Source of the DNA: Truepera sp.
Lineage (GTDB): Bacteria; Deinococcota; Deinococci; Deinococcales; Trueperaceae
Assembly: GCA_965218435.1 (NCBI GenBank)
Contig: CBDCKW010000009.1
Span: 1,728,001-1,792,000 of the forward strand
Direction of reading: 5' to 3'
Length of the DNA: 64,000 nt
Position numbers and translations under genes: made by a program. The notes under the pieces were generated by a model. That model ran no database searches, was not told the DNA's origin, and worked only from the letters and a program-made list of their open reading frames with translations. Positions 1-64,000 of this stretch are shown here, one piece after another. Position 1 is the first letter of the stretch, and every line of letters begins with the position of its first letter.

Positions 1-767
1 GTGTGGCTCCGCGTTGACTTGTCCTCTAAGTTCCCGTGGTCAGACGTTAACAAGAGCGTCGTATCACCGAGCGCCGAAATCACGCCAGCCAAAAAGCCGT
101 CGAGTTTTTCAACGAGCTTGACTGCTTCGGCAAAGGTCCAGCGGTGACCCGCAGTGTCTGAAAGCCAAAAGTCAAAAAAGGTCAGGTCGGCTTCGCCTGC
201 GAGCCGCGCCAGCCGTGCTCCGGCCTCAGCGAGTGACTGGGGTGCGCCCAAGTACTGCCCGTCGAGGTCGGCGCTGACGGCGTTTCCGGCGTCGTAGTCG
301 GCTTGCGTTAAAAGCCCTACCCCGGCCCGCTGCGCCGCGTAAACCGGGACATTGACCTTTTGCTTGCCCGTCTCGAGTGCCCGAAAGTAACCGGGCGGAA
401 AGGCGTTGGCGAGCACCACGCTGCCCCCGGTAGCGACGACTTCAGAGAAGATCGTGCCTTGCTCGAGCACGCGTTTAAGCGTCGGCCCCGGCCACGGCCC
501 GTAATGCCGCCCCATCAGCTCAGCCCCGTTCAGTCCTGTTAAAAGCGTCGTCTGACCCGTGGCAGACTGTGGTAACCCGTCTTGCGAGAGCGTCGCCGAG
601 AGAGGCCGGAACTGCAGGTTGGGCTGGTCAACAAGGGTCCGCTCAGCAGTCAGCGGGCCGCCGAGCAGAGACGAAAGAAATGGCGTTTGCGCCGCCGCGA
701 ACGGATTGACGGTCGGCTCGGACGTACCGAGCCCAACCCCGTCCAAAAAGAGAAAGAGAACGCTCAG
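1..767 (-). CDS. Metalloenzyme / cofactor-independent phosphoglycerate mutase-like (alkaline phosphatase superfamily) protein, 3' end outside window
   Basis: Not in ORF track. Manual translation gives (L)SVLFLFLDGVGLG...LPQSATGQT...DTAGH...TSDHGNLEDKSTRSHT, the metal-binding motifs of this superfamily. Probable CTG start at 767 overlaps the trpS TGA stop. Confidence 0.8.
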   Translation of the reverse strand, partial: MSVLFLFLDGVGLGTSEPTVNPFAAAQTPFLSSLLGGPLTAERTLVDQPNLQFRPLSATLSQDGLPQSATGQTTLLTGLNGAELMGRHYGPWPGPTLKRVLEQGTIFSEVVATGGSVVLANAFPPGYFRALETGKQKVNVPVYAAQRAGVGLLTQADYDAGNAVSADLDGQYLGAPQSLAEAGARLARLAGEADLTFFDFWLSDTAGHRWTFAEAVKLVEKLDGFLAGVISALGDTTLLLTSDHGNLEDKSTRSH

Positions 768-1801
768 CTCAGACCCGTAGCCGCGCGAACCCTAGTCATT
801 GTTGCAGCAGCAATCTCACGGGCACGTTCGGCGCTACTCTCTAAAATACGGTGCAACCCCGCCTCGTCCGCCATAATCTCGGCGTAACGCGTCTGCAAGG
901 GTTGAAGCGTCGCTAAAATCTCGCCGAGGAGCGCCTTCTTAAGTGCCCCGTAGCCCTGACCGTCAAGCTGCGCTTCGATGTCAGCCATTGGCATATCCGT
1001 CAGCACTTTGTAGAGCGACAAGAGATTTTTGACCCCTGGCGAGGCCGTCTCAAACCGGGTGTCGCGTCCCGAATCGGTCACCGCCGACATCACGGTTTTC
1101 TTGATCGTCTTTTCGTCATCGAGCAAGTTAACGGCGTGCCCCGGCTGCGTTACCGCGAGGCTTTTGCTCATCTTGACGGTGGGGTCGTCAAAACCCATCA
1201 CCCGCGCACCTTCTTCGGGAATGGTCGCGTTCGGCAACACGAAAGTCTCACCGAACATGTTGTTAAAACGCGTAGCGACGTCTCTGGTAAACTCGACGTG
1301 CTGGCGTTGGTCGTCACCGACCGGAACCGAAGTCGTGTCGTAGAGCAAGATGTCAGCGGCCATCAGCGTGGGGTAGGTTAAGAGCCCCGAACCGACACTC
1401 TCGCGCCCTTCGGATTTAGACTTAAACTGCGTCATCCGGTAAAGCCAACCGAGTGGGGTGAGGCAGTTCAAAACCCACGCGAGTTCGCTGTGTTCGCGCA
1501 CGTGCGACTGGATAAAGATCAGGTTCTTTTCGGGGTCGAGGCCCGCAGCGAGGTACAAGGCGGCGACCTCTAAAGACTTCTCCCGCAACACCGCCGGGTT
1601 GACCGCTTCAGGGACGGTTAAGGCGTGCAGGTCCACCACACAAAAGATGTTGTCAGCTTCGTCTTGGCGGGCGACCCAGCCTTTAAGTGCGCCCAAATAC
1701 GTGCCTAAATGCAGGTCGCCGGTCGGTTGGACGCCGGAAAAAACGCGGTTGCGCTTTTTGGCCACCTGAGAGGTAGAGATTTTTTCAGCAGCTTGCGTCA
1801 T
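764..1801 (-). CDS. trpS: Tryptophan--tRNA ligase
   Basis: FSGVQPTGDLHLGTY (HIGH-like), YPTLMAADILLY, VPVGDDQRQH and KMSKS motifs. Confidence 0.97.
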   Translation of the reverse strand: MTQAAEKISTSQVAKKRNRVFSGVQPTGDLHLGTYLGALKGWVARQDEADNIFCVVDLHALTVPEAVNPAVLREKSLEVAALYLAAGLDPEKNLIFIQSHVREHSELAWVLNCLTPLGWLYRMTQFKSKSEGRESVGSGLLTYPTLMAADILLYDTTSVPVGDDQRQHVEFTRDVATRFNNMFGETFVLPNATIPEEGARVMGFDDPTVKMSKSLAVTQPGHAVNLLDDEKTIKKTVMSAVTDSGRDTRFETASPGVKNLLSLYKVLTDMPMADIEAQLDGQGYGALKKALLGEILATLQPLQTRYAEIMADEAGLHRILESSAERAREIAAATMTRVRAATGLS

Positions 1802-1899
1802 AAGGTTAAGTATAAGACCTGAGCGAAAGTCAACGTGACGTTAGAGCGGTAGCGAGCCCAACCGGTCGGCATGTTTGTCCCAAGCCTTTGTAAAACGAC

Positions 1900-2640
1900 C
1901 TAAAGCTCAGCCGCCAACGCTTTAAGTTGCGTCCCACCGTCTTCGACCACACCACCGTGATAGGTCAAGACGGTTCCCACATCCAGCTTTGCCAGCTTAA
2001 CGACCGAAGCGTGCGCCTCGGCCATGTCAGGTGTAGCTCGTTCCGGCGGTCCCAGCAGCCGACCTTCTGAAGAGGCCAACGCGTCGCCACTGATCAGTAC
2101 GCGGCTCCGCTGCAAATACAAGCTGATATGACCCGGTGTGTGACCGGGCGTAAAGATTACCTGGACGCCGCCCCCTAGCTCGAGCCTCTCCCCGTCTTCT
2201 AACGTTCGGTTGACCGTGACAGGCGCAAGCGGCTGGCTAAACGCTTCACGTACCTGCGGCGGCAGGTTGGCGAACATAGCTTCGCGCTGCTCGGGTGAGG
2301 GCAGCTTGAGCAGCGGCAAGCGCCCTTCGATATAGGGTGCGTCGTCCGCGTGTGCCAGCACCTCAGCGCCGCTGACGCGGACGACCTCGGCGAGTGACCC
2401 GATGTGGTCGAGGTCTTGGTGAGTCAGAATAATGCGCTGCAGGTCCGTAACCTTTAGCTGCAGCTCGGCGAGCGCCGCTTCTAAAGCGTCCAACTGACCG
2501 GGCACGCCGGTATCTACCAACGTAGGGCCGTGCTGCTCATCTAAGATCAGCGCCAAATTGAGGGTCGTCGGGCCGTTCATCATCTCGGTGGTCAGCGGCA
2601 AAGCGTACAGGTCGTCACTAACTTTGACAGGTTTTGTCAT
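1900..2640 (-). CDS. MBL-fold metallo-hydrolase
   Basis: LVDTG, THQDLDHIGS, TPGHTPGH, SGDAL and YHG motifs; GGAGG-type RBS. Confidence 0.9.
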   Translation of the reverse strand: MTKPVKVSDDLYALPLTTEMMNGPTTLNLALILDEQHGPTLVDTGVPGQLDALEAALAELQLKVTDLQRIILTHQDLDHIGSLAEVVRVSGAEVLAHADDAPYIEGRLPLLKLPSPEQREAMFANLPPQVREAFSQPLAPVTVNRTLEDGERLELGGGVQVIFTPGHTPGHISLYLQRSRVLISGDALASSEGRLLGPPERATPDMAEAHASVVKLAKLDVGTVLTYHGGVVEDGGTQLKALAAEL

Positions 2641-2811
2641 GAGGTGCCTCCGCTACACACCATACGAGTTCTTTTAGCGCGTTCTGTTGCTCGGCCTTGC
2701 ATTTGTGGAGCCGTCTTTTTGCCTAACAGTGTCACACTTCTGAAAGATGCCCCTTCCCCAAGTGCGAGTTTAAGGGACAAACTTCCCGCATTTGAAGCCG
2801 TAAAATAAGGC

Positions 2812-3645
2812 ATGGTCAACCTGATGAGTTTGTGGCGGCTCGAGCCCCTTCCCATTGCAGCGACGCTCGTCGCGGTACTCTTTTACACGCTCGGTACCGG
2901 CCCGCTCAGAGCGCGCTTCTTTCCAGGTGAAGCCTACCCAACCAACAAAGCCGCGCTGTTTTACCTCAGCATGGCCCTGCTCACGCTGATTTTTGTCTCA
3001 CCGCTCCACACCATCGGTGAGCTGTTTTTACTCTCCGCTCACATGCTGACGATGATGCTCGTGATCTTTGTCGTCGCACCCATTTTTTTACTCGGCGTCC
3101 CCGGTTGGCTGATCGCGCCCGTGGCGCTCCACCCCATGATCAAACCGATCTTGCGCTTTTTTACGCGCCCGGTTGTAAACATCATCCACTTCAACCTGGC
3201 GTTTTTAATCATCCACATCCCTTTACTCCTCAAAACGCTGATGTTTACCGGCGATTTGCTGCACTATTACACGTATTTTGCGATCTTCGGCGCGGCCGTC
3301 CTGATGTGGTGGCCGGTGATGAACCCGCTTCCGGACGCACTTCCGAGCCCGTCATACAAAGTGCAGCTCATCTACTTAGTGGTGTTAATCTTCGCGCACA
3401 ACCCGTTTTCAACCATTTTTTCGTTTTCGACCGGCCTGATCTACCCGTGGTACGAACGCACCTCGCAGCTGGTCGGCGTTTCGGCGCTAAAAGACCAGCA
3501 GCTCGCCGGGGTGATTATGGGCGTGCTGTATATGACGGTTATGCTGATTGCGATTGGGACGGTGTTTGTGCGGTGGTTTAGTGGTCGGGGCGAGCCAACA
3601 CAGGCACTTGCGAGTGAAGGGGGGCTCGAGGCCGCTCACGACTAG
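2812..3645 (+). CDS. ctaG: Cytochrome c oxidase assembly protein, caa3-type CtaG family
   Basis: Multi-TM protein with SPL...LSAHM, WWPV and DQQLAGVIM motifs of the Caa3_CtaG family. Confidence 0.8.
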   Translation: MVNLMSLWRLEPLPIAATLVAVLFYTLGTGPLRARFFPGEAYPTNKAALFYLSMALLTLIFVSPLHTIGELFLLSAHMLTMMLVIFVVAPIFLLGVPGWLIAPVALHPMIKPILRFFTRPVVNIIHFNLAFLIIHIPLLLKTLMFTGDLLHYYTYFAIFGAAVLMWWPVMNPLPDALPSPSYKVQLIYLVVLIFAHNPFSTIFSFSTGLIYPWYERTSQLVGVSALKDQQLAGVIMGVLYMTVMLIAIGTVFVRWFSGRGEPTQALASEGGLEAAHD

Positions 3646-3820
3646 GTTGTATTAGCGTCTGCTCTTGTTATCCTGCTTTAAGTACGTGAGAGACGCTGGT
3701 TTCATTGTTTAGATAGCGGTTTAGTTAGCGCCTCCCTGCTTCCTGCTTGATTCTTGCTTTTTTGGTGTGACGCGCTGCTCACGACGCTCGCTGTCTTTAC
3801 AACGTCAACAGAACTTGGTT

Positions 3821-5344
3821 TTATTCTCCCTCGAGCACCCGCCTGCGCCGTTTGGTCACAACACTTACCACGAGCGGCGCGACCAGACTCGCCACGGTCA
3901 AGCCCCAAAAGGCCAGCGTGATAGGCCCGGTAAAAAAGGTGGTCCAGTCGCCGTTACTGAGCGCGAGCGCCCGCCGCAAGTTGACCTCCATGAGACTCCC
4001 CAGCACCAGCCCCAAAATAACCGGGGCCAGCGGAAACCCCGTTTTGCGCATCAGAAAGCCGAGCAAGCCGAAGCCGGTCATCAGTAAAAGGTCAAAGGCG
4101 CTGTTATTGACGGCGTAAACACCTACAAAGCTGAGGGTAGCGACGAGCGGCATCAGGACCCATTTGGGCACGAGCAGGATGCGTGCAAAGACACCGACCA
4201 GCGGCAAGTTGAGCACCAACAGCATGAGGTTGCCGATAAACATCGAGGCGGCCAGGCTCCAAAAGACGTCGGCGCGCGTTTCTAAAAAGAGCGGTCCCGG
4301 CGTTACGCCGAGGCTTAGCAGCGCCGCGAGCATCACCGCCGTCGTCCCACTCCCGGGTACGCCCAGGGTCAACATCGGGATAAACGCGCCCACCGCCGCC
4401 GAATTGTTGGCCGATTCGGGCGCAGCGACGCCGCGGATGTCACCCTTACCAAAGGTGTTGTGACGGTCAACCAGCTGCTTTTCGGAGGTGTAGGCGATAA
4501 AGCTGGCGATCGTCGCGCCCGCACCGGGCAAGACGCCGATCAGAAAACCCGAGATGTTGCCGCGCAGCATGGTGCCAAGGGCCGACCGAAACTCCTTCGC
4601 GCTTACAAAAACGCGCCCGATACGCGTTTCGACCTTCTCCTCGCCTTGGCCGCTCAGCCGCTCAACCAGCGCCTGAATCACCTCGCTGATGGCAAAAAAG
4701 CCGATGGTTACAACGACAAAATCCATACCGTCTAACAGCTGCAACTGCCCGAAGGTAAAACGCGGCACTGCGCCCTGAGAATCTAAGCCGACTGTCGAAA
4801 GAACCAGGCCGAACACGGCGGCGGCGATAGCTTTTAAGGTGCTGCCCCCGGTGAGACTCGAGAGTGACGAAAACGCAAAGATCATCAGTACGAAGTATTC
4901 TGCCGGACCAAACTTAATCGCCCACTGCGAGAGTAGCGGCGCGAGCAGCATCAGCCAAAAAATCGAGAGCGTCCCGCCAAAGAACGAGGCGATAGCCGAC
5001 ATCGCGAGTGCCGGTCCCGCACGTCCTTGCTGCGCCATCGGGTACCCGTCGAGCGCGGTTACAACCGCCGACGCGGTGCCGGGGACGTTAAGTAAAATCG
5101 TGCTGATCGAGTTGCCGTACTGCGAGCCGTAATAAATCCCGGCAAACATAATAAGCGCCGAGGTCACGGGCAAACCGAGCGCAAAGGTGATAGGAATTAG
5201 AATGGCAATGGCGTTGATCGGGCCGACACCCGGTAACATACCGATTACGGTGCCGAGAAACACCCCGATAAACGCAAGTAAAATATTGGTAGGTTGCAGC
5301 GCGATGGCAAAACCATTGCCCAAAAGTTGAAAGATTTCCGTCAC
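3821..5344 (-). CDS. tctA: Tripartite tricarboxylate transporter permease TctA
   Basis: GMLPGVG, YYGSQYG, PGTASA, DGYPMA, GPAEYF, APESANN and GVPGS motifs; operon with tctB/tctC. Confidence 0.95.
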   Translation of the reverse strand: MTEIFQLLGNGFAIALQPTNILLAFIGVFLGTVIGMLPGVGPINAIAILIPITFALGLPVTSALIMFAGIYYGSQYGNSISTILLNVPGTASAVVTALDGYPMAQQGRAGPALAMSAIASFFGGTLSIFWLMLLAPLLSQWAIKFGPAEYFVLMIFAFSSLSSLTGGSTLKAIAAAVFGLVLSTVGLDSQGAVPRFTFGQLQLLDGMDFVVVTIGFFAISEVIQALVERLSGQGEEKVETRIGRVFVSAKEFRSALGTMLRGNISGFLIGVLPGAGATIASFIAYTSEKQLVDRHNTFGKGDIRGVAAPESANNSAAVGAFIPMLTLGVPGSGTTAVMLAALLSLGVTPGPLFLETRADVFWSLAASMFIGNLMLLVLNLPLVGVFARILLVPKWVLMPLVATLSFVGVYAVNNSAFDLLLMTGFGLLGFLMRKTGFPLAPVILGLVLGSLMEVNLRRALALSNGDWTTFFTGPITLAFWGLTVASLVAPLVVSVVTKRRRRVLEGE

Positions 5345-5415
5345 GGTCGTACCTACCTTGATGAAATAGTCAAGCTACTACGTTTTTTACGGCCAGATAT
5401 TACAACCTAACGACG

Positions 5416-5901
5416 CTACCGCCCGCCGAAGATGCTGCCTACAGGCAGAGGAATACTAAGCCCAAAAACGAACAGAGCGTAGAGGCTTAAACTCACCAGC
5501 AAACCTGTTAGCAGAGCTTGCCAGAGCTTTGCGCCGAAGCGTTGGCTGATAAAGCCTGTTTCTAAGGTCGTCGCGGCGATAAAGCCGATAGGGATCAGAA
5601 GAAAAGCGTAGGCGACAAAACTCACTAACAAGAGCCCCGTGTTTAGCCAACCGCCGGGCGTAGGCCACCCTACCGTCTCGCTCGCCGGAGCCTCATCCGA
5701 GGAGTCGCTATCGGGCAACGCCTTGTTCGCCGAGGGTGAAAAGAAGATAGCGATACCCGTTAGACCCAAGATGACTGCCAAGAGCAGCGGAAAGCTCCTC
5801 GGTGTGATCGGGCCGGAACCGAAGCCGGATTTGAGGCCCAGCGCCTCAAATCCGTACCAGAGCGCAAACGCTAGGGTCAGTGCGCCCGTCACGCGGTTCA
5901 T
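5416..5901 (-). CDS. tctB: Tripartite tricarboxylate transporter TctB
   Basis: 4-TM protein with PRSFP and LFVFGLSIPLP; lies between tctC and tctA. Confidence 0.9.
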   Translation of the reverse strand: MNRVTGALTLAFALWYGFEALGLKSGFGSGPITPRSFPLLLAVILGLTGIAIFFSPSANKALPDSDSSDEAPASETVGWPTPGGWLNTGLLLVSFVAYAFLLIPIGFIAATTLETGFISQRFGAKLWQALLTGLLVSLSLYALFVFGLSIPLPVGSIFGGR

Positions 5902-6869
5902 TCCTGGATGAGCCCCAGCTGCTGCGAAATCTCCTGTATCTGAGCGACCTGCTCGTCAACAAACGTGGTAAAGTCCGCGCCGAAACTCTCGAAAGCCGAC
6001 AGACCGTTTTGCTCGCGCAGCGTCGCCCACTCTTTAGAGTCAGCCACCTTACGCACCGCCTCGACCCAGTAGTCGTACGCCTCATCCGAGATGCCGGGGG
6101 GCGCGTAAAACGCACGCCAGTTGGTGCCGTCAACCTTATACCCGGCTTCTTGAGCGGTGGGGACATCCCCCAGCGCGTCAATCCGGTCAGGCCCGAGAAT
6201 ACCCAGCACCCGGATGTTCCCCGCTTCAACCTGGCTTAAAACCTCAGACGCGTCGCCGGTAAAGGCCGTCACGCGTCCGCCGATCAGCTCGACCATCGCC
6301 GCGCCGCCGCCATCAAAAGCGATATAACGAACCGCTTTGAGGTCGTCTATACCCGCCGCCCGCGCCAGCAAGAGCACTTTAAGGTGATCCCAACCACCCG
6401 TGGCGCTGCCCCCGGCAAAGGTAACGTCACCCGGAGAGGTTTTCATCGCCTGGACAAAATCCTTCAGGTTCTGATAAGGCGAGTCTGCAGCGACGGCGAT
6501 GACGCCGAAGTCCGCGCCGACCGCGCCGAGCCAGCGCACGTCCGCCGCGCTAAATCCGGCGTAGACGTTTTGCGCCAAGCGCGTCGCGGTCGAGGTGCTC
6601 CCGGCTACGATCAGGTTGTCGTCACCCTTGCGCTGGGTCACGATATTGGCAAAGGCGATACCGCCACCGCCACCGGCCATATTGGTGACCTGCATCGTAC
6701 CGGGGATAAGCCCCAACTCTTTCATCACCTGAGCGCCGGGGATGCGGCAGGTAAAGTCCCAACCGCCACCGGGGTCTGCCGGGGCGATACACTGCGTATT
6801 TTTCGGTTCAAACTGAGCCAGCGCGGTGCTGGCGACGAAGACCAAGCCTAAAATCCATAAACGCTTCAT
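5898..6869 (-). CDS. tctC: Tripartite tricarboxylate transporter substrate-binding protein TctC
   Basis: Signal peptide, PADPGGGWD, NMAGGGGGIA and VPTAQEAG; RBS AGGAGG. Confidence 0.93.
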   Translation of the reverse strand: MKRLWILGLVFVASTALAQFEPKNTQCIAPADPGGGWDFTCRIPGAQVMKELGLIPGTMQVTNMAGGGGGIAFANIVTQRKGDDNLIVAGSTSTATRLAQNVYAGFSAADVRWLGAVGADFGVIAVAADSPYQNLKDFVQAMKTSPGDVTFAGGSATGGWDHLKVLLLARAAGIDDLKAVRYIAFDGGGAAMVELIGGRVTAFTGDASEVLSQVEAGNIRVLGILGPDRIDALGDVPTAQEAGYKVDGTNWRAFYAPPGISDEAYDYWVEAVRKVADSKEWATLREQNGLSAFESFGADFTTFVDEQVAQIQEISQQLGLIQE

Positions 6870-6981
6870 GACGCCTCCTTGGGGTACTGAAATATACTTC
6901 AGGATTACAGTTGAGCTTTTAGGAGCCTATCAGATACGCTAGAGATATGCAACGCTTGACCAACTTTGGAGCCGCCCACGA

Positions 6982-7279
6982 TCAGCTTTTGTAGCTCTGA
7001 TTGATTGCGTAGAGAGAAAGCCTTACAGCTGCGCAAATGAGTATGACCGAGAGCTGAGAATTGCTCCACAGAATTCGAGTCGGATTGTCCAGTGGATTTT
7101 CTAGGTCTACAAGGTAAGGAAACGGCGGGCTGTCCGGCATACCGATACAGGCTGCTCGAGTCCTGCACAATAAAGTAAACCAGAAGCCTAAGTTTAACCT
7201 GTCCAAGCTCCGCCCGGTCATCAACTTGGGTCGGAACAGCCAAAGAACCCAGCACGAGCCAAACAGCCACGAAAAGCAT
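6982..7279 (-). pseudogene. Probable frameshifted small membrane protein
   Basis: Hydrophobic N-terminus MLFVAVWLVLGSLAVP...VYFIVQDSS in one frame appears to continue as PPFPYLVDLENPLDNPTRILWSN plus a TM segment in another frame. Confidence 0.35.
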
Positions 7280-7351
7280 AGCCACCTCTTTGACGGTACC
7301 TTTCAGTACAACCATGTCTTATACTCCTAGCAGTCGCTACCGGTAAAGCAG

Positions 7352-8857
7352 TTAGGGAAGCTCGAGCACCCCCAGCCCCAACTCCCCTAACGTCAAGGTC
7401 TCCCCCACCGTTTGCCCGGTCAAAAGCTCCGTTGCACCCACATAACTTGACGTATCAACCTGCGTCTCATCGTCAAAGTTTGCCAAAATGACGACTTGTT
7501 CACCCCCAAACTCGCGGACAAACTTGAGCACTGACTGGTTAGCTTGAGGGACTAATCTGAGCGTCCCTTGTGACAGTGCCGCGTGCGTATTGCGCAGGGC
7601 GATAAGCTTTTTGTACCAGTTCAAAACCGAATTTGGGTCGGCGGCTTCAGCCTTGACAGTAAGCGTTTTATCGTCGGAGGAAAAGGCGTACCAGGGCGTT
7701 CCCGTCGTAAAGCCGAAGCTCGCGGACGTGTCCCACGGCATCGGCGTGCGTTTTTCTTCGTCGGCATCGCCGGAACCGTTGGGAAGTCCGAGTTCTTCAC
7801 CGTAGTAGATAAACGGCGTTCCCGGCAAGGTCAACAGGAGTCCGGCGGCGAGTTTAAGCCGCGCCTCGTCACGTTTTAAGAAGCCTAAGGCCGTACCGGG
7901 CCGAATCTGGTCATGGTTGGAGATAAAGGTCGCCTGATGTGCGGAGGCGGGATAGAGGGCGTTGTCTTGCGCCAAAACATCTATCAGCGCCCCCGGTTTG
8001 CGGTCTTGTACGGATTCTATCAGCGCCGAAAAGAGCGGATAATTAAACGCGTAGTCGAGTCCGGTGCGCTCAAAGTAGCGCGCAATCGTCTCGGTATCCG
8101 TCCAGGTTTCACCGACCAAATAAGCGTCCGGGTTGACGGCGTGGATAAACTTTTCAAACCGCCCCACCCACGCGAAGTTTTCCGGGGTGTTGGCAAACGC
8201 GCCGGTTGAACTCTCGATGATGTGCTGAATGGCGTCTACCCGAAAGCCGTCTACGCCGAGCCCCAGCCAATACCGCGCCACGCCCTCCATCTCCTGCATC
8301 ACCGCCGGATTGCAGTAGTTGAGGTCGGGCATCTCGCTCCAGAAAAGACCCAGGTAGTACGATCCGTCAGGAGCTTGATGCCACGCAGGGCCGCCCAGAC
8401 CGCGCCAACCGGGATCGGTCTTAGAAAAACTATAAAATTTGCGATATTTGGGATTGCCCGCCTCCGCTTGTAAAAACCACGGATGCTGTGACGAGGTGTG
8501 GTTAACAACCAAATCCATCACCACGTCCATGTTGCGTTCGTGGGCAGCGGCTACAAAAGCTTTGAAGTCTGCCAGCGTCCCGTAGTCGGGGTTGACGCCC
8601 TTATAATCGGTCACGTCGTAGCCGTGGTAGCTCGGTGACGGGTGCAGGGGCATCAGCCAAATCCCGCCGACGCCTAAACCTTGCAAATAGTCGAGCCGCT
8701 GCGTTGCGCCTTTAAGGTCGCCTACGCCGTCGCCGTTACTGTCTTGAAACGAACGCAAAAAGATTTCGTAAAAGACGGTGCCTTCGGCGGGCCGAGCGTG
8801 AGCCGCGCCCCCAAGACCCATAACGAGCGCCAGCCAGACCAACAGATGTTTTGTCAT
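7352..8857 (-). CDS. Secreted alpha-amylase family (GH13) glycoside hydrolase
   Basis: Signal peptide; FQDSNGDGVGD, YHGYDVTDY, DLVVNH, DGFRVDA, VGE, SNHD and YYGEE motifs. Confidence 0.93.
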   Translation of the reverse strand: MTKHLLVWLALVMGLGGAAHARPAEGTVFYEIFLRSFQDSNGDGVGDLKGATQRLDYLQGLGVGGIWLMPLHPSPSYHGYDVTDYKGVNPDYGTLADFKAFVAAAHERNMDVVMDLVVNHTSSQHPWFLQAEAGNPKYRKFYSFSKTDPGWRGLGGPAWHQAPDGSYYLGLFWSEMPDLNYCNPAVMQEMEGVARYWLGLGVDGFRVDAIQHIIESSTGAFANTPENFAWVGRFEKFIHAVNPDAYLVGETWTDTETIARYFERTGLDYAFNYPLFSALIESVQDRKPGALIDVLAQDNALYPASAHQATFISNHDQIRPGTALGFLKRDEARLKLAAGLLLTLPGTPFIYYGEELGLPNGSGDADEEKRTPMPWDTSASFGFTTGTPWYAFSSDDKTLTVKAEAADPNSVLNWYKKLIALRNTHAALSQGTLRLVPQANQSVLKFVREFGGEQVVILANFDDETQVDTSSYVGATELLTGQTVGETLTLGELGLGVLELP

Positions 8858-8875
8858 AACTGAGTTTAGCAGCCT

Positions 8876-9499
8876 TTAACAGTTCTCGGCTGCGGGCGTT
8901 TCGGTACGCTTAACTGACGGAGCCAAGAGCTCGAGCGCCCCCCGATACCGCCCCTCGATCAGCGTTTTGGCTTCAGGCAGAAGTTTTTGGTAGCTACGCT
9001 CCAGCTTCGCCCGAACCCACGCAGTGCCCTCGTCTATGTCCAACCCTTTACGAATATACGCGAGGTGTAAAAGCGACGGCACCTGCAAGATATGCGCCGC
9101 CGCGTCAGCCGAGGCGAGTACACGGGCCTCGAGCGTCTGTGGCTCTAACTGTGGCTTAAGGTTTTGACTGGCCCGGTGAGTCAAGATACAGGCGGCGACC
9201 CGTTCAACCCGAGCTTCGGGGTAGTTCAGTGTTTTTAAGAGCTCTCGAGCCAAAGCCGCGCCGTGCAGGTGGTGGTCGGGCTCGAGCCTTACATCTTTAA
9301 TTCCGGCGTAATCGTGCAGCAAAGCGGCGAGTTCAACGATTTCAACATCGGCTCCGGTTGAGTCAGCCAGCTCACGGCCGAACCGCACCACGCTCACCAG
9401 GTGGTGCGTCCAGATGCCGTAACCAAAGGTGTTCGCCGGGGCCGCGCACGCCGCTTCGACGAGTTTGCTGACAGCAGCGACGATCTCAGATTCACGCAT
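8876..9499 (-). CDS. HD-domain metal-dependent phosphohydrolase
   Basis: HH..SV, LAALLHD, H...GA, ILTHR and SADA motifs; start placed at MRESEIV. Confidence 0.85.
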   Translation of the reverse strand: MRESEIVAAVSKLVEAACAAPANTFGYGIWTHHLVSVVRFGRELADSTGADVEIVELAALLHDYAGIKDVRLEPDHHLHGAALARELLKTLNYPEARVERVAACILTHRASQNLKPQLEPQTLEARVLASADAAAHILQVPSLLHLAYIRKGLDIDEGTAWVRAKLERSYQKLLPEAKTLIEGRYRGALELLAPSVKRTETPAAENC

Positions 9500-9582
9500 G
9501 AGGCATTTTACATAGCATCTCATCCGGCACAAAAGGTCACCTGACAGGGGCTTCTAATCTACTTGGTGATACGCTTTGGCCT

Positions 9583-10449
9583 ATGAAGACGCCTTTCAAG
9601 ACGCCTATCAAAACCTGGCACATGGCGCTGCTCCTGAGTTTGGCGCTCGCGGGTTGCGGCGATCTCAATACCCCCGGTGATCCGCTCGTGTTATTTGCCT
9701 CGACGGTTAAACCGGCCTACCTAAACGAAGACTACACCTTTGACTTTGTAGTCTCGGGTGGGCTGGCTCCCTACAATTTCGAGATGCGTGACGGCAAGAT
9801 GCCCCCCGGCCTAAAGCTGGAAAACGGCTCACTCAGCGGCACCCCGACGCGAGCAGGCAACTACACCTTTACCCTGCAGGTCAGTGACGCGAGCTTGTCA
9901 CGGACCGTCGAAGATTTTACCGTTGAGGTTACCAAAGCGCCGCCCGCAGAACTCGTCTTAAACGTCCCGCCGACGACGATTGCCGACGCGGTGCGGATTC
10001 CCATCAGTGTGCAGGAGGCCCGAAACTTGCAGGCGCTCAGGACGCAGATTACCTGGGACGACACCTTATTTAAGTTTGTCGGCGGCAGCGTCCGCTCAGC
10101 GCAGGGCAGCTTGGCGCTGTTGCAGCAGGCCAAACCGGGACAACTCAACGTAGACGCGGCCTTTTTAGGGCCGAGCTTAAACGGCGACGCGGAGCTGTTT
10201 TCGTTCGAGTTGCGGCCTACCGAACCCAATACGCTGACGCTCGAGGCCCGCACCGAATACCGCACCAGGGACGGGACCCACGGGTTCTCGAGCACCCAAG
10301 ACAGCGCCACCCCCCAAGACACCCTGAACAATCAGACAGGCACCGACCTGAACGGCACCGGAACAGGTTCAACCGGCGGCACCCAAAACGGCGGCTCGCC
10401 AAACGGTACACCTACAGACACTTTACCCGGAGGAGGTTCAACCCCATGA
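9583..10449 (+). CDS. Lipoprotein with putative Ig (He_PIG-like) domain, cohesin-like domain and G/T-rich tail
   Basis: Lipobox LALAGC; GGLAPY...PPGLKL..GSLSGTPTRAGNYTFTLQVSD (Ig); VRIPISV...LRTQITWDDTLFKF...NGDAELFSFELR (cohesin-like pattern). Confidence 0.7.
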   Translation: MKTPFKTPIKTWHMALLLSLALAGCGDLNTPGDPLVLFASTVKPAYLNEDYTFDFVVSGGLAPYNFEMRDGKMPPGLKLENGSLSGTPTRAGNYTFTLQVSDASLSRTVEDFTVEVTKAPPAELVLNVPPTTIADAVRIPISVQEARNLQALRTQITWDDTLFKFVGGSVRSAQGSLALLQQAKPGQLNVDAAFLGPSLNGDAELFSFELRPTEPNTLTLEARTEYRTRDGTHGFSSTQDSATPQDTLNNQTGTDLNGTGTGSTGGTQNGGSPNGTPTDTLPGGGSTP

Positions 10450-10997
10450 AACGGCCCTTAGCTTTAGCCGCCCTGATCCTGGGCTTCACGCTGAGCTTCG
10501 CCTCAGCGACGACGTACCGAGCCATGACGTTAGACGAGCTGATCAGCCGCACCGAGTGGGGTTTTTTTGGTAAGGTCTCAGCCCTTGACGTGACTACCCA
10601 AGCGGGCGAGCCTTACACGCAGGTGACCTTTGAGGTTTTACGGCGGCTGACCGGTGACCTCGGGTCCGGCGATACGGTAACAGATACCGGGACAGATACT
10701 GTAACGCTCAGCTTTTACGGCGGTACCCTGCCGAACGGTCGCAGCGTCAAAGTCGAGGGAATGCCCGAATTTAATCGCGGCGACGAAGTGTTGGTGTTTG
10801 CCTACAATGCGCCCTACTACTCGCCCATCGTCGGATTTTCGCAGGGCTTCTGGCGGGCGACGCCCGACGGCTTCCGGGACCTAAACGGGCGTCTGCTCAG
10901 CCTCAGCGATGATGGGAACCTCTTACGCGACGGTGAAGGCAGCGACCAGACAGCGGTGCTGGGCGAGCTCGAGGCTCGCTTTGGAGAGGTGCCGTGA
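10446..10997 (+). CDS. Secreted hypothetical protein (TIMP/NTR-like OB-fold type often found with matrixins)
   Basis: Signal peptide then ATTYRAMTLDELI...FFGKV...YTQVTFEV...GG...GMPEF..GDEVLVF; ATGA overlap with upstream gene. Confidence 0.6.
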   Translation: MKRPLALAALILGFTLSFASATTYRAMTLDELISRTEWGFFGKVSALDVTTQAGEPYTQVTFEVLRRLTGDLGSGDTVTDTGTDTVTLSFYGGTLPNGRSVKVEGMPEFNRGDEVLVFAYNAPYYSPIVGFSQGFWRATPDGFRDLNGRLLSLSDDGNLLRDGEGSDQTAVLGELEARFGEVP

Positions 10998-11791
10998 ACC
11001 GGCCGCCAAAACTCGCCAGATGGGTGAAGTGGCCCCTTCTGGGACTGCTGACGCTCGGCAGTCTGGCGTTTGCCCTCGACTACCGCGTTGATTCGGCGGG
11101 CGGGCCGGACACCTTGCGGGACCGGATCGCCAAAGCTGCGGCGGCCTGGTTAGAGGTTCCCGGCGGCGTCGTCAACCTCAAAGAGACGCCAGACGCGCCG
11201 AACGTCATCGGCTACGGCGACGGTACCAAGTTCGGCCCCGACACCTTTTCGCTCACCGTGCAAAAAGGTCCTGAACCCGCAACCGACGTGCTGCTCAACC
11301 CGTCCGAGCCAAATCAGCGGGCGCTGACCCACGAACTCGGGCTGTTAGCCGGGCTGAGTCCGGCCCCCAAAGCCAGCGGCGTGATGAACCCGGCGATTCC
11401 ACAAGAGTCGAACGCCGACCTCACGCCCGCCGACGAAGAGGCGCTCCGCGCCCTCGCCGCGTTCGTCCCTGAAGACGTCAATCAAGACGGTGTGGTGGAC
11501 TTTTACGACCTCGCCGACTTCGGCGCAGCGTTCGGCGAAACGGGCGTCAGTTTACCCGCCGATATTGACGAAAACGGCGTCGTCAACCGCGCCGACCTGA
11601 GTTTGCTCGAGGCCGCCTACACCTTCGGTGCCCCCGCTGAGACAGCTCCCGACGAAGCGTTGGCCGCCGCGTCACTTGAATCTGGCGGCGCAGCATCGGG
11701 CGGCGCAGCGTCAGGGGGAACCGTCTCCGGGGGCGCAGCGTCGGGTGGTGCGGTATCAGGCGGTGCCGCGTCGGGTGGCGCGGGCGGCTAG
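10994..11791 (+). CDS. Secreted degenerate matrixin-like domain plus dockerin-like domain and SGGAA tail
   Basis: THELGLLAGL...GVMNP; duplicated Ca-binding loops DVNQDGVVDFYD and DIDENGVVNRAD; GTGA overlap. Confidence 0.75.
   Translation: MNRPPKLARWVKWPLLGLLTLGSLAFALDYRVDSAGGPDTLRDRIAKAAAAWLEVPGGVVNLKETPDAPNVIGYGDGTKFGPDTFSLTVQKGPEPATDVLLNPSEPNQRALTHELGLLAGLSPAPKASGVMNPAIPQESNADLTPADEEALRALAAFVPEDVNQDGVVDFYDLADFGAAFGETGVSLPADIDENGVVNRADLSLLEAAYTFGAPAETAPDEALAAASLESGGAASGGAASGGTVSGGAASGGAVSGGAASGGAGG
11680..11788 (+). repeat. In-frame 15-bp tandem repeat encoding (SGGAA)-like pentapeptides, about 7 copies
   Basis: SGGAA SGGAA SGGTV SGGAA SGGAV SGGAA SGGAG, with synonymous divergence between copies. 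Confidence 0.85.
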
Positions 11792-11912
11792 GGGCTATTT
11801 TGGGCGTTGGTGACACGCTAAAAGCTGGCAGCGTGCCGCCTGGAAAAAGTAAGAATCAGGAGAACCCAGCAGTTTCTGTACTAACACAGCTCGAGCTACT
11901 TGATCGGGCCAC

Positions 11913-13049
11913 TCACTCCCTATGGCGACCTGCTCCGGGTGTTTGGGCCAGATAGTCAAAAACACCTGCCAGAACCTCTACGGCACGCCTTAGTTCAGCA
12001 AAGTCAACGTGTTCGTCCGGCGTATGGTCTAAAGCCGAGTCGCCGGGGCCGTAGGCCAGCACCGGCACGTCCCAACGCGGCGCGGCGACGTTCATGTCTG
12101 AGGTACCCGTTTTGACCTTGAAGCGCGGCGTTCCGCCGACAGCGCGAATCGCCACCCGAAAGGCGCGGGTGAGGAGCGTATCTTTCGGCCCCCGGTAGGC
12201 AGTCTCGTGTCCCTGGAAGGTGAGGTCCAGCGTGCTCCCTTCAGGGACGGCTTGCAGCGCCCGCCGCAGCCCTCGTTCGGCTTCAGCCGGTGACAAGGCG
12301 GGCGGGAGCCGCAAACCGACGACTGCGTGAGCTTGTTGGCTGAGCCCGTCGGACGAGGTGTTCAGGCTTTGCAGCGCAAGCTGAACGCGGTCGAACAGGC
12401 CGGGAGTGGCGGCCCTTACACCTTCGGCCCAGGTTTTGGCTTGCTGCCAGCAGGCGACGAGGTCTTCAGCGGCCGTGGCGTCCTCTCCGGCACTGTGAAA
12501 GGTGGGTTTGGTCAGTATGAGCTTGACGACCAACCGCCCCTTATACCCGAGCGTCATCGCGTCCCAACCTGAGGGTTCCCCGATCACGAGCAGATCGGGT
12601 TTAGGGTAAGTTGCTAGGGCGAAGCGCGCACCTTTACTCGAGGGCACCTCTTCTTCAACCGCGCCGATGAGCGTCAGCGTCAGGGCGTCTTTCACCTCGG
12701 CGGACAAGCGTGACGCAGCGGCAATCGCCGTACAAAACGGGCCTTTGGCGTCAACTGTGCCGCGCCCGTAAAGCTTGCCCGCTTCGACGCGAACCGGCAC
12801 CACACCGGGAACCGTGTCAATGTGGCCCAAAAAGGTGACCTGCAGCGGCCCCGAACCCACGCGCCCGACCGCGTTACCGGCAGCGTCTACGGACGCCTCG
12901 TCGCAAAACGTCGCCATTTGCGAGACTAAAAAATCGGCCACTGCGCCTTCGGAACCTGATACGCTTTCGAGGCGGGCGGCGTGCTCGAGCAAAACGGCGA
13001 TGTCTAAAGCTGTGGCGGCCACGCCGACTACTCTACCTGATAGGCTCAA
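11913..13049 (-). CDS. lysK: [LysW]-lysine/[LysW]-ornithine hydrolase (M20 family)
   Basis: FLGHIDTVPG, LYGRGTVDAKGP, GAVEEE, IGEPSGW, TLGYKG, KTGTSDMN and YGPGDSALDHTPDEH. Confidence 0.9.
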   Translation of the reverse strand: MSLSGRVVGVAATALDIAVLLEHAARLESVSGSEGAVADFLVSQMATFCDEASVDAAGNAVGRVGSGPLQVTFLGHIDTVPGVVPVRVEAGKLYGRGTVDAKGPFCTAIAAASRLSAEVKDALTLTLIGAVEEEVPSSKGARFALATYPKPDLLVIGEPSGWDAMTLGYKGRLVVKLILTKPTFHSAGEDATAAEDLVACWQQAKTWAEGVRAATPGLFDRVQLALQSLNTSSDGLSQQAHAVVGLRLPPALSPAEAERGLRRALQAVPEGSTLDLTFQGHETAYRGPKDTLLTRAFRVAIRAVGGTPRFKVKTGTSDMNVAAPRWDVPVLAYGPGDSALDHTPDEHVDFAELRRAVEVLAGVFDYLAQTPGAGRHRE

Positions 13050-13311
13050 CCTGACGACGTAGCAAGTGAGCGGTACTCAGCGCCGCACAAAACAAACCAT
13101 TATTAACCTTAGTAGAGACAGCGAGTAGGGGCGGCTCGAGCCTGCCCCGAAAACGACGCGGCAAAGTCCCTGTAGACGCTACGAAGGCAGGGCAAAGCCG
13201 AGCGCCTTAGGCGTACCCCAACCCCCAAACTCACCGCCGGACTTGCGGTAGCGTAGGGGCTGACGTCGCAGCTGTGCGACTGCCTAAACGCCGAACAAAA
13301 AGGAGAAGACG

Positions 13312-13677
13312 ATGATCCGAACCGCTGTTGATTCAGAACACACCTTGGTCACCATGACCGCTGAAGATGACCTGACCGCCCAAGACTACGACAAAATTAC
13401 GCCGGAGTTAGAAGAGCTTATCAGCGCGTACGGCAAACTCAACCTGCTTTTTGACATGAGCGGAGTTGAAAAGGTGGACCCGGCCGCCGCCTGGAAAGAC
13501 CTTAAATTTGACGCCACGCACCTCACTGACTTTAAGCGCGTGGCGATTGTCGGAGGCGCGGGCTGGCAAGAGGCGTTTACCCGGCTCGGCAATCCCTTTA
13601 CAAGCGCCGAGGTCAAGTATTTTAGCAGTGTGGGCGCAGCAACCGACTGGCTGGGCGAAGAAATGGCCGGGTCGTAG
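13312..13677 (+). CDS. SpoIIAA-like (STAS/SEC14) domain protein
   Basis: AAWKDLKFD...FKRVAIVG...W...EVKYF...A.DWL pattern; RBS AGGAG. Confidence 0.85.
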   Translation: MIRTAVDSEHTLVTMTAEDDLTAQDYDKITPELEELISAYGKLNLLFDMSGVEKVDPAAAWKDLKFDATHLTDFKRVAIVGGAGWQEAFTRLGNPFTSAEVKYFSSVGAATDWLGEEMAGS

Positions 13678-13744
13678 TCGTTCCTGTGGGTGGGCTCTGA
13701 AGGACGCTCTACGCTCCCTGGTTTCGACGAAAGAGGTTTTTCCG

Positions 13745-14959
13745 CTGACGAAGATTTTAGTTTTGAACGCAGGCTCGAGCAGTCAGAAGTGCAGCCTTTA
13801 CACCCTGCCGGACACGGGCGTCTTACCGGCTGAACCCCTCGCACCGACCTGGGAAGCCCACGCCGACGGCGCTGATCTTGCTGTCTCAACCTCGAGCGGA
13901 GCGAAATTTGAGCGGACGCTCCCGTCAGCGTTCCCCGCCGAGGCGCTCCCGCAGCTGTTAGAGACGCTCTGGCAGGGGCCGACGCAAGTGATCGCCGGTC
14001 CCGGTGAGGTCACCGCCGTCGGGCACCGCGTCGTTCACGGGGGCCGCGCCTACCGGGAAAGCACACGCATCACCCCTGAAGTCGAACGGGTCATCGGCGA
14101 GCTTTCGGCTTTAGCACCAGCCCATAACCCCGCTGCCCTGGCCGGTATCAGGGTCGCTAAAGAGCTGTTTGATGACGCGCCGCAAGTGGCTGTGTTTGAC
14201 ACAGCTTTTCACGCCACGCTGCCGGACGCCGCGGCCATCTATCCCGGCACTTACCGCTGGGCGGAAGAGGGCGTGCGGCGTTACGGGTTTCACGGGATCA
14301 GCCACGCCTACGCTGCAAGCCGCGCGGCTCAGCTGCTAGGCAAACCACTTACGAAGCTAAAACTCATCACCTGTCATTTGGGAAACGGCTGTTCGCTCGC
14401 GGCAGTGCGTGAAGGCAAGAGCGTTGATACGACGATGGGCTTTACGCCCTTGGAGGGCCTGATGATGGGTACGCGCTCAGGCACGCTCGACCCCGGTCTG
14501 CTCGTGTACCTGCTCCGTGACGGCGGTTACAGCGCCGCCGAACTTGATCGGATGCTCAACCAAGAATCGGGACTTAAAGGACTTTCCGGCGTGTCGGGTG
14601 ATCTGCGGGCGGTGAGCGCGGCAGCGGCAGCGGGTAACCCACAAGCCGACCTTGCTTTAGCGGTCTATAGTCACCGGCTACGCTTTTTTATCGGCGCGAT
14701 GCTCGCGAGTCTCGGCGGCCTCGACGCGCTCGTTTTTACGGCGGGCGTTGGTGAGCATAGCGCGTGGGTCAGGCGAGAAGCTTGCGCCGCGTTCGAGTTT
14801 TTAGGCGTCCGGCTCGACGCAAGTAAAGAAGAGGGCAGTGAAGATAGAGACGTTGCCGCCGCAGACGCACCCGTTCGCGTCCTCGTCGTTCACGCGCAGG
14901 AAAACTGGGCGATTGCCGAGAGCTGTGTGCGCCTCTTGGGAGCGTCTCATGCAGCGTAA
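13745..14959 (+). CDS. ackA: Acetate kinase
   Basis: ILVLNAGSSS, GHRVVHGG, APAHN, VFDTAFH, RYGFHGISH, HLGNG, TMGFTPLEG and FTAGVGE. Start reassigned to CTG 13745 behind GAGGT; the ORF-track start lies inside the upstream gene. Confidence 0.93.
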   Translation: MTKILVLNAGSSSQKCSLYTLPDTGVLPAEPLAPTWEAHADGADLAVSTSSGAKFERTLPSAFPAEALPQLLETLWQGPTQVIAGPGEVTAVGHRVVHGGRAYRESTRITPEVERVIGELSALAPAHNPAALAGIRVAKELFDDAPQVAVFDTAFHATLPDAAAIYPGTYRWAEEGVRRYGFHGISHAYAASRAAQLLGKPLTKLKLITCHLGNGCSLAAVREGKSVDTTMGFTPLEGLMMGTRSGTLDPGLLVYLLRDGGYSAAELDRMLNQESGLKGLSGVSGDLRAVSAAAAAGNPQADLALAVYSHRLRFFIGAMLASLGGLDALVFTAGVGEHSAWVRREACAAFEFLGVRLDASKEEGSEDRDVAAADAPVRVLVVHAQENWAIAESCVRLLGASHAA

Positions 14960-14983
14960 CGTCAGCAAACCCAGAGGAACCCC

Positions 14984-17113
14984 GTGGCACAGGCGATTCT
15001 AGTCGTCCCGACGGGGCCGCGCGTCGGCCTGACGACAGTCGCCGTCGGTCTCGTTCACGCGCTCGACCGCCGCGGCGTCCGGGTCGGGTTTTGTAAACCC
15101 ATCGCTCAACCGCACGAGGGAGACACTGGGCCGGAACGCTCGAGCCGCCTCGTCGAGATCGTCGCCGGATTTACCCCGCCGCCGCCCCTGTCCGCCGCCG
15201 AAGCCGCCGACTTTTACGCGCACAGGCAGCGTGGCCGACTTTTTGAAGAGGTCGTCGCGCGCGTTGAAGCGGCCGGGAGCCGCGCCGACGTGATCATCGT
15301 CGAGGGCCTCGTCCCGTCTCCGGAACAACCCTATACGGCGGCGCTTAACGCTGGCTTGGCGAGCAGTTTGGACGCTGCGGTCATCTTGGTGGCAGCCCCG
15401 CACGGGTCTCCTGAAGAGCTTTCGGACGCGCTCGAGCTCACCGCACAAGACTTCGGCGGTGTGTCCGGCAGCCGCGTGGTGGGCTGCATCCTCAATCAGG
15501 TCGGCGCGCCCGCCGGGGCGCACAGCTTGATGCGGCTCGAAGCGCACAGTGAAGCCGCGCCCACCGACTACCGAGAAACGCCGGTGTTACGGCGCGGCGA
15601 CCTCAGGTTGCTCGGCACGATTCCCTGGGAGCGCGACCTGCTCGCGCCGCGCGTCGCGGACGTCGCGGCCTTTTTGGGAGCCGAAACCGTTTATCAAGGG
15701 GATACGGGCCGCCGCGTGACCGACGTTGCGCTCGGCGCGAGTACGGTCTCGAACGCCGCGCAGCGCCTCTTGCCCGGCACGCTCTTTATCACCTCGGGCG
15801 ACCGCGAAGACCTGGTGCTCGCCGCTTCGATGGCGGCGCTGAGTGGGCGGCCGATTGCGGCCCTGCTGCTGACCAACGGCCGCAGACCGGGTACGCCGAT
15901 GCTCGAGCTGTGTGAGCCGGGGCTCTCCACCGGCCTGACCCTGCTGCTCGTCCCCGACGATTCGTTTCAGGCTGCGCTGCGGGTCCGCGAGATGAACTTA
16001 GAGGTGCCCCTAGACGATACCGAACGGATCGAACTGCTCATCGAGCGGGTGGCTGAGGGCTTGGCGGTCGAGACCCTCGAGGCGTTGACCCGAACCTCGA
16101 GCAACCGCCGCCTGAGTCCACCGGCGTTTCGGCATCTGCTCGTCGAACGTGCCCGCACCGCCGACAAACGGATCGTGTTACCTGAAGGCAGCGAACCGCG
16201 TACCCTGCAGGCCGCGTGCATCTGTACGGAGCGCGGCATCGCCCGCTGTGTGTTGCTGGGTGACCCAGACGAGATTCGGAGCGCGGCGGCGCGGGCCGGG
16301 CTCAACTTACCGGCGGGGCTCGAGCTCCTCTCCCCCACCGAACAAGTTGACCGCTTTATTGGGCCGTTGGTCGAGCTGCGCAAACACAAGGGCCTCAACG
16401 CGCCGATGGCGGAAGAGGCGCTCCAAGACAACGTGATGCTGGGGACCATGATGCTCCAGCAAGGCGAGGTTGACGGGCTCGTCTCCGGCGCGGTTCACAC
16501 CACCGCCAACACGATTCGTCCGGCGCTGCAGCTGATTAAAACGACGCCCGGCGTCCGGGTCGTCTCGTCCGTTTTTTTTATGTGTTTGCCCGAACAGGTG
16601 CTCGTTTACGGCGACTGCGCCATCAATCCTGACCCGACCCCCGAAGAACTTGCCGATATTGCCGTGCAGAGCGCGGATTCGGCGCTCGCCTTCGGGATTC
16701 CGGCGCGGGTAGCGATGCTCTCTTACAGTACCGGCGCTTCAGGAACCGGCAGTGACGTGGACAAAGTGCGCCGCGCCACGCGGCTCGCCAAAGAACGCCG
16801 TCCCGACCTCTTGATTGACGGGCCACTGCAGTACGACGCGGCGGCGATTGCCGAGGTCGCCAAAAGCAAAGCGCCGGACTCTCAAGTGGCGGGGCGCGCG
16901 ACCGTCTTTATTTTCCCCGACCTTAACACCGGTAACACGACCTATAAGGCGGTGCAGCGGAGCGCCGAAGTCATCAGCATCGGGCCGATGCTCCAAGGGC
17001 TTAAAAAGCCGGTCAACGACCTGTCACGGGGCGCACTCGTCGAAGATATCGTCTACACGATCGCCCTCACCGCGATCCAAGCTCAGCAGGTCATAGAGCG
17101 AGACAACGTTTAG
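14984..17113 (+). CDS. pta: Phosphate acetyltransferase (long form with BioD-like and DRTGG domains)
   Basis: VGFCKPIAQ, SGDR, IVLPEG.EPR, DGLVSGAVHTT, DCAINPDP, DGPLQYDAA and QGLKKPVNDLSRG. Confidence 0.96.
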   Translation: MAQAILVVPTGPRVGLTTVAVGLVHALDRRGVRVGFCKPIAQPHEGDTGPERSSRLVEIVAGFTPPPPLSAAEAADFYAHRQRGRLFEEVVARVEAAGSRADVIIVEGLVPSPEQPYTAALNAGLASSLDAAVILVAAPHGSPEELSDALELTAQDFGGVSGSRVVGCILNQVGAPAGAHSLMRLEAHSEAAPTDYRETPVLRRGDLRLLGTIPWERDLLAPRVADVAAFLGAETVYQGDTGRRVTDVALGASTVSNAAQRLLPGTLFITSGDREDLVLAASMAALSGRPIAALLLTNGRRPGTPMLELCEPGLSTGLTLLLVPDDSFQAALRVREMNLEVPLDDTERIELLIERVAEGLAVETLEALTRTSSNRRLSPPAFRHLLVERARTADKRIVLPEGSEPRTLQAACICTERGIARCVLLGDPDEIRSAAARAGLNLPAGLELLSPTEQVDRFIGPLVELRKHKGLNAPMAEEALQDNVMLGTMMLQQGEVDGLVSGAVHTTANTIRPALQLIKTTPGVRVVSSVFFMCLPEQVLVYGDCAINPDPTPEELADIAVQSADSALAFGIPARVAMLSYSTGASGTGSDVDKVRRATRLAKERRPDLLIDGPLQYDAAAIAEVAKSKAPDSQVAGRATVFIFPDLNTGNTTYKAVQRSAEVISIGPMLQGLKKPVNDLSRGALVEDIVYTIALTAIQAQQVIERDNV

Positions 17114-17229
17114 AGTAGGCGGCCTTACCGAGCCGCCGGTTCAGCTAGTTGCAATGTGGTAACAGGTTTATTTAGCACATACAGGGCTGAAGTCTGTTAT
17201 GGTAGCCCAAACTTTAAGGAGGCCACACC

Positions 17230-17511
17230 ATGGCAAACATTTCTAAAGCTGACCTGATCAAAGAACTTTCCGAAACCACGAGCATGGGCCAAAAAGACGT
17301 CAAGACACTCGTTGACGGGATGCTCTCGAGCGTCGCCACGCATCTTAAAGCCGGTGACAAGGTGCAGCTAACCGGTTTCGGTACCTTTGAAGTCCGTGAA
17401 CGCAGCGCCCGCACCGGCGTCAAACCGGGTACGAGCGAAAAGATCGAGATCGCCGCCAGCAAGTATCCTGCGTTCAAGGCGGGCAAAGGGCTTAAAGACA
17501 CGCTCAGCTGA
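17230..17511 (+). CDS. hup: HU family DNA-binding protein
   Basis: KVQLTGFGTFEVRERSARTG...PAFKAGKGLKD; RBS AAGGAGG. Confidence 0.95.
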   Translation: MANISKADLIKELSETTSMGQKDVKTLVDGMLSSVATHLKAGDKVQLTGFGTFEVRERSARTGVKPGTSEKIEIAASKYPAFKAGKGLKDTLS

Positions 17512-17592
17512 GCTGAAAAGCCGGTAGCGGCAGAACGTTTCAAGCTATAACTGCTAGATGCTGAATATTGCTGCACAGATTAAAAATAAGCG

Positions 17593-17623
17593 AAAGGACG
17601 CCAGATTACCTGGCGTCCTTTTC
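17593..17623. terminator. Intrinsic terminator between convergent genes
   Basis: 12-bp stem AAAGGACGCCAG / CTGGCGTCCTTT. Confidence 0.8.
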
Positions 17624-17640
17624 TGTACGAGTTTGTATCC

Positions 17641-19836
17641 CTAATTTATGGCTCCGGTAGGTTCTTTGTCCCGGTATTTAGCGAACTGCGGATGCCTATC
17701 AAACCACCTGGCCCGAGCCGTTTTCCAGACACCTAAGTCGGTCGTCACGTCAAAGCATTCCGGCGCAGCTTCGCGCAGCTCTTTTAAGTACCAGCTTTCA
17801 CCCCCGGTATAGACGATCGTGTTTTTGTGTCCGCGGCACGCACCCCGGTCGAGGATGTCGTACTTGACTCTAGGATCTTCCGACGGATCGACCTTCCCGG
17901 CGTAGCCCGAGATTAAGAATACATTGTCTCTCAGTACGAGTCGGCAGCCTTTGGTAACTTCCTTGGTGACCTTGAAAAGTTCGTTGTGGCTGGCTGGGCC
18001 GCTGCCCCCGCGAGACCGACCATACGTCCCTTTTTGTGGTTTCAGCGCGAGCAGCGTGTTTTGCACCTTAAAGCTGTAGTTGACGTTCCTGGCATCTTTC
18101 TGCTCTTTACGGCACGATAGGCCGGTATACGCCCAGTCAATCAGTACATCGTCAACCGTGCCGTCGTTAAAGCGGTCGTTTTCCACCCCGTCATCCCCGG
18201 CGTGGCGAATATACGAGTTGCGGAACAGCCAGTTGGGATTGTTGTTCTTAAAGGTGATGCCGTCGCCGGTATGAATAATCGTCATGTTTTCGACCGTCGC
18301 CTTGGGCGTATCGTAAAAGAGCAGACCAGGCGAGCTATGGAAGGTGTCCCAATCGGTGTCGTCACTTAAGCCGTTGTCGAGAAAGCCGCCGGAGAGACAC
18401 AGTGAGCTGTTGTCTTCCGCTAAAAACGCCGACCTCGCCAGCAGTTTGGCCTCGCGAGCATCAACCCTTATGCCGACACTTTTTTTAGCGATGTAGACCC
18501 TCGAGGTATAATCTCCAGCTAACGTAAGGAGCGGGGCGTCACCCTCAAGACAAGATGCGGACACTGCCGGTGTAACGGGGGCGGGAGTAACAGGTTCAGG
18601 CGTAGGGGCGGGTAGAGGCTCAGGCGTCGGTTCCGGGGCTGGCTGAGCTTCATACGTAATACTTAGAACCGGCGCGAGCACGCGACTCTTATCCCTTGCG
18701 TACGCCGAACGCTTGGCGCTGCCGTCACCGGTGACGTAAAACGCCAGCGCGTTCCCGGAGTTCCAACCGCCACGTGAAACAACCTCTTGGACAACGCCAC
18801 TTAGGTCGGGCGTGCGCACAGCTTGGTCTCTCTTCCAGGGTTCGGGCTGCCAGGGTGCCGAAGCTGCTGTTTGAGCTCGAGCCGTAAAGCTACCGTTAAA
18901 GGGGGCGGCGGTGTCGGCCGCTTCAGCCCGTACTTGCAAGTTGACCGGCGCTGAGTCGTCAGCGATGGCGGTAAAGCTGACTGTCGCCGCTTTGATCTTG
19001 GCCCCTTGCGGGAGGCTAACGCTGGTAAAGCGTAGGGCAACCGTTTGTCCATTTTGCGAAAAGTCGAGCGCCTTGCCGGTGGTTGTCAGGCTCGAGCCCT
19101 CTTCAGCGTCGTCTTTAGGGTCGGCCAGCTTGAGCGTCAAAGTGCCGCTCGTCGCAGTGGCTATGGGACCGCCGGAGAGCGCAGGCGCAGTTGCCCGCGT
19201 GTCTCCCCCGGTATAGGTCACCACGAGTTCGGGCGCAGCGCCGTAAGGATTGCCGAAAGCCATAGCTGAACGTTCACCGGCACTGCTCGAGCCGTCTACA
19301 AAGAGCGCCAAGGCGTTGCCGGACTGCCAACCGCTCCGGCTGACGATCTCTTGGACAACAGAAGCCAGGTTAGGCGTTTGGTAAGACTTACCGACTGCCC
19401 AACTACCCGGGTTCCACGCCGACATTGCCGACGTCTTGGTACGGCGACTGAGATTATTTTTAGCGGTAGAAAAGGTGTCGGCGTTGTTGCTCGCCTCACC
19501 GTAAAGGTTTAGGCTGACAGCCTCCGCGTCGTTGATGCCTGCCTTAAACACCAGGTAGGCGTTTTCAATCTTCGCGCCCGGCGGTACCTGAAGGTTTTGA
19601 AACCTCAATCCGGTCAGCTGCAAGACGCCACCTTTAGCCCGCAGATCGAGGAGCGAACCAGTCAGCTGGACAGAACGGCCTTCTATCTCTTCAGCGTCAT
19701 CGGAGGCGCTGACGATAGACGTGCGCACGGTCGTCGGCGTCGCCAACGTTTCTAACGCCGGTTCAGGCTCGAAACCGCTGCTGCACGCGGCAAGTAAGAC
19801 CAGCGAACCCAAAAGGTAACCTCTAGCGGATTTCAT
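17641..19836 (-). CDS. Surface lipoprotein: two repeated beta-sandwich (DDAEE-motif) domains, Pro-rich linker, C-terminal beta-helix-like domain
   Basis: Lipobox LLAAC after MKSARG with RBS GGAGG; internal duplication (DDAEE..LRF..P.GAKI..TP.L..VVQE.VSR.GW.SGNALA); PEPTPEP linker; DGITFK...DDGVEND beta-helix-like repeats. Confidence 0.75.
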   Translation of the reverse strand: MKSARGYLLGSLVLLAACSSGFEPEPALETLATPTTVRTSIVSASDDAEEIEGRSVQLTGSLLDLRAKGGVLQLTGLRFQNLQVPPGAKIENAYLVFKAGINDAEAVSLNLYGEASNNADTFSTAKNNLSRRTKTSAMSAWNPGSWAVGKSYQTPNLASVVQEIVSRSGWQSGNALALFVDGSSSAGERSAMAFGNPYGAAPELVVTYTGGDTRATAPALSGGPIATATSGTLTLKLADPKDDAEEGSSLTTTGKALDFSQNGQTVALRFTSVSLPQGAKIKAATVSFTAIADDSAPVNLQVRAEAADTAAPFNGSFTARAQTAASAPWQPEPWKRDQAVRTPDLSGVVQEVVSRGGWNSGNALAFYVTGDGSAKRSAYARDKSRVLAPVLSITYEAQPAPEPTPEPLPAPTPEPVTPAPVTPAVSASCLEGDAPLLTLAGDYTSRVYIAKKSVGIRVDAREAKLLARSAFLAEDNSSLCLSGGFLDNGLSDDTDWDTFHSSPGLLFYDTPKATVENMTIIHTGDGITFKNNNPNWLFRNSYIRHAGDDGVENDRFNDGTVDDVLIDWAYTGLSCRKEQKDARNVNYSFKVQNTLLALKPQKGTYGRSRGGSGPASHNELFKVTKEVTKGCRLVLRDNVFLISGYAGKVDPSEDPRVKYDILDRGACRGHKNTIVYTGGESWYLKELREAAPECFDVTTDLGVWKTARARWFDRHPQFAKYRDKEPTGAIN

Positions 19837-19916
19837 TGTTCCTCCACCCCAGATGAAATTGGACCTGTATTCAGATTCAGGTCGGGTTGCATGATGTGAG
19901 GGGGAGCAGGGGCTCT

Positions 19917-19990
19917 CCTCGGCCGGTTGCGCTACTGGCTCAGACTGTTTCAAGCGCCCAAATGAGAAACAGTCGTCATCGCTTCCGAGG
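19917..19990 (-). ncRNA. Cyclic di-GMP-II riboswitch
   Basis: Minus-strand CCUCGGAAGCGAUGA-CGACUGUUUC-UCAUUUGGGCGCUU-GAAACAGUC-UGAGCCAGUAGCGCAACCGGCCGAGG matches the class II layout (GGAA..UGA, stem, GGGCRCUU loop, UGAG..AGUAGYGCAACCG, pseudoknot GCGCU/AGCGC); lies in a 5' UTR. Confidence 0.85.
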
Positions 19991-20300
19991 GGCGGGGTAA
20001 CCCTTCGGTAAGGTTGAGAATACGGCAGAAATTCTTACAAGTTTCTTACAATCAGTGAGGCTCCGCGCGGCCCTAACACAGTATAAAGAGCAGCAAAGAG
20101 CGCAGCTGTTCGTTTTACTTTCCCCCAGTGAAGGCTAGACGAGCAGTCGCTTTTTGAACACAACCGCCGTTCAGCACACATCTTTACAAGGTAAGACCAA
20201 AACCTGCAGGCGTTTTATCCGCAGGGCAGGGCACGGAGGTAAGTACCTGTAGCCCGAAGCTTCTTGACTTTCCCTTACAGGTAACTGCTAAGGTGCGGTC

Positions 20301-21686
20301 ATGACAAAAATAAAGTTTTTTTGCCTGTTGATCGCCATCTCGGTAGGGAGCGCGGCCGGCGCACAAGAACTGGCAGGACGCTGGCACGGAGAGCTCGAGC
20401 TGCCCGGAACACCCCTTGCCATCGGCCTGACCTTTTCGCAAACACCGGGGGGTTTAGGCGGCACGATAGACATTCCGGCGCAGGGCGTGAGCGAGTTACC
20501 GCTGACCAACCTCACGAAAAAAGGCCGTTCGGTCACGTTCGGCTTGCAGGGCGTCTCCGGTAGTCCCCGCTTTGACGGTCAGCTTTCAGGCTCAGGAGAT
20601 AACGCCAAACTCGCCGGTACGTTTTCGCAGAGCGGTCAGTCGTTCCCTTTTACGCTCTCCTCCGGCCCTTTGCAAAGCGCCACGCGGCCCCAAGAACCTA
20701 CACCACCATTTCCTTACCGGAGTGAAGAAGTTACGCTCAAACATGACGGGGTTACGCTTGCCGGAACGCTTACGCTGCCCGAGGGAAACGGGCCTTTTAC
20801 CGCCGTGCAGCTGATTACCGGCAGCGGCCCGCAAGACCGCGACGAAACCATCGCCGGACATAAACCCTTTTTACTCTTAGCCGATACGCTGACCCGGGCG
20901 GGGTACGCCGTTCTCCGCTTTGACGACCGTGGTGTCGGGGGCTCGAGCCCCGGTAGCCGTGCGCCGACCTACCATGACCTGACCGGAGACGTTTTAGCGG
21001 GCGTCACCTATCTTAAAAACCGGGCTGACATCAACCACATCGGGCTGTTAGGGCACTCTGAAGGGGGCTACCTCGCACCTTTAGCGGCGGCGCGTTCGCG
21101 CGACGTGGCGTTTGTTATGTTGATGGCAGGCCCGGCCGTTTCCGGTGAAGCCGTACTCATCTTGCAAAACCGGCTGATCGGTGAGAGTGTAGGACAGTCC
21201 CAGGCACAGATTGGGGCACAGGTCAGCTATCTTCGGGAGCTTACCGGACTGCTCAAAGGAAAAGATTACGCGGCGGCCAAAGCTCTATCGCGTAAGCGTG
21301 TCAGAGTACAGGTTAACGACTTGCCTAAAGCGCAGCGCCCCAGTCCCGCTGTCCAAAAACAGACGATACAAGCCTACCTTGCTTCTCTACCCAGTCTACG
21401 CGAGTTTCTCATTTATGACCCGAAAGCCGCGTTAGAGGCGCTTCACGTGCCCGTTTTCGCCTTTTACGGCGGTAAAGATATTCAGGTTCCCGCAAGTCAA
21501 AACGCCCCAGTGATGCGTAAGCTGCTCAAAAACGACCCCGACGCAACGGTGCGGGTGTTTCCGGGTCTCAACCATCTGCTGCAACCCGCACCAACGGGTG
21601 CGCTAGACGAATACGCTCAGATCAAAACGACTATTGCGCCCGTAGTGCTAAAGGCGCTTACAGGGTGGTTAGGGGCGCGTTTTTAG
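20301..21686 (+). CDS. Secreted alpha/beta-hydrolase
   Basis: Signal peptide, RPQEP, GSGPQDRDE, DDRGVG, GHSEGG nucleophile elbow, KDIQV and LNHL. Confidence 0.9.
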   Translation: MTKIKFFCLLIAISVGSAAGAQELAGRWHGELELPGTPLAIGLTFSQTPGGLGGTIDIPAQGVSELPLTNLTKKGRSVTFGLQGVSGSPRFDGQLSGSGDNAKLAGTFSQSGQSFPFTLSSGPLQSATRPQEPTPPFPYRSEEVTLKHDGVTLAGTLTLPEGNGPFTAVQLITGSGPQDRDETIAGHKPFLLLADTLTRAGYAVLRFDDRGVGGSSPGSRAPTYHDLTGDVLAGVTYLKNRADINHIGLLGHSEGGYLAPLAAARSRDVAFVMLMAGPAVSGEAVLILQNRLIGESVGQSQAQIGAQVSYLRELTGLLKGKDYAAAKALSRKRVRVQVNDLPKAQRPSPAVQKQTIQAYLASLPSLREFLIYDPKAALEALHVPVFAFYGGKDIQVPASQNAPVMRKLLKNDPDATVRVFPGLNHLLQPAPTGALDEYAQIKTTIAPVVLKALTGWLGARF

Positions 21687-21866
21687 CTCTTTACCCTTGA
21701 GCTGTCTTTTTAGCGTCGCGTAGAAGAGCGCATAGCTAGCACCCTTTTGCTCAACACAGCGTTGAAGGATAACGTGACAGTCTAGAATTCGGCAGCGTAG
21801 TCCCAGCAAAAAGCTCAGAGGCGGTAAGAACGCGTGAACTATAAAACAGCAAAGCCGACCCACTGG

Positions 21867-22478
21867 TTATTTGTAAACGCGGCGTTGCCGGAGCCTTCTT
21901 AAGAACCAGCCGAGAGCGGCTAAAAGTGCAAAACCTGCGACCCAGAGCGTTGCTATACCTAAGTAGCGGCTAACCAGCTGATAGTTTTGCTGTAAGACGA
22001 AACCCAATAAGACCAGCAGCGACGTCCACGCCACTGTTCCGAACAGTGAAAAGGCCAAGAATATGGTGACCGGCATCCGGCTCAGGCCCGCAGGCAGCGG
22101 AATTAACATCCGGAGCCCCGGCACCAAACGGCCGAAAAAGACCGCCCAACGGCCGTAACGGTCAAACCAGTGGTCGGCGCGTCTGATGTCGGTGCTCGAG
22201 AGCAGCAGCCAGCGCCCGTAACGGTCGGTCCATAAAAAGAGCTTTTCTTCGCCGACCCAGTAACCGAGCGCGTAGTAAGGCAGTTGTCCCAAAAGTGCCC
22301 CGAACGACCCCGCTAAAACAACCCCGACGAATGAGAGGTTGCCCTGCGCGGCGGCAAACCCGGCGAGCGGCATAATCAGTTCTGAGGGCAGCGGCGGGCA
22401 GATGTTTTCAGCAAACATCAGGAGCATAATGCCCGGATAACCTATCGCAGTGGTGGTGGTGTAAAGCCACTCGAGCAT
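21867..22478 (-). CDS. DedA family membrane protein
   Basis: ENICPPLPSELIMPLAG, FDRYG and GRLVPGLR. Confidence 0.92.
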   Translation of the reverse strand: MLEWLYTTTTAIGYPGIMLLMFAENICPPLPSELIMPLAGFAAAQGNLSFVGVVLAGSFGALLGQLPYYALGYWVGEEKLFLWTDRYGRWLLLSSTDIRRADHWFDRYGRWAVFFGRLVPGLRMLIPLPAGLSRMPVTIFLAFSLFGTVAWTSLLVLLGFVLQQNYQLVSRYLGIATLWVAGFALLAALGWFLRRLRQRRVYK

Positions 22479-22718
22479 CTCGTCACTTTACCTGAGCTGG
22501 GCGCAGGCGTGCTGCGCCTTTAAGACACATTAAGTTGTGGGAGCGCAAACCTAAATTCATCATAAGTGGTTTAGATCGCACAGCCGCAAAGGTTTATGGC
22601 TAGCACCCTGTGTGTCAGACAGGCGTTTGTAGTTACGCAGATGAGCCGGACGCGTAAACTAAAACGCACCCGGCTCGTTTAACGCCTTGGTTAAGTCTGT
22701 TTAGATTTGAACTGACGG

Positions 22719-23918
22719 CTAATGGACCTCTTGCAGCACCGCGGCGCGGTAGACGGCGTTGGGCGTCGGGTCGGGGGTCATCGCCCGGTAGATCGGGATA
22801 GCCGCCGCGCCGAGCGCCGCCGCGTCTTCGCCGGTGCTGCCGCGCAGCAGCTGCGGCGCGTAGGGTTTGGCCGGGTGGCGGTAAGCGGGGAGGCGCGCAC
22901 CGACTTTAGCAAGGAGCGCGTCGGTGAGGTTGACCGGTAACCTGCCACCAAAAATAATCGCTTTAGGGTCGAGCAGATATTCGGTGTACACGAGCGCGGG
23001 AGCGAGCGCGTCGGCGGCACGCTCGAGCCACACCGTGACCGCTTGGTTGCCTTCGCCGTAAAGCCTGCCCAAGTCCGTAACGCTGAGGGACTCGCCCCTA
23101 GGCTCAGCCTGGGCGAGTTGCTTGAGCAGTTCGCCGGGTGCCGCGTAAAAACTCAGGTCGTGAGCCTGATCTTTGGCGCTCGTTACCGGCAGCAGGCCAA
23201 ACTCACCGCTGAAACCGCCGTAACCGAGGTAAGGTTGACCGTCTAAAATAACGCCGCCCCCGATACCATAGGCGAAAAACACCAAGAAAAAGTCTTTGAG
23301 GTCGCGTCCGACCCCGTACCACCGTTCACCGATGGCGGCGGCGGTCGCGTTGTTCTCTAGGAGAACCGGACACCCGAACTGCGCACCCAAGGTCGCGGCG
23401 ACCGACACGTCTTGCCAGTCGCTGAGGTCATCCGCTAAGGTTGACGTTATTTTGCCGCTGTAGAGCGGTATGGGCATCCCGACCCCGATTCCTAGAAGTA
23501 GCCGTTTAGGAACGTCTTGGTCGCTAAGGAGCGTTTCCGTCGTACGCGTCATCAGCGGCAGAACGTGCGCGGGACTAGAACTGTCTAGCGGGGTATGGCG
23601 GCGTGCGAGCACCTCACCTGAAAGGTCAACGAGAACCGCCGAGAGCTGGTCACGGTCGAAGTTAAGACCGATTGAAAAGGCACTTTTGGGGTTGACCTCG
23701 AGTTCGGTCGGCGGTTTGCCCATGCCGCCGCGCCGTTGCCGCTTTTCAGCTACGAGGTCCCGTTCGATCAGCTCACCGATAATCCGCGACACCGACGGGA
23801 AGGTCAGGCCGGACAAACGCACGATGTCAGCTCTGGAAATAGGTCCTCTGGTACGGACGAGCTCGAGTATGGTGCGCTGGTTGTGAGAGGGCATATAAGG
23901 GCGGTTAGGATAAACCAT
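22719..23918 (-). CDS. ROK family transcriptional regulator
   Basis: N-terminal HTH (GPISRADIVRLSGLTFPSVS..GKPP), ENNATAAAIGE, GIGGG and SGEFG. Confidence 0.92.
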   Translation of the reverse strand: MVYPNRPYMPSHNQRTILELVRTRGPISRADIVRLSGLTFPSVSRIIGELIERDLVAEKRQRRGGMGKPPTELEVNPKSAFSIGLNFDRDQLSAVLVDLSGEVLARRHTPLDSSSPAHVLPLMTRTTETLLSDQDVPKRLLLGIGVGMPIPLYSGKITSTLADDLSDWQDVSVAATLGAQFGCPVLLENNATAAAIGERWYGVGRDLKDFFLVFFAYGIGGGVILDGQPYLGYGGFSGEFGLLPVTSAKDQAHDLSFYAAPGELLKQLAQAEPRGESLSVTDLGRLYGEGNQAVTVWLERAADALAPALVYTEYLLDPKAIIFGGRLPVNLTDALLAKVGARLPAYRHPAKPYAPQLLRGSTGEDAAALGAAAIPIYRAMTPDPTPNAVYRAAVLQEVH

Positions 23919-23978
23919 AATTTCCTTTCAGCGAGGTTGCGAAATAAGGTACAACGACACACAGGTATAGCAAGAGAG

Positions 23979-24001
23979 TACTATGTACGTCAAGCAAAGT
24001 A
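23979..24001. promoter_or_regulatory. Possible ROK-type operator overlapping a -35 box upstream of the ROK gene
   Basis: Imperfect palindrome TACTATGT-N7-GCAAAGTA containing a minus-strand TTGACG. Confidence 0.3.
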
Positions 24002-24325
24002 AATGAGGACAAATGCCCTGGCACCGGGTTATGTTGTTTATTTATGTTGACTTTACCCAAGCTCACCACACAACTTAGACTAGACAGAAAGAAACCGCAT
24101 CTATAGACTAACCTCAAGGCTGTCATCACGCCGAGAGAACGCGGGCAACAGCGGCGCATTTTCTCAACCGTTAAACCTACCTGCCGAAGGTTCCCACTAC
24201 GCCTTTACTGGCCCACAGCTGAGGAACAAGAGTTACCGCAAAACTAAGGAATATACCGGTTTATTTCATAAATTTTTCATGTTGATAGGGCTTTCGGGCT
24301 GAGCAAGTATACTTTAGAAAGCACG

Positions 24326-25387
24326 ATGTTTTCTTCTCCCGACAGACCCACTCGCAAAGCCCGTTGGCCCGGAACCGCGCTGCTGTGGGGCACACTCGTG
24401 CTCGCCGGTATGGGCGCAGGGCTCGAGTTCGCCCGTGCGGGCATAAGCGGAATCGGCCTCATCCTCTCATGTGTCGCCGTTTTCAACCTCACCGCCCTCC
24501 TCAGTACTCACAGCTGGCGGCAACCCCTTAGGGCCGTAGCCCCGTACTTGTACCTTACCCTTTTGCTGGTGGGTTGGTTATACGCCTTTTATTTTGGCCG
24601 TTCGTCCGGGCTGGCGCAGCAGCTTATCCTTACGACGGTCCTGCTGTTACCGGTCCTTTACGCCCAGTTTTTCGACCGTCTGCCGGGGCCACAAGCCCTT
24701 TTGCAGGCTGGCACCGTCTTGCTCTCTTTTGCGCTCCTCAGCTTGCCCCACGCGCTTACGACCATAGCCGGTCCAGCTCTTTTTGACGGGCTCGGCTTTT
24801 TAGGTTTGTTTACGGTAGCTAATATTTTGCTCTTGACTTTTATCAGTGCGCCGCTGTGGACAGACGGCGAACTCGCCCATCTGCGCCGCGACGCCGCTTG
24901 GTTTCAGCGGCTGGCTCACCACGACTTTTTAACCGACCTACCTAACCGGCGGCAGCTCGAGCAGGTGCTAGGGGTCAGCCTCGCGCAATCGTCCCGTAGC
25001 GGAGTACCTTGCGCCGCACTGGTGATTGACATCGACCATTTCAAACGCCTTAACGACAGATTTGGTCACCCGGTCGGCGATAAGGTCCTCCGCGAAATCT
25101 CACGTCGCTTGCAAAACGAACTGCGGGCGGGCAGCACTTTGGGCCGCTGGGGGGGCGAAGAGTTTGTGGTCGTCGCGCCGCAAACCGAGCGCCACGAAGC
25201 GCAGCAGCTCGGGGAGCGGCTGCTCTACGCTGTTCGCGCCGATCCTATCGCCGGTGAGCACCTCGTCACCGTCTCCATCGGGATTACGAGTTACCGCCCC
25301 GGTGATACCCCGGAAACGCTGATCGCCCGCGCCGACCGCGCGCTTTACCGGGCCAAACAAGCCGGCCGCGATAGGCTCGCAGCGTAA
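24326..25387 (+). CDS. Membrane-bound diguanylate cyclase (GGDEF domain)
   Basis: TM N-terminus; DFLTDLPNRR, IDIDHFKRLNDRFGHPVGD, RWGGEEF and ADRALYRAK. Confidence 0.93.
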   Translation: MFSSPDRPTRKARWPGTALLWGTLVLAGMGAGLEFARAGISGIGLILSCVAVFNLTALLSTHSWRQPLRAVAPYLYLTLLLVGWLYAFYFGRSSGLAQQLILTTVLLLPVLYAQFFDRLPGPQALLQAGTVLLSFALLSLPHALTTIAGPALFDGLGFLGLFTVANILLLTFISAPLWTDGELAHLRRDAAWFQRLAHHDFLTDLPNRRQLEQVLGVSLAQSSRSGVPCAALVIDIDHFKRLNDRFGHPVGDKVLREISRRLQNELRAGSTLGRWGGEEFVVVAPQTERHEAQQLGERLLYAVRADPIAGEHLVTVSIGITSYRPGDTPETLIARADRALYRAKQAGRDRLAA

Positions 25388-25488
25388 CGGGTTTTGTGTA
25401 TACTTACCTAGTACTCAAGCATGACCGGGGGGTTTAATGTGAGTGACGCCAACCGAAAAAACATGTTCAGCCACCGAAAGAACGCCTG

Positions 25489-27936
25489 ATGGTGTGGACG
25501 CAGAGACTCCTCACAAAACTTCACGCCCATCCCGGTCCTATCTTGCTCGAAGGGGGTGAGGCTTTTGGCGCACCCTTTTTGATCGAAGCCCTCAGCCACG
25601 CCCAAAGAGTCGCTTGGTTGCAGCTGACGCCCACTGAAGCGAGTGACTCGGTAGCTATCGGAAACCGCCTTGCAGACGCTGTAAACGCGGCGTTGGAGGC
25701 GAACTTTTTACCCCACGCCTTGCCTTTTAGCTACAGCATCGAGGTGTTGAGAAAACGCCTCCCGCTCCTCGGCAGTTTAACGATTGTCTGCTCAAACGCC
25801 GACTACACACCGCTCTTTCGTGACTCTTTACTCGAGCTCTCCGAAGTCGGCGCGAAAATTATTTTAATTACCAGTGGTACGACCCCTTCGTTTACAGGGC
25901 TGCATCTCCGGCAAGAAGACCTCGCCCTCACCCCGGAAGAGGCCGAACTTTTAGCGGGCCATTTTCTTAGCGAAGCCGAGCAGCGCACCCTACGGCTTTC
26001 ATCGGGAGGTGCCTATTTAACCTTTATGTGCAGCGTCTGCCGGTTGCGGGGAATGGCGCTGCCGCACGTTCCTTCACCAAGGGGGGCGCTCACCGCGCCG
26101 GGCGACGAAACGCTGGTGTCACCGGTGGTGCTGCTCGAGGTACTGCAAAAGCTCGGACGCTACGTCGAGGCGCTCGAGCTCGCCGTAATGAGCGTGCCTG
26201 AGCGGGTCGCTGAACTTATCGAAGAGGCGGGACCGGCGTATCAAGAGCGGGGACTACTTGCGCGTCTACACCTCCTTTTAGAAAGCTTAGACGATCCCTA
26301 CCAGAAAGCTGAAAAGGTGCTCGAGTGGCGGTTAGTTGCAGGCTTTGATCAATCAGATTACCGTCACATCATTGCTGTTATTAAAGCTCACTTAGAAGCT
26401 AACGAAGCGCCGGAATTACGTGCTCGTTACGCGGGTGTTTTTCCAAACTCAGAAGAAAGCTTCGTTCAAGCACAGCGTGCGGCAGCAGCAATGACAACGC
26501 CACTTACTCTATATCAGCTCGGTCGGTTGCACCGGAATGCAAAAATAGGTGTAACGATCTTACATCAGAGTGTCAAGCTTGCTGAGTCACTTGGACGGCA
26601 CTACGATGTCACCCGTAATGCAAGAGCATTGGCTGAAAGCCTTAACTATCTCGGTAGATTTCATGAAGCCGCTAACTGGAGTAACTGGGCATTACAAACC
26701 TTTACAAAAAAAGGATTACAGGACGGTACTGCGCGGCTACGCCTTCTTTATATCTACGCAACAGCCCATACCATTGTAGACCGTACTAACGGTTTGCAGC
26801 TTCTTCTCTTGGAAGCGAAAGATGCTGCTGACTCTGCGGAACTCGGTATAGCTACTGACATCCGGACTACGCTGGCAAATCTCGAGCTTGTACTAGGTAA
26901 CCTTAACGAGGCAGAAACTCTGGCCGCTGAAAACTTTGCACAGAGCCCACGCTGGCGACTTGGGGACTCTGCCGTACCACTTGTACGGATTTTACTCGAG
27001 CAAGGAAAATTTGATGAAGCCCTCGCCAAAGCTCAGTACGCTGTAACCTTGACCGACGGTGAGGATGATTTCGTTACACTCCCAGCATCTTTGGCACTCG
27101 GTATGGTTTATGCAGCGCAAGACCCCAAAGCGGCTCGAGAACATCTGCTTAAGGTACTCGAGGCACCCGACATCGAAGCGTCTTTCCGAGTGACGGCAGC
27201 CCTGCACCTGCTCAAAATTGGGGTACTCCGTTTCAGTGAGCTTGACGCGACTTTGCAAGAGATTTTGAAAGAGCTCTCACCGACCGGTTTTCGGCTTTTC
27301 TGCGGTCCCGAAGACGACTTTATCGGTGTCTGGAACATGCTCTCAGCTCAGCATACGCCTTTAAGGATCAAGGTTTTGGGCAAAGCAGAAGTGTGGCTAA
27401 ACGACAAACGTCTCTCGCTTAGCGCACGCGCTTTAGAAACACTCGTGCTGCTCGCGCTGCACCCCGAAGGTCTGATCCCCGAAGTGCTGCACAGCTACCT
27501 TTATGACAACGAAGACACAACGCTCGTGGCACTGCGCTCAGCCGTTTCCCGCTTGCGTGTACTCGTGCCCATCAGTGCTCACCCCGAGCCGTACCGCATC
27601 ACCGTGCCGTTTACCTTTGATGCAAACGACTGCGAGGCCGCGATTGTAGCCGGAGATATAAGAGCAGCCCTCGAGCTCTACCGCGGACCACTCCTGGAGA
27701 AAAGCGACGCACCCGGTATCCGTGAGGCGCGGCTTTACCTCGAGGAAAGGCTACGGCAAAGTACACTCCACTCCGGCGACGCCGAGGCGCTGCTACCGCT
27801 AGCAGAAACGCTTAGAGACGACCTCGAGCTGTGGCAAGCAACGCACGCGGCGCTCCCTAGCAGCGACGTTCGGCTGCCCCTTGTAAGGGCGCAGCTCCAC
27901 AGGGTAACCCAAGAACTGCGCCCAACCTATAATTAA
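25489..27936 (+). CDS. Large transcriptional regulator: degenerate MalT-like N-terminus, TPR-like middle, C-terminal winged-helix/BTAD-like region
   Basis: VAWLQL and LRQEDLALTPEEA (MalT-like); helical repeats (LGRFHEA, LGNLNEA, QGKFDEA); LRIKVLG...LVLLALHPEG...SAVSRLR...ALELYRGPLL. Confidence 0.75.
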   Translation: MVWTQRLLTKLHAHPGPILLEGGEAFGAPFLIEALSHAQRVAWLQLTPTEASDSVAIGNRLADAVNAALEANFLPHALPFSYSIEVLRKRLPLLGSLTIVCSNADYTPLFRDSLLELSEVGAKIILITSGTTPSFTGLHLRQEDLALTPEEAELLAGHFLSEAEQRTLRLSSGGAYLTFMCSVCRLRGMALPHVPSPRGALTAPGDETLVSPVVLLEVLQKLGRYVEALELAVMSVPERVAELIEEAGPAYQERGLLARLHLLLESLDDPYQKAEKVLEWRLVAGFDQSDYRHIIAVIKAHLEANEAPELRARYAGVFPNSEESFVQAQRAAAAMTTPLTLYQLGRLHRNAKIGVTILHQSVKLAESLGRHYDVTRNARALAESLNYLGRFHEAANWSNWALQTFTKKGLQDGTARLRLLYIYATAHTIVDRTNGLQLLLLEAKDAADSAELGIATDIRTTLANLELVLGNLNEAETLAAENFAQSPRWRLGDSAVPLVRILLEQGKFDEALAKAQYAVTLTDGEDDFVTLPASLALGMVYAAQDPKAAREHLLKVLEAPDIEASFRVTAALHLLKIGVLRFSELDATLQEILKELSPTGFRLFCGPEDDFIGVWNMLSAQHTPLRIKVLGKAEVWLNDKRLSLSARALETLVLLALHPEGLIPEVLHSYLYDNEDTTLVALRSAVSRLRVLVPISAHPEPYRITVPFTFDANDCEAAIVAGDIRAALELYRGPLLEKSDAPGIREARLYLEERLRQSTLHSGDAEALLPLAETLRDDLELWQATHAALPSSDVRLPLVRAQLHRVTQELRPTYN

Positions 27937-27977
27937 CCGACTCACCAATTAGTGCGGCCCAGCTTGCGAGTAAAGTC

Positions 27978-28163
27978 TTATGACGCCCGTAGTGATTGTG
28001 CCTGAGCGTACTCGCGTGGCGAAGATGGCCCGGCCGAACTTACCGCTTCATGCGCGTACACGGCTTCAATCAACTCAACTTCACGTAAAGCGACAAGCTC
28101 ACCGACACAGCTAAAGCGCCCGGTTTCAGCCAGGGCTTTTTTGGCTTCATCTCTAGTCATCAT
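27978..28163 (-). CDS. Small hypothetical protein (61 aa)
   Basis: Strong RBS AAGGAGG directly before ATG ATG ACT AGA (MMTRDEAKKALAE...). Confidence 0.55.
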   Translation of the reverse strand: MMTRDEAKKALAETGRFSCVGELVALREVELIEAVYAHEAVSSAGPSSPREYAQAQSLRAS

Positions 28164-28288
28164 AGTCCTCCTTATCAAAATGTAGACGCTACTGTGACGC
28201 AGGGATGTTGCAATACGCACAGCGGAAGCTGTAACACTGCGGCAACAGAGGTTTTGTACAGTTAAAGACAGTTAAAGGAGGCAACAAC

Positions 28289-28405
28289 ATGTTCAAAAAA
28301 GCCCTTATCATCGGTATGATTTGCTTAAGCGTAGGTAGTGTCGGCTTTGCAAGACCTAGGACCGGGGACCCTGGCTGTATCTCTCCTATGTCATCACGTA
28401 AATAG
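28289..28405 (+). CDS. Small secreted peptide precursor (38 aa)
   Basis: RBS AAAGGAGG; MFKKALIIGMICLSVGSVGFA-RPRTGDPGCISPMSSRK*, a Sec-type signal peptide plus a 17-aa tail; below the ORF-track size cutoff. Confidence 0.7.
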   Translation: MFKKALIIGMICLSVGSVGFARPRTGDPGCISPMSSRK

Positions 28406-28729
28406 CGTCTTAATATCCACGAGAAAGGTCACGGTCACACACTATCAAACCTGAACCCTCGCGAGCAGTTTCCCAAACCCGTGTTTGTAGGTGAGCGTGA
28501 ATACGACTTCGCGCTCACCTGACGCGTGTGTGAAGGTAGCCTCTATCTATTGCCCGAAAACGGATCGTCGTTTTACCGGGAGGTGTCACTTGTGTGCGTT
28601 CAAGTAGACTTTACAAACCGGGTGAGGCATTTCGGGAAGCAGCGGTGTTTTGGTTGGTAACAGCCCGTTTTGGTGCGTCACTGGTCAAACTGAGTTAATC
28701 AAAAGCTTGTGCGACTTTGCCACACGTCC

Positions 28730-29062
28730 TCTTGTGAAGAAACGCGGCGGTCGCTGCGCGTGTCGTCAGGTTTGCTTACCTCGTTAGAGAGTAGGCGGTT
28801 ATCTGGGATTGACCGGACGCCTCGAGCAGCTCGGCCTCGCCGCATACCTGCACGACTTGGAAAAACCCAGCTTATCAGCTGCGCTACTGCAAACACCCGA
28901 ACAGTTGACGACAGACGGATGGAAGCAGATGAGGCGGCACCCCGTGAGGGTGAACGTCTTTTAGGGGTGCCGCCGCCGCTTTTGGGCACAGTTATAGCGC
29001 AGCATCATGAACGGCTCGACGGGTCGGTGACGATCTACGACCGTCTTTCGGTGCATCTGTGA
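28730..29062 (+). pseudogene. Degraded HD-GYP c-di-GMP phosphodiesterase
   Basis: Across frameshifts: ETRRSLRV / LEQLGLAAYLHDLEK..LL.TPEQLT..WKQMRRHPV / EGERLL..VIAQHHERLDGS; the GYP motif is absent. Confidence 0.75.
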
Positions 29063-29161
29063 TCCAGATAGAACACTTGCCGAGTTGCGCTACCGTAACA
29101 GCGTGTTTGAGCTAGGGGCTGTCGCCGCTACTTTTGCAGAGATGACAGGAACATTTCCAGT

Positions 29162-30598
29162 TTAAGTCTCGCGGTAACGCCTCAACGCCTCCTGGTAAAG
29201 CTCACTCTGGGCGGGCTGAAAATCGTGATCGCTTTCCAGCTGCGCCAACGACGCTGCCTGCTCCGCAACGCCCAAACCTTGCAAGGCTAGCAGCGCCGCG
29301 CCGTAAGCCGGTCCCTGGCTCTGCTTGGGCCGGGTGAGCGGTAGCCCCAGTACATCTGCGGTAAGTTGCAACCACATCTCCGAACGAGCCCCGCCACCGG
29401 TGGTAAAGGCTTTGGTCAGCGGCGCGAGCGGTGTGATGATGTCGAACGCGTCACGGAGGCTGAAGGCGACGCCCTCGAGCACCGACCGCACCAAATCAGC
29501 TTGCGTGGTGGCTAAGCTCAGACCCGTCCACGACCCGCGCAGATCAGGGTCTAAGTAAGGCGTGCGTTCCCCGGCCAGGTACGGCCTAAACGTGACGCCG
29601 TTGGCTCCCGGTTGAGAGGTCGCTGCTTCTTGCGTCAGCTCGTCAAACCTCACCCCCGGCCTTAAGGTATCGCGGTACCACTGCAAACTTCCGGCGGCGG
29701 CGAGGGTAACGCCGAGAAGGTTGTAACCGCCGTCCGCGTGACAAAAGAGGTGGACGCGCCCCTCCGGGTCGGGGGTCGGTGCGCCTAGTGGCGCGAAAAC
29801 GACGCCCGACGTGCCGAGGCTGACGCTGCCCACGCCGGGGGTAAGGCTCGAGAGTCCCAGCCCTATCGCAGCAGCGGCGTTGTCCCCGGCCCCGGCAACG
29901 ACCGGTAAATCTTTCGGCAAACCCGTTTGCCGGGCTAATTCGTCAGTCAGTTGACCGGTGACCTCATGCGACGCGACGATCTCCGGGAAAAGGTCGGTAG
30001 AGAGCCCCAGCGCCCCCAACACCTCAGCGTCCCAAACTTTTTGGGCGATCTCAAAGCAGTTCGTCCCCGACGCGTCGGTCGGTTCAGCGGCAATCACCCC
30101 GGTCAGTTTGAAGCCCAGATAATCTTTAGGTAAGAGCACGTGGCGAGTACGGGTGAAGTTGTCGGGCTCCGCTTGTCTGAGCCAGAGCAGTTTGGGCAGC
30201 TGAAAGCCGGTAATCGCTGGATTGCCGGTGCGTGCGACTAACGTTTCTCGAGGTACGGCGTCAGAAAGTTCTGCGACCCCCGAGCCGGTACGTTGATCGT
30301 TCCACAAGAGAGCAGGCCGGACGACCTCGCCGTGCGCGTCTAAGGGCACCATCCCGTGCATCTGCCCGGAAAGCCCGAGCGCCACAATGTCGTGCCCGCC
30401 GAGTTTTGCAGTCAACTCTTGAAGGGCTGCCACCGTCCCGGCAAACCAGTCTTCGGGATTTTGCTCCGTCCAACCGGGGCGCGGCGTCAGGAGCGGGTAG
30501 CTGCGGGTACTTTCCGCGACAACTGTGCCCGCCTCGTCAACGGCGAGTACGCGGACGCCGCTCGTGCCGATATCCACACCTAATGACAGCGCCGTCAC
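29162..30598 (-). CDS. xylB: Xylulokinase (FGGY family)
   Basis: [48 protein letters not shown] and GGGARS. Confidence 0.9.
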
Positions 30599-30744
30599 GC
30601 CGTCCCCGCCCTTAAAGGTAAGCGAACTACTTTATTAGGGGCGACAGCTAACCTTACTACCGACATAATTCTCCCGTCTTGTACAAGCAAGTCTTGTGCA
30701 GTTGGGCCGATCATACCTGTTTGGGGACACTCCCATAAACCGGG

Positions 30745-31812
30745 TCAGGCCCGGTAACGCTGCGCCGGCAGCGCCCGGAGCCGTGCCGCCGCGTCCTCAG
30801 CCGTCAGGTCGCGCTGCGCCTCAGCCAACCACTCGTAGCTGGCGACGAATTTCTGTACGCTAGCTGAGCGTAAGAGCGGCGGGTAGTAGTGCGCGTGCAG
30901 CTGCCAGTGCCGCACGTCACCTGCGCTACCGGTAGGGGCACCGTGCCACCCCGAGCAGTAGGGAAACGACGTCTCAAAAAGGTTGTCAAAACGGACCAGC
31001 ATGATTTTGAGGATGTCTGCCAGCGCGTCTCGCTCAGTAACCGTCAGGTCGGGGAGACGCAAAACATGACGTTTGGGGAGGACCAAGGTTTCAAACGGCC
31101 AGTACGCCCAGTACGGCACTACCACGAGCCAGTGGTCGTTTTCGGCGACGGTGCGCTCGCTCAAGCTGCTCTCTCTCTCTCTATAGTCAACCAGCAGCGG
31201 ACTACCGTGCTGCTCAAAGTAACGTTTTTGCTGCGTGTCTTCTAGCAAAGCTTCATTCGGCAAAAAGTCGCTCGCCCAAATCTGCCCGTGGGGGTGCGGG
31301 TTCGACGCCCCGACCATCGCTCCTTTGCTCTCAAAAATCTGCACCCAGCGGTAATGTTCACCAAGCTCGAGAATCTGCGTCCCCCACAGATCAACGACTT
31401 TACGAATGGCCGAAACGTCCAGCTCAGCGAGCGTCAGGTCGTGGCGCGGCGAAAAACAGATCACGCGGCAGAGCCCCCGAACGCTCTCACCCTGAAAGAG
31501 CGGGTCGGCGCTGCCGCTAGTAGCACTGTGCTCCTCCGGCGTATCCGGCAAAAGTGCGGCGAAGTCGTTGGTAAAGACAAACGTGTCTCGGTACTCGGGA
31601 TTGTGGGCGTCGCCAGCGCGTTCGTTACCGGGGCAGAGGTAACAGGCCGGGTCGTATTCGGGCCGCTCGTTCCGGCTGGGCGCTTCAACTTTGCCCTGCC
31701 AAGGCCGCCGGTTGCGCTGCGGTGAGACCAGCACATATCCGCCGGTCAGCGGGTTGAGGCGGCGGTGCGGACCGGTGGGCGTGAAAATGTCTAGCCGTTT
31801 GTCTGTAGCCAT
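30745..31812 (-). CDS. galT: UDP-glucose--hexose-1-phosphate uridylyltransferase
   Basis: [37 protein letters not shown] and [10 protein letters not shown]. Confidence 0.96.
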
Positions 31813-32713
31813 AACGCTATCGTAACGCGGCTTGGTAGAGACAAACCAAAAGGTTCGCTAAGCGCCAAGGGAAAGCCGGCACTCAGTAAGAACTTGGCGG
31901 TCAGGAGTCGAAATTCAGGAGTCGGTAAAAGGTCTAAACAACCTTATCTTTAGCAGGTGCTCAGGCCGCCCTAGCCAAGCAGCCAGGGCTTATACTTGTA
32001 ACACGCTAAATAGATGAAGGATGTGCGCATAATCATTCGCAAAGTCGGGATAAATTCACACTATGATTCATTTTTATAACGACTCGTCACGTTTTCCCCC
32101 TAATATCGTTCTAAACCTGGATTTACCTTAATAGGTCTTCATTTGTTTTGTTCTATCGTGGGTGATGGTTTTCGCTTCGTAAGCGAACAGAGCTGAAAAG
32201 GTTGATATACCTTACTTTGATATGCACACCCCTCAAATAGATAGTCGTCATCTCAGCCCACGCTCATACGTTTAGAACGTGTTACGAAGCTTGAAGATTC
32301 CCCAAGCCGTTTGGTCAACGCTTAGGAAATCCGTTCCAATCCGGCTTTTTACATTTTCGGCAGCATCTTTTTGGGCATGTTTGGAGCTTAAAGGCAGGCT
32401 CGAGTCCGAAATGCCGAAACAGCTGAACAGTTTAGCTGCTGTGCAAGACGCAAGTTCAATAGCCATAACAGCAGTTACAATTGTCACATTTGTAACGGGC
32501 TCTAGCCGTGGCAAGCATCAAGACGCCTCCTTTATAGCAAACGTTATGGGTCAGATCAGGCGGTGAGTGCTAACAGGCTCGGCAGTTCGCTTCCGTCTAT
32601 CCCTTATGCTGGGACAGTATCTCTACCGGCGTTGGCCCTGAGCCCGGACATTTGTCATACCGCATGTGTGCTATAACGATAAGCGGGAAAGACACGTGAG
32701 TTGGAGGAACCGT

Positions 32714-33103
32714 ATGACCACACAACTAAACATAACCCATATGACCGTGACCGAAGCTGCCGCCCGCAAAGCCGGTGAGCTCTTGGGTAACGCGCAAAAA
32801 GAAACCGCCGCCATCCGGGTTTACGTCAAATCGGGGGGCTGCAGCGGCTACTCGTACGGGATGGCCATTGACGACCGTGAACTCGAGGGCGACAGCATCT
32901 TTGTGGACCGGGGCGTCCGTATCGTCGTGGATAAGATGAGCCTGCCCCTACTTCAGGGTTCACAGATCGATTACGTCGAGAACATGATGGGCGGCGGCTT
33001 TAGCGTCAATAATCCGAACGCGACGAGCGCGTGCGGGTGCGGCAGTTCGTTTCGTACCGACGGCAAAACCGCGCCGGAAGGCGAAAGCGTCAGCTGTCAC
33101 TAA
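32714..33103 (+). CDS. Fe-S cluster assembly accessory protein (IscA/HesB family)
   Basis: GGCSGYSY and [22 protein letters not shown] at 32703. Confidence 0.93.
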
Positions 33104-33112
33104 GATTTGTCC

Positions 33113-33150
33113 AAAAAAGAAGCGGCCCGCTAGCAGGCCGCTTCTTTTTT
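33113..33150. terminator. Bidirectional intrinsic terminator
   Basis: AAAAAAGAAGCGGCC-loop-GGCCGCTTCTTTTTT between convergent genes. Confidence 0.88.
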
Positions 33151-33160
33151 TGGTTGAGGT

Positions 33161-34642
33161 TTACGGCGAGGTGTAACGCAAGACCGGTTTACGCGCCGCT
33201 TTGACCTCATCCAAACGGCGTACCGGCGTGGTGTAAGGCGCGTTTTTCAAAAAGTCCGGGTCGGCTTCGGCCCGTTTTAATATGTCCGCCATGACTGCAA
33301 CAAAGGCGTCCATCGTCTCCAAGCTCTCCGTCTCAGTCGGCTCGACCATCATCGCTTCTTTGACGACCAGCGGAAAATACATCGTCATCGGGTGCATCCC
33401 GTAGTCTAAGAGTGCCTTAGCGATGTCCAAAGTCTTCATCCCTCTGGGCGGCTGCGCCACAAATTCGTGCATGTTGATGCGGTCAAACGCGGTCTTGAAG
33501 CCGACTTCTTGCAGCTTGACACGCAGATAGTTTGCGTTCAAAACGGCCCGCTCCGAAATCTGCGCCAGCCCGTCGCGGCCCAGTGCCCGAATATAGGTAT
33601 ACGCCCGCACCAAGTTGCCGAAGTTCCCATGAAACGAACGCATCCGCCCGATCGAGTACGGTTGGTCGTAGTCGAAGGCGAAGTGGTCACCCTCTTTTTT
33701 GATGATCGGTGAGGGTAGGAAATCCCGTAGATGCGCTTTGACCCCAATCGGGCCGGTGCCGGGGCCACCGCCGCCGTGGGGCGTGGTAAACGTCTTATGC
33801 AGATTGAGGTGTACCACATCGAAACCCATATCGCCGGGGCGAGCGCGGCCCACGATGGCGTTCGCGTTCGCGCCGTCGTAGTAGAGCTGTGCGCCGACCT
33901 CGTGCGCGAGGTGGGCGATTTCTAAAATGTTTGTCTCGAACAGCCCCAACGTGTTCGGGTTCGTGAGCATGATCGCCGCAACGTCCGGGCCGAGCACGGC
34001 TTTAAGGGCGTCCAAGTCAACCTCGCCGTTAGGGGCTGTCGCCACCTCTTTGACGTCGTACCCGACCATCGTTGCGGTGGCCGGGTTGGTGCCGTGCGCC
34101 GCGTCCGGGACGATGACGATGCGGCGCTGCTCGCCCTCGCCGTTGTGCTCGTGGTAGGCCCGGATCATCAAAATCCCGGCGAGTTCGCCGTGGGCACCCG
34201 CCGCTGGTTGCAAGGTGATGGCGTCCATCCCGGTGATCTCGGCGAGGTCGTATTGCAGATTATAAAGCAGTTCTAACGCGCCCTGCACGGCGTCCGGGTC
34301 GGCGTTCGGGTGCACGTCAGCGAAGAGTTTGGCGGTCTCTTCGTTGACTTTAGGGTTGTATTTCATGGTGCACGAGCCGAGCGGGTAGAAGTTGCCGTCA
34401 ATAGAGAACTGCCGGTGCGCGAGCTGGGTATAGTGGCGGACGAGTTCCAACTCCGACACTTCGGGCAGTTTAGGCGGCGCGGCGCGGAGGTGTTCAGCGC
34501 CCAGAAGACTTTCTAAGCTCTCCCCCACCGGTTTGGGCGGATACGCCGCGCGGCGGCCCGGTTGTGAGCGTTCAAAGATCAGCGGGAAGTCACCGGCTGT
34601 GTTTTCCCGAGCTAAAATTGGGCGTTCTTCAAGTTTAGTCAT
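33161..34642 (-). CDS. gcvPB: Glycine dehydrogenase subunit 2
   Basis: [28 protein letters not shown] and [18 protein letters not shown]. Confidence 0.96.
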
Positions 34643-35975
34643 GGGCGACCTCGAGCCTACGCTCTAAAACTTCTGCCAAAGCGTCCGTCAGGAGCGTCAT
34701 ATCTTCTGCTGTCGTGAGTTCAGTTGCGGAGAAAAGTGCCGCGTCCCCAAGGCCGTAAGTTTTGGGAACGGGCACAGCGGCAGCGACGCCCGCTTCGGCG
34801 AGCGCGTGACGCAACTCGTCCGCAGGGAGCGGTAAACGGGCGGCAAACTCGTTAAAAAAGGGTTTTGCGGTGAGGGGCTCGAGGCCAATCTCTCTAAGTT
34901 TACCCGCTAAGGTGTGCGCGTTCTGCACACTTTTAGTTGCGACGTCGGTTAAACCTTGCGGCCCGAGCGCGGCGAGGTTTACGGCGGCCATCAGCGCGGT
35001 GAGCTGGTGGTTCGAGCAGATATTCGACTTGGCTTTCGAGCGGCGGATGTGCTGCTCTCTGGCCTGCAGCGTCAGGACAAACGCCCGTTTGCCGTCCCGG
35101 TCCGTTGTCTCGCCGACGATACGCCCCGGCAACTGCCGTAAAAGCGGCTCAGCCACGACCATAAACCCGAAGTGCGGCCCGCCAAAACTGACCGGATTAC
35201 CGACCGTCTGCCCGTCCCCGACGGCGATATCCGCGCCGTAATCACCGGGCGCGGTGAGAACACCGAGCGTTAGGGGGTCACAGACGGCGACGAAAAGAGC
35301 ACCGGCTGCGTGCGCGGCGTCAGCAAGCTTCGGCATCGCTTCTAAGTAGCCTAAAGAGTTGGGATTTTGGACGATGAGACAAGCCGCGTCCGCCACGTCG
35401 CCCGGTTCAGGCGTGCTCAGCTCAGTGAGGGCGATTTCGACAATCTCAATGTCTAGAGGATGCGCGTAGGTCGCTAACACCTCCCGCGACTCAGGATGCA
35501 CTCCTTGACTTACCACAACCTTGCGCCGCCCGGTCTGCCGCACGGCAAGAAGTGCCGCCTCTGCGACCGCTGACGCCCCGTCGTACATCGAGGCGTTGGA
35601 GACCGGCAGCCCGGTCAGCTCACTCATCATCGTCTGGTACTCGAAGGTCGCCTGCAACATCCCCTGTGAGACCTCAGGTTGATACGGCGTGTAGGCCGTG
35701 ACGAACTCACTCTGCAGCGCCAGGTGCAGCGTCACCGAGGGGATAAAGTGCTCTTGCAGACCGCCGCCTAAAAAGTTGGCTTGTGGGGTTTTGTTTTTTG
35801 CGGCGAGTGAGCGCAAATGCCGGAGCAAACTCACTTCATCTAAACCTTCGGGAATGTCTAACTCAGGGATTTTGAGCGACTTGGGCAGGTCGGCGAACAG
35901 CTCATCAATGCTTTCGACGCCGATAGTCTCGAGCGCCCGTTCGATATCTTCCGGTGTATGCGGCAAGTAGTTCAC
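34635..35975 (-). CDS. gcvPA: Glycine dehydrogenase subunit 1
   Basis: [21 protein letters not shown] and [17 protein letters not shown]. Confidence 0.96.
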
Positions 35976-35982
35976 AGGTCGT

Positions 35983-36366
35983 TCACCCTGCCTCGGCGAT
36001 TTCTTGATAGGCGTCAGCGTCTAAGAGCTTCTCGAGTTCTCCGGGGTCCGACACGCGCAGCTTAAACATCCAACCGCCCTCAAAAGGTGCTGAATTGATG
36101 GTTTCGGGAGCGTCCTCTAAGGCGCTGTTGACCTCGACGACTTCACCCGAAACCGGCGCGTAGATGTCCGAGGCGGTTTTGACCGACTCGACCACAGCAA
36201 CGGCAGTTCCTGCCGTGACCGTTTGGCCGACACTGGGGAGTTCGACGAACACCACGTCTCCGAGCTGGTCTTGGGCAAAGTCGGTAATGCCGACGGTGAG
36301 GGTGTCGCCCTCGAGCCGTGACCACTCGTGCGACGCACTATATTTGAGGGCTTCAGGTAGCTGCAT
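35983..36366 (-). CDS. gcvH: Glycine cleavage system H protein
   Basis: [19 protein letters not shown] and VESVKTASD (lipoyl-Lys). Confidence 0.97.
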
Positions 36367-36633
36367 ATAGGACTCCTCAGGTCATTCTAAAGGCAAGAAA
36401 AAGGTTTTTAGGGCACGTATGACGTACACCGTGACGGGTGCCTTGCAAAACGTACCGGCATACGCCCATAACTCCCTCAGCCTACCGGAAAGTCGTCGGG
36501 CTATGCGTTTCTCACCTTGCGTTCTCTCGGCTGTGTTGACCCTAAGCCTCACCGGTTAAGTCTTGCTGTGTGCTGATTTCGCCCGGCTCACCGTAGACCT
36601 GTTTACCGCAAACGCCCCGGCTGACCCGCCCCA

Positions 36634-36828
36634 CTAGGTACTGCGTTCGGCCTTCAGCCGCTCGGCAGCTTCTTGACTCCGCCCGGCTTTAACCAGCTCA
36701 CTGAGTTCGGTCGCGGTACGAAAATCTATCGTTTTTTGCTCGAGCGCCGCTCCGATGGCGTCCAGCGCGTCACGCTGAGCCGCAGTAAATCTAGGGCCGC
36801 GTAACGTTTGAGTGGGGTGCTGCGCCAT
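36634..36828 (-). CDS. Small hypothetical protein
   Basis: Helical 64-aa ORF with TATACT 6 nt upstream of ATG (leaderless type). Confidence 0.55.
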   Translation of the reverse strand: MAQHPTQTLRGPRFTAAQRDALDAIGAALEQKTIDFRTATELSELVKAGRSQEAAERLKAERST

Positions 36829-36914
36829 AAGAAAAGTATAAACGCCCCCTTACCGAGCGGACAACCTCCTTATTATGGGTTAGACGCGCCTTAGCTCGAG
36901 CAAGCACCTGCAGC

Positions 36915-37142
36915 TTAGCTGTTTGGTTGCCCCTCACCGTCTGCATTGTTGGTGATGGCGTTCCACACGACGCCGCTCTTGCCCCTGGCTTCACCTTCGG
37001 TGTCTGCTTTAACCATCCGGACAACGACCTTTTCAGAGGCGTAGCTGTCCCGGGCCGCGCAGCCCTGCTTATGATCGTCAAAACGGCTTAAGAGTTTCCA
37101 CGCAGTTGTACCGCTGGGTTTTTGAAAGATAAAGTAGGGCAT
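36915..37142 (-). CDS. Small hypothetical protein
   Basis: MPYFIFQKPSG... ORF with protein-like composition; no motif recognised. Confidence 0.4.
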   Translation of the reverse strand: MPYFIFQKPSGTTAWKLLSRFDDHKQGCAARDSYASEKVVVRMVKADTEGEARGKSGVVWNAITNNADGEGQPNS

Positions 37143-37243
37143 CCCCGACCTTAGCACCTAACGGGCGCTCCTGACGCTTGGAGCAACGCTACAAAACGGC
37201 GCAGACTGCTGTTTAGAGGTCTTTCTCGAGCAAAAATGCAGCT

Positions 37244-37510
37244 ATGGACAGAGCTAATGATCTCGGACCGGCAACTCTCGGCACCTTAAACGGCACCGGT
37301 TTTATGAACCGTCATCCCACCCAAGCTAGTGGTTACGTTCAGGGCGAGGGCGTTTTTATCGTCGCTGAAACGACCCGCGAGGCGGTCGAGGCGCTGATGG
37401 GCGAAGAGCTCGACTATGTAGGGCCGACCGAAGACGGCAACACCCGGGTCGCGCAGTGCCATATCGTCTCCGCCGAGGACTTTCCTACTCTCACATTTTC
37501 AAAAAGCTAA
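37244..37510 (+). CDS. Hypothetical protein
   Basis: 88-aa ORF with genome-typical codon use. Confidence 0.55.
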   Translation: MDRANDLGPATLGTLNGTGFMNRHPTQASGYVQGEGVFIVAETTREAVEALMGEELDYVGPTEDGNTRVAQCHIVSAEDFPTLTFSKS

Positions 37511-37583
37511 CCAAGACCCACCGTGTAAATCCGCCGCCGGGCTGTTACGGCGAACTGCTCGGCGGCCACAGGCTGAGGCCATT

Positions 37584-37895
37584 CTAGTGCTGCTTTTTAG
37601 CCCAGGTAAGAAACCGCTGCACCTCGGGTTCGGCTAACAGTGCCGCCCGCGTGTTGAGCCTCTTGCCAAGCTCGTTTTCGCTGTAGCTGCGGTGCAGCTG
37701 CCGGTGACACAAGCGGCAGAGCATCAGCCCACAGCCGCTGAGCTCGGCGCGACTAAAGCGCCGCGTGTACCAACCTCGGCGGTGAACACGTTTGGGAATA
37801 AGGTGGTGAAAAGTCAGCGGCTCTTCGCGTCCGCACAGTTCGCAGTAGCGGCAGCTGGCGCGGCGCGGCCCGAAATCAGTAGTTGGCGACGTCAC
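37584..37895 (-). CDS. Small HNH-type Zn-binding protein
   Basis: CELCGR...TFHHLIPK...LCRLCHRQLH; TAAACT 6 nt upstream of GTG. Confidence 0.8.
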   Translation of the reverse strand: MTSPTTDFGPRRASCRYCELCGREEPLTFHHLIPKRVHRRGWYTRRFSRAELSGCGLMLCRLCHRQLHRSYSENELGKRLNTRAALLAEPEVQRFLTWAKKQH

Positions 37896-38048
37896 CCCAT
37901 CAGTTTACAAAAACCGAAAGCGCGAGGTATTGCTCTAGCTGTCAACCGTTTAGACCAACCGTTTGGCCTCAAGACCTTGTTAGAAAAGACTTTAGAAAAT
38001 CAGACAAAGCGGCTTGCTGAGGTTTTGGCAGTGCTTGAGCTTTGTCCC

Positions 38049-38101
38049 TTGAACGAACATTCCTCAACGATTATACTTTAGCCTAACCCACCCCAGGTGG
38101 G
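38049..38101 (+). promoter_or_regulatory. Sigma70-type promoter with downstream C/G-tract inverted repeat (CsoR/RcnR-like operator candidate)
   Basis: TTGAAC(38049)-17 nt-TATACT(38072); CCCACC-CCA-GGTGGG at 38087-38101. Confidence 0.55.
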
Positions 38102-38122
38102 GAGAGTAAAGGGAGACAACCT

Positions 38123-38728
38123 ATGAAGCCAGTTGCCGCAACGTATTTGCTACTCAGCACTTTTTTATTCGGTGCTTTTGGCTTAGCACAACCTGCGCCG
38201 CCAACAGGACCACCCAACCAGCACCCACAGGGCGCGATGAATATGAGCAAAGCGCCAATTGGCAGTGAGCTGGACTTCATTCAGGGGATGATCCCGCATC
38301 ATCAGGAGGCCGTAGACAGCGCCCTGGTGATCGAAAAACACAGTGAGCACGCCCAACTTCGCGCCTTTGCCGGAGCTGTCGTTGGGGTTCAGCAGCGTCA
38401 GATCAGCGAAATGCGGGGATGGCTCCGGGCTTGGTATCCGAAACAAGCAAAAGCGGCGTCACCTTACCTACCGATGATGCGCACTCTGCCGAACGCCACG
38501 CCGGACGAAGCCGACCGCGCCTTTATCGAAGACATGATGACGCATCACGAGATGGCGATAGCGATGGCTCGAGAGTTTCTAGCCGGGGACTTCAAAAAGC
38601 ATCCCAAAGCCGAGGCGCTCGCAAGAGACATTATGTCTACCCAAGCCGCCGAAGTCGGTACCTTACGCGGCTGGTTGCGACGTTGGTACGGCGTCAAAGT
38701 AGACGCCACTACAAACACACACGGCTAG
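38123..38728 (+). CDS. Secreted DUF305 (CopM-like ferritin-fold metal-binding) protein
   Basis: Signal peptide; two repeats FIQGMIPHHQEAV..Q..EM.GWL.AW and FIEDMMTHHEMAIAMA..Q..E..WL..W. Confidence 0.88.
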   Translation: MKPVAATYLLLSTFLFGAFGLAQPAPPTGPPNQHPQGAMNMSKAPIGSELDFIQGMIPHHQEAVDSALVIEKHSEHAQLRAFAGAVVGVQQRQISEMRGWLRAWYPKQAKAASPYLPMMRTLPNATPDEADRAFIEDMMTHHEMAIAMAREFLAGDFKKHPKAEALARDIMSTQAAEVGTLRGWLRRWYGVKVDATTNTHG

Positions 38729-38883
38729 GCACACTAGAGATAGGTTTTGATAGGTCTTGCAAGGGGCAGGGCTCGAGCCAACTGGGGGTTTATGAACGGG
38801 CAAGTCAGACCACCGGTAAAGGTGTTCTTAACAGTGTTGTTCACGCTATTCTTCACACTGGTTTTCACACTAAGGGAAAAAGC

Positions 38884-39201
38884 ATGACCGTTAACAGCTA
38901 CGCCGTGGTAGGGCTGCTCGCCCTTATCGCCGCCGGGCTCGCGCTCCTCGGCGCAGCTTTCTGGAGACCTAAAGCCAAACTCTTAAAAGCGCCCGCAGCG
39001 TGGGCACAGTTTCGCTTCGGTTACGTCGTCTACGCGCTGATCTTTCTCTCATTCGACATGGAGATGATCTACATGTACCCGTGGGCGGTGGTGTTCGTGG
39101 AACGGGGCCTCGAGGCATTTTTAGACATGCTCGTCTTTATCGCCATTCTTTCTGCGGGCATCGCTTACGCCTGGGGGATGGGGGGGCTCGAGTGGGAGTA
39201 G
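38884..39201 (+). CDS. nuoA: NADH-quinone oxidoreductase subunit A-like (short TM1-2 loop)
   Basis: YALIFLSFDMEMIYMYPWA...YAWGMGGLEWE; start at ATG 38884. Confidence 0.88.
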   Translation: MTVNSYAVVGLLALIAAGLALLGAAFWRPKAKLLKAPAAWAQFRFGYVVYALIFLSFDMEMIYMYPWAVVFVERGLEAFLDMLVFIAILSAGIAYAWGMGGLEWE

Positions 39202-40091
39202 TCACGGGTGCTCTTTTTGTCCTCGCAACGCTGCTCGTCGGGGGCTTGGGAACGATGGGGCTCGAGCACCTTATGCGCCGCCGCGCCGAGTTAGGTCCGG
39301 CTACGACGCCGAGTATTCGGGAAGATGTCAAACTCCTTCAGGCTGACCGCTGGCTCTATCCGGCGGGGACGGTTTCAGCTTTGCTGGGCATCTTTTTTGC
39401 GCTAGTCGTGATTCCTTTCGGCCCCGGTCTTATCGCTCAGGACATCGGTATCGGGGCGTTTTACTTTATCGTCGTGCTGGACTTTGTGGTACTCGGGGTC
39501 GCGCTCACGGGTTGGGGCACAAATATACCGGACGCCGTAGACGCCTACTACCGCATCACCGCGCAGCTCGTCGCCTACGTCGTCCCACTGGGTCTCGCTT
39601 ATGTCGGGGCCATCATGATGGCTGAGTCTCTGTCTATTGTCACCATCGTTGAGCGGCAGAACAGCTTGTGGTTTGTCTTCCTGCAACCCATCGGTTTCTT
39701 GCTCTACCTCGTAACCGGATTGATGCAGGCTTACCGTGCGCCCTTTATGGAACCGTTTTCTAAGTTCATCGGAGGTGGCGTGCTCGGCGCTGTCGGTGGC
39801 TGGCAGGCGCTCGTATGGCGTTTTGCGCTCGCCGGTCTGCTCTTTGCCATTGCCGCGATGGGGGCTGTACTTTACTTGGGCGGCCCGCAGGGGCCGTGGC
39901 TACCCGCGCCGGTTTGGATGCTCGTTAAAACGTTTGGGCTGATGGCCTTGATGCTCGGCCTGGGGCGACTCGTCAAACCTTTAAGCACCGCGCAGATGCT
40001 CCAACTCTCGTGGCGCATCCTGATTCCTATTGGTCTGGTCAATGTGTTGGTCGTCGGCGGGCTGATTCTTTTAGGCGTAGGTCCCACATGA
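39192..40091 (+). CDS. nuoH: Divergent NADH-quinone oxidoreductase subunit H-like
   Basis: IPFGPG..DIG.G..Y, GWG.N, R..AQLVAY..P, SLS...IV..Q, QPIGF, RAPF, LYLGG and QMLQLSWRILIP; GTG start overlapping the nuoA end. Confidence 0.82.
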   Translation: MGVVTGALFVLATLLVGGLGTMGLEHLMRRRAELGPATTPSIREDVKLLQADRWLYPAGTVSALLGIFFALVVIPFGPGLIAQDIGIGAFYFIVVLDFVVLGVALTGWGTNIPDAVDAYYRITAQLVAYVVPLGLAYVGAIMMAESLSIVTIVERQNSLWFVFLQPIGFLLYLVTGLMQAYRAPFMEPFSKFIGGGVLGAVGGWQALVWRFALAGLLFAIAAMGAVLYLGGPQGPWLPAPVWMLVKTFGLMALMLGLGRLVKPLSTAQMLQLSWRILIPIGLVNVLVVGGLILLGVGPT

Positions 40092-40960
40092 TTCTAGGCG
40101 CGACCGCACAGGTGTTCGCCTTTGCTCTCTTGTCACTGATCGCCATTTTGGGGGCGCTCGGCATGGCGACGACGATGAGCATGTTTCGGAGCGGTATCTT
40201 CCTGATGGCGTCGTTTATCGGCGTGTCGGGGCTCTTTATCCTCCTCTCCGCCGACCTTTTGGGACTGTTACAAATCATGATGTATATCGGCGGGATGCTG
40301 GTGATGGTGCTTTTTATGGTGCTCTTAATGCATGACCCCGGCGGCAGCATGATGGCGGGGATGGACATGGCCCCGGTTGAAAACTTCTTTAGCCGAGGAC
40401 TGCTCCCCAAAGACGAAGGAGAGGTTGAGGCGGCTCGAGTCGATAACTTAGGTCAAAATGCTGAAGACGAAAGTGACGAGCAGCAAGGTTATCAGCATAG
40501 AAATCATCAGCATGAAGGTCATGACATATCAGCTGACGGGCACGGTAATGGGGATAGTCAGCAAGAGCACGAACATAGCGATATGAACCACGACGACATG
40601 GACATGGGCGATATGGACATGTCTATGGTGACGCCCGTCCGTTCTTACGCGGCGTGGCTCGGGCTCGGTACGGGCGCACTGCTCGTTTTACTCCTCTTGT
40701 TGCGCCCCGCTTGGCCGGTCGCGGACGCACTCCCTGATCCTGACTCGGCGCAGCAGGTCGGCAACCTTTTGATGAGCAAATACATGATGGCGTTCGAGGG
40801 CGCGGGCTTGCTTATCTTGGTCGGTATCTTCGGCGCGGTCTACATCGCACGGCCTGACCGTCATCCGTCGGCGAAGGGACGTGAGGTGCATGTCGGGCAA
40901 GACGAAATGCCTAGTGAACTCGAGGATGACACCTTGAAACCGCTGAGGGACAACGCATGA
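40088..40960 (+). CDS. nuoJ: NADH-quinone oxidoreductase subunit J-like with His/Met-rich insertion
   Basis: LSADLLGLLQIMMYIGGMLVMVLFMV and VGNLLMSKYMMAFEGAGLLIL; about 100-aa insert after TM3. Confidence 0.85.
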   Translation: MILGATAQVFAFALLSLIAILGALGMATTMSMFRSGIFLMASFIGVSGLFILLSADLLGLLQIMMYIGGMLVMVLFMVLLMHDPGGSMMAGMDMAPVENFFSRGLLPKDEGEVEAARVDNLGQNAEDESDEQQGYQHRNHQHEGHDISADGHGNGDSQQEHEHSDMNHDDMDMGDMDMSMVTPVRSYAAWLGLGTGALLVLLLLLRPAWPVADALPDPDSAQQVGNLLMSKYMMAFEGAGLLILVGIFGAVYIARPDRHPSAKGREVHVGQDEMPSELEDDTLKPLRDNA

Positions 40961-41268
40961 TTCTCCCCTTGACAGCTTTTTTAAGCGTTGCTGCCATCCT
41001 CTTCGGCATCGGTGTCTACACCGTCATCGCGCAGCGTTCAGCCGTGATGATTCTGATGGGCGTCGAGGTCCTCTTAAACGCCGTCGGCCTTAACATCGTG
41101 GCCTTCTGGCGTTTTGTCGCCCCTTCAGACTACTCCGGACAGATTTTTCTGATCATCATCGTGACGTTAGGTGCGGTCGAGATGGGCATTGGGCTCGCCA
41201 TTATGATGATGCTCTACCGCAACCGGCAGACCGCACAGGTTGACGATTTTACGGAATTAAAAGGGTGA
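40957..41268 (+). CDS. nuoK: NADH-quinone oxidoreductase subunit K
   Basis: LFGIG, LMGVEVLLNAV, GQIF and AVEMGIGLA. Confidence 0.92.
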   Translation: MILPLTAFLSVAAILFGIGVYTVIAQRSAVMILMGVEVLLNAVGLNIVAFWRFVAPSDYSGQIFLIIIVTLGAVEMGIGLAIMMMLYRNRQTAQVDDFTELKG

Positions 41269-43190
41269 CGGCGCTCCTGATCGCTGTGCCGCTTATGCCC
41301 TTATTAGCTGCACTTGTGATTCCTCTAGGGCAACGTCTGCCAAGCGGCTGGGTGAGCGCGGGCGCGACGGGCGTTTCATTGGCACTTTTACTCGCCCTGT
41401 TCGGGTCGCACCTCAGCATGACGGCGACATGGTTAGGGGTCGGCACTTACACCCTCACAGTTGGGCTCAGCCTGGACCCGCTTTCATATCTGCTGGCGCT
41501 CTTAGTCGCAGGCGTTGGTTTCCTCGTGGGGGTGTACGCAGTCGGGTATATGGCCGATGAACAAGGCAAGCCGCGTTTTTACAGCACCTTGTCATTTTTT
41601 ATCGGAGCGATGCTGACCCTCGTCCTCAGCAATTCGCTGGTGCTGCTGTTCGCCGCTTGGGAGAGTGTCGGGCTGGCGTCGTATCTGCTGATTGGCTTCT
41701 GGTATACCCAAACTGACGCGAAAGAAGCGGCGCGTAAAGCCTTCCTGATGACCCGCTTAGGCGATCTTGGCTTGCTGCTCGGCTGGTTACTCCTGCTCCT
41801 AACGGTTGGCACAACGGATATTCAGACCGTTTTAGGTGCGGTGGGAACAGGTTTGCCTGCAGGCATTGCCACACTCGCGGCTTTTCTCTTGCTTTTGGGA
41901 GCACTCGGTAAGAGCGCACAGCTTCCACTTACAGCTTGGCTCCCTGACGCGATGGCTGGGCCGACACCCGTGTCGGCGCTGATCCACTCGGCCACGATGG
42001 TCGCGGCGGGTGTGTATCTGCTGCTGCGCTTATTCCCACTCTACGAAGCGGCTCCGGGCATCCTCACCGTTGTGCTCTGGTTGGGCGCGCTTACGGCACT
42101 TTTTGCGGCGCTCGTCGCTACGGTGCAAACCGACCTTAAGCGCGTTTTGGCGTGGTCTACGGTGTCACAGCTCGGTGAGATGTTTTTTGCAATCGGTTTG
42201 GGCAGCGCATTTGCCGCAGCCTTTCATTTGGCAATGCACGCACTGTTTAAGTCGGTACTGTTTCTCACGGCGGGTGCGGTCGAGCATATCGTCGGCGGTT
42301 ACGACCTGCGGAAGATGGGCGGGTTGTGGCGACAGCTGCCCCTCACAGCTGGGGTGTTTGCCGCAGCGGGCTTGACGCTGGCGGGGTTTCCGCCTTTTTC
42401 TGCGTTTTGGAGTGAAGAGGCGATTTTGGCTCGAGCCGCGTCTGTTAGCCCATTTGCTGGGGCATTTTTCTTGCTGCTTATCTTTCTTGCCGGGGTGTAT
42501 ATCAGTCGGGCGGGAGTCGCAGCGTTTCTAAGTTGGCCGGGTGCGCCGAAACCAACCGAGAAAAAACCGAGCGTGTGGCTGGCTCTACCGATGCTTGTTC
42601 TGGCTGTGCTTACACTCGGCGCGGGCTGGGTATCGAAGGGGCCGCTCGAGTCCTTCCTCCCCTTTCCTCAACCGCCGGAAGCTCACACGACCTGGACGCT
42701 CTGGGCTGTCGCCGCAAGTGTTTTAGGGCTCGTCTTTGGAAGTTGGCGAACGTTGCAACATGGCCTCGTACCGACTTTTGGCAGGTTTCCGGTGGGGTTG
42801 GGGCACGGCCTCAACGTTCTGACCTCTACGCCCGTGACGATAGTGCATACGGTTTCGGCAGGTGTAAACGGGCTCGAGCACACCCTTGATGCTTTCGTCA
42901 GACAGCTTGCAAGCGGCACTCTTATGCTAACGGGCAGCCTAAACCGTGCTGAGAGTAGCTTTGATAGGGGGGCTCGAGGTTTCGCGTCTATAACTCTAAG
43001 AACTGCTACCGGAACCGAGAAAGCTGAACAAAGGGGATTCTCAAGAGGTGGCGACGCTTTCGCACGCCTCTTCAGCCGTTCCGGGCAGCGGCTACGCACC
43101 ACTGAGAGCGGCAAACTTTATCTTTATACGCTTGTCCTGTTCGTCTGGGTCGCAGGGGTCGTCGTCGGAGGCGTGCTGCTGTGGTGGTAA
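41265..43190 (+). CDS. nuoL: NADH-quinone oxidoreductase subunit L-like antiporter subunit
   Basis: WESVGLASYLLIGF, KAFLMTRLGD, GKSAQLPL..WLPDAMAGPTPVSALIHSATMV and HALFK; terminal TM16. Confidence 0.92.
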   Translation: MTALLIAVPLMPLLAALVIPLGQRLPSGWVSAGATGVSLALLLALFGSHLSMTATWLGVGTYTLTVGLSLDPLSYLLALLVAGVGFLVGVYAVGYMADEQGKPRFYSTLSFFIGAMLTLVLSNSLVLLFAAWESVGLASYLLIGFWYTQTDAKEAARKAFLMTRLGDLGLLLGWLLLLLTVGTTDIQTVLGAVGTGLPAGIATLAAFLLLLGALGKSAQLPLTAWLPDAMAGPTPVSALIHSATMVAAGVYLLLRLFPLYEAAPGILTVVLWLGALTALFAALVATVQTDLKRVLAWSTVSQLGEMFFAIGLGSAFAAAFHLAMHALFKSVLFLTAGAVEHIVGGYDLRKMGGLWRQLPLTAGVFAAAGLTLAGFPPFSAFWSEEAILARAASVSPFAGAFFLLLIFLAGVYISRAGVAAFLSWPGAPKPTEKKPSVWLALPMLVLAVLTLGAGWVSKGPLESFLPFPQPPEAHTTWTLWAVAASVLGLVFGSWRTLQHGLVPTFGRFPVGLGHGLNVLTSTPVTIVHTVSAGVNGLEHTLDAFVRQLASGTLMLTGSLNRAESSFDRGARGFASITLRTATGTEKAEQRGFSRGGDAFARLFSRSGQRLRTTESGKLYLYTLVLFVWVAGVVVGGVLLWW

Positions 43191-43221
43191 CGAAATCTAA
43201 AACGCTCATTGCGGGGGCATC

Positions 43222-44691
43222 ATGCTGAGTATCACCATTTTTTTACCGCTCCTGACGGGGCTCGTCGTCCTAGCCTTACCCAATGTCCGGGCAATACGCT
43301 GGACGGCCCTCGCCGGGTCGCTGCTGACGCTCCTTTTCACGCTTATTTTGTGGGCGGGCTATAACCCAACCGGTTCACAGCTTCAGTGGCACGCGGCGGC
43401 TCCGTGGATTCCAAGTATTGGGGCGAGTTACGACTTGGCGGTTACCGGTCTTTCGCTCCCACTTATGGTTCTCACCGCGCTGCTGCTCAGCCTGACGATG
43501 GTTTATGTGTTGCCCGAGCACGACCGGGCGAAAGCGCACGCGTTTTTGTTCCTGCTGATGGGCACAGGGTTACTCGGTCTGTTCGGGGCTCGAGACCTGC
43601 TCCTCTTCTACCTTTTTTTCGAGGTTGCCCTCGTCCCGATGTACTTTATCGTCGGCATCTGGGGGGGCGAGAACCGGCGGTACGCCGCGCTCAAGTTCTT
43701 TCTCTATACCCGCGTCGGCAGCCTCGCCATGCTGCTGAGCTTTTTGGCACTCTATCTGGCAAGCGGCCGCAGCTTTTCACTCGCTGAGATCAGCACAGCG
43801 CAACCCTTTGCGGGTTCAGGGACCGGATTTTGGGTCTTTTTGGGCTTACTGCTCGGTTTCGGCGTAAAACTGCCGACGGTGCCGCTCCACAACTGGCTCC
43901 CCGATGCCCACGTCGAAGCGCCGACCGAGGGCAGCGTGATGCTCGCCGGAATTCAGCTCAAGATGGGCGCGTACGGCTTTTTAGCCATTATGCTGCCAAC
44001 CTTGCCCGACACGGTGCGGCAATACGCCTGGCTCCTGATGCTCTTGGCGCTGGTGTCGCTCGTTTACGGCGCGCTAGCGGCGCTCGCGCAGAGCGACCTC
44101 AAACGGCTGATCGCCTACACCTCGGTCAATCACATGGGTTTTGTGCTTCTAGGGGTGGCGGTGTGGGGGCTCTCGAGTGACCCCGGCGTCCGGCAGCTCG
44201 CCCTGAGCGGCGCGGTGTTGCAGACCATCAGCCACGGGCTTTTGACGGGCGGGATGTTCTTTCTGGCAGGGATTTTGCAGCATCAGGCAGGCACACGGGA
44301 GCTGGCGCGTTTTGGCGGACTACTGGGAAAGGTGCCGGGATACAGCGGTCTTTTGGGCCTCTTGGCGTTTGGTTCGTTGGGATTACCGGGGCTTTCGGGT
44401 TTCGTCGCCGAGTTTCAGGTCATCGGCGCAACCTTGTCGGTCAATATCTGGTTCGCGCTGGTCGCGGTTTTGGGGCTGATCATCTCGACGGCGCTCTACC
44501 TCAAGGTGTTGACTGCTCTGCTGATGGGCACGCCGCCTGACGATATGCCCACGGTGCGTGAGCTGAATCCGCGTGAGGCGACCGCTGTGATTCCGCTGGC
44601 TGTTCTGTCGCTGACGATTGGGTTGCTACCGGGACCATTTTTACGCGTGTTGGGGACAACTGTTCGCGCTCTAGCTCGGCTCGGAAGCTAG
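43222..44691 (+). CDS. nuoM: NADH-quinone oxidoreductase subunit M
   Basis: FFEVALVPMY, KFFLYT, VKLPTVPLHNWLPDAHVEAP, LKMGAYG, SHGL and GLPGLSGFVAEF. Confidence 0.93.
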   Translation: MLSITIFLPLLTGLVVLALPNVRAIRWTALAGSLLTLLFTLILWAGYNPTGSQLQWHAAAPWIPSIGASYDLAVTGLSLPLMVLTALLLSLTMVYVLPEHDRAKAHAFLFLLMGTGLLGLFGARDLLLFYLFFEVALVPMYFIVGIWGGENRRYAALKFFLYTRVGSLAMLLSFLALYLASGRSFSLAEISTAQPFAGSGTGFWVFLGLLLGFGVKLPTVPLHNWLPDAHVEAPTEGSVMLAGIQLKMGAYGFLAIMLPTLPDTVRQYAWLLMLLALVSLVYGALAALAQSDLKRLIAYTSVNHMGFVLLGVAVWGLSSDPGVRQLALSGAVLQTISHGLLTGGMFFLAGILQHQAGTRELARFGGLLGKVPGYSGLLGLLAFGSLGLPGLSGFVAEFQVIGATLSVNIWFALVAVLGLIISTALYLKVLTALLMGTPPDDMPTVRELNPREATAVIPLAVLSLTIGLLPGPFLRVLGTTVRALARLGS

Positions 44692-44695
44692 CGAG

Positions 44696-46135
44696 ATGGA
44701 GTGCATGGACCTCTGGGCCATCGTCCCAGAGCTGATCTTAGCTGGTTTCGCGCTGCTACTCGTCCCGGTTGCCGGTCTGAGCAAAGGACGCGGGCAAAAC
44801 GTCGTGGTGTTTTTAGCGGTGTGCGGGCTTATCGCGGCGACTGTGTTTAGCGTACGGATGCTCCTCTGGAGAGACCAAGCCGTCTTTTGCGGGACCTACG
44901 CCGTAGACGGTTTCGGTACGGTGTTTAAGCTTCTGATTTTGTTCGGGGCACTCCTGTCACTTTTGGCTATCGGCGCACATTTCCGGGGGACGGGCAAAGA
45001 AGGACACGCCGCCGTCGCCTTGCTCTTTTCGACCCTGGGCGGGGTGTTGGCGGCCTCGAGCCTTGACTTAGGTCTCATCGTGCTCTTTTTACAGCTGCTC
45101 AGCATGGCCTCGTACATCTTAGTGGCGCTGGTACGAACCAATAGGGAGGCAAACGAGGCGGCGCTCAAATACTTTATCTACGGGGCGGTGGCGCTGGCGG
45201 TGATGGCTTACGGGCTTTCGTTTTTGTACGGCCTCACTGGAAGCCTCTCACTACCGGCAATTGGAGGAAGCTTGCGCAGTGCCGATGGCGTCTGGGTGGC
45301 GCTCGCCTTTGGTTTTGTCTTGATCGGCTACGCCTTTGAGATTACGGCGGTGCCCTTTCACTTCTGGGCACCCGACGTATACACCGGCGCTTCTGCGCCC
45401 GTCACCGGGTTTTTGTCGGTTGTACCTAAACTGGCGGGCTTTGCGGCGCTCTTGCGGTTTCTCCTCGTCGCGCTCCCCGGCGGTATGGCGGCGTGGCCGC
45501 TCGCGGTGGCGATTTTGGCCGCTCTCACCATGACGCTCGGCAATCTAGTTGCCTTGCGGCAAACACGGCTCAAACGGCTGTTGGCTTACTCGAGCATCGC
45601 CCAAGCGGGGTATGTGCTGATGGCCGCGGCCGTTTCTGAGCGCGTACCCTCAGCTCTGGGCGCCGCTGGCTACTACCTGCTCGCGTACTCCCTGATGAAT
45701 CTCGGAGCGTTCGTGGTGGCGGCGCAGCTCGAGCGCCTCACCGGGAGCGACGAATTACGGGGCTTGCGGGGTCTGGGCCAACGCTCGCCGCTGGCGGCTG
45801 TGGGCCTCACCTTGTCCCTTTTATCCCTGGCGGGTATTCCGCCGCTCGCAGGGTTTGCCGGGAAGGTACTCCTCTTAGACGTCACCCTCTCCGGTGGTCT
45901 AACCTGGCTGGCCGTCGTCGGTGTATTGAACTTCGCTGTGGCGCTCTACTACTACCTCTTGCCGATTGTTGAGATGTACCTGCGTGCGCCGGAAACCACA
46001 GACCGTGTTCCTAATTGGCCGGGGTATCTCGTGGCGCTCGGCGTCAGCGTTTTCGGCACGCTTTTGATCGGTATCTTGCCAAGCACCGTACTCAGCGTGA
46101 CGCAGCACCTCTCGAGGGTTTTTAACAAAGGCTAA
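44696..46135 (+). CDS. nuoN: NADH-quinone oxidoreductase subunit N
   Basis: EAALKYF, VPFHFWAPDVYTGA, PKLAG, KRLLAYSSIAQAGY and GIPPLAGFAGK. Confidence 0.93.
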   Translation: MECMDLWAIVPELILAGFALLLVPVAGLSKGRGQNVVVFLAVCGLIAATVFSVRMLLWRDQAVFCGTYAVDGFGTVFKLLILFGALLSLLAIGAHFRGTGKEGHAAVALLFSTLGGVLAASSLDLGLIVLFLQLLSMASYILVALVRTNREANEAALKYFIYGAVALAVMAYGLSFLYGLTGSLSLPAIGGSLRSADGVWVALAFGFVLIGYAFEITAVPFHFWAPDVYTGASAPVTGFLSVVPKLAGFAALLRFLLVALPGGMAAWPLAVAILAALTMTLGNLVALRQTRLKRLLAYSSIAQAGYVLMAAAVSERVPSALGAAGYYLLAYSLMNLGAFVVAAQLERLTGSDELRGLRGLGQRSPLAAVGLTLSLLSLAGIPPLAGFAGKVLLLDVTLSGGLTWLAVVGVLNFAVALYYYLLPIVEMYLRAPETTDRVPNWPGYLVALGVSVFGTLLIGILPSTVLSVTQHLSRVFNKG

Positions 46136-46261
46136 GACACCTCGCTTCAAAGTGCTAGACGGCCGTGACAAAGGAGTGTTTTTAGAAAGGTTTCCGGCAC
46201 TTGGGTGCTACTTTACTTTTATCCCTTACGTTTTGCGGCGACTACCCGGTGCGGGGTTCTG

Positions 46262-46293
46262 GTTCTTACCGTGCCAAGTTCTTACCGTGCCAA
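46262..46293. repeat. Perfect 16-bp tandem duplication
   Basis: GTTCTTACCGTGCCAA x2. Confidence 0.9.
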
Positions 46294-46456
46294 GTAGAGC
46301 AGACCCCGTAAACTAAGGGATGACCCCCGCCGCGCCGATCGCCGAATGGGAGCAAGTGACTACTGAGAATGTCGCCACTCAAAGCCACTTTTCAAGCTTC
46401 TATTGTCGTTTGACTAAATCAAAAGCTTGTATCTATCTGGCTTGTAAGGGTGCCTT

Positions 46457-49400
46457 GTGACCTTTGACGAGTACCAAGCCAGCCTCGAGGCCGACTTTAA
46501 GCGAGGCAACGCTACCGAACACACCTATAGGGGCACCTTAAAAGCGTTGCTCGAGTCTAAGTTTCCGGGCATCGTCGCCACGAACGAACCCAAACGCATT
46601 TCTGCAGGCGCACCCGATTACGTCATCTCTCGAGGCGAAACCCCGCTGGGTTACATCGAAGCTAAAGACTTAGGCCGTTTAGACAACCCGACCGACCGGG
46701 AAAAAGAGCAGCTGGGGCGCTACCTCGGCAGTTTAGGCAACCTCATCTATACGGACTACTTAGAGTTTCGCTGGTTTGTCGAAGGACAGCACCGCTTGAC
46801 CGCACGGCTGGCAAGTATCAACGGCAAAGGGTTACGGGTAGAGCCTGACGGCGCACAAAACCTCGAGATGCTACTCAAGGGCTTTTTAGGCGTCACAGCC
46901 CCAACGATTAAGAGCCCGTCAGCCCTAGCCCGCAAGATGGCCGCGTTAGCCCAACAGATACGGCACACCATCTTAGGGGCGTTTAACGCCGAAGACTTAA
47001 CAGACGACCATCCCGACCCGCTGCACGACCAGTACCAGGCGTTCCGGGAAGTCTTACTCTCTGATTTGACCCCCACACAGTTTGCCGACATGTACGCCCA
47101 GACCATCACCTACGGGATGTTTGCTGCCCGCACGAGTCCGAACTTTACGCCGCCCTTTACCCGGTACAAAGCAGCGTATGACATCCCGAAGACCAATCCC
47201 TTTTTACGCACCGTGTTTCGGCAGATGGTCGGGCCGGAACTCGAGTCCAGTGTGGACTGGATTGTAGACGATTTAGTCAACCTCTTAGCGCACGCTGATA
47301 TTGGCGCTATCTTGCAAGACTTTGGCACCCGGACTCGTACTGAAGACCCGGTAGTCCATTTTTACGAAACGTTCCTAGCCGCGTATGACCCCAAGATGCG
47401 CGAGGCGAGAGGCGTCTACTACACCCCTGAGCCGGTGGTCTCTTACATCGTCAGAAGTGTTGACCATATCCTTAAAAAAGACTTTGGGCTTAGAGACGGG
47501 TTAGCCGACACCTCAAAAGTAAGAGTGATAGACCCTGAACAGCGCAGCCAAAAAGACCGTAAGACCAAAGACGTGCACAAGGTGCAAATCCTCGACCCGG
47601 CGACCGGCACGGCGACGTTTTTACATGCGGTCATAGACCAAATCCACAGCACCATTGTCGGACAGACCGGCGGGAACAAGGGGCTGTGGTCGGGGTACGT
47701 GAAGAATCACCTGTTGCCCCGGTTACACGGGTTTGAGTTATTGATGGCTCCCTATACCGTGGCGCATATGAAGCTGGGGTTGCAGCTCGCTGAACTCGGT
47801 TATGACTTCGACTCTAACGAACGGCTCAAGATTTACCTGACGAACGCTTTAGAAGAGGCGCACCAGTTTCCGAGTTTGCCGCTGTTTGGGCAGGCCATCG
47901 CCAGAGAGAGCCAAGAGGCGGGGCAGGTCAAGCAAGATGCGCCGGTGATGGTGGTGCTAGGGAACCCGCCGTATTCCTATGCGTCTTCAAACAACGGTGA
48001 ATGGATTAGCAAAATCATCAGAGACTACTACACTGTAGACGGGCAACCGCTAGGTGAACGCAACCCTAGAGGCTTGCAAGACGACTATGTAAAGTTCCTT
48101 CGCTTTTCTCAATGGCGCATTGAGCAGACGGGCTACGGCGTTCTGGGGTTTGTTACTGCTCACGGCTATCTGGACAACCCGACCTTTAGAGGGATGCGTC
48201 AAAGCTTGATGAATACCTTCGATGACCTTTATGTGCTTGACCTTCACGGCAATAGCAATAAGAAGGAGCGCACCCCGGACGGCGGCAAAGACGAAAATGT
48301 GTTCGACATCATGCAAGGTGTGTCCATCGGCATCTTTATCAAAAAGCCGAGCAGCTTAGAGAAGCGGGTATACAAGGCTGACCTTTACGGCTCGAGGGCA
48401 GACAAGTACAAAACCTTGTGGGAAAGCGACATTTCAAAAACTGAGTGGAAAGAGGTAAATCCGCAAACACCTTTTTACCTTTTCGCTTCCCAACAAGAAG
48501 ACATCTGGGACGAATACAAAGTATGGAACAAAATCACTGAGATAATGCTTACCCACTCAGTTGGCATCTTGACCTCAAGAGATGAACTAACAATTAAGTT
48601 CAGCCAAGAAGAGGTACTTCGCACAGTGAAAGATTTTATTAAGCTCTCCGAGGAAGATGTTCGACGCACATTCAATCTTCCAGAAGACAGTAGGGACTGG
48701 AAAATCTCTTATGCTCAAGAAGATTTGAGAAATAGCAAGATAAGTGATGCGAACGTGCTGCCCATATCCTATCGGCCATTTGATACGAAATATACCTACT
48801 TCACGGGAAAGTCTAGAGGCTTTCATAGCACTCCAAGAACGAATGTGATGAAACACATGCGGCGTGATAACCTTGCGCTGCTAACGAGCAGATTGACTAA
48901 GGGTGAGAAATTTGCTCATGCCTTGGCTACAAAGCATTTATCTGAGAAGATTTTACTTTCTGCTAAAACCTCAAATAATAGCTTTCATTTTCCACTCTAC
49001 CTCTACCCAGACACCTCTAACCTCTTTGACATCGGCGTGCGCCGCCCCAACCTCGCACCGGAGTTCACCGCAGAGTTTGCCGAGAAGGTGGGGCTCGAGT
49101 TTATAGGAGACGGCCAAGGCGACCTGACAAGTACCTTTGGCCCTGAAGACGTGTTTCACTACATCTACGCGGTGTTTCACGCGCCCAGCTACCGGGAACG
49201 CTACGCCGAATTTCTTAAGATTGACTTTCCACGGGTGCCGCTCACGAGTAGCTTGGGGCTATTCCGCACGCTCACTGCTTACGGTGAAACACTGGTAGCA
49301 CTGCACCTCATGGAACGAGTCGGCAGTCCGATCAGCAGCTACCCGGTAGACGGGGACAACATCGTAGACAAGGTGAGCTTTTCTGAGAACGAAGACGGTA

Positions 49401-49645
49401 AGACGGGGCGCGTCTACCTCAACCAGACGCAATACTTTGATGGGGTGCCGGTAAAGGTTTGGAACTTTTACGTGGGTGGGTATCAGGTGTGTCAAAAGTG
49501 GCTTAAAGACCGCAAGGGGCGCACGCTTTCGTATGACGACCTGCGGCACTACGGCTTTATCGTTTCGGCACTGTTTGAAACCATCGGCGTGATGGGTGAG
49601 GTTGATACGGCGATAGAAGGGGCTGGAGGGTGGCCTTTAGCTTAG
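46457..49645 (+). CDS. Single-chain restriction-modification enzyme (nuclease + N6-adenine methyltransferase + LlaBIII-like C-terminal specificity domain; Type IIG/ISP-like, no helicase)
   Basis: PD..IEAK nuclease motif; HFYETFL, GVYYTP, LDPATGT (motif I), GNPPY (motif IV), YRPFD and FPRVP. Confidence 0.88.
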   Translation: MTFDEYQASLEADFKRGNATEHTYRGTLKALLESKFPGIVATNEPKRISAGAPDYVISRGETPLGYIEAKDLGRLDNPTDREKEQLGRYLGSLGNLIYTDYLEFRWFVEGQHRLTARLASINGKGLRVEPDGAQNLEMLLKGFLGVTAPTIKSPSALARKMAALAQQIRHTILGAFNAEDLTDDHPDPLHDQYQAFREVLLSDLTPTQFADMYAQTITYGMFAARTSPNFTPPFTRYKAAYDIPKTNPFLRTVFRQMVGPELESSVDWIVDDLVNLLAHADIGAILQDFGTRTRTEDPVVHFYETFLAAYDPKMREARGVYYTPEPVVSYIVRSVDHILKKDFGLRDGLADTSKVRVIDPEQRSQKDRKTKDVHKVQILDPATGTATFLHAVIDQIHSTIVGQTGGNKGLWSGYVKNHLLPRLHGFELLMAPYTVAHMKLGLQLAELGYDFDSNERLKIYLTNALEEAHQFPSLPLFGQAIARESQEAGQVKQDAPVMVVLGNPPYSYASSNNGEWISKIIRDYYTVDGQPLGERNPRGLQDDYVKFLRFSQWRIEQTGYGVLGFVTAHGYLDNPTFRGMRQSLMNTFDDLYVLDLHGNSNKKERTPDGGKDENVFDIMQGVSIGIFIKKPSSLEKRVYKADLYGSRADKYKTLWESDISKTEWKEVNPQTPFYLFASQQEDIWDEYKVWNKITEIMLTHSVGILTSRDELTIKFSQEEVLRTVKDFIKLSEEDVRRTFNLPEDSRDWKISYAQEDLRNSKISDANVLPISYRPFDTKYTYFTGKSRGFHSTPRTNVMKHMRRDNLALLTSRLTKGEKFAHALATKHLSEKILLSAKTSNNSFHFPLYLYPDTSNLFDIGVRRPNLAPEFTAEFAEKVGLEFIGDGQGDLTSTFGPEDVFHYIYAVFHAPSYRERYAEFLKIDFPRVPLTSSLGLFRTLTAYGETLVALHLMERVGSPISSYPVDGDNIVDKVSFSENEDGKTGRVYLNQTQYFDGVPVKVWNFYVGGYQVCQKWLKDRKGRTLSYDDLRHYGFIVSALFETIGVMGEVDTAIEGAGGWPLA

Positions 49646-49785
49646 CGTCCGCAAGTAAGGCTCGAGGCGGCTGCCTACCAGCTGCACGTCTGCTCTTTGG
49701 GGCGTTACCGGCTTATGCTTGATAAAATCTGGTAAAGAATTTTAGGACGTCCTCGAGATAGTTTTGCAGCACCTGCCAAAGCAAC

Positions 49786-49813
49786 AGCCCCGCTGAGCGC
49801 GGGCTTCTTTTTT
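49786..49813. terminator. Intrinsic terminator between the R-M gene and the tRNA
   Basis: AGCCCCGC-TGA-GCGCGGGCT followed by TCTTTTTT. Confidence 0.6.
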
Positions 49814-49834
49814 GCGTGCTGCACGTGCTTTTTC

Positions 49835-49909
49835 TGGTGGGCGGTATAGGGATTGAACCTACGACCCCTCGCGTGTGAAGCGAGTGCTCTCCCGCTGAGC
49901 TAACCGCCC
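49835..49909 (-). tRNA. tRNA-Val(CAC)
   Basis: GGGCGGTTAGCTCAGCGGGAGAGCACTCGCTTCACACGCGAGGGGTCGTAGGTTCAATCCCTATACCGCCCACCA; cloverleaf, anticodon CAC, encoded CCA. Confidence 0.97.
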
Positions 49910-50052
49910 GGACTGAGCACATCAGCATACTAAAACCCTCTAAACGAAGTCAAGAAAACGTCGGCAAAATTTCTGCGAGTTTACGCCTTTCGGGTTAAAC
50001 CGGGCTAAACTTTAACCGTGGGTCCATTTTTATACAAACTGAGCGTCCCGCA

Positions 50053-50475
50053 ATGAGCGCAACCGGGGCTTCGCCTGACACAGCTCTCTTCGTGGTGGCT
50101 GCTGCGGTCGTCGTCCGGCGAGGTAATACTTTGCTCGCTATGCGCCGCGCCCTTACCAAAGACGCCGGTCCGGGACTGTGGGAGACGCTTTCAGGGCGCG
50201 TCGAGGTCGGTGAGACGCCGCTCGAGACCGCCGCCAGAGAAGTTTTAGAGGAGTGTGGCCTGAGGGTCACCTTAGACCCACGCCCCGTGACCTGCTACCC
50301 TGGGGCGCACTTGGGGCTCCCAATGATCGTGATCGTTTACGCCGCCGCTTATCTTTCGGGTGAGGTGACCTTGAGCCGTGAGCACGACCGTTATCTTTGG
50401 CTCTCCCCTGACGCGTTTGCCGAGCTTAGCACCCTCATGCCCCTCGTCCGGGCGGTACACTTAGCCTTTAGATAA
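50053..50475 (+). CDS. NUDIX hydrolase
   Basis: Nudix box GRVEVGETPLETAAREVLEECGL. Confidence 0.92.
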   Translation: MSATGASPDTALFVVAAAVVVRRGNTLLAMRRALTKDAGPGLWETLSGRVEVGETPLETAAREVLEECGLRVTLDPRPVTCYPGAHLGLPMIVIVYAAAYLSGEVTLSREHDRYLWLSPDAFAELSTLMPLVRAVHLAFR

Positions 50476-50496
50476 CTTTAGCCTAGAGGAGACCTG

Positions 50497-50823
50497 ATGA
50501 TCATCTCGACAACTTCGGTTTTAAGCGGCAAAGAAGTCACCGACTACCACGGCTTAGTGAGCGGTGAGGCGATTTTAGGCGCGAACATCTTTCGTGATTT
50601 TTTTGCGGGCATCAGAGATATTGTCGGTGGGCGGAGCGGCGCGTATGAACGTGCTTTACGCGAGGCGAAAGATATCGCCGTTCGGGAGATGGAAGACGAG
50701 GCGCAGCGGCTCGGGGCCAACGCGGTCATCGGCGTTGACTTAGACTATGAAAGCATCACCACGGGCAACGGCGGCGGAATGCTGATGGTGTCGGCCAGTG
50801 GTACGGCCGTCACGGTTCGTTAG
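50497..50823 (+). CDS. YbjQ/UPF0145 family protein
   Basis: [37 protein letters not shown] and VSASGTAV. Confidence 0.93.
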
Positions 50824-50828
50824 GCTTT

Positions 50829-51263
50829 TTGAAAGAGCTTCGAGGGTGGCCGTGGGACATGGTGCGGGCGCTCGAGCTACCCCAAAACGAGTACGTCGTC
50901 TTCGGCAGTGCGCCGCTGCTGGCCCACGGTCTTGTGACAGACATTGGCGATATTGACCTTTTGGCGACCGGGGCGGCGTGGCAAAAAGCGCAGACACTGG
51001 CCTTGCCAAAAACTGCGCCCGGTGGTGACCTTATCGTTCAGCTAACACCTGAACTTGCCATTTTTGACGGCTGGTTGGGGCTGGACACAGACGCGGTTAT
51101 TCGCCGCGCTGAGATGTGGAACGGGTTGCCGCTCGCGCAGTTGGCTGACGTAGCTGCGTACAAGCGTCTTTTAGACCGACCCAAAGACGACCGACCCAAA
51201 GACAGAATGCATTTGGAACTGCTCGAGCCCTACTTACCTAAACCATCAGCTAAGCCGGGTTGA
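50829..51263 (+). CDS. Hypothetical protein, nucleotidyltransferase-like
   Basis: VFGSAPL..HG...GDIDL and K...RPKD. Confidence 0.6.
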   Translation: MKELRGWPWDMVRALELPQNEYVVFGSAPLLAHGLVTDIGDIDLLATGAAWQKAQTLALPKTAPGGDLIVQLTPELAIFDGWLGLDTDAVIRRAEMWNGLPLAQLADVAAYKRLLDRPKDDRPKDRMHLELLEPYLPKPSAKPG

Positions 51264-51430
51264 CCTTTTCTTTTGTCATGCTTTGGCGTTATGTCCTGAA
51301 CATTATGTTGTGGGTAGGCGAAAAACGCTGTTCTCACCTGTAAAACAGCAACTTCTAAATTCTGTCTTGATTCTGTCTTTTTCTCTAGGGCCTACCATAA
51401 ACGCCCCCAGCTGATCAAGGTCAACGAAAC

Positions 51431-52480
51431 TCAGTACGACCGCGCCTCAACCTTTATATTGGCAGGCAGCGTCAACAACCACTCGGTTACCGCGTGAACT
51501 GCGCCCCGCGTCACGGGTGTGACAACCGGATCACCGAAGGGCTCGAGCCCCACAATCAGCCCCCCGGCACCTCGAGCACGCACACTGACCAGAACCTGTT
51601 GGCGCAACTCGGCCTCTTCAACCGTTGCCCTGACGAGCCATTTCTCGCCGCTACCTTCCGTGCTGCTGTCCGGGTCGTCCGACCCCAAGCTCCACAACAC
51701 CTCGTGCAAGATGACGTGGCCCCCGGCGTAGGGCGTGACTTGTTTACTAAAACTCAGCGGCGGCGGCAGCTGACCGGTTAGAAGCGCGTGGGGCATCGTC
51801 GAATCTCTTTCTAGTATCGGGTAGTCAGGGGCGGGTGCGCCGCTGTAGCGAAACACCTGATAAAACAGCGGTTTGCCCTGTGTCTTCCATTTGAGGGCGT
51901 ATTTGGTCTCAAAGACGGCGGCGGGTGGGTCGGTGGTCTCGAGTCTAAACAGCCCCGTACGCTCGGCTTCGGCGCGGGCAAAGGCCAGATACTCCGGGTG
52001 GTCGGTGGCTAAGAGCACCGCGCCCCCCAAGATGAGCCGACTTGCGGCCAGTTTGAAAAAGTCAGCTTGGAGCAGACGATTTTTCTCGTGCCGCTCTTTG
52101 GGCCAGGGGTCGGGAAAGTTGACGGTGATACTCGCCAGGGTGTGCGGCGCGAACAGCTGCTGCACAGCGAAGCCCGCACCCACTTTAAGCAGTTTGACGT
52201 TGTGCAGGTCATGTTTGCGGACGTTGCCGAGACCACGTTGCAGACTCGCCGAGGAGATTTCCAGGCCGACAAAACGCTCAGCCGGGTTTTCTCGAGCACG
52301 CCGGACGGTGTAGCGGCCGTCACCGAAACCGACCTCGAGATGTAACGGTAGGTGGAGCGGCCCGGTCACATTATGGGCAAATTGTGCGTCCCACGAGATG
52401 GGAAACCGAAACCGCCGCCACGGGACGAGCGGCCCGTTAGACATTTCTAAAAAGGTAGTGGTGGGTGGTGCAGACAACAC
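51431..52480 (-). CDS. trmB: tRNA (guanine-N7)-methyltransferase with C-terminal extension
   Basis: LEVGFGDG, GLE, NFPDPWPKERH, ATDH and TKY; TACGCT 5 nt before GTG. Confidence 0.92.
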   Translation of the reverse strand: MLSAPPTTTFLEMSNGPLVPWRRFRFPISWDAQFAHNVTGPLHLPLHLEVGFGDGRYTVRRARENPAERFVGLEISSASLQRGLGNVRKHDLHNVKLLKVGAGFAVQQLFAPHTLASITVNFPDPWPKERHEKNRLLQADFFKLAASRLILGGAVLLATDHPEYLAFARAEAERTGLFRLETTDPPAAVFETKYALKWKTQGKPLFYQVFRYSGAPAPDYPILERDSTMPHALLTGQLPPPLSFSKQVTPYAGGHVILHEVLWSLGSDDPDSSTEGSGEKWLVRATVEEAELRQQVLVSVRARGAGGLIVGLEPFGDPVVTPVTRGAVHAVTEWLLTLPANIKVEARSY

Positions 52481-52501
52481 AGCTCAGCGTACCGCACACA
52501 C

Positions 52502-53503
52502 TTAACGCCTATCGTTCGGAAGTTCGACCTTGGCCCGCACGACCTCCTCTTGGGTGTGCGTGTGGGCCAGAGCCAGCACGCCGCCGTAGCCGCCCTTTTC
52601 GGCCGCTAAAAAACGCGGGTTGGCGACGATGCTCGAGCGCCCCTCAGCCTGCAACTCAAACATCCCGCCCACCAGCATCGGGTTGACGCCGTAACGGATG
52701 TGTTGCCGATTCCGCACGCCCTCGCGCAGACCCAGACCGAGCCACGCCTCACCTTCCGAATACGTCTCGTCGGGGGGCCAGCGGCGCGTCCAGGGGGCGT
52801 AGTTTGCGCTCGGCTGCACCACAATATCTGCACCCGCGCCGTCGAGCTGTTCTAATACCGAGCTGTAAAAGCCGTCCAAACAGAGCGCCACCCCGATGCG
52901 GCCCGCCGGGGTGTGCAGCACCCGCGTGTTGGACGCAGGCGCACGCGAAAGGCCGAGACGCGACTCGAGCCCCTTGGTCAGGTAACGTTTCCCGCTCCGC
53001 CCCAAGATGGTGCCGGTCGGCGCAAAGGTGTACGCCACATTTTGCACCCGCCCGTCCGCGATATGCAGCCCCCGCGACGCTTCGTTTTCGATGTGCGGGA
53101 GAAAGCTCGAGCCTGCCACAATCGTTGCGCCGGTCCGCTGCGCCGCTTCGGAAAACGCCCGGACATAGGCGCGGTACGCGGGCAGCGCCCGTGCTACAAA
53201 GAGCGCCTGCGGCCCCAACGCACGGTGACGCACCGCGGCGTGTAGCACGCTCCGCCACTGCCGCCGTAAAACCGTCAGCGCCGCGCCCGCTAAACGCGTC
53301 CGCCGCGACACGTCGGCGTAATTCTCCAAGGTCAAGAGCAGCGGCAAGCCGATGGTTTCAGGAAACGCCAGCAGTTTCGGCGCGTCGTCCAGCCCCGCCA
53401 CCGCGTGCTGCGACAGTTCCGCAATCCACACTGCAAACGCCTCCGGGCTGCGGTAATTCGATAACCGCAACTGCGCCTGCACCGCAATGAGGTGAACTTC
53501 CAC
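52502..53503 (-). CDS. Carbon-nitrogen hydrolase (nitrilase superfamily)
   Basis: Catalytic triad motifs AFPE, GKRYLT and ALCLD. Confidence 0.85.
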   Translation of the reverse strand: MEVHLIAVQAQLRLSNYRSPEAFAVWIAELSQHAVAGLDDAPKLLAFPETIGLPLLLTLENYADVSRRTRLAGAALTVLRRQWRSVLHAAVRHRALGPQALFVARALPAYRAYVRAFSEAAQRTGATIVAGSSFLPHIENEASRGLHIADGRVQNVAYTFAPTGTILGRSGKRYLTKGLESRLGLSRAPASNTRVLHTPAGRIGVALCLDGFYSSVLEQLDGAGADIVVQPSANYAPWTRRWPPDETYSEGEAWLGLGLREGVRNRQHIRYGVNPMLVGGMFELQAEGRSSIVANPRFLAAEKGGYGGVLALAHTHTQEEVVRAKVELPNDRR

Positions 53504-53583
53504 CCATTGAGTTTAGCTGGTTTTTCGACCTACGACTTTAGAGCGGTGCCTTGGGAGATGGCGTTATTACTGACAGCTACCGG

Positions 53584-53979
53584 TCATAACGCAGCTTCAA
53601 ATTCTGGAGTCGTCACCATATATCCGGCCCACTCGAGCCACAGCACGTGTAGACATTCCAGCGCAGCACTTTGCGCCGTTCGCGTTTCCTCAGCGTCCGC
53701 TCCGGCGACAGCCCACGTTGCGCTCAGCTCGAGCTTGGCGAGCATGAACGCGCTCGCTCGGCCCCCCGTACCGCCGGGATTGGGCACGACTTCGGTCCAG
53801 TTAAAGGCAAACGCCCGCCATAAAGCTTGGCTTATGGGCTCGTGCAACGTTTGACAACGCTCGGCGGCGTCGAGAAGACCTTCTGTTTGCAAATGTTCGG
53901 TAGCCAGTTTGCTCACATCGTAGGTGAAGGTGCTTTGAAACCGGGTCTCGAGGGTTCGCCGCGCCGCGTCTTGAGCCAC
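53584..53979 (-). CDS. Hypothetical protein
   Basis: 131-aa helical ORF co-oriented with its neighbours. Confidence 0.6.
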   Translation of the reverse strand: MAQDAARRTLETRFQSTFTYDVSKLATEHLQTEGLLDAAERCQTLHEPISQALWRAFAFNWTEVVPNPGGTGGRASAFMLAKLELSATWAVAGADAEETRTAQSAALECLHVLWLEWAGYMVTTPEFEAAL

Positions 53980-54065
53980 ATCCTCAAATATAAACGTTTT
54001 TACATGAGCCGCCCCTCAGCGCAACCGCACCCTGATTCTCACCCTTCCTTTGGTAGACTCGGGCC

Positions 54066-55136
54066 GTGCTGAAACGCTTTTCAACCTACCTCTTGCGCGA
54101 AACGAGTGGGCTTTACCTGCTCGGTGTCGCAGCTTTTTGTCTGCTCTTGTCGGTAGATACGCTGACCACCTGGGCGAGTTTTTTAATCGAACAAAACGCG
54201 TCGGTGTTTACGGTGCTTAAACTCATGCTCTACCAAACCCCGTTTTTTTTGCACTTGTCGTTGCCGATTGCCGCTGTGTTCGCGGTGCTTTTAGCGACCG
54301 GCAGGTTAGCCAAAGATTCTGAACTCAAAGCGGCTTACGCGTCGGGTGTCTCACCGCTTGCGCTCTTACGGCCTCTCTTGCTGTTCGGGGTGCTGGTCAC
54401 CGTCATTGCCGTCCTAAATAACGGGTACCTCGAGCCTCGGGGTGAAATCGCCCAGGACGTGCTCGAGGCGTCGTTTTATAACGCGCGGCCCTCGTCCGAA
54501 ACGCAGCGCGACGTGTCGTTTCATCAACCGGAAGGCATCTTTCACGCGGCCCGGATTCGCGTCGACCCCGACGACCGCGACCGCGCCGAGCTGACCGGGG
54601 CGCTCGTTTACGGGGACGACGGCACCGTCTGGAGTGCGCGTTACGGCACCTGGGACAGCGTAGCGAAGACCTGGACGTTGGAAGAAGTCGAGGTTTTGCC
54701 GCCACAAGGGAAACGAACTATCCTGCCGCAACAGCGGGCGCGGGTCACGCTGCCCTTTGACCTCGAGGCCGACGCGGGCGCGTCGCTCCGGGCCGCGGAC
54801 AACCTCACCTTGAGCGAGCTTTACGCCCGGATTGGGCGGGCACGACAAGCTGGGCAAAATATCGCGGGTGACCTGTTTGACTTTCACCGCCGTTTAGCGG
54901 ACGCCTCGAGCGCCCTGATCTTTGTGCTGATCGCCGGAGCCCTCGGCTTGACCCTGCGTGGACGCGCTGCCGGATTCGGTTGGACGATTGTGCTGCTGGT
55001 GTGCTTTTTTGCGCTCTGGACACTTTCAGAAAGCTTTTTTGAGCAAGAGGTGTTATCTCCAGTCGTTGCCGCGTGGTTTACCACGCTCGTCGTCGGGGCG
55101 GTCGGCGCACTTTTGGCGCTGAGGTTGCGGCGGTGA
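54066..55136 (+). CDS. LptF/LptG family permease
   Basis: RFSTYLLRE, LSLPIA, GRLAKDSELKAAYASGVSP; periplasmic domain followed by 3 TM. Confidence 0.9.
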   Translation: MLKRFSTYLLRETSGLYLLGVAAFCLLLSVDTLTTWASFLIEQNASVFTVLKLMLYQTPFFLHLSLPIAAVFAVLLATGRLAKDSELKAAYASGVSPLALLRPLLLFGVLVTVIAVLNNGYLEPRGEIAQDVLEASFYNARPSSETQRDVSFHQPEGIFHAARIRVDPDDRDRAELTGALVYGDDGTVWSARYGTWDSVAKTWTLEEVEVLPPQGKRTILPQQRARVTLPFDLEADAGASLRAADNLTLSELYARIGRARQAGQNIAGDLFDFHRRLADASSALIFVLIAGALGLTLRGRAAGFGWTIVLLVCFFALWTLSESFFEQEVLSPVVAAWFTTLVVGAVGALLALRLRR

Positions 55137-56209
55137 ACCGGCGCTTTTCACGCTATCTCATCAGTGAGATTTTGCCGCTCTACGCCGCCGGTCTCACCGC
55201 GCTCTTGATCTTGCTCCTCGGTAGCTTTCTGATTTTGGGCGTGTTGGCGCAGGCGATCTCTCGAGGTGTCGGGCCGGGGCTCGTCGCCGAGTTCTTGCTC
55301 TACAGCATCCCTACAGCCGCGGCGATGGGTCTGCCGTTGGCGCTCCTGTTTGCGGCGCTCTTAGGGATTACCCGGCTCAGTCAGGACAGCGAGATCAAAG
55401 CGGCGCTCCTGTTAGGCGTCTCACCACGGCAATTTTTAGGGCCGATGCTCGTCTTAGGATTGGCCGTCGCCGCGCTCAGTTTTATCAACAACGAGCTCAT
55501 CGCCCCCTGGAGTTACGACCGGGCGCAGGAGGCGTTATCGGACATCTTGGTGCAGAGCCCCGAAGTCATCGTCGAAGAAGGCAACTTTTTTACCGACGCG
55601 CTCGGGCGCAGCGTCTACGTCGGCGGTCTTGGGAAGGGCGGCGTCGTCCGTGACGTGACGGTGATTCAACCGGGCGGCTCGCAGGGGGTGAGCGAAGTCA
55701 TCCGCGCCGAGCGCGGCGTCCTCGACCAAGAGGCGGGCGTGTGGCGTCTACAAAATATCCGACTTTTACGCTACCGCGACGGTCAGGTTGTGCTGGACGC
55801 ACCCGCCAAAAGCGCCGAGGTGCCGTTTCGGGGACTGTCGGCGAGTTCCGGTGCGCCTCCCGAACTCGTCCGGCTCCGCCTCGGTGACCTGCTCAGTCGG
55901 CTGCGCGGCACCACCCCGCAAGATGCGCCCGCCGAATGGACGGCGCTGCAGCGCAAATTCGCTGAACCCGCCGCGGCAGTGGCGTTTGCCATGTTCGCGC
56001 TCGCCATTGGGCTCTACAGTTTCCGGCGCAACTTCGGGCTCGGGCTCGTCTCAGTGCTGTTTTTGACCTTCATCTACTACGCGACCTGGAGCGTGTCGAA
56101 CCTGTTGGGTGCGCAAGGGGCAATTCCGGCAGTCGTCGCGGGGTGGGCGCCGGTCGCGCTCTATCTGGTGGCGGGCCTCGTCTTGTTCGGATTGTCGTGG
56201 CGGCGCTGA
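55133..56209 (+). CDS. LptF/LptG family permease
   Basis: RFSRYLISE, RLSQDSEIKAALLLGVSP, KFAEP and AGWAP; GTGA overlap. Confidence 0.9.
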   Translation: MNRRFSRYLISEILPLYAAGLTALLILLLGSFLILGVLAQAISRGVGPGLVAEFLLYSIPTAAAMGLPLALLFAALLGITRLSQDSEIKAALLLGVSPRQFLGPMLVLGLAVAALSFINNELIAPWSYDRAQEALSDILVQSPEVIVEEGNFFTDALGRSVYVGGLGKGGVVRDVTVIQPGGSQGVSEVIRAERGVLDQEAGVWRLQNIRLLRYRDGQVVLDAPAKSAEVPFRGLSASSGAPPELVRLRLGDLLSRLRGTTPQDAPAEWTALQRKFAEPAAAVAFAMFALAIGLYSFRRNFGLGLVSVLFLTFIYYATWSVSNLLGAQGAIPAVVAGWAPVALYLVAGLVLFGLSWRR

Positions 56210-59200
56210 TGAGACGCACCACGCTCCTCACCCTCTTGCTGCTCTGTTTGGGTGTCTCGCACGCCGTTGAGGTTGAAATTTTAGACGCCGATAAGCTCGA
56301 GGTTCGCCCCATCACCCTGCCGGGGGGCACACAAACTGAACTGACGATTATCACTGGGTCTCCGGTCAGGCTCAAAGTAGACGGCGACACCATCGTGGCT
56401 GAATACGTCGAATTTGATAAGTCGAGCCGCATCATGCGGATCGTCGGACCCGGCAACGTCGCCTACGACAACATCACCACCAAAGGCAAAGATTATATCC
56501 TCGACTTAAGTAACGGCGACCTCAACTTCCGTGACGTTTTTATCTTTACCGAACCCATCGACATCGAGGGCGTCGCGGCGACCCGGCAACCCGGCCAGAT
56601 TGACATCAGCGCCGCGCAGTTCAGCCCCTGTAGCCGCTGCCAGAGCGAGGTGCAAGACTACCGTTTTAGCGCCGAGCGGATGAATTTTTATCCCGGCGAC
56701 CGGCTGGTGGCCTTTAATGTGACGGTGTATCTGCGCGACCTGCCGAGCTTTTTTCTGCCGCTGATGGTCGTCCCGCTCGGCCCGCAAGACCGCCGCCCCC
56801 GCTTTAACCTGACGCGCGGCAGCGCAGACGAACGCGCTGAGGTGGCGCTCGACTGGCCGTATGTCTTTGGCGCGAACGCCTTCGGCACCACCTCGCTGCG
56901 TTACTACGCCGACGTGACGCCGAACTCAAGTACCAGCCCGACCGAAACCATCTTGGGGGGCACCGTCACGCAAAACTATTTCGGCGGCGGCTTCGACCAC
57001 CGCTTTTATACCGAGCGGGGGCGCGGTAGGGCACGGTTTTTTTATACGCCGTCGTTTTTGCCCCGAACCGACTATGACGTCAAGACGCCCGAAGCCTTCG
57101 AGTACACACTAGGTTACAAAACCGAGGCGGCGCTCTCAGGGCTGCAAACCGACCTCTTGTTAGAACGAGACGACCTGACCAACCCGCAGATCATCAACCT
57201 GACGGCGCGGCTCGGCAATACCTACGAAGGCTTTAATTTCGGTTACGTGACGCAGACGTACTTCGACCTAAACCTGGACCCGAACGACACCTCGTATTCA
57301 CCAAGTTACGACGACGCGGAGGGGGCGCTCCGCACCTACGCGCAAGTGCAGGTCAGCCCGGAAGAAGATCTGAGTTTTAGCGTCGGGCCGTTGACGCTGA
57401 CCAACTTGCTGGTCACGGCGGGCGTGTACGAAGACTACGCCAACCCCAGCAACAACAGCGCGACGCAGGCGTCCGGTTTAACGATTGGGGGCCGGTCAAT
57501 CATCCGGGGCGGGCGGCTGTTAGAGCGGCACACGGTCACCTTAGCGCCCCTCACCCCGTTTCCCGGCTCGAGCGTTTCAGGCAGCACGAACTATACCGGG
57601 CAGTTTTACACCACCACCAACCCCGGCGGCGAAAACGAACGCCTGGTAGACTGGACTACGACGCTGAGCGCCGAACAAACCTTCGACGGGGGCTCCTTCG
57701 GCCTTAACTTCAGCCGCGTCATTTTAGAGGGCGAATCGCCCTTTGCCTTTGACGCCCGTACCACGCCCAACAACCGCACCGAACTGACCTCCACGTTCTC
57801 CCTGACGCCTTTGCCGTGGGTTGACCTGAGCGCCAGCGAGACCTACGTGTTTCGAGACGACCGCAGTTACGGCGGCTTCGGGACGGTGGGCGCAAGTGAA
57901 CTCGGCGCAGGCCCGCTCGAGACCCGCGCCGAACTGTTTAACAATCTGGACTGGCTGAACGTAACGCTCGAGCAAGCCTACGACCTGCAAAACAACGATC
58001 CCGGACTGCTCGGGGCGACGATTGAACTCGTCTCACCCAATCCGGTGCTGACGAGCCGCGTCCAGCTCAGCGGCGTCTACGACCTCGAGCAGAGGACCAG
58101 GCTGACCGGCGCGAAGGTCAACGAGTCCGAAGTGAACCTCGAGACGCAGGTCGGTTACACCCCCTACGCGGCGCTCACGGTTGACCTCGGTTACGACTTT
58201 AACGGCGTCAGCTTTGACAACTTCGGCGGGGACTACGGCAATTTTGACAACGGCTCGACTTATAGCGGCAGCTATTCAGACGGCTATACCGGCAATGGGT
58301 CGCTCGAGCCGGGCAGTGAAGCCGTAGGTGTGCCGCTCTATAAACCGCTGGTTTTCAGCCTCACCGCCGGGACCGAAAGCCAAGAAGACACAGTGCCCAG
58401 CCTGACGCTGAGTTTTGACCGCGACTTAAACCGCGACCGGATGAACTCGGCGAGTTACTTGGCTACCGCGAAGCTGGGGCCGCTCGAGCTCACCGCCGAA
58501 CAAAACTTTGACTTTGACGCCTATGACGCCAGCGACACCACCTTTACCGTAACCTATCCGGGCGTCGCCCAGCTGAGCGCCTCGGGTTTTACCCCGCTGC
58601 CGCCCCAGCTGATCGGCCTCGACCTAAAACCTGAAGACTCGACCACGTACGAGGTCAGCTTGCTCGACCAGACGCAAGAGGACGATACTAAACTCTATAA
58701 GGTGACCTACACGACGACCTACGGGCCGCTTTACGACGTCGGCGACAAGCAGTATCAGGGCTTTAGCGACACCAGCGTCACCGCGCAAACGAACCTCGAG
58801 ACGACCTTTTTTGAAACGCCTTTGGGGGCGCTGGGCTTCGGGATTGACGCCAACGCCATCTTAGAACTGAGCAGCGACGACCAGCCTCTCACCTACCTGA
58901 GCAGCGCCGCCGCAAAGTTTACGGTTGACTTTTTTTCCAGAGTCGGCCTGCAGGGGACGCTCAGCTACGCAGCCTTGGCTAGCGGCCTCGATATCACCAG
59001 TCAGACCCTGAGCTTTAACGAATTCGGTCCGACGGTGCGCATCTTAGACGACCTCTATCTGTCGGTCATTTTTGACGACCAAAACGGGGATGTTTGGAAT
59101 TTTACCAACCCCGGTCAGCAGCGCTACGACACGCCTTACAACTTTCAGCCGCTCATCTACCTGACCTTAGACCGCTGCTGCTGGGCCTTTTACGGCGCGA

Positions 59201-59316
59201 TCAATACCAAAAACGGAGCCATCAGCTTGACGCTCGGTTATCCCGGCAGCAGTCAGGGACTGACCGGAGGCTTTAGAATCCCTACCCTCGCCTTACCCGA
59301 ACGGAGATACAGATGA
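56209..59316 (+). CDS. LptD-like outer-membrane beta-barrel assembly protein
   Basis: Signal peptide, N-terminal jellyroll-like region with FSPCSRC..DYRFSAER, long beta-rich C-terminus with DRCCW; follows lptF/G. Confidence 0.7.
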   Translation: MRRTTLLTLLLLCLGVSHAVEVEILDADKLEVRPITLPGGTQTELTIITGSPVRLKVDGDTIVAEYVEFDKSSRIMRIVGPGNVAYDNITTKGKDYILDLSNGDLNFRDVFIFTEPIDIEGVAATRQPGQIDISAAQFSPCSRCQSEVQDYRFSAERMNFYPGDRLVAFNVTVYLRDLPSFFLPLMVVPLGPQDRRPRFNLTRGSADERAEVALDWPYVFGANAFGTTSLRYYADVTPNSSTSPTETILGGTVTQNYFGGGFDHRFYTERGRGRARFFYTPSFLPRTDYDVKTPEAFEYTLGYKTEAALSGLQTDLLLERDDLTNPQIINLTARLGNTYEGFNFGYVTQTYFDLNLDPNDTSYSPSYDDAEGALRTYAQVQVSPEEDLSFSVGPLTLTNLLVTAGVYEDYANPSNNSATQASGLTIGGRSIIRGGRLLERHTVTLAPLTPFPGSSVSGSTNYTGQFYTTTNPGGENERLVDWTTTLSAEQTFDGGSFGLNFSRVILEGESPFAFDARTTPNNRTELTSTFSLTPLPWVDLSASETYVFRDDRSYGGFGTVGASELGAGPLETRAELFNNLDWLNVTLEQAYDLQNNDPGLLGATIELVSPNPVLTSRVQLSGVYDLEQRTRLTGAKVNESEVNLETQVGYTPYAALTVDLGYDFNGVSFDNFGGDYGNFDNGSTYSGSYSDGYTGNGSLEPGSEAVGVPLYKPLVFSLTAGTESQEDTVPSLTLSFDRDLNRDRMNSASYLATAKLGPLELTAEQNFDFDAYDASDTTFTVTYPGVAQLSASGFTPLPPQLIGLDLKPEDSTTYEVSLLDQTQEDDTKLYKVTYTTTYGPLYDVGDKQYQGFSDTSVTAQTNLETTFFETPLGALGFGIDANAILELSSDDQPLTYLSSAAAKFTVDFFSRVGLQGTLSYAALASGLDITSQTLSFNEFGPTVRILDDLYLSVIFDDQNGDVWNFTNPGQQRYDTPYNFQPLIYLTLDRCCWAFYGAINTKNGAISLTLGYPGSSQGLTGGFRIPTLALPERRYR

Positions 59317-60584
59317 AATTTGGTTCCACTGTGGCGCTGTTCGCCTTAGCCGCGCTTTTAGGTGCTTGTACCGGCAGTTTCGAGGCTCCCAACCCTGTTC
59401 TGCTCGTCACCGGTTACCGAGACGCGACCGGCGCAAAGGTCGCACTGATTCGGGACGATCCCAACCCCAGAGTGCGGAACAACCGGCTGACCTTTTTGCC
59501 GCAAAGTGTCCGGACGCTGCCCGCACCCGCAGTGTCTTACGACGTGGTTGACCGGGAACGGGCACGCAGCGCCCTCGTCGTGTTGTCGCGGAGACCAATA
59601 AACGGTCCCACCGGCTCAGACGGCTTTTTAACGACGTTTTCACTGACCGGGATTGACCCGAACAGTCCGGTAGCCTTCGCCAAACGGAGCGAGGTTAAGG
59701 TCAACGACTTTCAACCGGTGACGCGCCTCATCAACCCGATTTTTTGTGCCAGCCGCCTTCAAGTCTCCCAAGGTGGGGACTACGCGGCGGTGCTCAACAC
59801 GCCCAGCCTCTGCGGGTTACAAGCGCAGCCTTTTATAGACATTTTAGACCTGCGCAACTCACGGCTTTTAGAACGGCTTACAGACGTGAACGGGGTGTCC
59901 TCGAGCGGCTTTTACCTCAGTCAGAACGTCACGCAAGACCTGCTCTACTACGCGACGACACCTTCGGGTAGCCTCGAGCTGCAGCGGGCTGTGCTGCCCC
60001 GCCCCGGTCAGCAGTTCGGTGTCAATGACACGGTTGAACATACCCCTGTTATCTCGGTCCGGACGCCGCCGGGACAGAGCGACGCCCGCGAGCTGCAACG
60101 TGCCGGGAGCAGCACCGAAGAGCGGCTCGTATTTTTGTTTCGTAACAGCTTGGTGAACGTGACCAACTTCGGGATCGGCGGAACGGCCAGGGTCAGCCCC
60201 GTTACCGATACCCTGCGCGACAACGCCTTTGTCGTCCGCGACGACGCACGCCGCCTTGACGCCACCTTTATCTTAAGCACGCCGCAGACAGGAGTTTTTA
60301 CTTATCTACCGCCGCCGTCTGAAGGGAATACCGAACAGGCAAACGCCCGCGTCAGAGCCGTAGACGCCGTGGCCGAACCGACCCAGGACTTAATTTATTT
60401 TGTGATCGGTAGTGAGGCCGTACCAAAAAATGTCGCCCTTTTTAGCGTCGGCGCTTATAACCCCGGTGACCCGCTCCCTAATCCTGCCTCCGACGCGCTC
60501 GCCGTACCGCAGCTGAGTGCGCCGAGCTTTGTAACCTGGACTCGAGCCGCCATTCCCATCACGCCTCAACGTTTAACACCTTAA
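59313..60584 (+). CDS. Lipoprotein of unknown function (beta-rich)
   Basis: Lipobox LLGAC; ATGA overlap with the lptD-like gene. Confidence 0.7.
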   Translation: MKFGSTVALFALAALLGACTGSFEAPNPVLLVTGYRDATGAKVALIRDDPNPRVRNNRLTFLPQSVRTLPAPAVSYDVVDRERARSALVVLSRRPINGPTGSDGFLTTFSLTGIDPNSPVAFAKRSEVKVNDFQPVTRLINPIFCASRLQVSQGGDYAAVLNTPSLCGLQAQPFIDILDLRNSRLLERLTDVNGVSSSGFYLSQNVTQDLLYYATTPSGSLELQRAVLPRPGQQFGVNDTVEHTPVISVRTPPGQSDARELQRAGSSTEERLVFLFRNSLVNVTNFGIGGTARVSPVTDTLRDNAFVVRDDARRLDATFILSTPQTGVFTYLPPPSEGNTEQANARVRAVDAVAEPTQDLIYFVIGSEAVPKNVALFSVGAYNPGDPLPNPASDALAVPQLSAPSFVTWTRAAIPITPQRLTP

Positions 60585-61963
60585 CGCTCGTCGTCTATGG
60601 GTTGCGTTTTAACGTCGGAGGCGTCAGCAGCGAGACCTGGGGCGAAACCCAGTGCCGGATTTTGCCCTTCTCCCCAATAGATCGTCGTATGCGGAAACGG
60701 AATGTCAATCCCTTCGGCGTCGAGCCGGAGTTTAATGCGGCGGCGGAACTCGCGCCCGACGCCCCACTGCTCTTTGGGCAGCGTCTTAAACAACACCCGG
60801 ACGACGATCCCCGACGCGCCGAGCGCCTCGACCCCGGTGACTTCGGGCGGCGCGGTAATCCGCCAACTCCAGCCGAGCGCGTCGGCGAGTTTTCGGGCTT
60901 CGTCGGCGATGACTGAGAGCGCGTGCTCGAGGTCAGCCCGGTACGAAACCTCGAGGTCAACGATACTCCGCGACCACTCTTTCGAGGCGACTGTGACTTT
61001 ATCAATCTGGCCGTTAGGGATGACATGAACCGCGCCGTCAAGCGCCCGAAGCGTCGTTAGGCGGAGGCTCAGACTTTCAACCGCGCCTGAAAGTCCGGCG
61101 ATGGTCACGACGTCGCCGACGCCGAACTGGTCTTCAGCCAGGATAAAAAAGCCGGAGATAAAGTCTTTGACCAAGGACTGTGCGCCAAACGAAATCGCCA
61201 ACCCCAAAATCCCCACCCCGGCGAGCAGCGTCGCCACCGGAAAGCCAACCTGCGCCAGGACAAAAAGAATGAAAAACGTAATCAGCACCAGCTGCGCCGC
61301 CGACTCGACGACGTTACGAATCGTCGCGGCGCGGGCCACCTGACGTTCAAAGCGCTGACCGCTGACCGGCGTCAACGCCCTAGCCGTTTTCCGCACGACC
61401 CGTAAAAGCGTATAGATAATCAACCCGACGACTGCAATAGCGATAATCCGGCCCAGCCCGCCTCCAGCGAGCCACGCCTGCACGGTCAGCGCCACAGATT
61501 GCAACACCGGAACGCGGTAACGAAGTGAAAAAAGTCCGAGCGTCAGGGCAAAACCGAAAAAGACCGCAAACGAGATCAGGTAGCGCCGCAGCAAGGTGGT
61601 ACGCTCGAGTTCCCCCTGTTTCTGCTCATCTTCCCACAGCTCCCGCCTCGTGATAGCGGCCCGCGTATCTTGCGCCCACCGCTCGACTAAAAACCACAAC
61701 ACCCCGAAGAGCAAAAACCCCAGCGACGCGTCGAGAAACAAAGAGCCGAAAAAGTCAAAGGGCGTGTTTTGCACGGCCCGCCCGATTTCGGCAATCCAGC
61801 TCGTATCTTCAAATTCGGCGATCCACTGGCCGTTAAGGAGCGGAATCTCAGTAACGCCTCCGTCCGGCGTACCTGCGCCACCGCTCGCGGTGGCAGCAGG
61901 CGCGTTGGGCGCAGTTTGCGAGGCGTTTTGAACAGGGTTTGACGGGTTAAGCAGCGTCGTCAC
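60581..61963 (-). CDS. MscS family mechanosensitive channel
   Basis: GLAISFGAQSLVKDFISGFFILAEDQFGVGD, IPNG and GIDIPFP. Confidence 0.93.
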   Translation of the reverse strand: MTTLLNPSNPVQNASQTAPNAPAATASGGAGTPDGGVTEIPLLNGQWIAEFEDTSWIAEIGRAVQNTPFDFFGSLFLDASLGFLLFGVLWFLVERWAQDTRAAITRRELWEDEQKQGELERTTLLRRYLISFAVFFGFALTLGLFSLRYRVPVLQSVALTVQAWLAGGGLGRIIAIAVVGLIIYTLLRVVRKTARALTPVSGQRFERQVARAATIRNVVESAAQLVLITFFILFVLAQVGFPVATLLAGVGILGLAISFGAQSLVKDFISGFFILAEDQFGVGDVVTIAGLSGAVESLSLRLTTLRALDGAVHVIPNGQIDKVTVASKEWSRSIVDLEVSYRADLEHALSVIADEARKLADALGWSWRITAPPEVTGVEALGASGIVVRVLFKTLPKEQWGVGREFRRRIKLRLDAEGIDIPFPHTTIYWGEGQNPALGFAPGLAADASDVKTQPIDDER

Positions 61964-61965
61964 CG

Positions 61966-63021
61966 CTACACCTGGGGCGCAGGTGTAGCGGCTTTGGAAG
62001 TTTTTTCAGTTCCGAGTGCCGCCATCCCTGCCAGCAGCTTGGGTACGAGCTGCGCGTCCACCGCCCGCTGCGCGGTGCGGAGCGCGTTCTCGACGGCTTT
62101 CGCGTCCGACGAGCCGTGTCCGATCAACGCGTACCCGTTGACACCCAAAAGCGGCTGCGCCCCGTACTCGCTCGGGTCGAGCCGCGCGGCGATGTTGCGC
62201 AGGGCCGGGCGCACCAAGGCCGCGCCGAGTTTGGTCCCCAGCCCACCACCCGAGAGCGCCTCACGGACCCAGCCGAAGATGACCTTCGCTTCACCTTCGG
62301 CGAGTTTGAGCATCACATTGCCGGTAAAGCCGTCGGCGACGACCACATCGGTTGTTCCCTTTAAGAGGTCGCGCCCTTCGACGTTGCCGAAAAAATTGAC
62401 GCCGGGGGTGCCTTGCAGGAGTTTATACGCTTCACGGGTTAGTTCGTTGCCCTTTTCGGGTTCTTCACCCAAAGAAATCAGGCCGACGCTGGGCTTTTCT
62501 ATGTCGTAAAAAGCTCGAGCGTAGACGCTGCCCATGACTGCAAACTGTTGCAACTGCACCGGGCGACAATCCGCGTTCGCACCGGCGTCAATCAGAGCCG
62601 TAAAGCCCCGGTTGGTCGGGATGTTGGCCAGAATCGCGGGGCGCTCGAGCCCCTTCAGCCGTCCCAGGACAAAGAGCGCCGCCGCCATCGTCGCGCCCGA
62701 ATGCCCAACCGACACACACGCCGACGCTCGAGCGTCTTTAACAAGCCGCATCGCCTGCATGACCGACGAATCTTTACGGCGGCGCACATCGGCGGCGTGG
62801 TCTTCCATCCGGATGACGTCAGCGGCATGGTAAACGGGCAGGTCAGCGTCCTGGCGCTTAAGTTCAGCGCGGAGTACGGTTTCGTCGCCGACTAAGACGA
62901 CGGGAATCCCGGCAGCAGCGGCGGCTTTGGCACCACCCACCGCGGCCTGCGGCATCGCGTCGCCCCCCATCGCGTCAAGGGCGATGGGTTTGAGACCTAA
63001 CGGGTTCATCGCCGTGACCAC
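61966..63021 (-). CDS. plsX: Phosphate acyltransferase PlsX
   Basis: IALDAMGGD, SVGHSGA, DAGANAD, GNVEG, DGFTGN and GHGSS; exact start uncertain (63021, 63018 or 63009). Confidence 0.95.
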   Translation of the reverse strand: MVTAMNPLGLKPIALDAMGGDAMPQAAVGGAKAAAAAGIPVVLVGDETVLRAELKRQDADLPVYHAADVIRMEDHAADVRRRKDSSVMQAMRLVKDARASACVSVGHSGATMAAALFVLGRLKGLERPAILANIPTNRGFTALIDAGANADCRPVQLQQFAVMGSVYARAFYDIEKPSVGLISLGEEPEKGNELTREAYKLLQGTPGVNFFGNVEGRDLLKGTTDVVVADGFTGNVMLKLAEGEAKVIFGWVREALSGGGLGTKLGAALVRPALRNIAARLDPSEYGAQPLLGVNGYALIGHGSSDAKAVENALRTAQRAVDAQLVPKLLAGMAALGTEKTSKAATPAPQV

Positions 63022-63176
63022 CCGAAAAGCGCCGGTTGCACTACCAGTAAGACAAACATAGGCTCAGTATAAATCGCCTAGCTAAGAGAGCCCGCCGTGA
63101 GGCGCACCCGAGTAGACAGACCAGCAGACACTAAACCAGCAGACACCAAACTATAGGTGACACGGTAAAATAACGT

Positions 63177-64000
63177 GTGGACGTAAAAGTTTTTGAGGCA
63201 CCCGCAGGTGAACGCCTCGACGTTGCCGTGTCGGTCGCCGCCGGGTTATCACGCACTTACGCCAAAGCGTTGGTTGTAGGCGGTTACGTGCAACTTGACG
63301 GGCGTCCGGCGGCCAAGGCTTCGCTCAAACTCTCCGGGACCGAGCTCGTCTCGGTGCTGCTCCCGCCGCCCAAACCCATGCGAGTTGAACCTGAAGACTT
63401 AGCGTTAGGCGTCATCTACGAAGACAACGACCTCGCCGCCGTCAACAAACCCCCCGGCATGACGGCCCATCCAACCGCGTCGGTGAGGAGCGGTACGGTC
63501 GTCAACGCGCTCTTGGCCAAGATGCCTTTAGCTAAAGAGAAGTCGTTCGATCCGGAAGCGGGCGACTACCGCCCCGGCATCGTCCACCGCTTAGACAAAG
63601 ACACCTCGGGCGTGATGGTCGTTGCGAAAACCCTGGAAGCGCACCGCGACCTTTCGGCGGCGTTCAAAAAACGCCTGACTGAAAAAGAGTACGTTGCCAT
63701 CGCAGTGGGTAAGCTTGACGACGACCTCTATATGGACGGCCCTATCGGACGGCACCCCCAGCATGGCCGGAAGATGACCGTCGGCGGCGGCAATCCGCGC
63801 AGCGCCTCGACGTATTTCCGGGTGCTGGCGCGTGCGCCGCAAAAAAACGGGATGCAGCACCTGCTCGTCCGGGCGAAGCCGCACACGGGCCGGACACACC
63901 AGATACGGGTTCATTTAGCGCATCTAGGTGCGCCGATTTTGAGCGACAAACTTTATGGGAAGGGCTCGAGCCTCATCTCTCGGCAAGCCCTGCACGCCCT
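63177..64000 (+). CDS. rluD: RluA/RluD family pseudouridine synthase, 3' end outside window
   Basis: Manual translation: GERLD (S4 domain), IYED..NKPPGM..HP, RPGIVHRLDKDTSG and TGRTHQIRVH; TAAAAT 5 nt before GTG. Confidence 0.9.
   Translation, partial: MDVKVFEAPAGERLDVAVSVAAGLSRTYAKALVVGGYVQLDGRPAAKASLKLSGTELVSVLLPPPKPMRVEPEDLALGVIYEDNDLAAVNKPPGMTAHPTASVRSGTVVNALLAKMPLAKEKSFDPEAGDYRPGIVHRLDKDTSGVMVVAKTLEAHRDLSAAFKKRLTEKEYVAIAVGKLDDDLYMDGPIGRHPQHGRKMTVGGGNPRSASTYFRVLARAPQKNGMQHLLVRAKPHTGRTHQIRVHLAHLGAPILSDKLYGKGSSLISRQALHA

Follow-up and report, generated by a model that had tools for sequence, protein, structure and literature searches.

A candidate RRNPP-like peptide-signalling cassette with a NOD-TPR-SARP receptor in Truepera (Deinococcota)

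A locus in the genome of a Truepera species carries what we read, with a probability of about 0.68, as an RRNPP-like peptide-signalling circuit in which a new receptor family would feed two divergent promoters. The window, i.e. the whole stretch of 64,000 nucleotides that was analysed (assembly GCA_965218435.1, contig CBDCKW010000009.1, positions 1,728,001 to 1,792,000), had been given a preliminary description, in which an 815-aa regulator with a TPR-like core and a C-terminal wHTH/BTAD region was paired with a small secreted peptide and proposed as an analogous peptide-signalling system with a different receptor architecture. This proposal is supported by the linkage of the two genes, by receptor-peptide co-variation and by the co-fold of a relative's pair. 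The evidence is at the level of sequence, and comprises gene linkage, domain folds, operators, repeats and conserved pocket residues. What is new is the receptor architecture, which is STAND-like without Walker motifs, SARP-like with a reversed domain order, and RRNPP-like in the way it would work.

In the proposed circuit, the 38-aa propeptide would be exported and cut down to a short unit with D-P-G at its end, which would be re-imported via one of the 16 family-5 peptide-binding proteins of the genome, none of them encoded adjacent to the cassette; neither an importer nor a protease gene was found near it. The peptide is predicted to bind in the TPR groove of the 815-aa regulator, where the model places Arg346 against the peptide Asp and Arg376 against the terminal Gly. 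Binding would release a clamp formed by the degenerate NOD and the arm, probably without ATP since the Walker A lysine is gone; release of autoinhibition by a ligand is the model that passages of PMC6468293 put forward for STAND regulators. This would free the C-terminal SARP domain to dock on heptamer pairs of 11-bp period that overlap the -35 region. One promoter would drive the peptide, as a feedback, together with the EAL or HD-GYP phosphodiesterase gene behind it, which is probably co-transcribed and would lower c-di-GMP, a messenger that governs changes of lifestyle, and the other, divergent promoter would drive a 60-aa protein. We lean towards activation of the regulator by the peptide. 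AimR is inhibited by its peptide, and a comparable inhibition, which fits the same anatomy and therefore tempers our confidence in activation, is a realistic if less favoured option.

Cassette layout and linkage of regulator and peptide genes

The features of the cassette and its surroundings are the following.

24326..25387, + strand: intact gene of a membrane GGDEF diguanylate cyclase, upstream of the regulator gene
25489..27936, + strand: regulator (receptor) gene, 815 aa (open reading frame; AF2 model and fold matches)
27978..28160, - strand: gene of a 60-aa protein, with ribosome binding site AAGGAGG at 28167-28173 (- strand) and homologs across classes A and B
28179..28212, - strand: predicted SARP-type operator and -10 of the 60-aa gene, TGCAACA-N4-TGCGTCA-N10-TACATT
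28230..28262, + strand: predicted SARP-type operator and -10 of the peptide gene, TGTAACA-N4-GGCAACA-N9-TACAGT
28275..28281, + strand: ribosome binding site of the peptide gene, AAGGAGG, read from the sequence
28289..28405, + strand: propeptide gene, 38 aa (open reading frame, conservation, codon differences); predicted parts are a signal peptide, residues 1-21 (28289-28351), the active unit RPRTGDPG (28352-28375) and a Ser/Pro-rich tail
28647..29023, + strand: broken gene of an HD-GYP c-di-GMP phosphodiesterase, disrupted by an in-frame stop and by a frameshift; relatives have it intact here

The 815-aa regulator and the 38-aa peptide reading frame, 352 bp apart, were confirmed in coordinates and peptide sequence, and the strong ribosome binding site that had been claimed is AAGGAGG, 7 nt ahead of the peptide ATG. 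The c-di-GMP context noted earlier is likewise present, in the intact GGDEF gene upstream and the broken HD-GYP gene downstream. The cassette exceeds the preliminary description by two more genes and two predicted operators; a third gene, that of the 60-aa protein, and the operators lie inside the 352-bp gap and had been overlooked. In the window, the 60-aa gene thus separates regulator and peptide genes, which bears on the adjacency expected of RRNPP(A) systems; in clade C the two are directly adjacent.

Linkage was assessed by a fixed rule, which called a peptide of 28-65 aa with a positive N-region, an uncharged hydrophobic 10-mer and a hydrophilic tail, preceded by a Shine-Dalgarno sequence and encoded no more than 800 nt from the regulator. 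It was applied to 97 regulator homologs of at least 500 aa with flanks of at least 700 nt on both sides; loci whose flanks were too short, products below 500 aa, two split genes and one locus from an unpublished genome (G128) fall outside this set. The rule was satisfied at 53 of the 97 loci, in counts that include kin and whose entries are hence not independent, against a background of 25 of 964 genes of at least 400 aa in the window's own genome and 0 of 22 in a matched control of regulators that have only the C-terminal domain in common (upstream flank at least 606 nt). The pairing of regulator and peptide exceeds chance. Relaxed curation by eye raised the number to 73 of 97; 24 loci were left without a peptide, a few of which were found later (peptides added after curation are those of L054, L102, L106 and L116, plus L021 via L203). 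Both regulator homologs found in the window's own genome have a peptide.

Four peptide layouts track the receptor clades: downstream on the same strand (class A, the window's class; 9 loci), upstream and divergent (class B; 37 loci), downstream and convergent (class C; 29 loci), and upstream on the same strand (class D; 8 loci), clades A and B being sisters. The scan of flanks proposed in the preliminary description, in which homologous regulators lacking adjacent peptide reading frames would have told against the pairing, therefore returned neighbouring propeptides whose type and layout go with the receptor clade.

Propeptide and predicted receptor pocket

The propeptide, conserved and 38 aa long, falls within the 10-100 aa expected in RRNPP(A) systems. 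It satisfies our own signal-peptide heuristic and its n-h-c pattern is conserved, the signal peptide being predicted on these two grounds. A comparison of the three closest class A loci counts 18 synonymous and 4 non-synonymous differences in the signal codons, in agreement with the signal peptide suggested earlier, and 17 synonymous and 24 non-synonymous ones in the mature codons. Class B propeptides carry D-x-G at the end, with D and G invariant in all 32 aligned; the motif occurs in only five of nine class A peptides, though the pocket described below is invariant there, and in 7 of 29 class C peptides. Exact tandem copies of the terminal 12-13-residue unit occur at four loci (two copies at L110; four at L106, L116 and L198), which would delimit the active unit and imply that internal copies are cut out. 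RRNPPA propeptides likewise hold tandem pheromone copies, the internal ones being excised, as PMC11343458 describes. Since D-P-G stands at mature positions 6-8 of the window peptide, the putative active unit is RPRTGDPG, its boundary drawn from the class B peptides ending in D-x-G and from the tandem repeats; the class A motif is internal, so it would need trimming.

The receptor-peptide co-fold proposed earlier was run on L016, a class B pair that carries the motif at a free C-terminus, and not on the window's pair. It reached 0.80 against 0.01 for the best control, the mark being attained by 116 of 157 solved pairs and 2 of 215 mismatched ones, counts that are roughly valid with the alignments used. 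Contacts agreed to at least 48%, and the partner, whose fold is uncertain, had a pLDDT of at least 41; the score may come from likeness to solved Rap and NprR complexes. The confident contacts in this model are R347-Asp, R377-Gly and T319-middle residue. The equivalent pocket residues R313, Q343, R346 and R376 are invariant in 46/46 class A and B receptors, the window's included, and vary in clades C and D. Moreover, receptor column 319, first spotted by eye, ranks first of 649 predictors for the penultimate peptide residue (phi 0.77), Thr being present there with 0 of 14 Val peptides and 22 of 27 others. In six independent pairs, four to five went in the same direction and none in the opposite one (sign test p ~0.06). 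The co-variation test suggested in the preliminary description thus points to a column that varies with its predicted contact residue; since co-fold and co-variation drew on the same alignments, they do not count as independent results.

The main rival, which we consider unlikely, is that export and re-import serve self-sensing, the ligand peptide staying in the producer's periplasm so that secretion, protease activity or envelope state would be timed or reported, and not cell density. The linkage, pocket and operator evidence fits this explanation equally well. Deinococcota have a two-membrane envelope, which the peptide would have to cross; the outer membrane is a barrier, and the 16 family-5 peptide-binding proteins could serve periplasmic uptake. 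However, the mature part diversifies among close relatives, with more non-synonymous than synonymous differences where the signal part has the reverse, and units have been amplified in tandem, both of which are expected for a signal shared between cells.

Receptor architecture and relation to known systems

The TPR-like core claimed for the regulator is recognised by Pfam TPR_12 (E 1.9e-10), and its AF2 model has a pLDDT of 91.9; the first 210 aa, folded as a single sequence, gave a pLDDT of 39.7, and that model was set aside. The model resolves into a degenerate MalT-like NOD (residues ~1-207), an arm and TPR sensor (~208-620), and a C-terminus (~621-813) made of an OmpR-type wHTH and a BTAD, i.e. 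a SARP domain. The top Foldseek match is the STAND protein PH0952. Residues 1-207 align with the MalT NOD (8bob; Z 14.8, rmsd 3.1, 204 aligned), and residues 616-813 with the SARP domain of AfsR (8hvr; Z 14.9, rmsd 4.4, 196 aligned), the C-terminal fold also matching EmbR. The wHTH/BTAD region described earlier is therefore backed by structure and not by Pfam, whose BTAD entry has no match in the regulator; OmpR/PhoB-type sequence matches to the C-terminus are weak. A search of NCBIfam at the locus gave no family match, and no meaning was found for the Pfam label YTH3_C (PF27103).

In 107 full-length rows, no P-loop column has the Walker A Lys as one of its four most frequent residues, and no Walker B aspartate is visible in the column profiles. 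Some members of 560-580 aa, the shortest intact ones, have no NOD yet have a peptide. With the Walker motifs missing and the NOD absent in some members, ATP binding has probably been lost in this family.

The receptor shares features with three known systems. With the STAND regulators MalT and PH0952 it has in common the order NOD, arm, TPR sensor, effector, and its folds match the MalT NOD, MalT domain III and PH0952; unlike these, its Walker A (GKT) and Walker B are not intact, the Walker A Lys and the Walker B acidic residue being absent, its NOD is dispensed with in some members, its output is SARP and not LuxR, and its predicted ligand is an encoded peptide. With AfsR-afsS it shares the OmpR-type wHTH followed by BTAD, repeats of 11-bp period just upstream of the -10, a SARP domain modulated by NOD and TPR, and a small neighbouring target gene, as afsS is for AfsR. 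It differs in that the SARP domain, N-terminal in SARP regulators, is C-terminal here, so that the order is reversed, and in its degenerate ATP site. The inducer of AfsR is still elusive, with no known propeptide, according to passages of PMC10936776. With the RRNPP(A) systems (Rap-Phr, NprR-NprX, PlcR-PapR, AimR-AimP) it shares a small signal-peptide gene by the gene of a cytoplasmic TPR protein, the TPR fold, tandem pheromone units and a variable mature part. In contrast to these, its length is 815 aa where receptors of 250-500 aa are expected (PMC10075063), it carries a degenerate NOD at its N-terminus, where these have an HTH or helix bundle, and a SARP domain at its C-terminus, it occurs in Deinococcota and not in Bacillota, and it comes with direct-repeat operators and a linked c-di-GMP phosphodiesterase gene. 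Its NOD-TPR-SARP architecture thus sets it apart from RRNPP membership by architecture.

The TPR region itself (~270-620) aligns with MalT domain III (1hz4; Z 22.9, rmsd 4.5, 317 aligned), with Rap (8rte; Z 21.6), NprR (18.8) and AimR (18.5), and these modelled Z values do not decide between the MalT and the Rap side. They bear on a second rival, to which we give a low probability, namely that the STAND-type activator senses another ligand, as MalT does maltotriose, and that the peptide is a mere co-regulated secreted or membrane product. MalT domain III is indeed the best TPR fold match, the peptide promoter resembles a target of the regulator, and a quarter of the regulators (24/97) were without a detected peptide. 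This explanation is countered by a co-fold above controls whose contacts fall on invariant residues, by the co-variation at column 319, by the exactness of the tandem repeats, and by the absence of a peptide beside the 22 regulators with a different sensor region.

Predicted operators, output genes and distribution

The region between the two small genes holds back-to-back heptamer pairs of 11-bp period, with TAnnnT at a near-constant distance. Repeats of the same geometry just upstream of the -10 are attributed to SARP promoters in passages of PMC10936776; the geometry is found here, and the regulator is the putative binder. In classes A and B, a pair matching at 6/7 or better faces the peptide gene at 41 of 46 loci and the 60-aa gene at 34 of 46. 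Shuffled sequences give a mean of ~0.2 (0.22 for the peptide side), and each of the periods 8-10 and 12-15 yields 0-1 loci; in the window itself the pairs reach 5/7. The heptamer goes with the clade, being TGCAACG in A and TGAAGCG in most B. The class B operator hardly occurs outside the cassette: of the seven class B genomes searched, five had a match, with one extra site in G013. A sigma-70 scan detected neither promoter. By eye, the recognition helix was also seen to differ by clade. A genome-wide TGTAAGA repeat was considered as the regulon of the regulator and dropped, as it is present in 17 of 18 family genomes regardless of receptor clade and in two genomes without a receptor by single-protein query.

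The link to c-di-GMP is the phosphodiesterase gene directly behind the peptide. An EAL phosphodiesterase gene follows the peptide gene on the same strand at 19/19 class B loci with a flank of at least 600 nt, and an HD-GYP gene does so at 6/9 class A, 1/8 class D and 0/29 class C loci, so that two unrelated phosphodiesterase families occupy the same slot. In the class B genes the EAL catalytic motifs appear retained, loop 6 alone being divergent. The GGDEF gene neighbours only five loci, all class A, and is therefore peripheral to the cassette.

The 60-aa protein, whose gene is divergent from the peptide gene, is likely an output of the regulator. A homolog is present at 9/9 class A and 37/37 class B loci, none was found at E < 0.01 at the 29 class C and 8 class D loci, and 28 of its 30 matches in a 201-genome search adjoin a regulator. 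The small co-regulated gene recalls aimX of AimR-AimP. As the HD-GYP output is broken in this genome, what output is left may be the 60-aa protein. No match to it was found in Pfam, PDB or Atlas; a resemblance to the CRP wing, judged by eye, was rejected (HHalign probability 0.4, within shuffles). Three class C loci have a gene faintly similar to the 60-aa gene.

That this genome's copy of a real signalling system is decaying and unresponsive, as the HD-GYP pseudogene and Tyr421 in place of the conserved Asn (74% of family rows) could suggest, is highly improbable, since no damage is seen in the regulator, peptide and 60-aa genes, their ribosome binding sites or the two operators, Tyr421 recurs in three intact relatives, and the close relative L004 retains the rest of the cassette with no HD-GYP gene.

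A broader reading, to which we give even odds, is that peptide quorum sensing arose independently in Deinococcota, where a STAND (NLR-type) switch became a receptor that needs no ATP and senses a self-encoded pheromone. It would wire cell density directly to c-di-GMP breakdown and to a 60-aa effector, the peptide alleles would be specific to strains, and pockets and operators would co-evolve. If true, RRNPP-like logic would extend to a distant phylum, a ligand class would be named for a STAND-type sensor, and a peptide signal would be tied to c-di-GMP; the peptide unit, pocket residues, operator bases and target genes are specified for testing, and the allelic receptor-peptide-operator sets could serve as orthogonal inducible switches. 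The receptor criterion of RRNPP_detector, 250-500 aa, would miss this family. Peptide signalling through intracellular receptors is described as a Bacillota trait in PMC10075063, and a term search of bioRxiv 10.1101/2023.09.19.558401 returned no mention of Deinococcota. Our literature search, with most subscription journals outside it, found this style of signalling only in Bacillota and no description of the cassette.

A regulator homolog is present in 106 of 128 family genomes, with full-length members in two further families of the order. Among named homologs, that of Truepera radiovictrix is the closest (58%), the others coming from Trueperaceae or Deinococcales. A wider search for related loci added one useful locus, six further TPR matches being put down to chance. 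The wider homolog search gave 491 representatives at E 1e-30 or better, which carry no taxonomy labels, and the Atlas cluster of the regulator is mostly Deinococcota.

Propeptides and promoters in the other clades

In the clade D loci (L024, L025, L075, L096, L098, L099, L100 and L121), the propeptide lies upstream of its receptor on the same strand, and comprises 33-35 aa with a very short tail; the receptors differ in their pocket residues, and a conserved GTTGGGAG motif is found upstream. In another family of the order (L026, L027, L123 and L125), a convergent 87-aa propeptide ORF overlaps the 3' end of the regulator gene by 179 nt. Promoters with short repeats of their own precede the peptide gene in four clade C loci (L074, L093, L015 and L083), that of L074 carrying GTAACGC four times with an 11-bp period; these repeats suggest that the operators are clade-specific.

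Cassette components elsewhere in the genomes

Another cassette is present in the own genome (G000:C9:3459950-3461829; locus L002), with these features in locus coordinates:

1343-1495, + strand: 50-aa propeptide gene, convergent to the regulator paralog
1492-3222, - strand: 576-aa regulator paralog devoid of the MalT-like N-terminal domain (NOD)
3229-3474, - strand: short fragment just upstream of the paralog, with an intact Walker A motif

This fragment may be what is left of the NOD that the paralog has lost. The 60-aa gene has an orphan second copy (G000:C9:418689-418883, - strand; L196), flanked by two MFS-like transporter genes, around which no regulator, peptide or class A operator was found. 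A perfect class B operator lies remote from the cassette in genome G013 (C3:358868-358901, - strand; L197), and the gene filter returned no gene downstream of it.

A genome-wide TGTAAGA motif

A motif distinct from the cassette operators, TGTAAGA-N4-TGTAAGA-N10-TAnnnT, occurs at 28 sites in the own genome when up to three mismatches are allowed, 24 of them intergenic. One lies in the window:

20050, - strand: TGTAAGA site upstream of the gene for a 770-aa secreted protein (17641-19953)

Judged by eye, the genes behind the sites include GAF/PAS signalling, pilin-like, CRP-like and ClpC genes. The motif was found in 17 of the 18 family genomes, while a control with the reversed pattern gave approximately zero; it looks like the mark of a family-wide regulon under some OmpR/SARP-type activator.

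Paired features on contig C5

On contig C5 of the own genome, several features recur in identical or nearly identical form at a distance of about 242 kb (e.g., at 7899 and 250443, 50866 and 292942, and 43284 and 285361). This pattern suggests that the contig contains either a long duplication or an overlap from assembly.

Follow-up and report, generated by a model that had tools for sequence, protein, structure and literature searches.

The window is the whole 64,000-nucleotide stretch of Truepera sp. DNA that was analysed. Pfam and NCBIfam profile searches identified at positions 38123-46135 a CopM/DUF305 gene and, behind it, a closely coupled series of nuoA-H-J-K-L-M-N-like genes, all on the + strand. 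An earlier note on this DNA had described seven intact genes in canonical order with the hydrophilic subunits absent, and our searches agreed with it: all seven nuo-like frames are open, no ORF inside the cluster or adjoining it matched NuoB, C, D, E, F, G, or I in Pfam, and there are no further small membrane genes within the cluster. The nuoA-like gene (A2, 105 aa) is at 38884-39201, its start being the ATG at 38884, while the ORF list had 38419. The nuoH-like gene (H2, 299 aa, 39192-40091) starts with a GTG inside the end of nuoA, as had been claimed, with a 10-nt overlap with the nuoA stop, and the N-terminus of H2 agrees with those of its homologues. The end of H2 overlaps the start of the nuoJ-like gene (J2, 290 aa, 40088-40960) in an ATGA, and nuoK-like (K2, 103 aa, 40957-41268), nuoL-like (L2, 641 aa, 41265-43190), nuoM-like (M2, 489 aa, 43222-44691), and nuoN-like (N2, 479 aa, 44696-46135) genes follow.

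The first gene (38123-38728) matched PF03713 (6.8e-35) and exceeded the cut-off of the NCBIfam CopM model (NF049983, 96.1 bits vs 90), and by this score its product is a putative CopM-family copper metallochaperone. The protein has an N-terminal signal-peptide-like segment (by eye) and is thus probably secreted. No terminator-like site was found on the + strand between this gene and nuoA, in line with the secreted DUF305 gene without an obvious terminator that had been proposed.

Upstream of the CopM/DUF305 gene there is a sigma-70-like promoter (TTGAAC-17-TATACT, + strand, 38049-38077), which is a consensus match only (1 found vs 0.3 expected in shuffles). A G-tract pseudopalindrome (38086-38104) lies between its -10 element and the ribosome-binding site and is a putative CsoR operator. 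CsoR operators are G-tract pseudopalindromes (PMC3902906). The 19-mer occurs at only three sites in the 4.8-Mb genome at up to 3 mismatches. One of them, at C9:3703567, is in the divergent intergenic region of copA and csoR, where it is identical at 16/19 positions and overlaps the spacer of the copA promoter. Similar sites precede copA and copZ-csoR in locus L005. Judging from its match to the csoR/copA site of this genome, the window promoter is a candidate member of the CsoR regulon, and the copM-nuoAHJKLMN operon would probably be repressed by the single CsoR of this genome and induced by copper. The cluster is similar to the copMRS and CsoR-copZA regulons in being headed by a CopM-family gene, in having an operator-like palindrome in common with copA-csoR, and, at several loci, in having an OmpR/HK pair as neighbour. 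No cop regulon containing nuo-like genes was found described in the literature searched.

The genome also encodes a complete 14-gene nuoA-N operon (C9:3390275-3405002), 1.6 Mb from the window. Profile searches gave genome-wide totals of one NuoB, one NuoD, and two NuoH; the sole NuoB and the sole NuoD are both within the canonical operon, and the cluster lacks a Q-module and an N-module, with no spare one available in the genome. Therefore, the cluster is not part of a simply split operon with nuoBCDEFGI elsewhere, the alternative that the earlier note had named. A Mrp-like pair of PF00361 genes is located separately at C9:244-248 kb.

Remodelling of the membrane subunits

The three antiporter-like subunits had their best scores on the NuoL, NuoM, and NuoN models of NCBIfam (L2: TIGR01974, 444 bits vs cut-off 407.5; M2: TIGR01972, 500 vs 264; N2: TIGR01770, 336 vs 333) and were under every Mrp cut-off. 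M2 has the canonical set of E134, K216, K247, and E397, invariant in 36/36 sequences apart from one gap at E397 (35/36). L2 keeps E133, K216, H241, H321, H325, and K329, but its TM12 Lys is replaced by Glu384; Glu is found in 35/40 family members at this position, which is Lys in the canonical NuoL and in a distant Chloroflexota branch. By eye, L2 ends in a long amphipathic stretch and a last TM, a further likeness to complex I. N2 keeps K245 and K390 and differs from the NuoN of complex I at two positions: the TM5 Glu is Gln133 (33/33 close members and 4/4 distant ones), and the TM7 Lys is Glu215 (33/33 close members), with Lys retained in the distant branch. The proton-path residues are invariant in M2, K2, and A2 and in most of L2 and N2. 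The fixed charge swaps in N2 and L2 suggest that the path of the ions has changed, and not just its regulation. K2 retains both membrane glutamates (E37 and E75), the TM2 residues Asp58 and Glu60 of A2 are kept and invariant in the family, and J2 retains the canonical NuoJ Tyr; these residues and the E/K/K/E set of NuoM are shared with complex I.

A2, H2, and J2 were far under the equivalog cut-offs for NuoA, NuoH, and NuoJ in NCBIfam. A2 scored 58.7 bits (cut-off 145) and shares 29% identity with the canonical NuoA across 68 aa; its Pfam match covers profile positions 33-99 only, and the match to the TM1-2 loop is lost. H2 scored 118 bits in NCBIfam (cut-off 399) and 125 bits in Pfam, compared with 394 for the canonical paralogue, and its best PDB match was E. 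coli NuoH, residues 77-321 only. Alignment with the canonical NuoH revealed deletions in H2, including the TM1-2 loop segment. Moreover, Val takes the place of the E-channel Glu in the alignment and most acidic residues of the TM5-6 loop are lost, as placed by E. coli NuoH residue numbering. A complex I NuoH is defined by quinone-cavity loops and E-channel glutamates, and H2 does not fit this definition. Judging from the alignments, the quinone-side loops are gone from both H2 and A2.

The TM3-TM4 loop of J2 carries an insert rich in His, Met, Asp, and Glu (residues 86-185; 40343-40642, + strand), which is bordered by conserved Met motifs. In the close family this loop is 41-204 aa long and is rich in His, Met, and acidic residues wherever our script located it, and in the distant Chloroflexota branch the same NuoJ loop contains 3-4 Pfam HMBD domains (E 3e-33 to 6.5e-61). 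The loop is predicted to be on the cytoplasmic face, by homology to complex I and by the positive-inside rule. In the close family it is free of Cys except for one residue each in L042, L049, and L057. Cys is the usual ligand of cytoplasmic Cu(I) sites, and this counts against a Cu(I) reading. Furthermore, A/H/J/K (797 aa), the 'heel', contain 30 family-specific conserved Met, of which 16 are in J2 and 5 in A2, while L/M/N (1609 aa) contain 5. By sequence position, the heel Met flank the E-channel carboxylates. CusA has a Met relay, Ctr1 has Met motifs, and CopB-type ATPases have His/Met-rich N-termini. By analogy, the Met/His motifs and membrane Met of the cluster suggest thioether-based handling of Cu(I)/Ag(I). 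The likeness is one of working only, as these proteins are unrelated in sequence and fold, and coupling in the cluster would use complex I-type antiporter modules.

Like complex I (NDH-1), the cluster encodes the full membrane set of seven (A, H, J, K, L, M, and N) in canonical order, but the Q- and N-modules are missing, and complex I requires NuoBCDI for its quinone chemistry. Only the cluster has the predicted metal-binding insert in NuoJ and the new heel Met, and it is accessory and plasmid-borne instead. Mrp (Mnh/Pha) is likewise related to complex I, confined to the membrane, and free of redox subunits, it too has antiporter-like and NuoK-like subunits, and cation exchange driven by the pmf is presumed for both. 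However, Mrp has MrpB/E/F/G and is not known to have a homologue of NuoH or NuoA, whereas the cluster has NuoH- and NuoA-like genes, and the NuoL/M/N models fit its L, M, and N better than the Mrp models do. The claim that the gene set matches neither complex I nor Mrp was thus correct. MBH, MBS, Ech, Fpo, the cyanobacterial NDH-1, and the 11-subunit 'complex I-like' type are superfamily variants with altered electron-input modules; none of them is known to lack NuoB and NuoD homologues, their defining feature, while the cluster has neither, and a diverged, degenerate NuoD-like gene is retained only in the distant Chloroflexota branch, between A and H. No published description of a stand-alone nuoAHJKLMN system was found in the literature searched. 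The separate complete complex I, the absence of a second NuoB or NuoD in the genome, and the loss of quinone-site loops and acids support the earlier proposal of a repurposed module decoupled from NADH and quinone.

Distribution and gene neighbourhoods

The search across genomes for A-H-J-K-L-M-N synteny without B/C/D/I that had been suggested found the gene set in 58 other loci from about 16 lineage groups. Gene order was identical in 51/58 loci, the remaining 7 being cut by contig ends, and A2 was present in 55/58. Homologues from other phyla are 60-75% identical. The distribution within the phylum of Truepera is patchy, with the cluster in 10/364 genomes, and one of five congeners carries it, at a different genomic place. 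Three PLSDB plasmids and one Deinococcus plasmid also carry copies. Values of dN/dS against L005 were 0.047-0.102 across all seven genes. These values and the identity across phyla indicate selection and not decay, as the earlier note had argued. The other two outcomes that the note had named as refuting its view, dN/dS near 1 and a gene set confined to this genome, are both contradicted. A canonical NuoD was present in 5/5 other hosts tested, so a link to complex I is conceivable.

A metal or copper gene was found in the flanks of 40/59 loci and in 12/16 lineage groups. The panel consisted of P1B ATPase, CopZ, CsoR, DUF305, DUF326, multicopper oxidase, CopB, CopCD, CusF, DUF411, HMBD, RND, and MerR, and a locus was counted when at least one was in its flanks; the random baseline of 2.1% came from the window's own genome only, and the panel was drawn up after the loci had been inspected. 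A metal gene was absent from the flanks examined in 19/59 loci, with counts of 0/3 for close Chloroflexia and 3/4 for Actinomycetota. The window, L007, L011, L012, L014, L015, L024, and plasmid pBAL398.3 each have a DUF305 gene immediately upstream in the same orientation, and CopZ-CsoR genes are immediately upstream in L016 and L051; overall, CsoR/CopZ or CopM is immediately upstream in 10 loci. OmpR/HK pairs adjoin the cluster in L005, L012, L014, L016, L022, and pBAL398.3. Multicopper oxidases are present in 5 loci. In 6 Bacteroidota/Ignavibacteria loci, the gene immediately downstream, in the same orientation, encodes a monohaem cytochrome c, and such a gene is also a short way upstream in L050 and L022. 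Other loci are instead near sulfur/persulfide or Na+/H+ genes (rhodanese, YeeE, NhaA, Na_H_Exchanger), with NhaA or Na_H_Exchanger in L039 and L045. No family-wide conserved neighbour was found. The neighbourhoods, the CopM assignment, the His/Met or HMBD inserts in NuoJ, and the operator-like site common to copA-csoR all favour the note's 'possibly copper-related'.

Possible functions of the cluster

The cluster very likely encodes a real, selected, redox-free, and mobile complex, consisting of a NuoA/H/J/K heel and three antiporter-like subunits L, M, and N, and a function related to copper or another metal is likely. Because only the membrane half is present, with metal-binding features and copper-resistance genes as neighbours, the complex may well draw on the proton gradient for copper export and not for respiration. 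In such a mechanism, the His/Met-rich NuoJ loop would capture cytoplasmic Cu(I) at the face where the peripheral arm of complex I docks, and the former E-channel of A/H/J/K, with conserved Met beside retained carboxylates, would conduct the metal. Release would be periplasmic, and there the metal might be handled by the CopM-like protein from the same transcript together with other cop/cus products. Proton influx through L/M/N would pay for transport, and the complex would in effect work as a Cu(I)/H+ antiporter. Mitochondria left with just complex I's P-module retain Na+/H+ exchange, according to a preprint (bioRxiv 10.1101/2023.05.30.542932), and thus antiport by a P-module alone is plausible. 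A proton-driven Cu(I) exporter specifically has, from these sequence features, close to an even chance, and the earlier wording 'ion/metal-responsive translocase' is compatible with it. We give an even chance to the explanation as a whole, in which a stand-alone complex I membrane arm, stripped of redox function, serves as a horizontally transferred accessory module for copper (soft-metal) homeostasis.

The cluster might instead be a generic Mrp-like Na+/K+ / H+ antiporter or a pH-homeostasis device that hitch-hikes in stress and metal islands, with a regulatory or incidental His/Met loop. The antiporter-like L/M/N with most proton-path residues retained, the exchange reported in the preprint, the Na+/H+ genes near L039 and L045, and the loci without a metal neighbour are all consistent with this. 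However, the genome already holds a Mrp-like gene pair, the Met were gained specifically by the heel, and one NuoJ loop acquired inserts in two forms; together with the CsoR/CopZ or CopM genes immediately upstream in 10 loci and the operator-like site common to the window and copA-csoR, these make a generic antiporter unlikely. A complex that responds to copper and does not move it appears similarly improbable. It could conduct protons or cations under gating by Cu and in this way adjust the pmf or the pH during copper stress, sequester metal in its loop, or be the membrane partner of a periplasmic cytochrome c or multicopper oxidase, as the neighbouring cytochrome c and oxidase genes and the sponge-like appearance of the low-complexity loops would allow. 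But no such neighbour is conserved family-wide, the conserved Met extend beyond the loop into membrane subunits beside channel carboxylates, and the fixed N2/L2 charge swaps point to an altered ion path.

A second form of complex I, in which the cluster would supply an alternative membrane arm that tolerates copper and the canonical NuoBCDEFGI would dock on it, is very unlikely. Although canonical NuoD is present in this genome and in the other hosts checked, L, M, and N still score within the NuoL/M/N subfamilies, and the Chloroflexota branch has its NuoD-like gene, H2 is without its TM1-2 loop segment and without the TM5-6 loop acids that line the quinone cavity and has Val at the E-channel Glu position, A2 has lost its TM1-2 loop match, and the insert of 41-204 aa would be at the docking face. 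Moreover, transfer across phyla and plasmids would demand a fit to unrelated peripheral arms. That the cluster is what remains of a duplicated nuo operon, functionless and in decay, as the absent hydrophilic subunits and the strong divergence of A/H/J might suggest, is refuted by the open frames, the low dN/dS, the seven genes kept in order over many phyla, and the invariance of family-specific residues, and has next to no probability.

That the cluster is a metal transporter of a new class is a reading that we put slightly short of an even chance. In this class, a complex I membrane arm would have shed its redox arm, and its quinone-coupling E-channel would have become a Met/carboxylate path for Cu(I)/Ag(I) powered by three proton modules, giving ATP-independent export with a high H+/Cu ratio under CsoR/CopRS control and with plasmid spread across at least 10 phyla. 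The Chloroflexota branch, with its NuoJ-HMBD fusions and degenerate NuoD, would then be a living intermediate of the conversion.

Gene content of the cluster and the genome's complex I

ORF listing combined with Pfam and NCBIfam scans identified eight genes, all in one orientation, in the cluster. A secreted DUF305 protein (38123–38728, +) is followed by the nuoA-like A2 (38884–39201, +), nuoH-like H2 (39192–40091, +), nuoJ-like J2 (40088–40960, +), nuoK-like K2 (40957–41268, +), nuoL-like L2 (41265–43190, +), nuoM-like M2 (43222–44691, +) and nuoN-like N2 (44696–46135, +). NuoB, C, D, E, F, G and I were absent from the cluster in these scans, which bore out the earlier note's description of tightly coupled nuoA-H-J-K-L-M-N genes lacking the hydrophilic subunits. 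As that note had read, H2 starts inside the end of A2: its GTG start codon gives a 10-nt overlap with the A2 stop. The H/J, J/K and K/L junctions each overlap by 4 nt. The DUF305 gene has a promoter-like site upstream, and no terminator-like site was found on the + strand between it and A2, in agreement with the earlier reading of this gene and its junction. Among the sequencing runs listed for this stretch, three are of DNA, all from one study, and none is of RNA.

The cluster is flanked by glycine-cleavage genes on the opposite strand and by a Type ISP restriction enzyme. The latter is a 1062-aa restriction-modification protein (N6_Mtase and Type_ISP_C; 46457–49645, +) directly downstream. 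In five congeners the gcv genes are not accompanied by anything corresponding to the region from about 36400 to 49800, which comprises the cluster and the Type ISP gene. A small ORF between gcvH and the DUF305 promoter (37584–37895, −) has a Cys/His pattern that is HNH-like by eye, and it gave no Pfam match at E 0.001. After lptF/lptG there are two large ORFs that overlap at their junction (56143–59316 and 59313–60584, both +; 1057 and 423 aa), with no Pfam match at 1e-5.

The earlier note had raised the question of a separate complete nuo operon, and the genome (4.8 Mb, nine contigs) has one on contig C9 (3390275–3405002). NuoB and NuoD were each found once genome-wide. Because this second nuoA-N operon is complete, the cluster is not part of a split operon, and that reading was ruled out. 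The cluster subunits have low identity to their canonical paralogues throughout: 29% over 68 aa for A2, 25% for H2, 27% over 74 aa for J2, 38% for K2, 48% for L2, 36% for M2 and 40% for N2. Eight genes with PF00361 were found in the genome, namely three canonical ones, three of the cluster, and a pair at 244–248 kb of C9. The pair (C9:244270–248307, −; open frames of 772 and 517 aa) resembles MrpA/MrpD, and therefore the genome also has a conventional Mrp-type antiporter. The cluster might also, though improbably, be read as an alternative arm of complex I. Hosts lacking NuoD were sought to exclude this reading, and all five of the other carrier hosts tested have a NuoD, and every host checked has a canonical complex I. 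A third reading, that the cluster is a decaying remnant, was ruled out by dN/dS, which was 0.047–0.102 for all seven genes (dS 0.8–1.2) against the closest relative, locus L005. The earlier suggestion of selection rather than decay is thus supported.

Recurrence, mobility and gene neighbourhoods

A protein search with H2 returned relatives of about 299 aa, 63–93% identical, in Deinococcus, Methylobacterium/Methylorubrum, Rhodopseudomonas and others. Culturable carriers include Deinococcus marmoris, D. saxicola, a Methylobacterium species and Rhodopseudomonas sp. BAL398. When species-representative genomes were scanned, 58 loci were obtained. They are from Trueperaceae (87% identity), Deinococcus, Chloroflexia, Oxalobacteraceae, Cyanobacteria, Verrucomicrobiota, several Alphaproteobacteria, Desulfobacterota, Actinomycetota, Vulcanimicrobiota, Ignavibacteria/Bacteroidota and Rhodanobacteraceae. 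The order H-J-K-L-M-N is kept in 51 of the 58, the other seven being cut by a contig edge, so that the gene set does recur in other genomes; the earlier note had named a lack of recurrence as evidence against its reading. A2 was found in 55 of the 58 loci, and B, C, E, F, G and I were found in none of them. Of the 364 genomes of the window's phylum, 10 have the cluster; among the 263 that are of high quality the count is 9. One of five congeners has it, in a different genomic place and without DUF305. Moreover, three PLSDB plasmids and one Deinococcus plasmid bear the cluster. The conjugative plasmid pBAL398.3 has DUF305-nuoA-H-J-K-L-M-N in this order, adjoining a two-component system, a CusA/CzcA pump, two CsoR/RcnR-type repressors and DmeF. 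We are highly confident that the cluster is a real, selected and mobile module without a redox module.

To describe the flanks, Pfam scans were run on 30 cluster representatives and then on 300 of 529 dereplicated flank ORFs, the remaining ORFs being covered by a tblastn panel only. ORF calling at the loci was crude (longest ORF, with some spurious antisense ORFs), and therefore families were assigned by Pfam or tblastn. At least one copper/metal-homeostasis family was found in the flanks of 40 of the 59 loci (the window included), in 12 of 16 lineage groups; with the same panel, which was chosen post hoc, 2.1% of 20,000 random positions were positive, a baseline drawn from this genome alone. 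For a third of the loci, no metal gene was found in the flanks. DUF305 immediately precedes the nuo-like genes, in the same orientation, in the window, on pBAL398.3 and at L007, L011, L012, L014, L015 and L024, and CopZ-CsoR is directly upstream in L016 and L051. The window DUF305 protein scored above the cut-off of the NCBIfam CopM model. When 1029 crude ORFs of the 58 loci and the window were clustered all against all, no universally conserved neighbour gene emerged, and the largest non-nuo cluster of ORFs spanned 14 loci.

Further neighbours were noted at some of the loci. A monohaem cytochrome c (Cytochrome_CBB3) follows nuoN by about +122 to +169 on the same strand in the Bacteroidota/Ignavibacteria loci L046, L047, L048, L052, L054 and L061, which also have a CusA-like RND pump, HMBD proteins and an upstream CcmF-like gene. 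Sulfur genes (rhodanese, a metallo-beta-lactamase-rhodanese fusion and YeeE-type transport) adjoin the cluster in L005 (9045–9479), L006 (3641–5044) and L019 (34–2334). They hint that persulfide/sulfide stress, in addition to copper, may be involved. On the Deinococcus plasmid L016, a bacteriorhodopsin-like gene (6561–7277) is 2.4 kb upstream of the cluster, beside DUF305 and a two-component system, and a Tn3 transposase is downstream. In the Chloroflexia locus L013, otherwise without metal genes, an MbnB/TglH/ChrH-family (RiPP-modifying) gene is directly 3' of nuoN (17672–18475).

Remodelled subunits and the NuoJ loop

The module is remodelled exactly in the parts that serve quinone coupling. 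In H2, a stretch of 14 residues is missing from the TM1-2 loop, as are several further loop segments, and the match to E. coli NuoH begins only at residue 77. H2 has Val where an E-channel glutamate aligns, and its TM5-6 loop has lost most of the acidic residues (positions in E. coli NuoH numbering). A2 aligns to the NuoA profile over the C-terminal two thirds alone. In M2, E134, K216 and K247 are kept in 36/36 relatives and E397 in 35/36, with one gap. In N2, Gln133 replaces the TM5 Glu in 33/33 close and 4/4 distant relatives, and Glu215 replaces the TM7 Lys in 33/33 close relatives. L2 retains E133, K216, H241, H321, H325 and K329, and its TM12 Lys is replaced by Glu384 in 35/40. K2 E37 and E75, A2 D58 and E60, and J2 Y66 are invariant. 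Of methionines that are conserved in at least 90% of the family and that the canonical paralogue lacks, J2 has 16, H2 six, A2 five, K2 and M2 three each, N2 two and L2 none. Many of them are beside channel carboxylates (A2 D58-M59-E60-M61; K2 M34/E37 and E75-M76; J2 M64-M65-Y66).

In close-family J2 sequences whose loop was located by script, the TM3-TM4 loop carries an insert of 41–204 aa that is rich in His, Met, Asp and Glu. It is bordered by conserved Met motifs and contains repeats such as MDHG, MDHSQMQHG and HEGHGH; Cys is missing from the loop, except for one each in L042, L049 and L057. J2 has five TM helices, so the TM3-4 loop and the C-tail share one membrane side, and its Lys/Arg, read from the sequence, are concentrated in loop 1-2, the edges of loop 3-4 and the C-tail. 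In complex I structures the TM3-4 loop of ND6/NuoJ faces the peripheral arm. Therefore, the insert is predicted to be cytoplasmic, where the Q-module would otherwise dock.

In distant Chloroflexota, NuoJ instead has three to four Pfam HMBD copies in the TM3-TM4 loop and C-terminal tail (E 3e-33 to 6.5e-61). Two different kinds of metal-binding insert at one NuoJ site argue that binding metal is what this site is for. The gene order of this branch (L055, L056, L058, L059, L060 and L062) is nuoA, a diverged NuoD-like gene, nuoH, nuoJ, K, L, M and N, the NuoD-like gene between A and H being found in four distant loci. NuoH and NuoA are less diverged here, and the canonical Lys is retained in NuoN TM7 and NuoL TM12. 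The branch resembles an intermediate in the evolution of the redox-free arm from complex I.

Link to copper and proposed function

A G-tract pseudopalindromic 19-mer (38086–38104) follows the −10 element and precedes the ribosome-binding site. Only two further sites in the genome match it with at most three mismatches. One, 16/19 identical, is in the copA-csoR divergent promoter; the other (C9:1189524, −) is away from all genes of the metal panel. CsoR operators are described as G-tract pseudopalindromes (PMC3902906). Similar sites occur ahead of copA and of copZ-csoR in L005, where the genes after them, all on one strand, lead into nuoA-N and a DUF326 gene. The module is physically tied to copper genes, and it is probably tied to them in regulation as well, through this putative operator. 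The relation to copper suspected in the earlier note is thus supported by the metal families in the flanks, the CopM match, the NuoJ inserts and the 19-mer in common with the copA-csoR promoter.

Judging from sequence, we give close to even odds, if anything slightly below, that the module is specifically a proton-driven Cu(I) exporter. The NuoJ loop would feed Cu(I) into the former E-channel, which would now be a methionine-lined route, and the ion would be exported by proton antiport. Candidates for lining this route are the conserved Met at A2 59/61/64, K2 34/76/83, J2 64/65/73/77 and H2 142/143/178.

Full-text literature searches turned up no account of a cluster limited to nuoAHJKLMN, nor of cop regulons that contain nuo genes. 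The main text of a 2025 survey (PMC12361115) records partial nuo clusters ('Nuo-partial'), some on plasmids, without analysis. Genome pipelines currently label the cluster genes as ordinary NADH-quinone oxidoreductase subunits, which inflates complex I counts and masks the system. If the module works without a redox arm, it would be a natural 'P-module only' machine. It would then offer a simple system for the coupling of the NuoH/A/J/K heel to the antiporter-like subunits, a long-standing open question in complex I, and the cluster supplies naturally fixed charge swaps in NuoN and NuoL. If copper export is its function, it would be a third energy mode of cytoplasmic copper export besides P-type ATPases and RND systems, and a mobile determinant worth seeking in copper-exposed environments.
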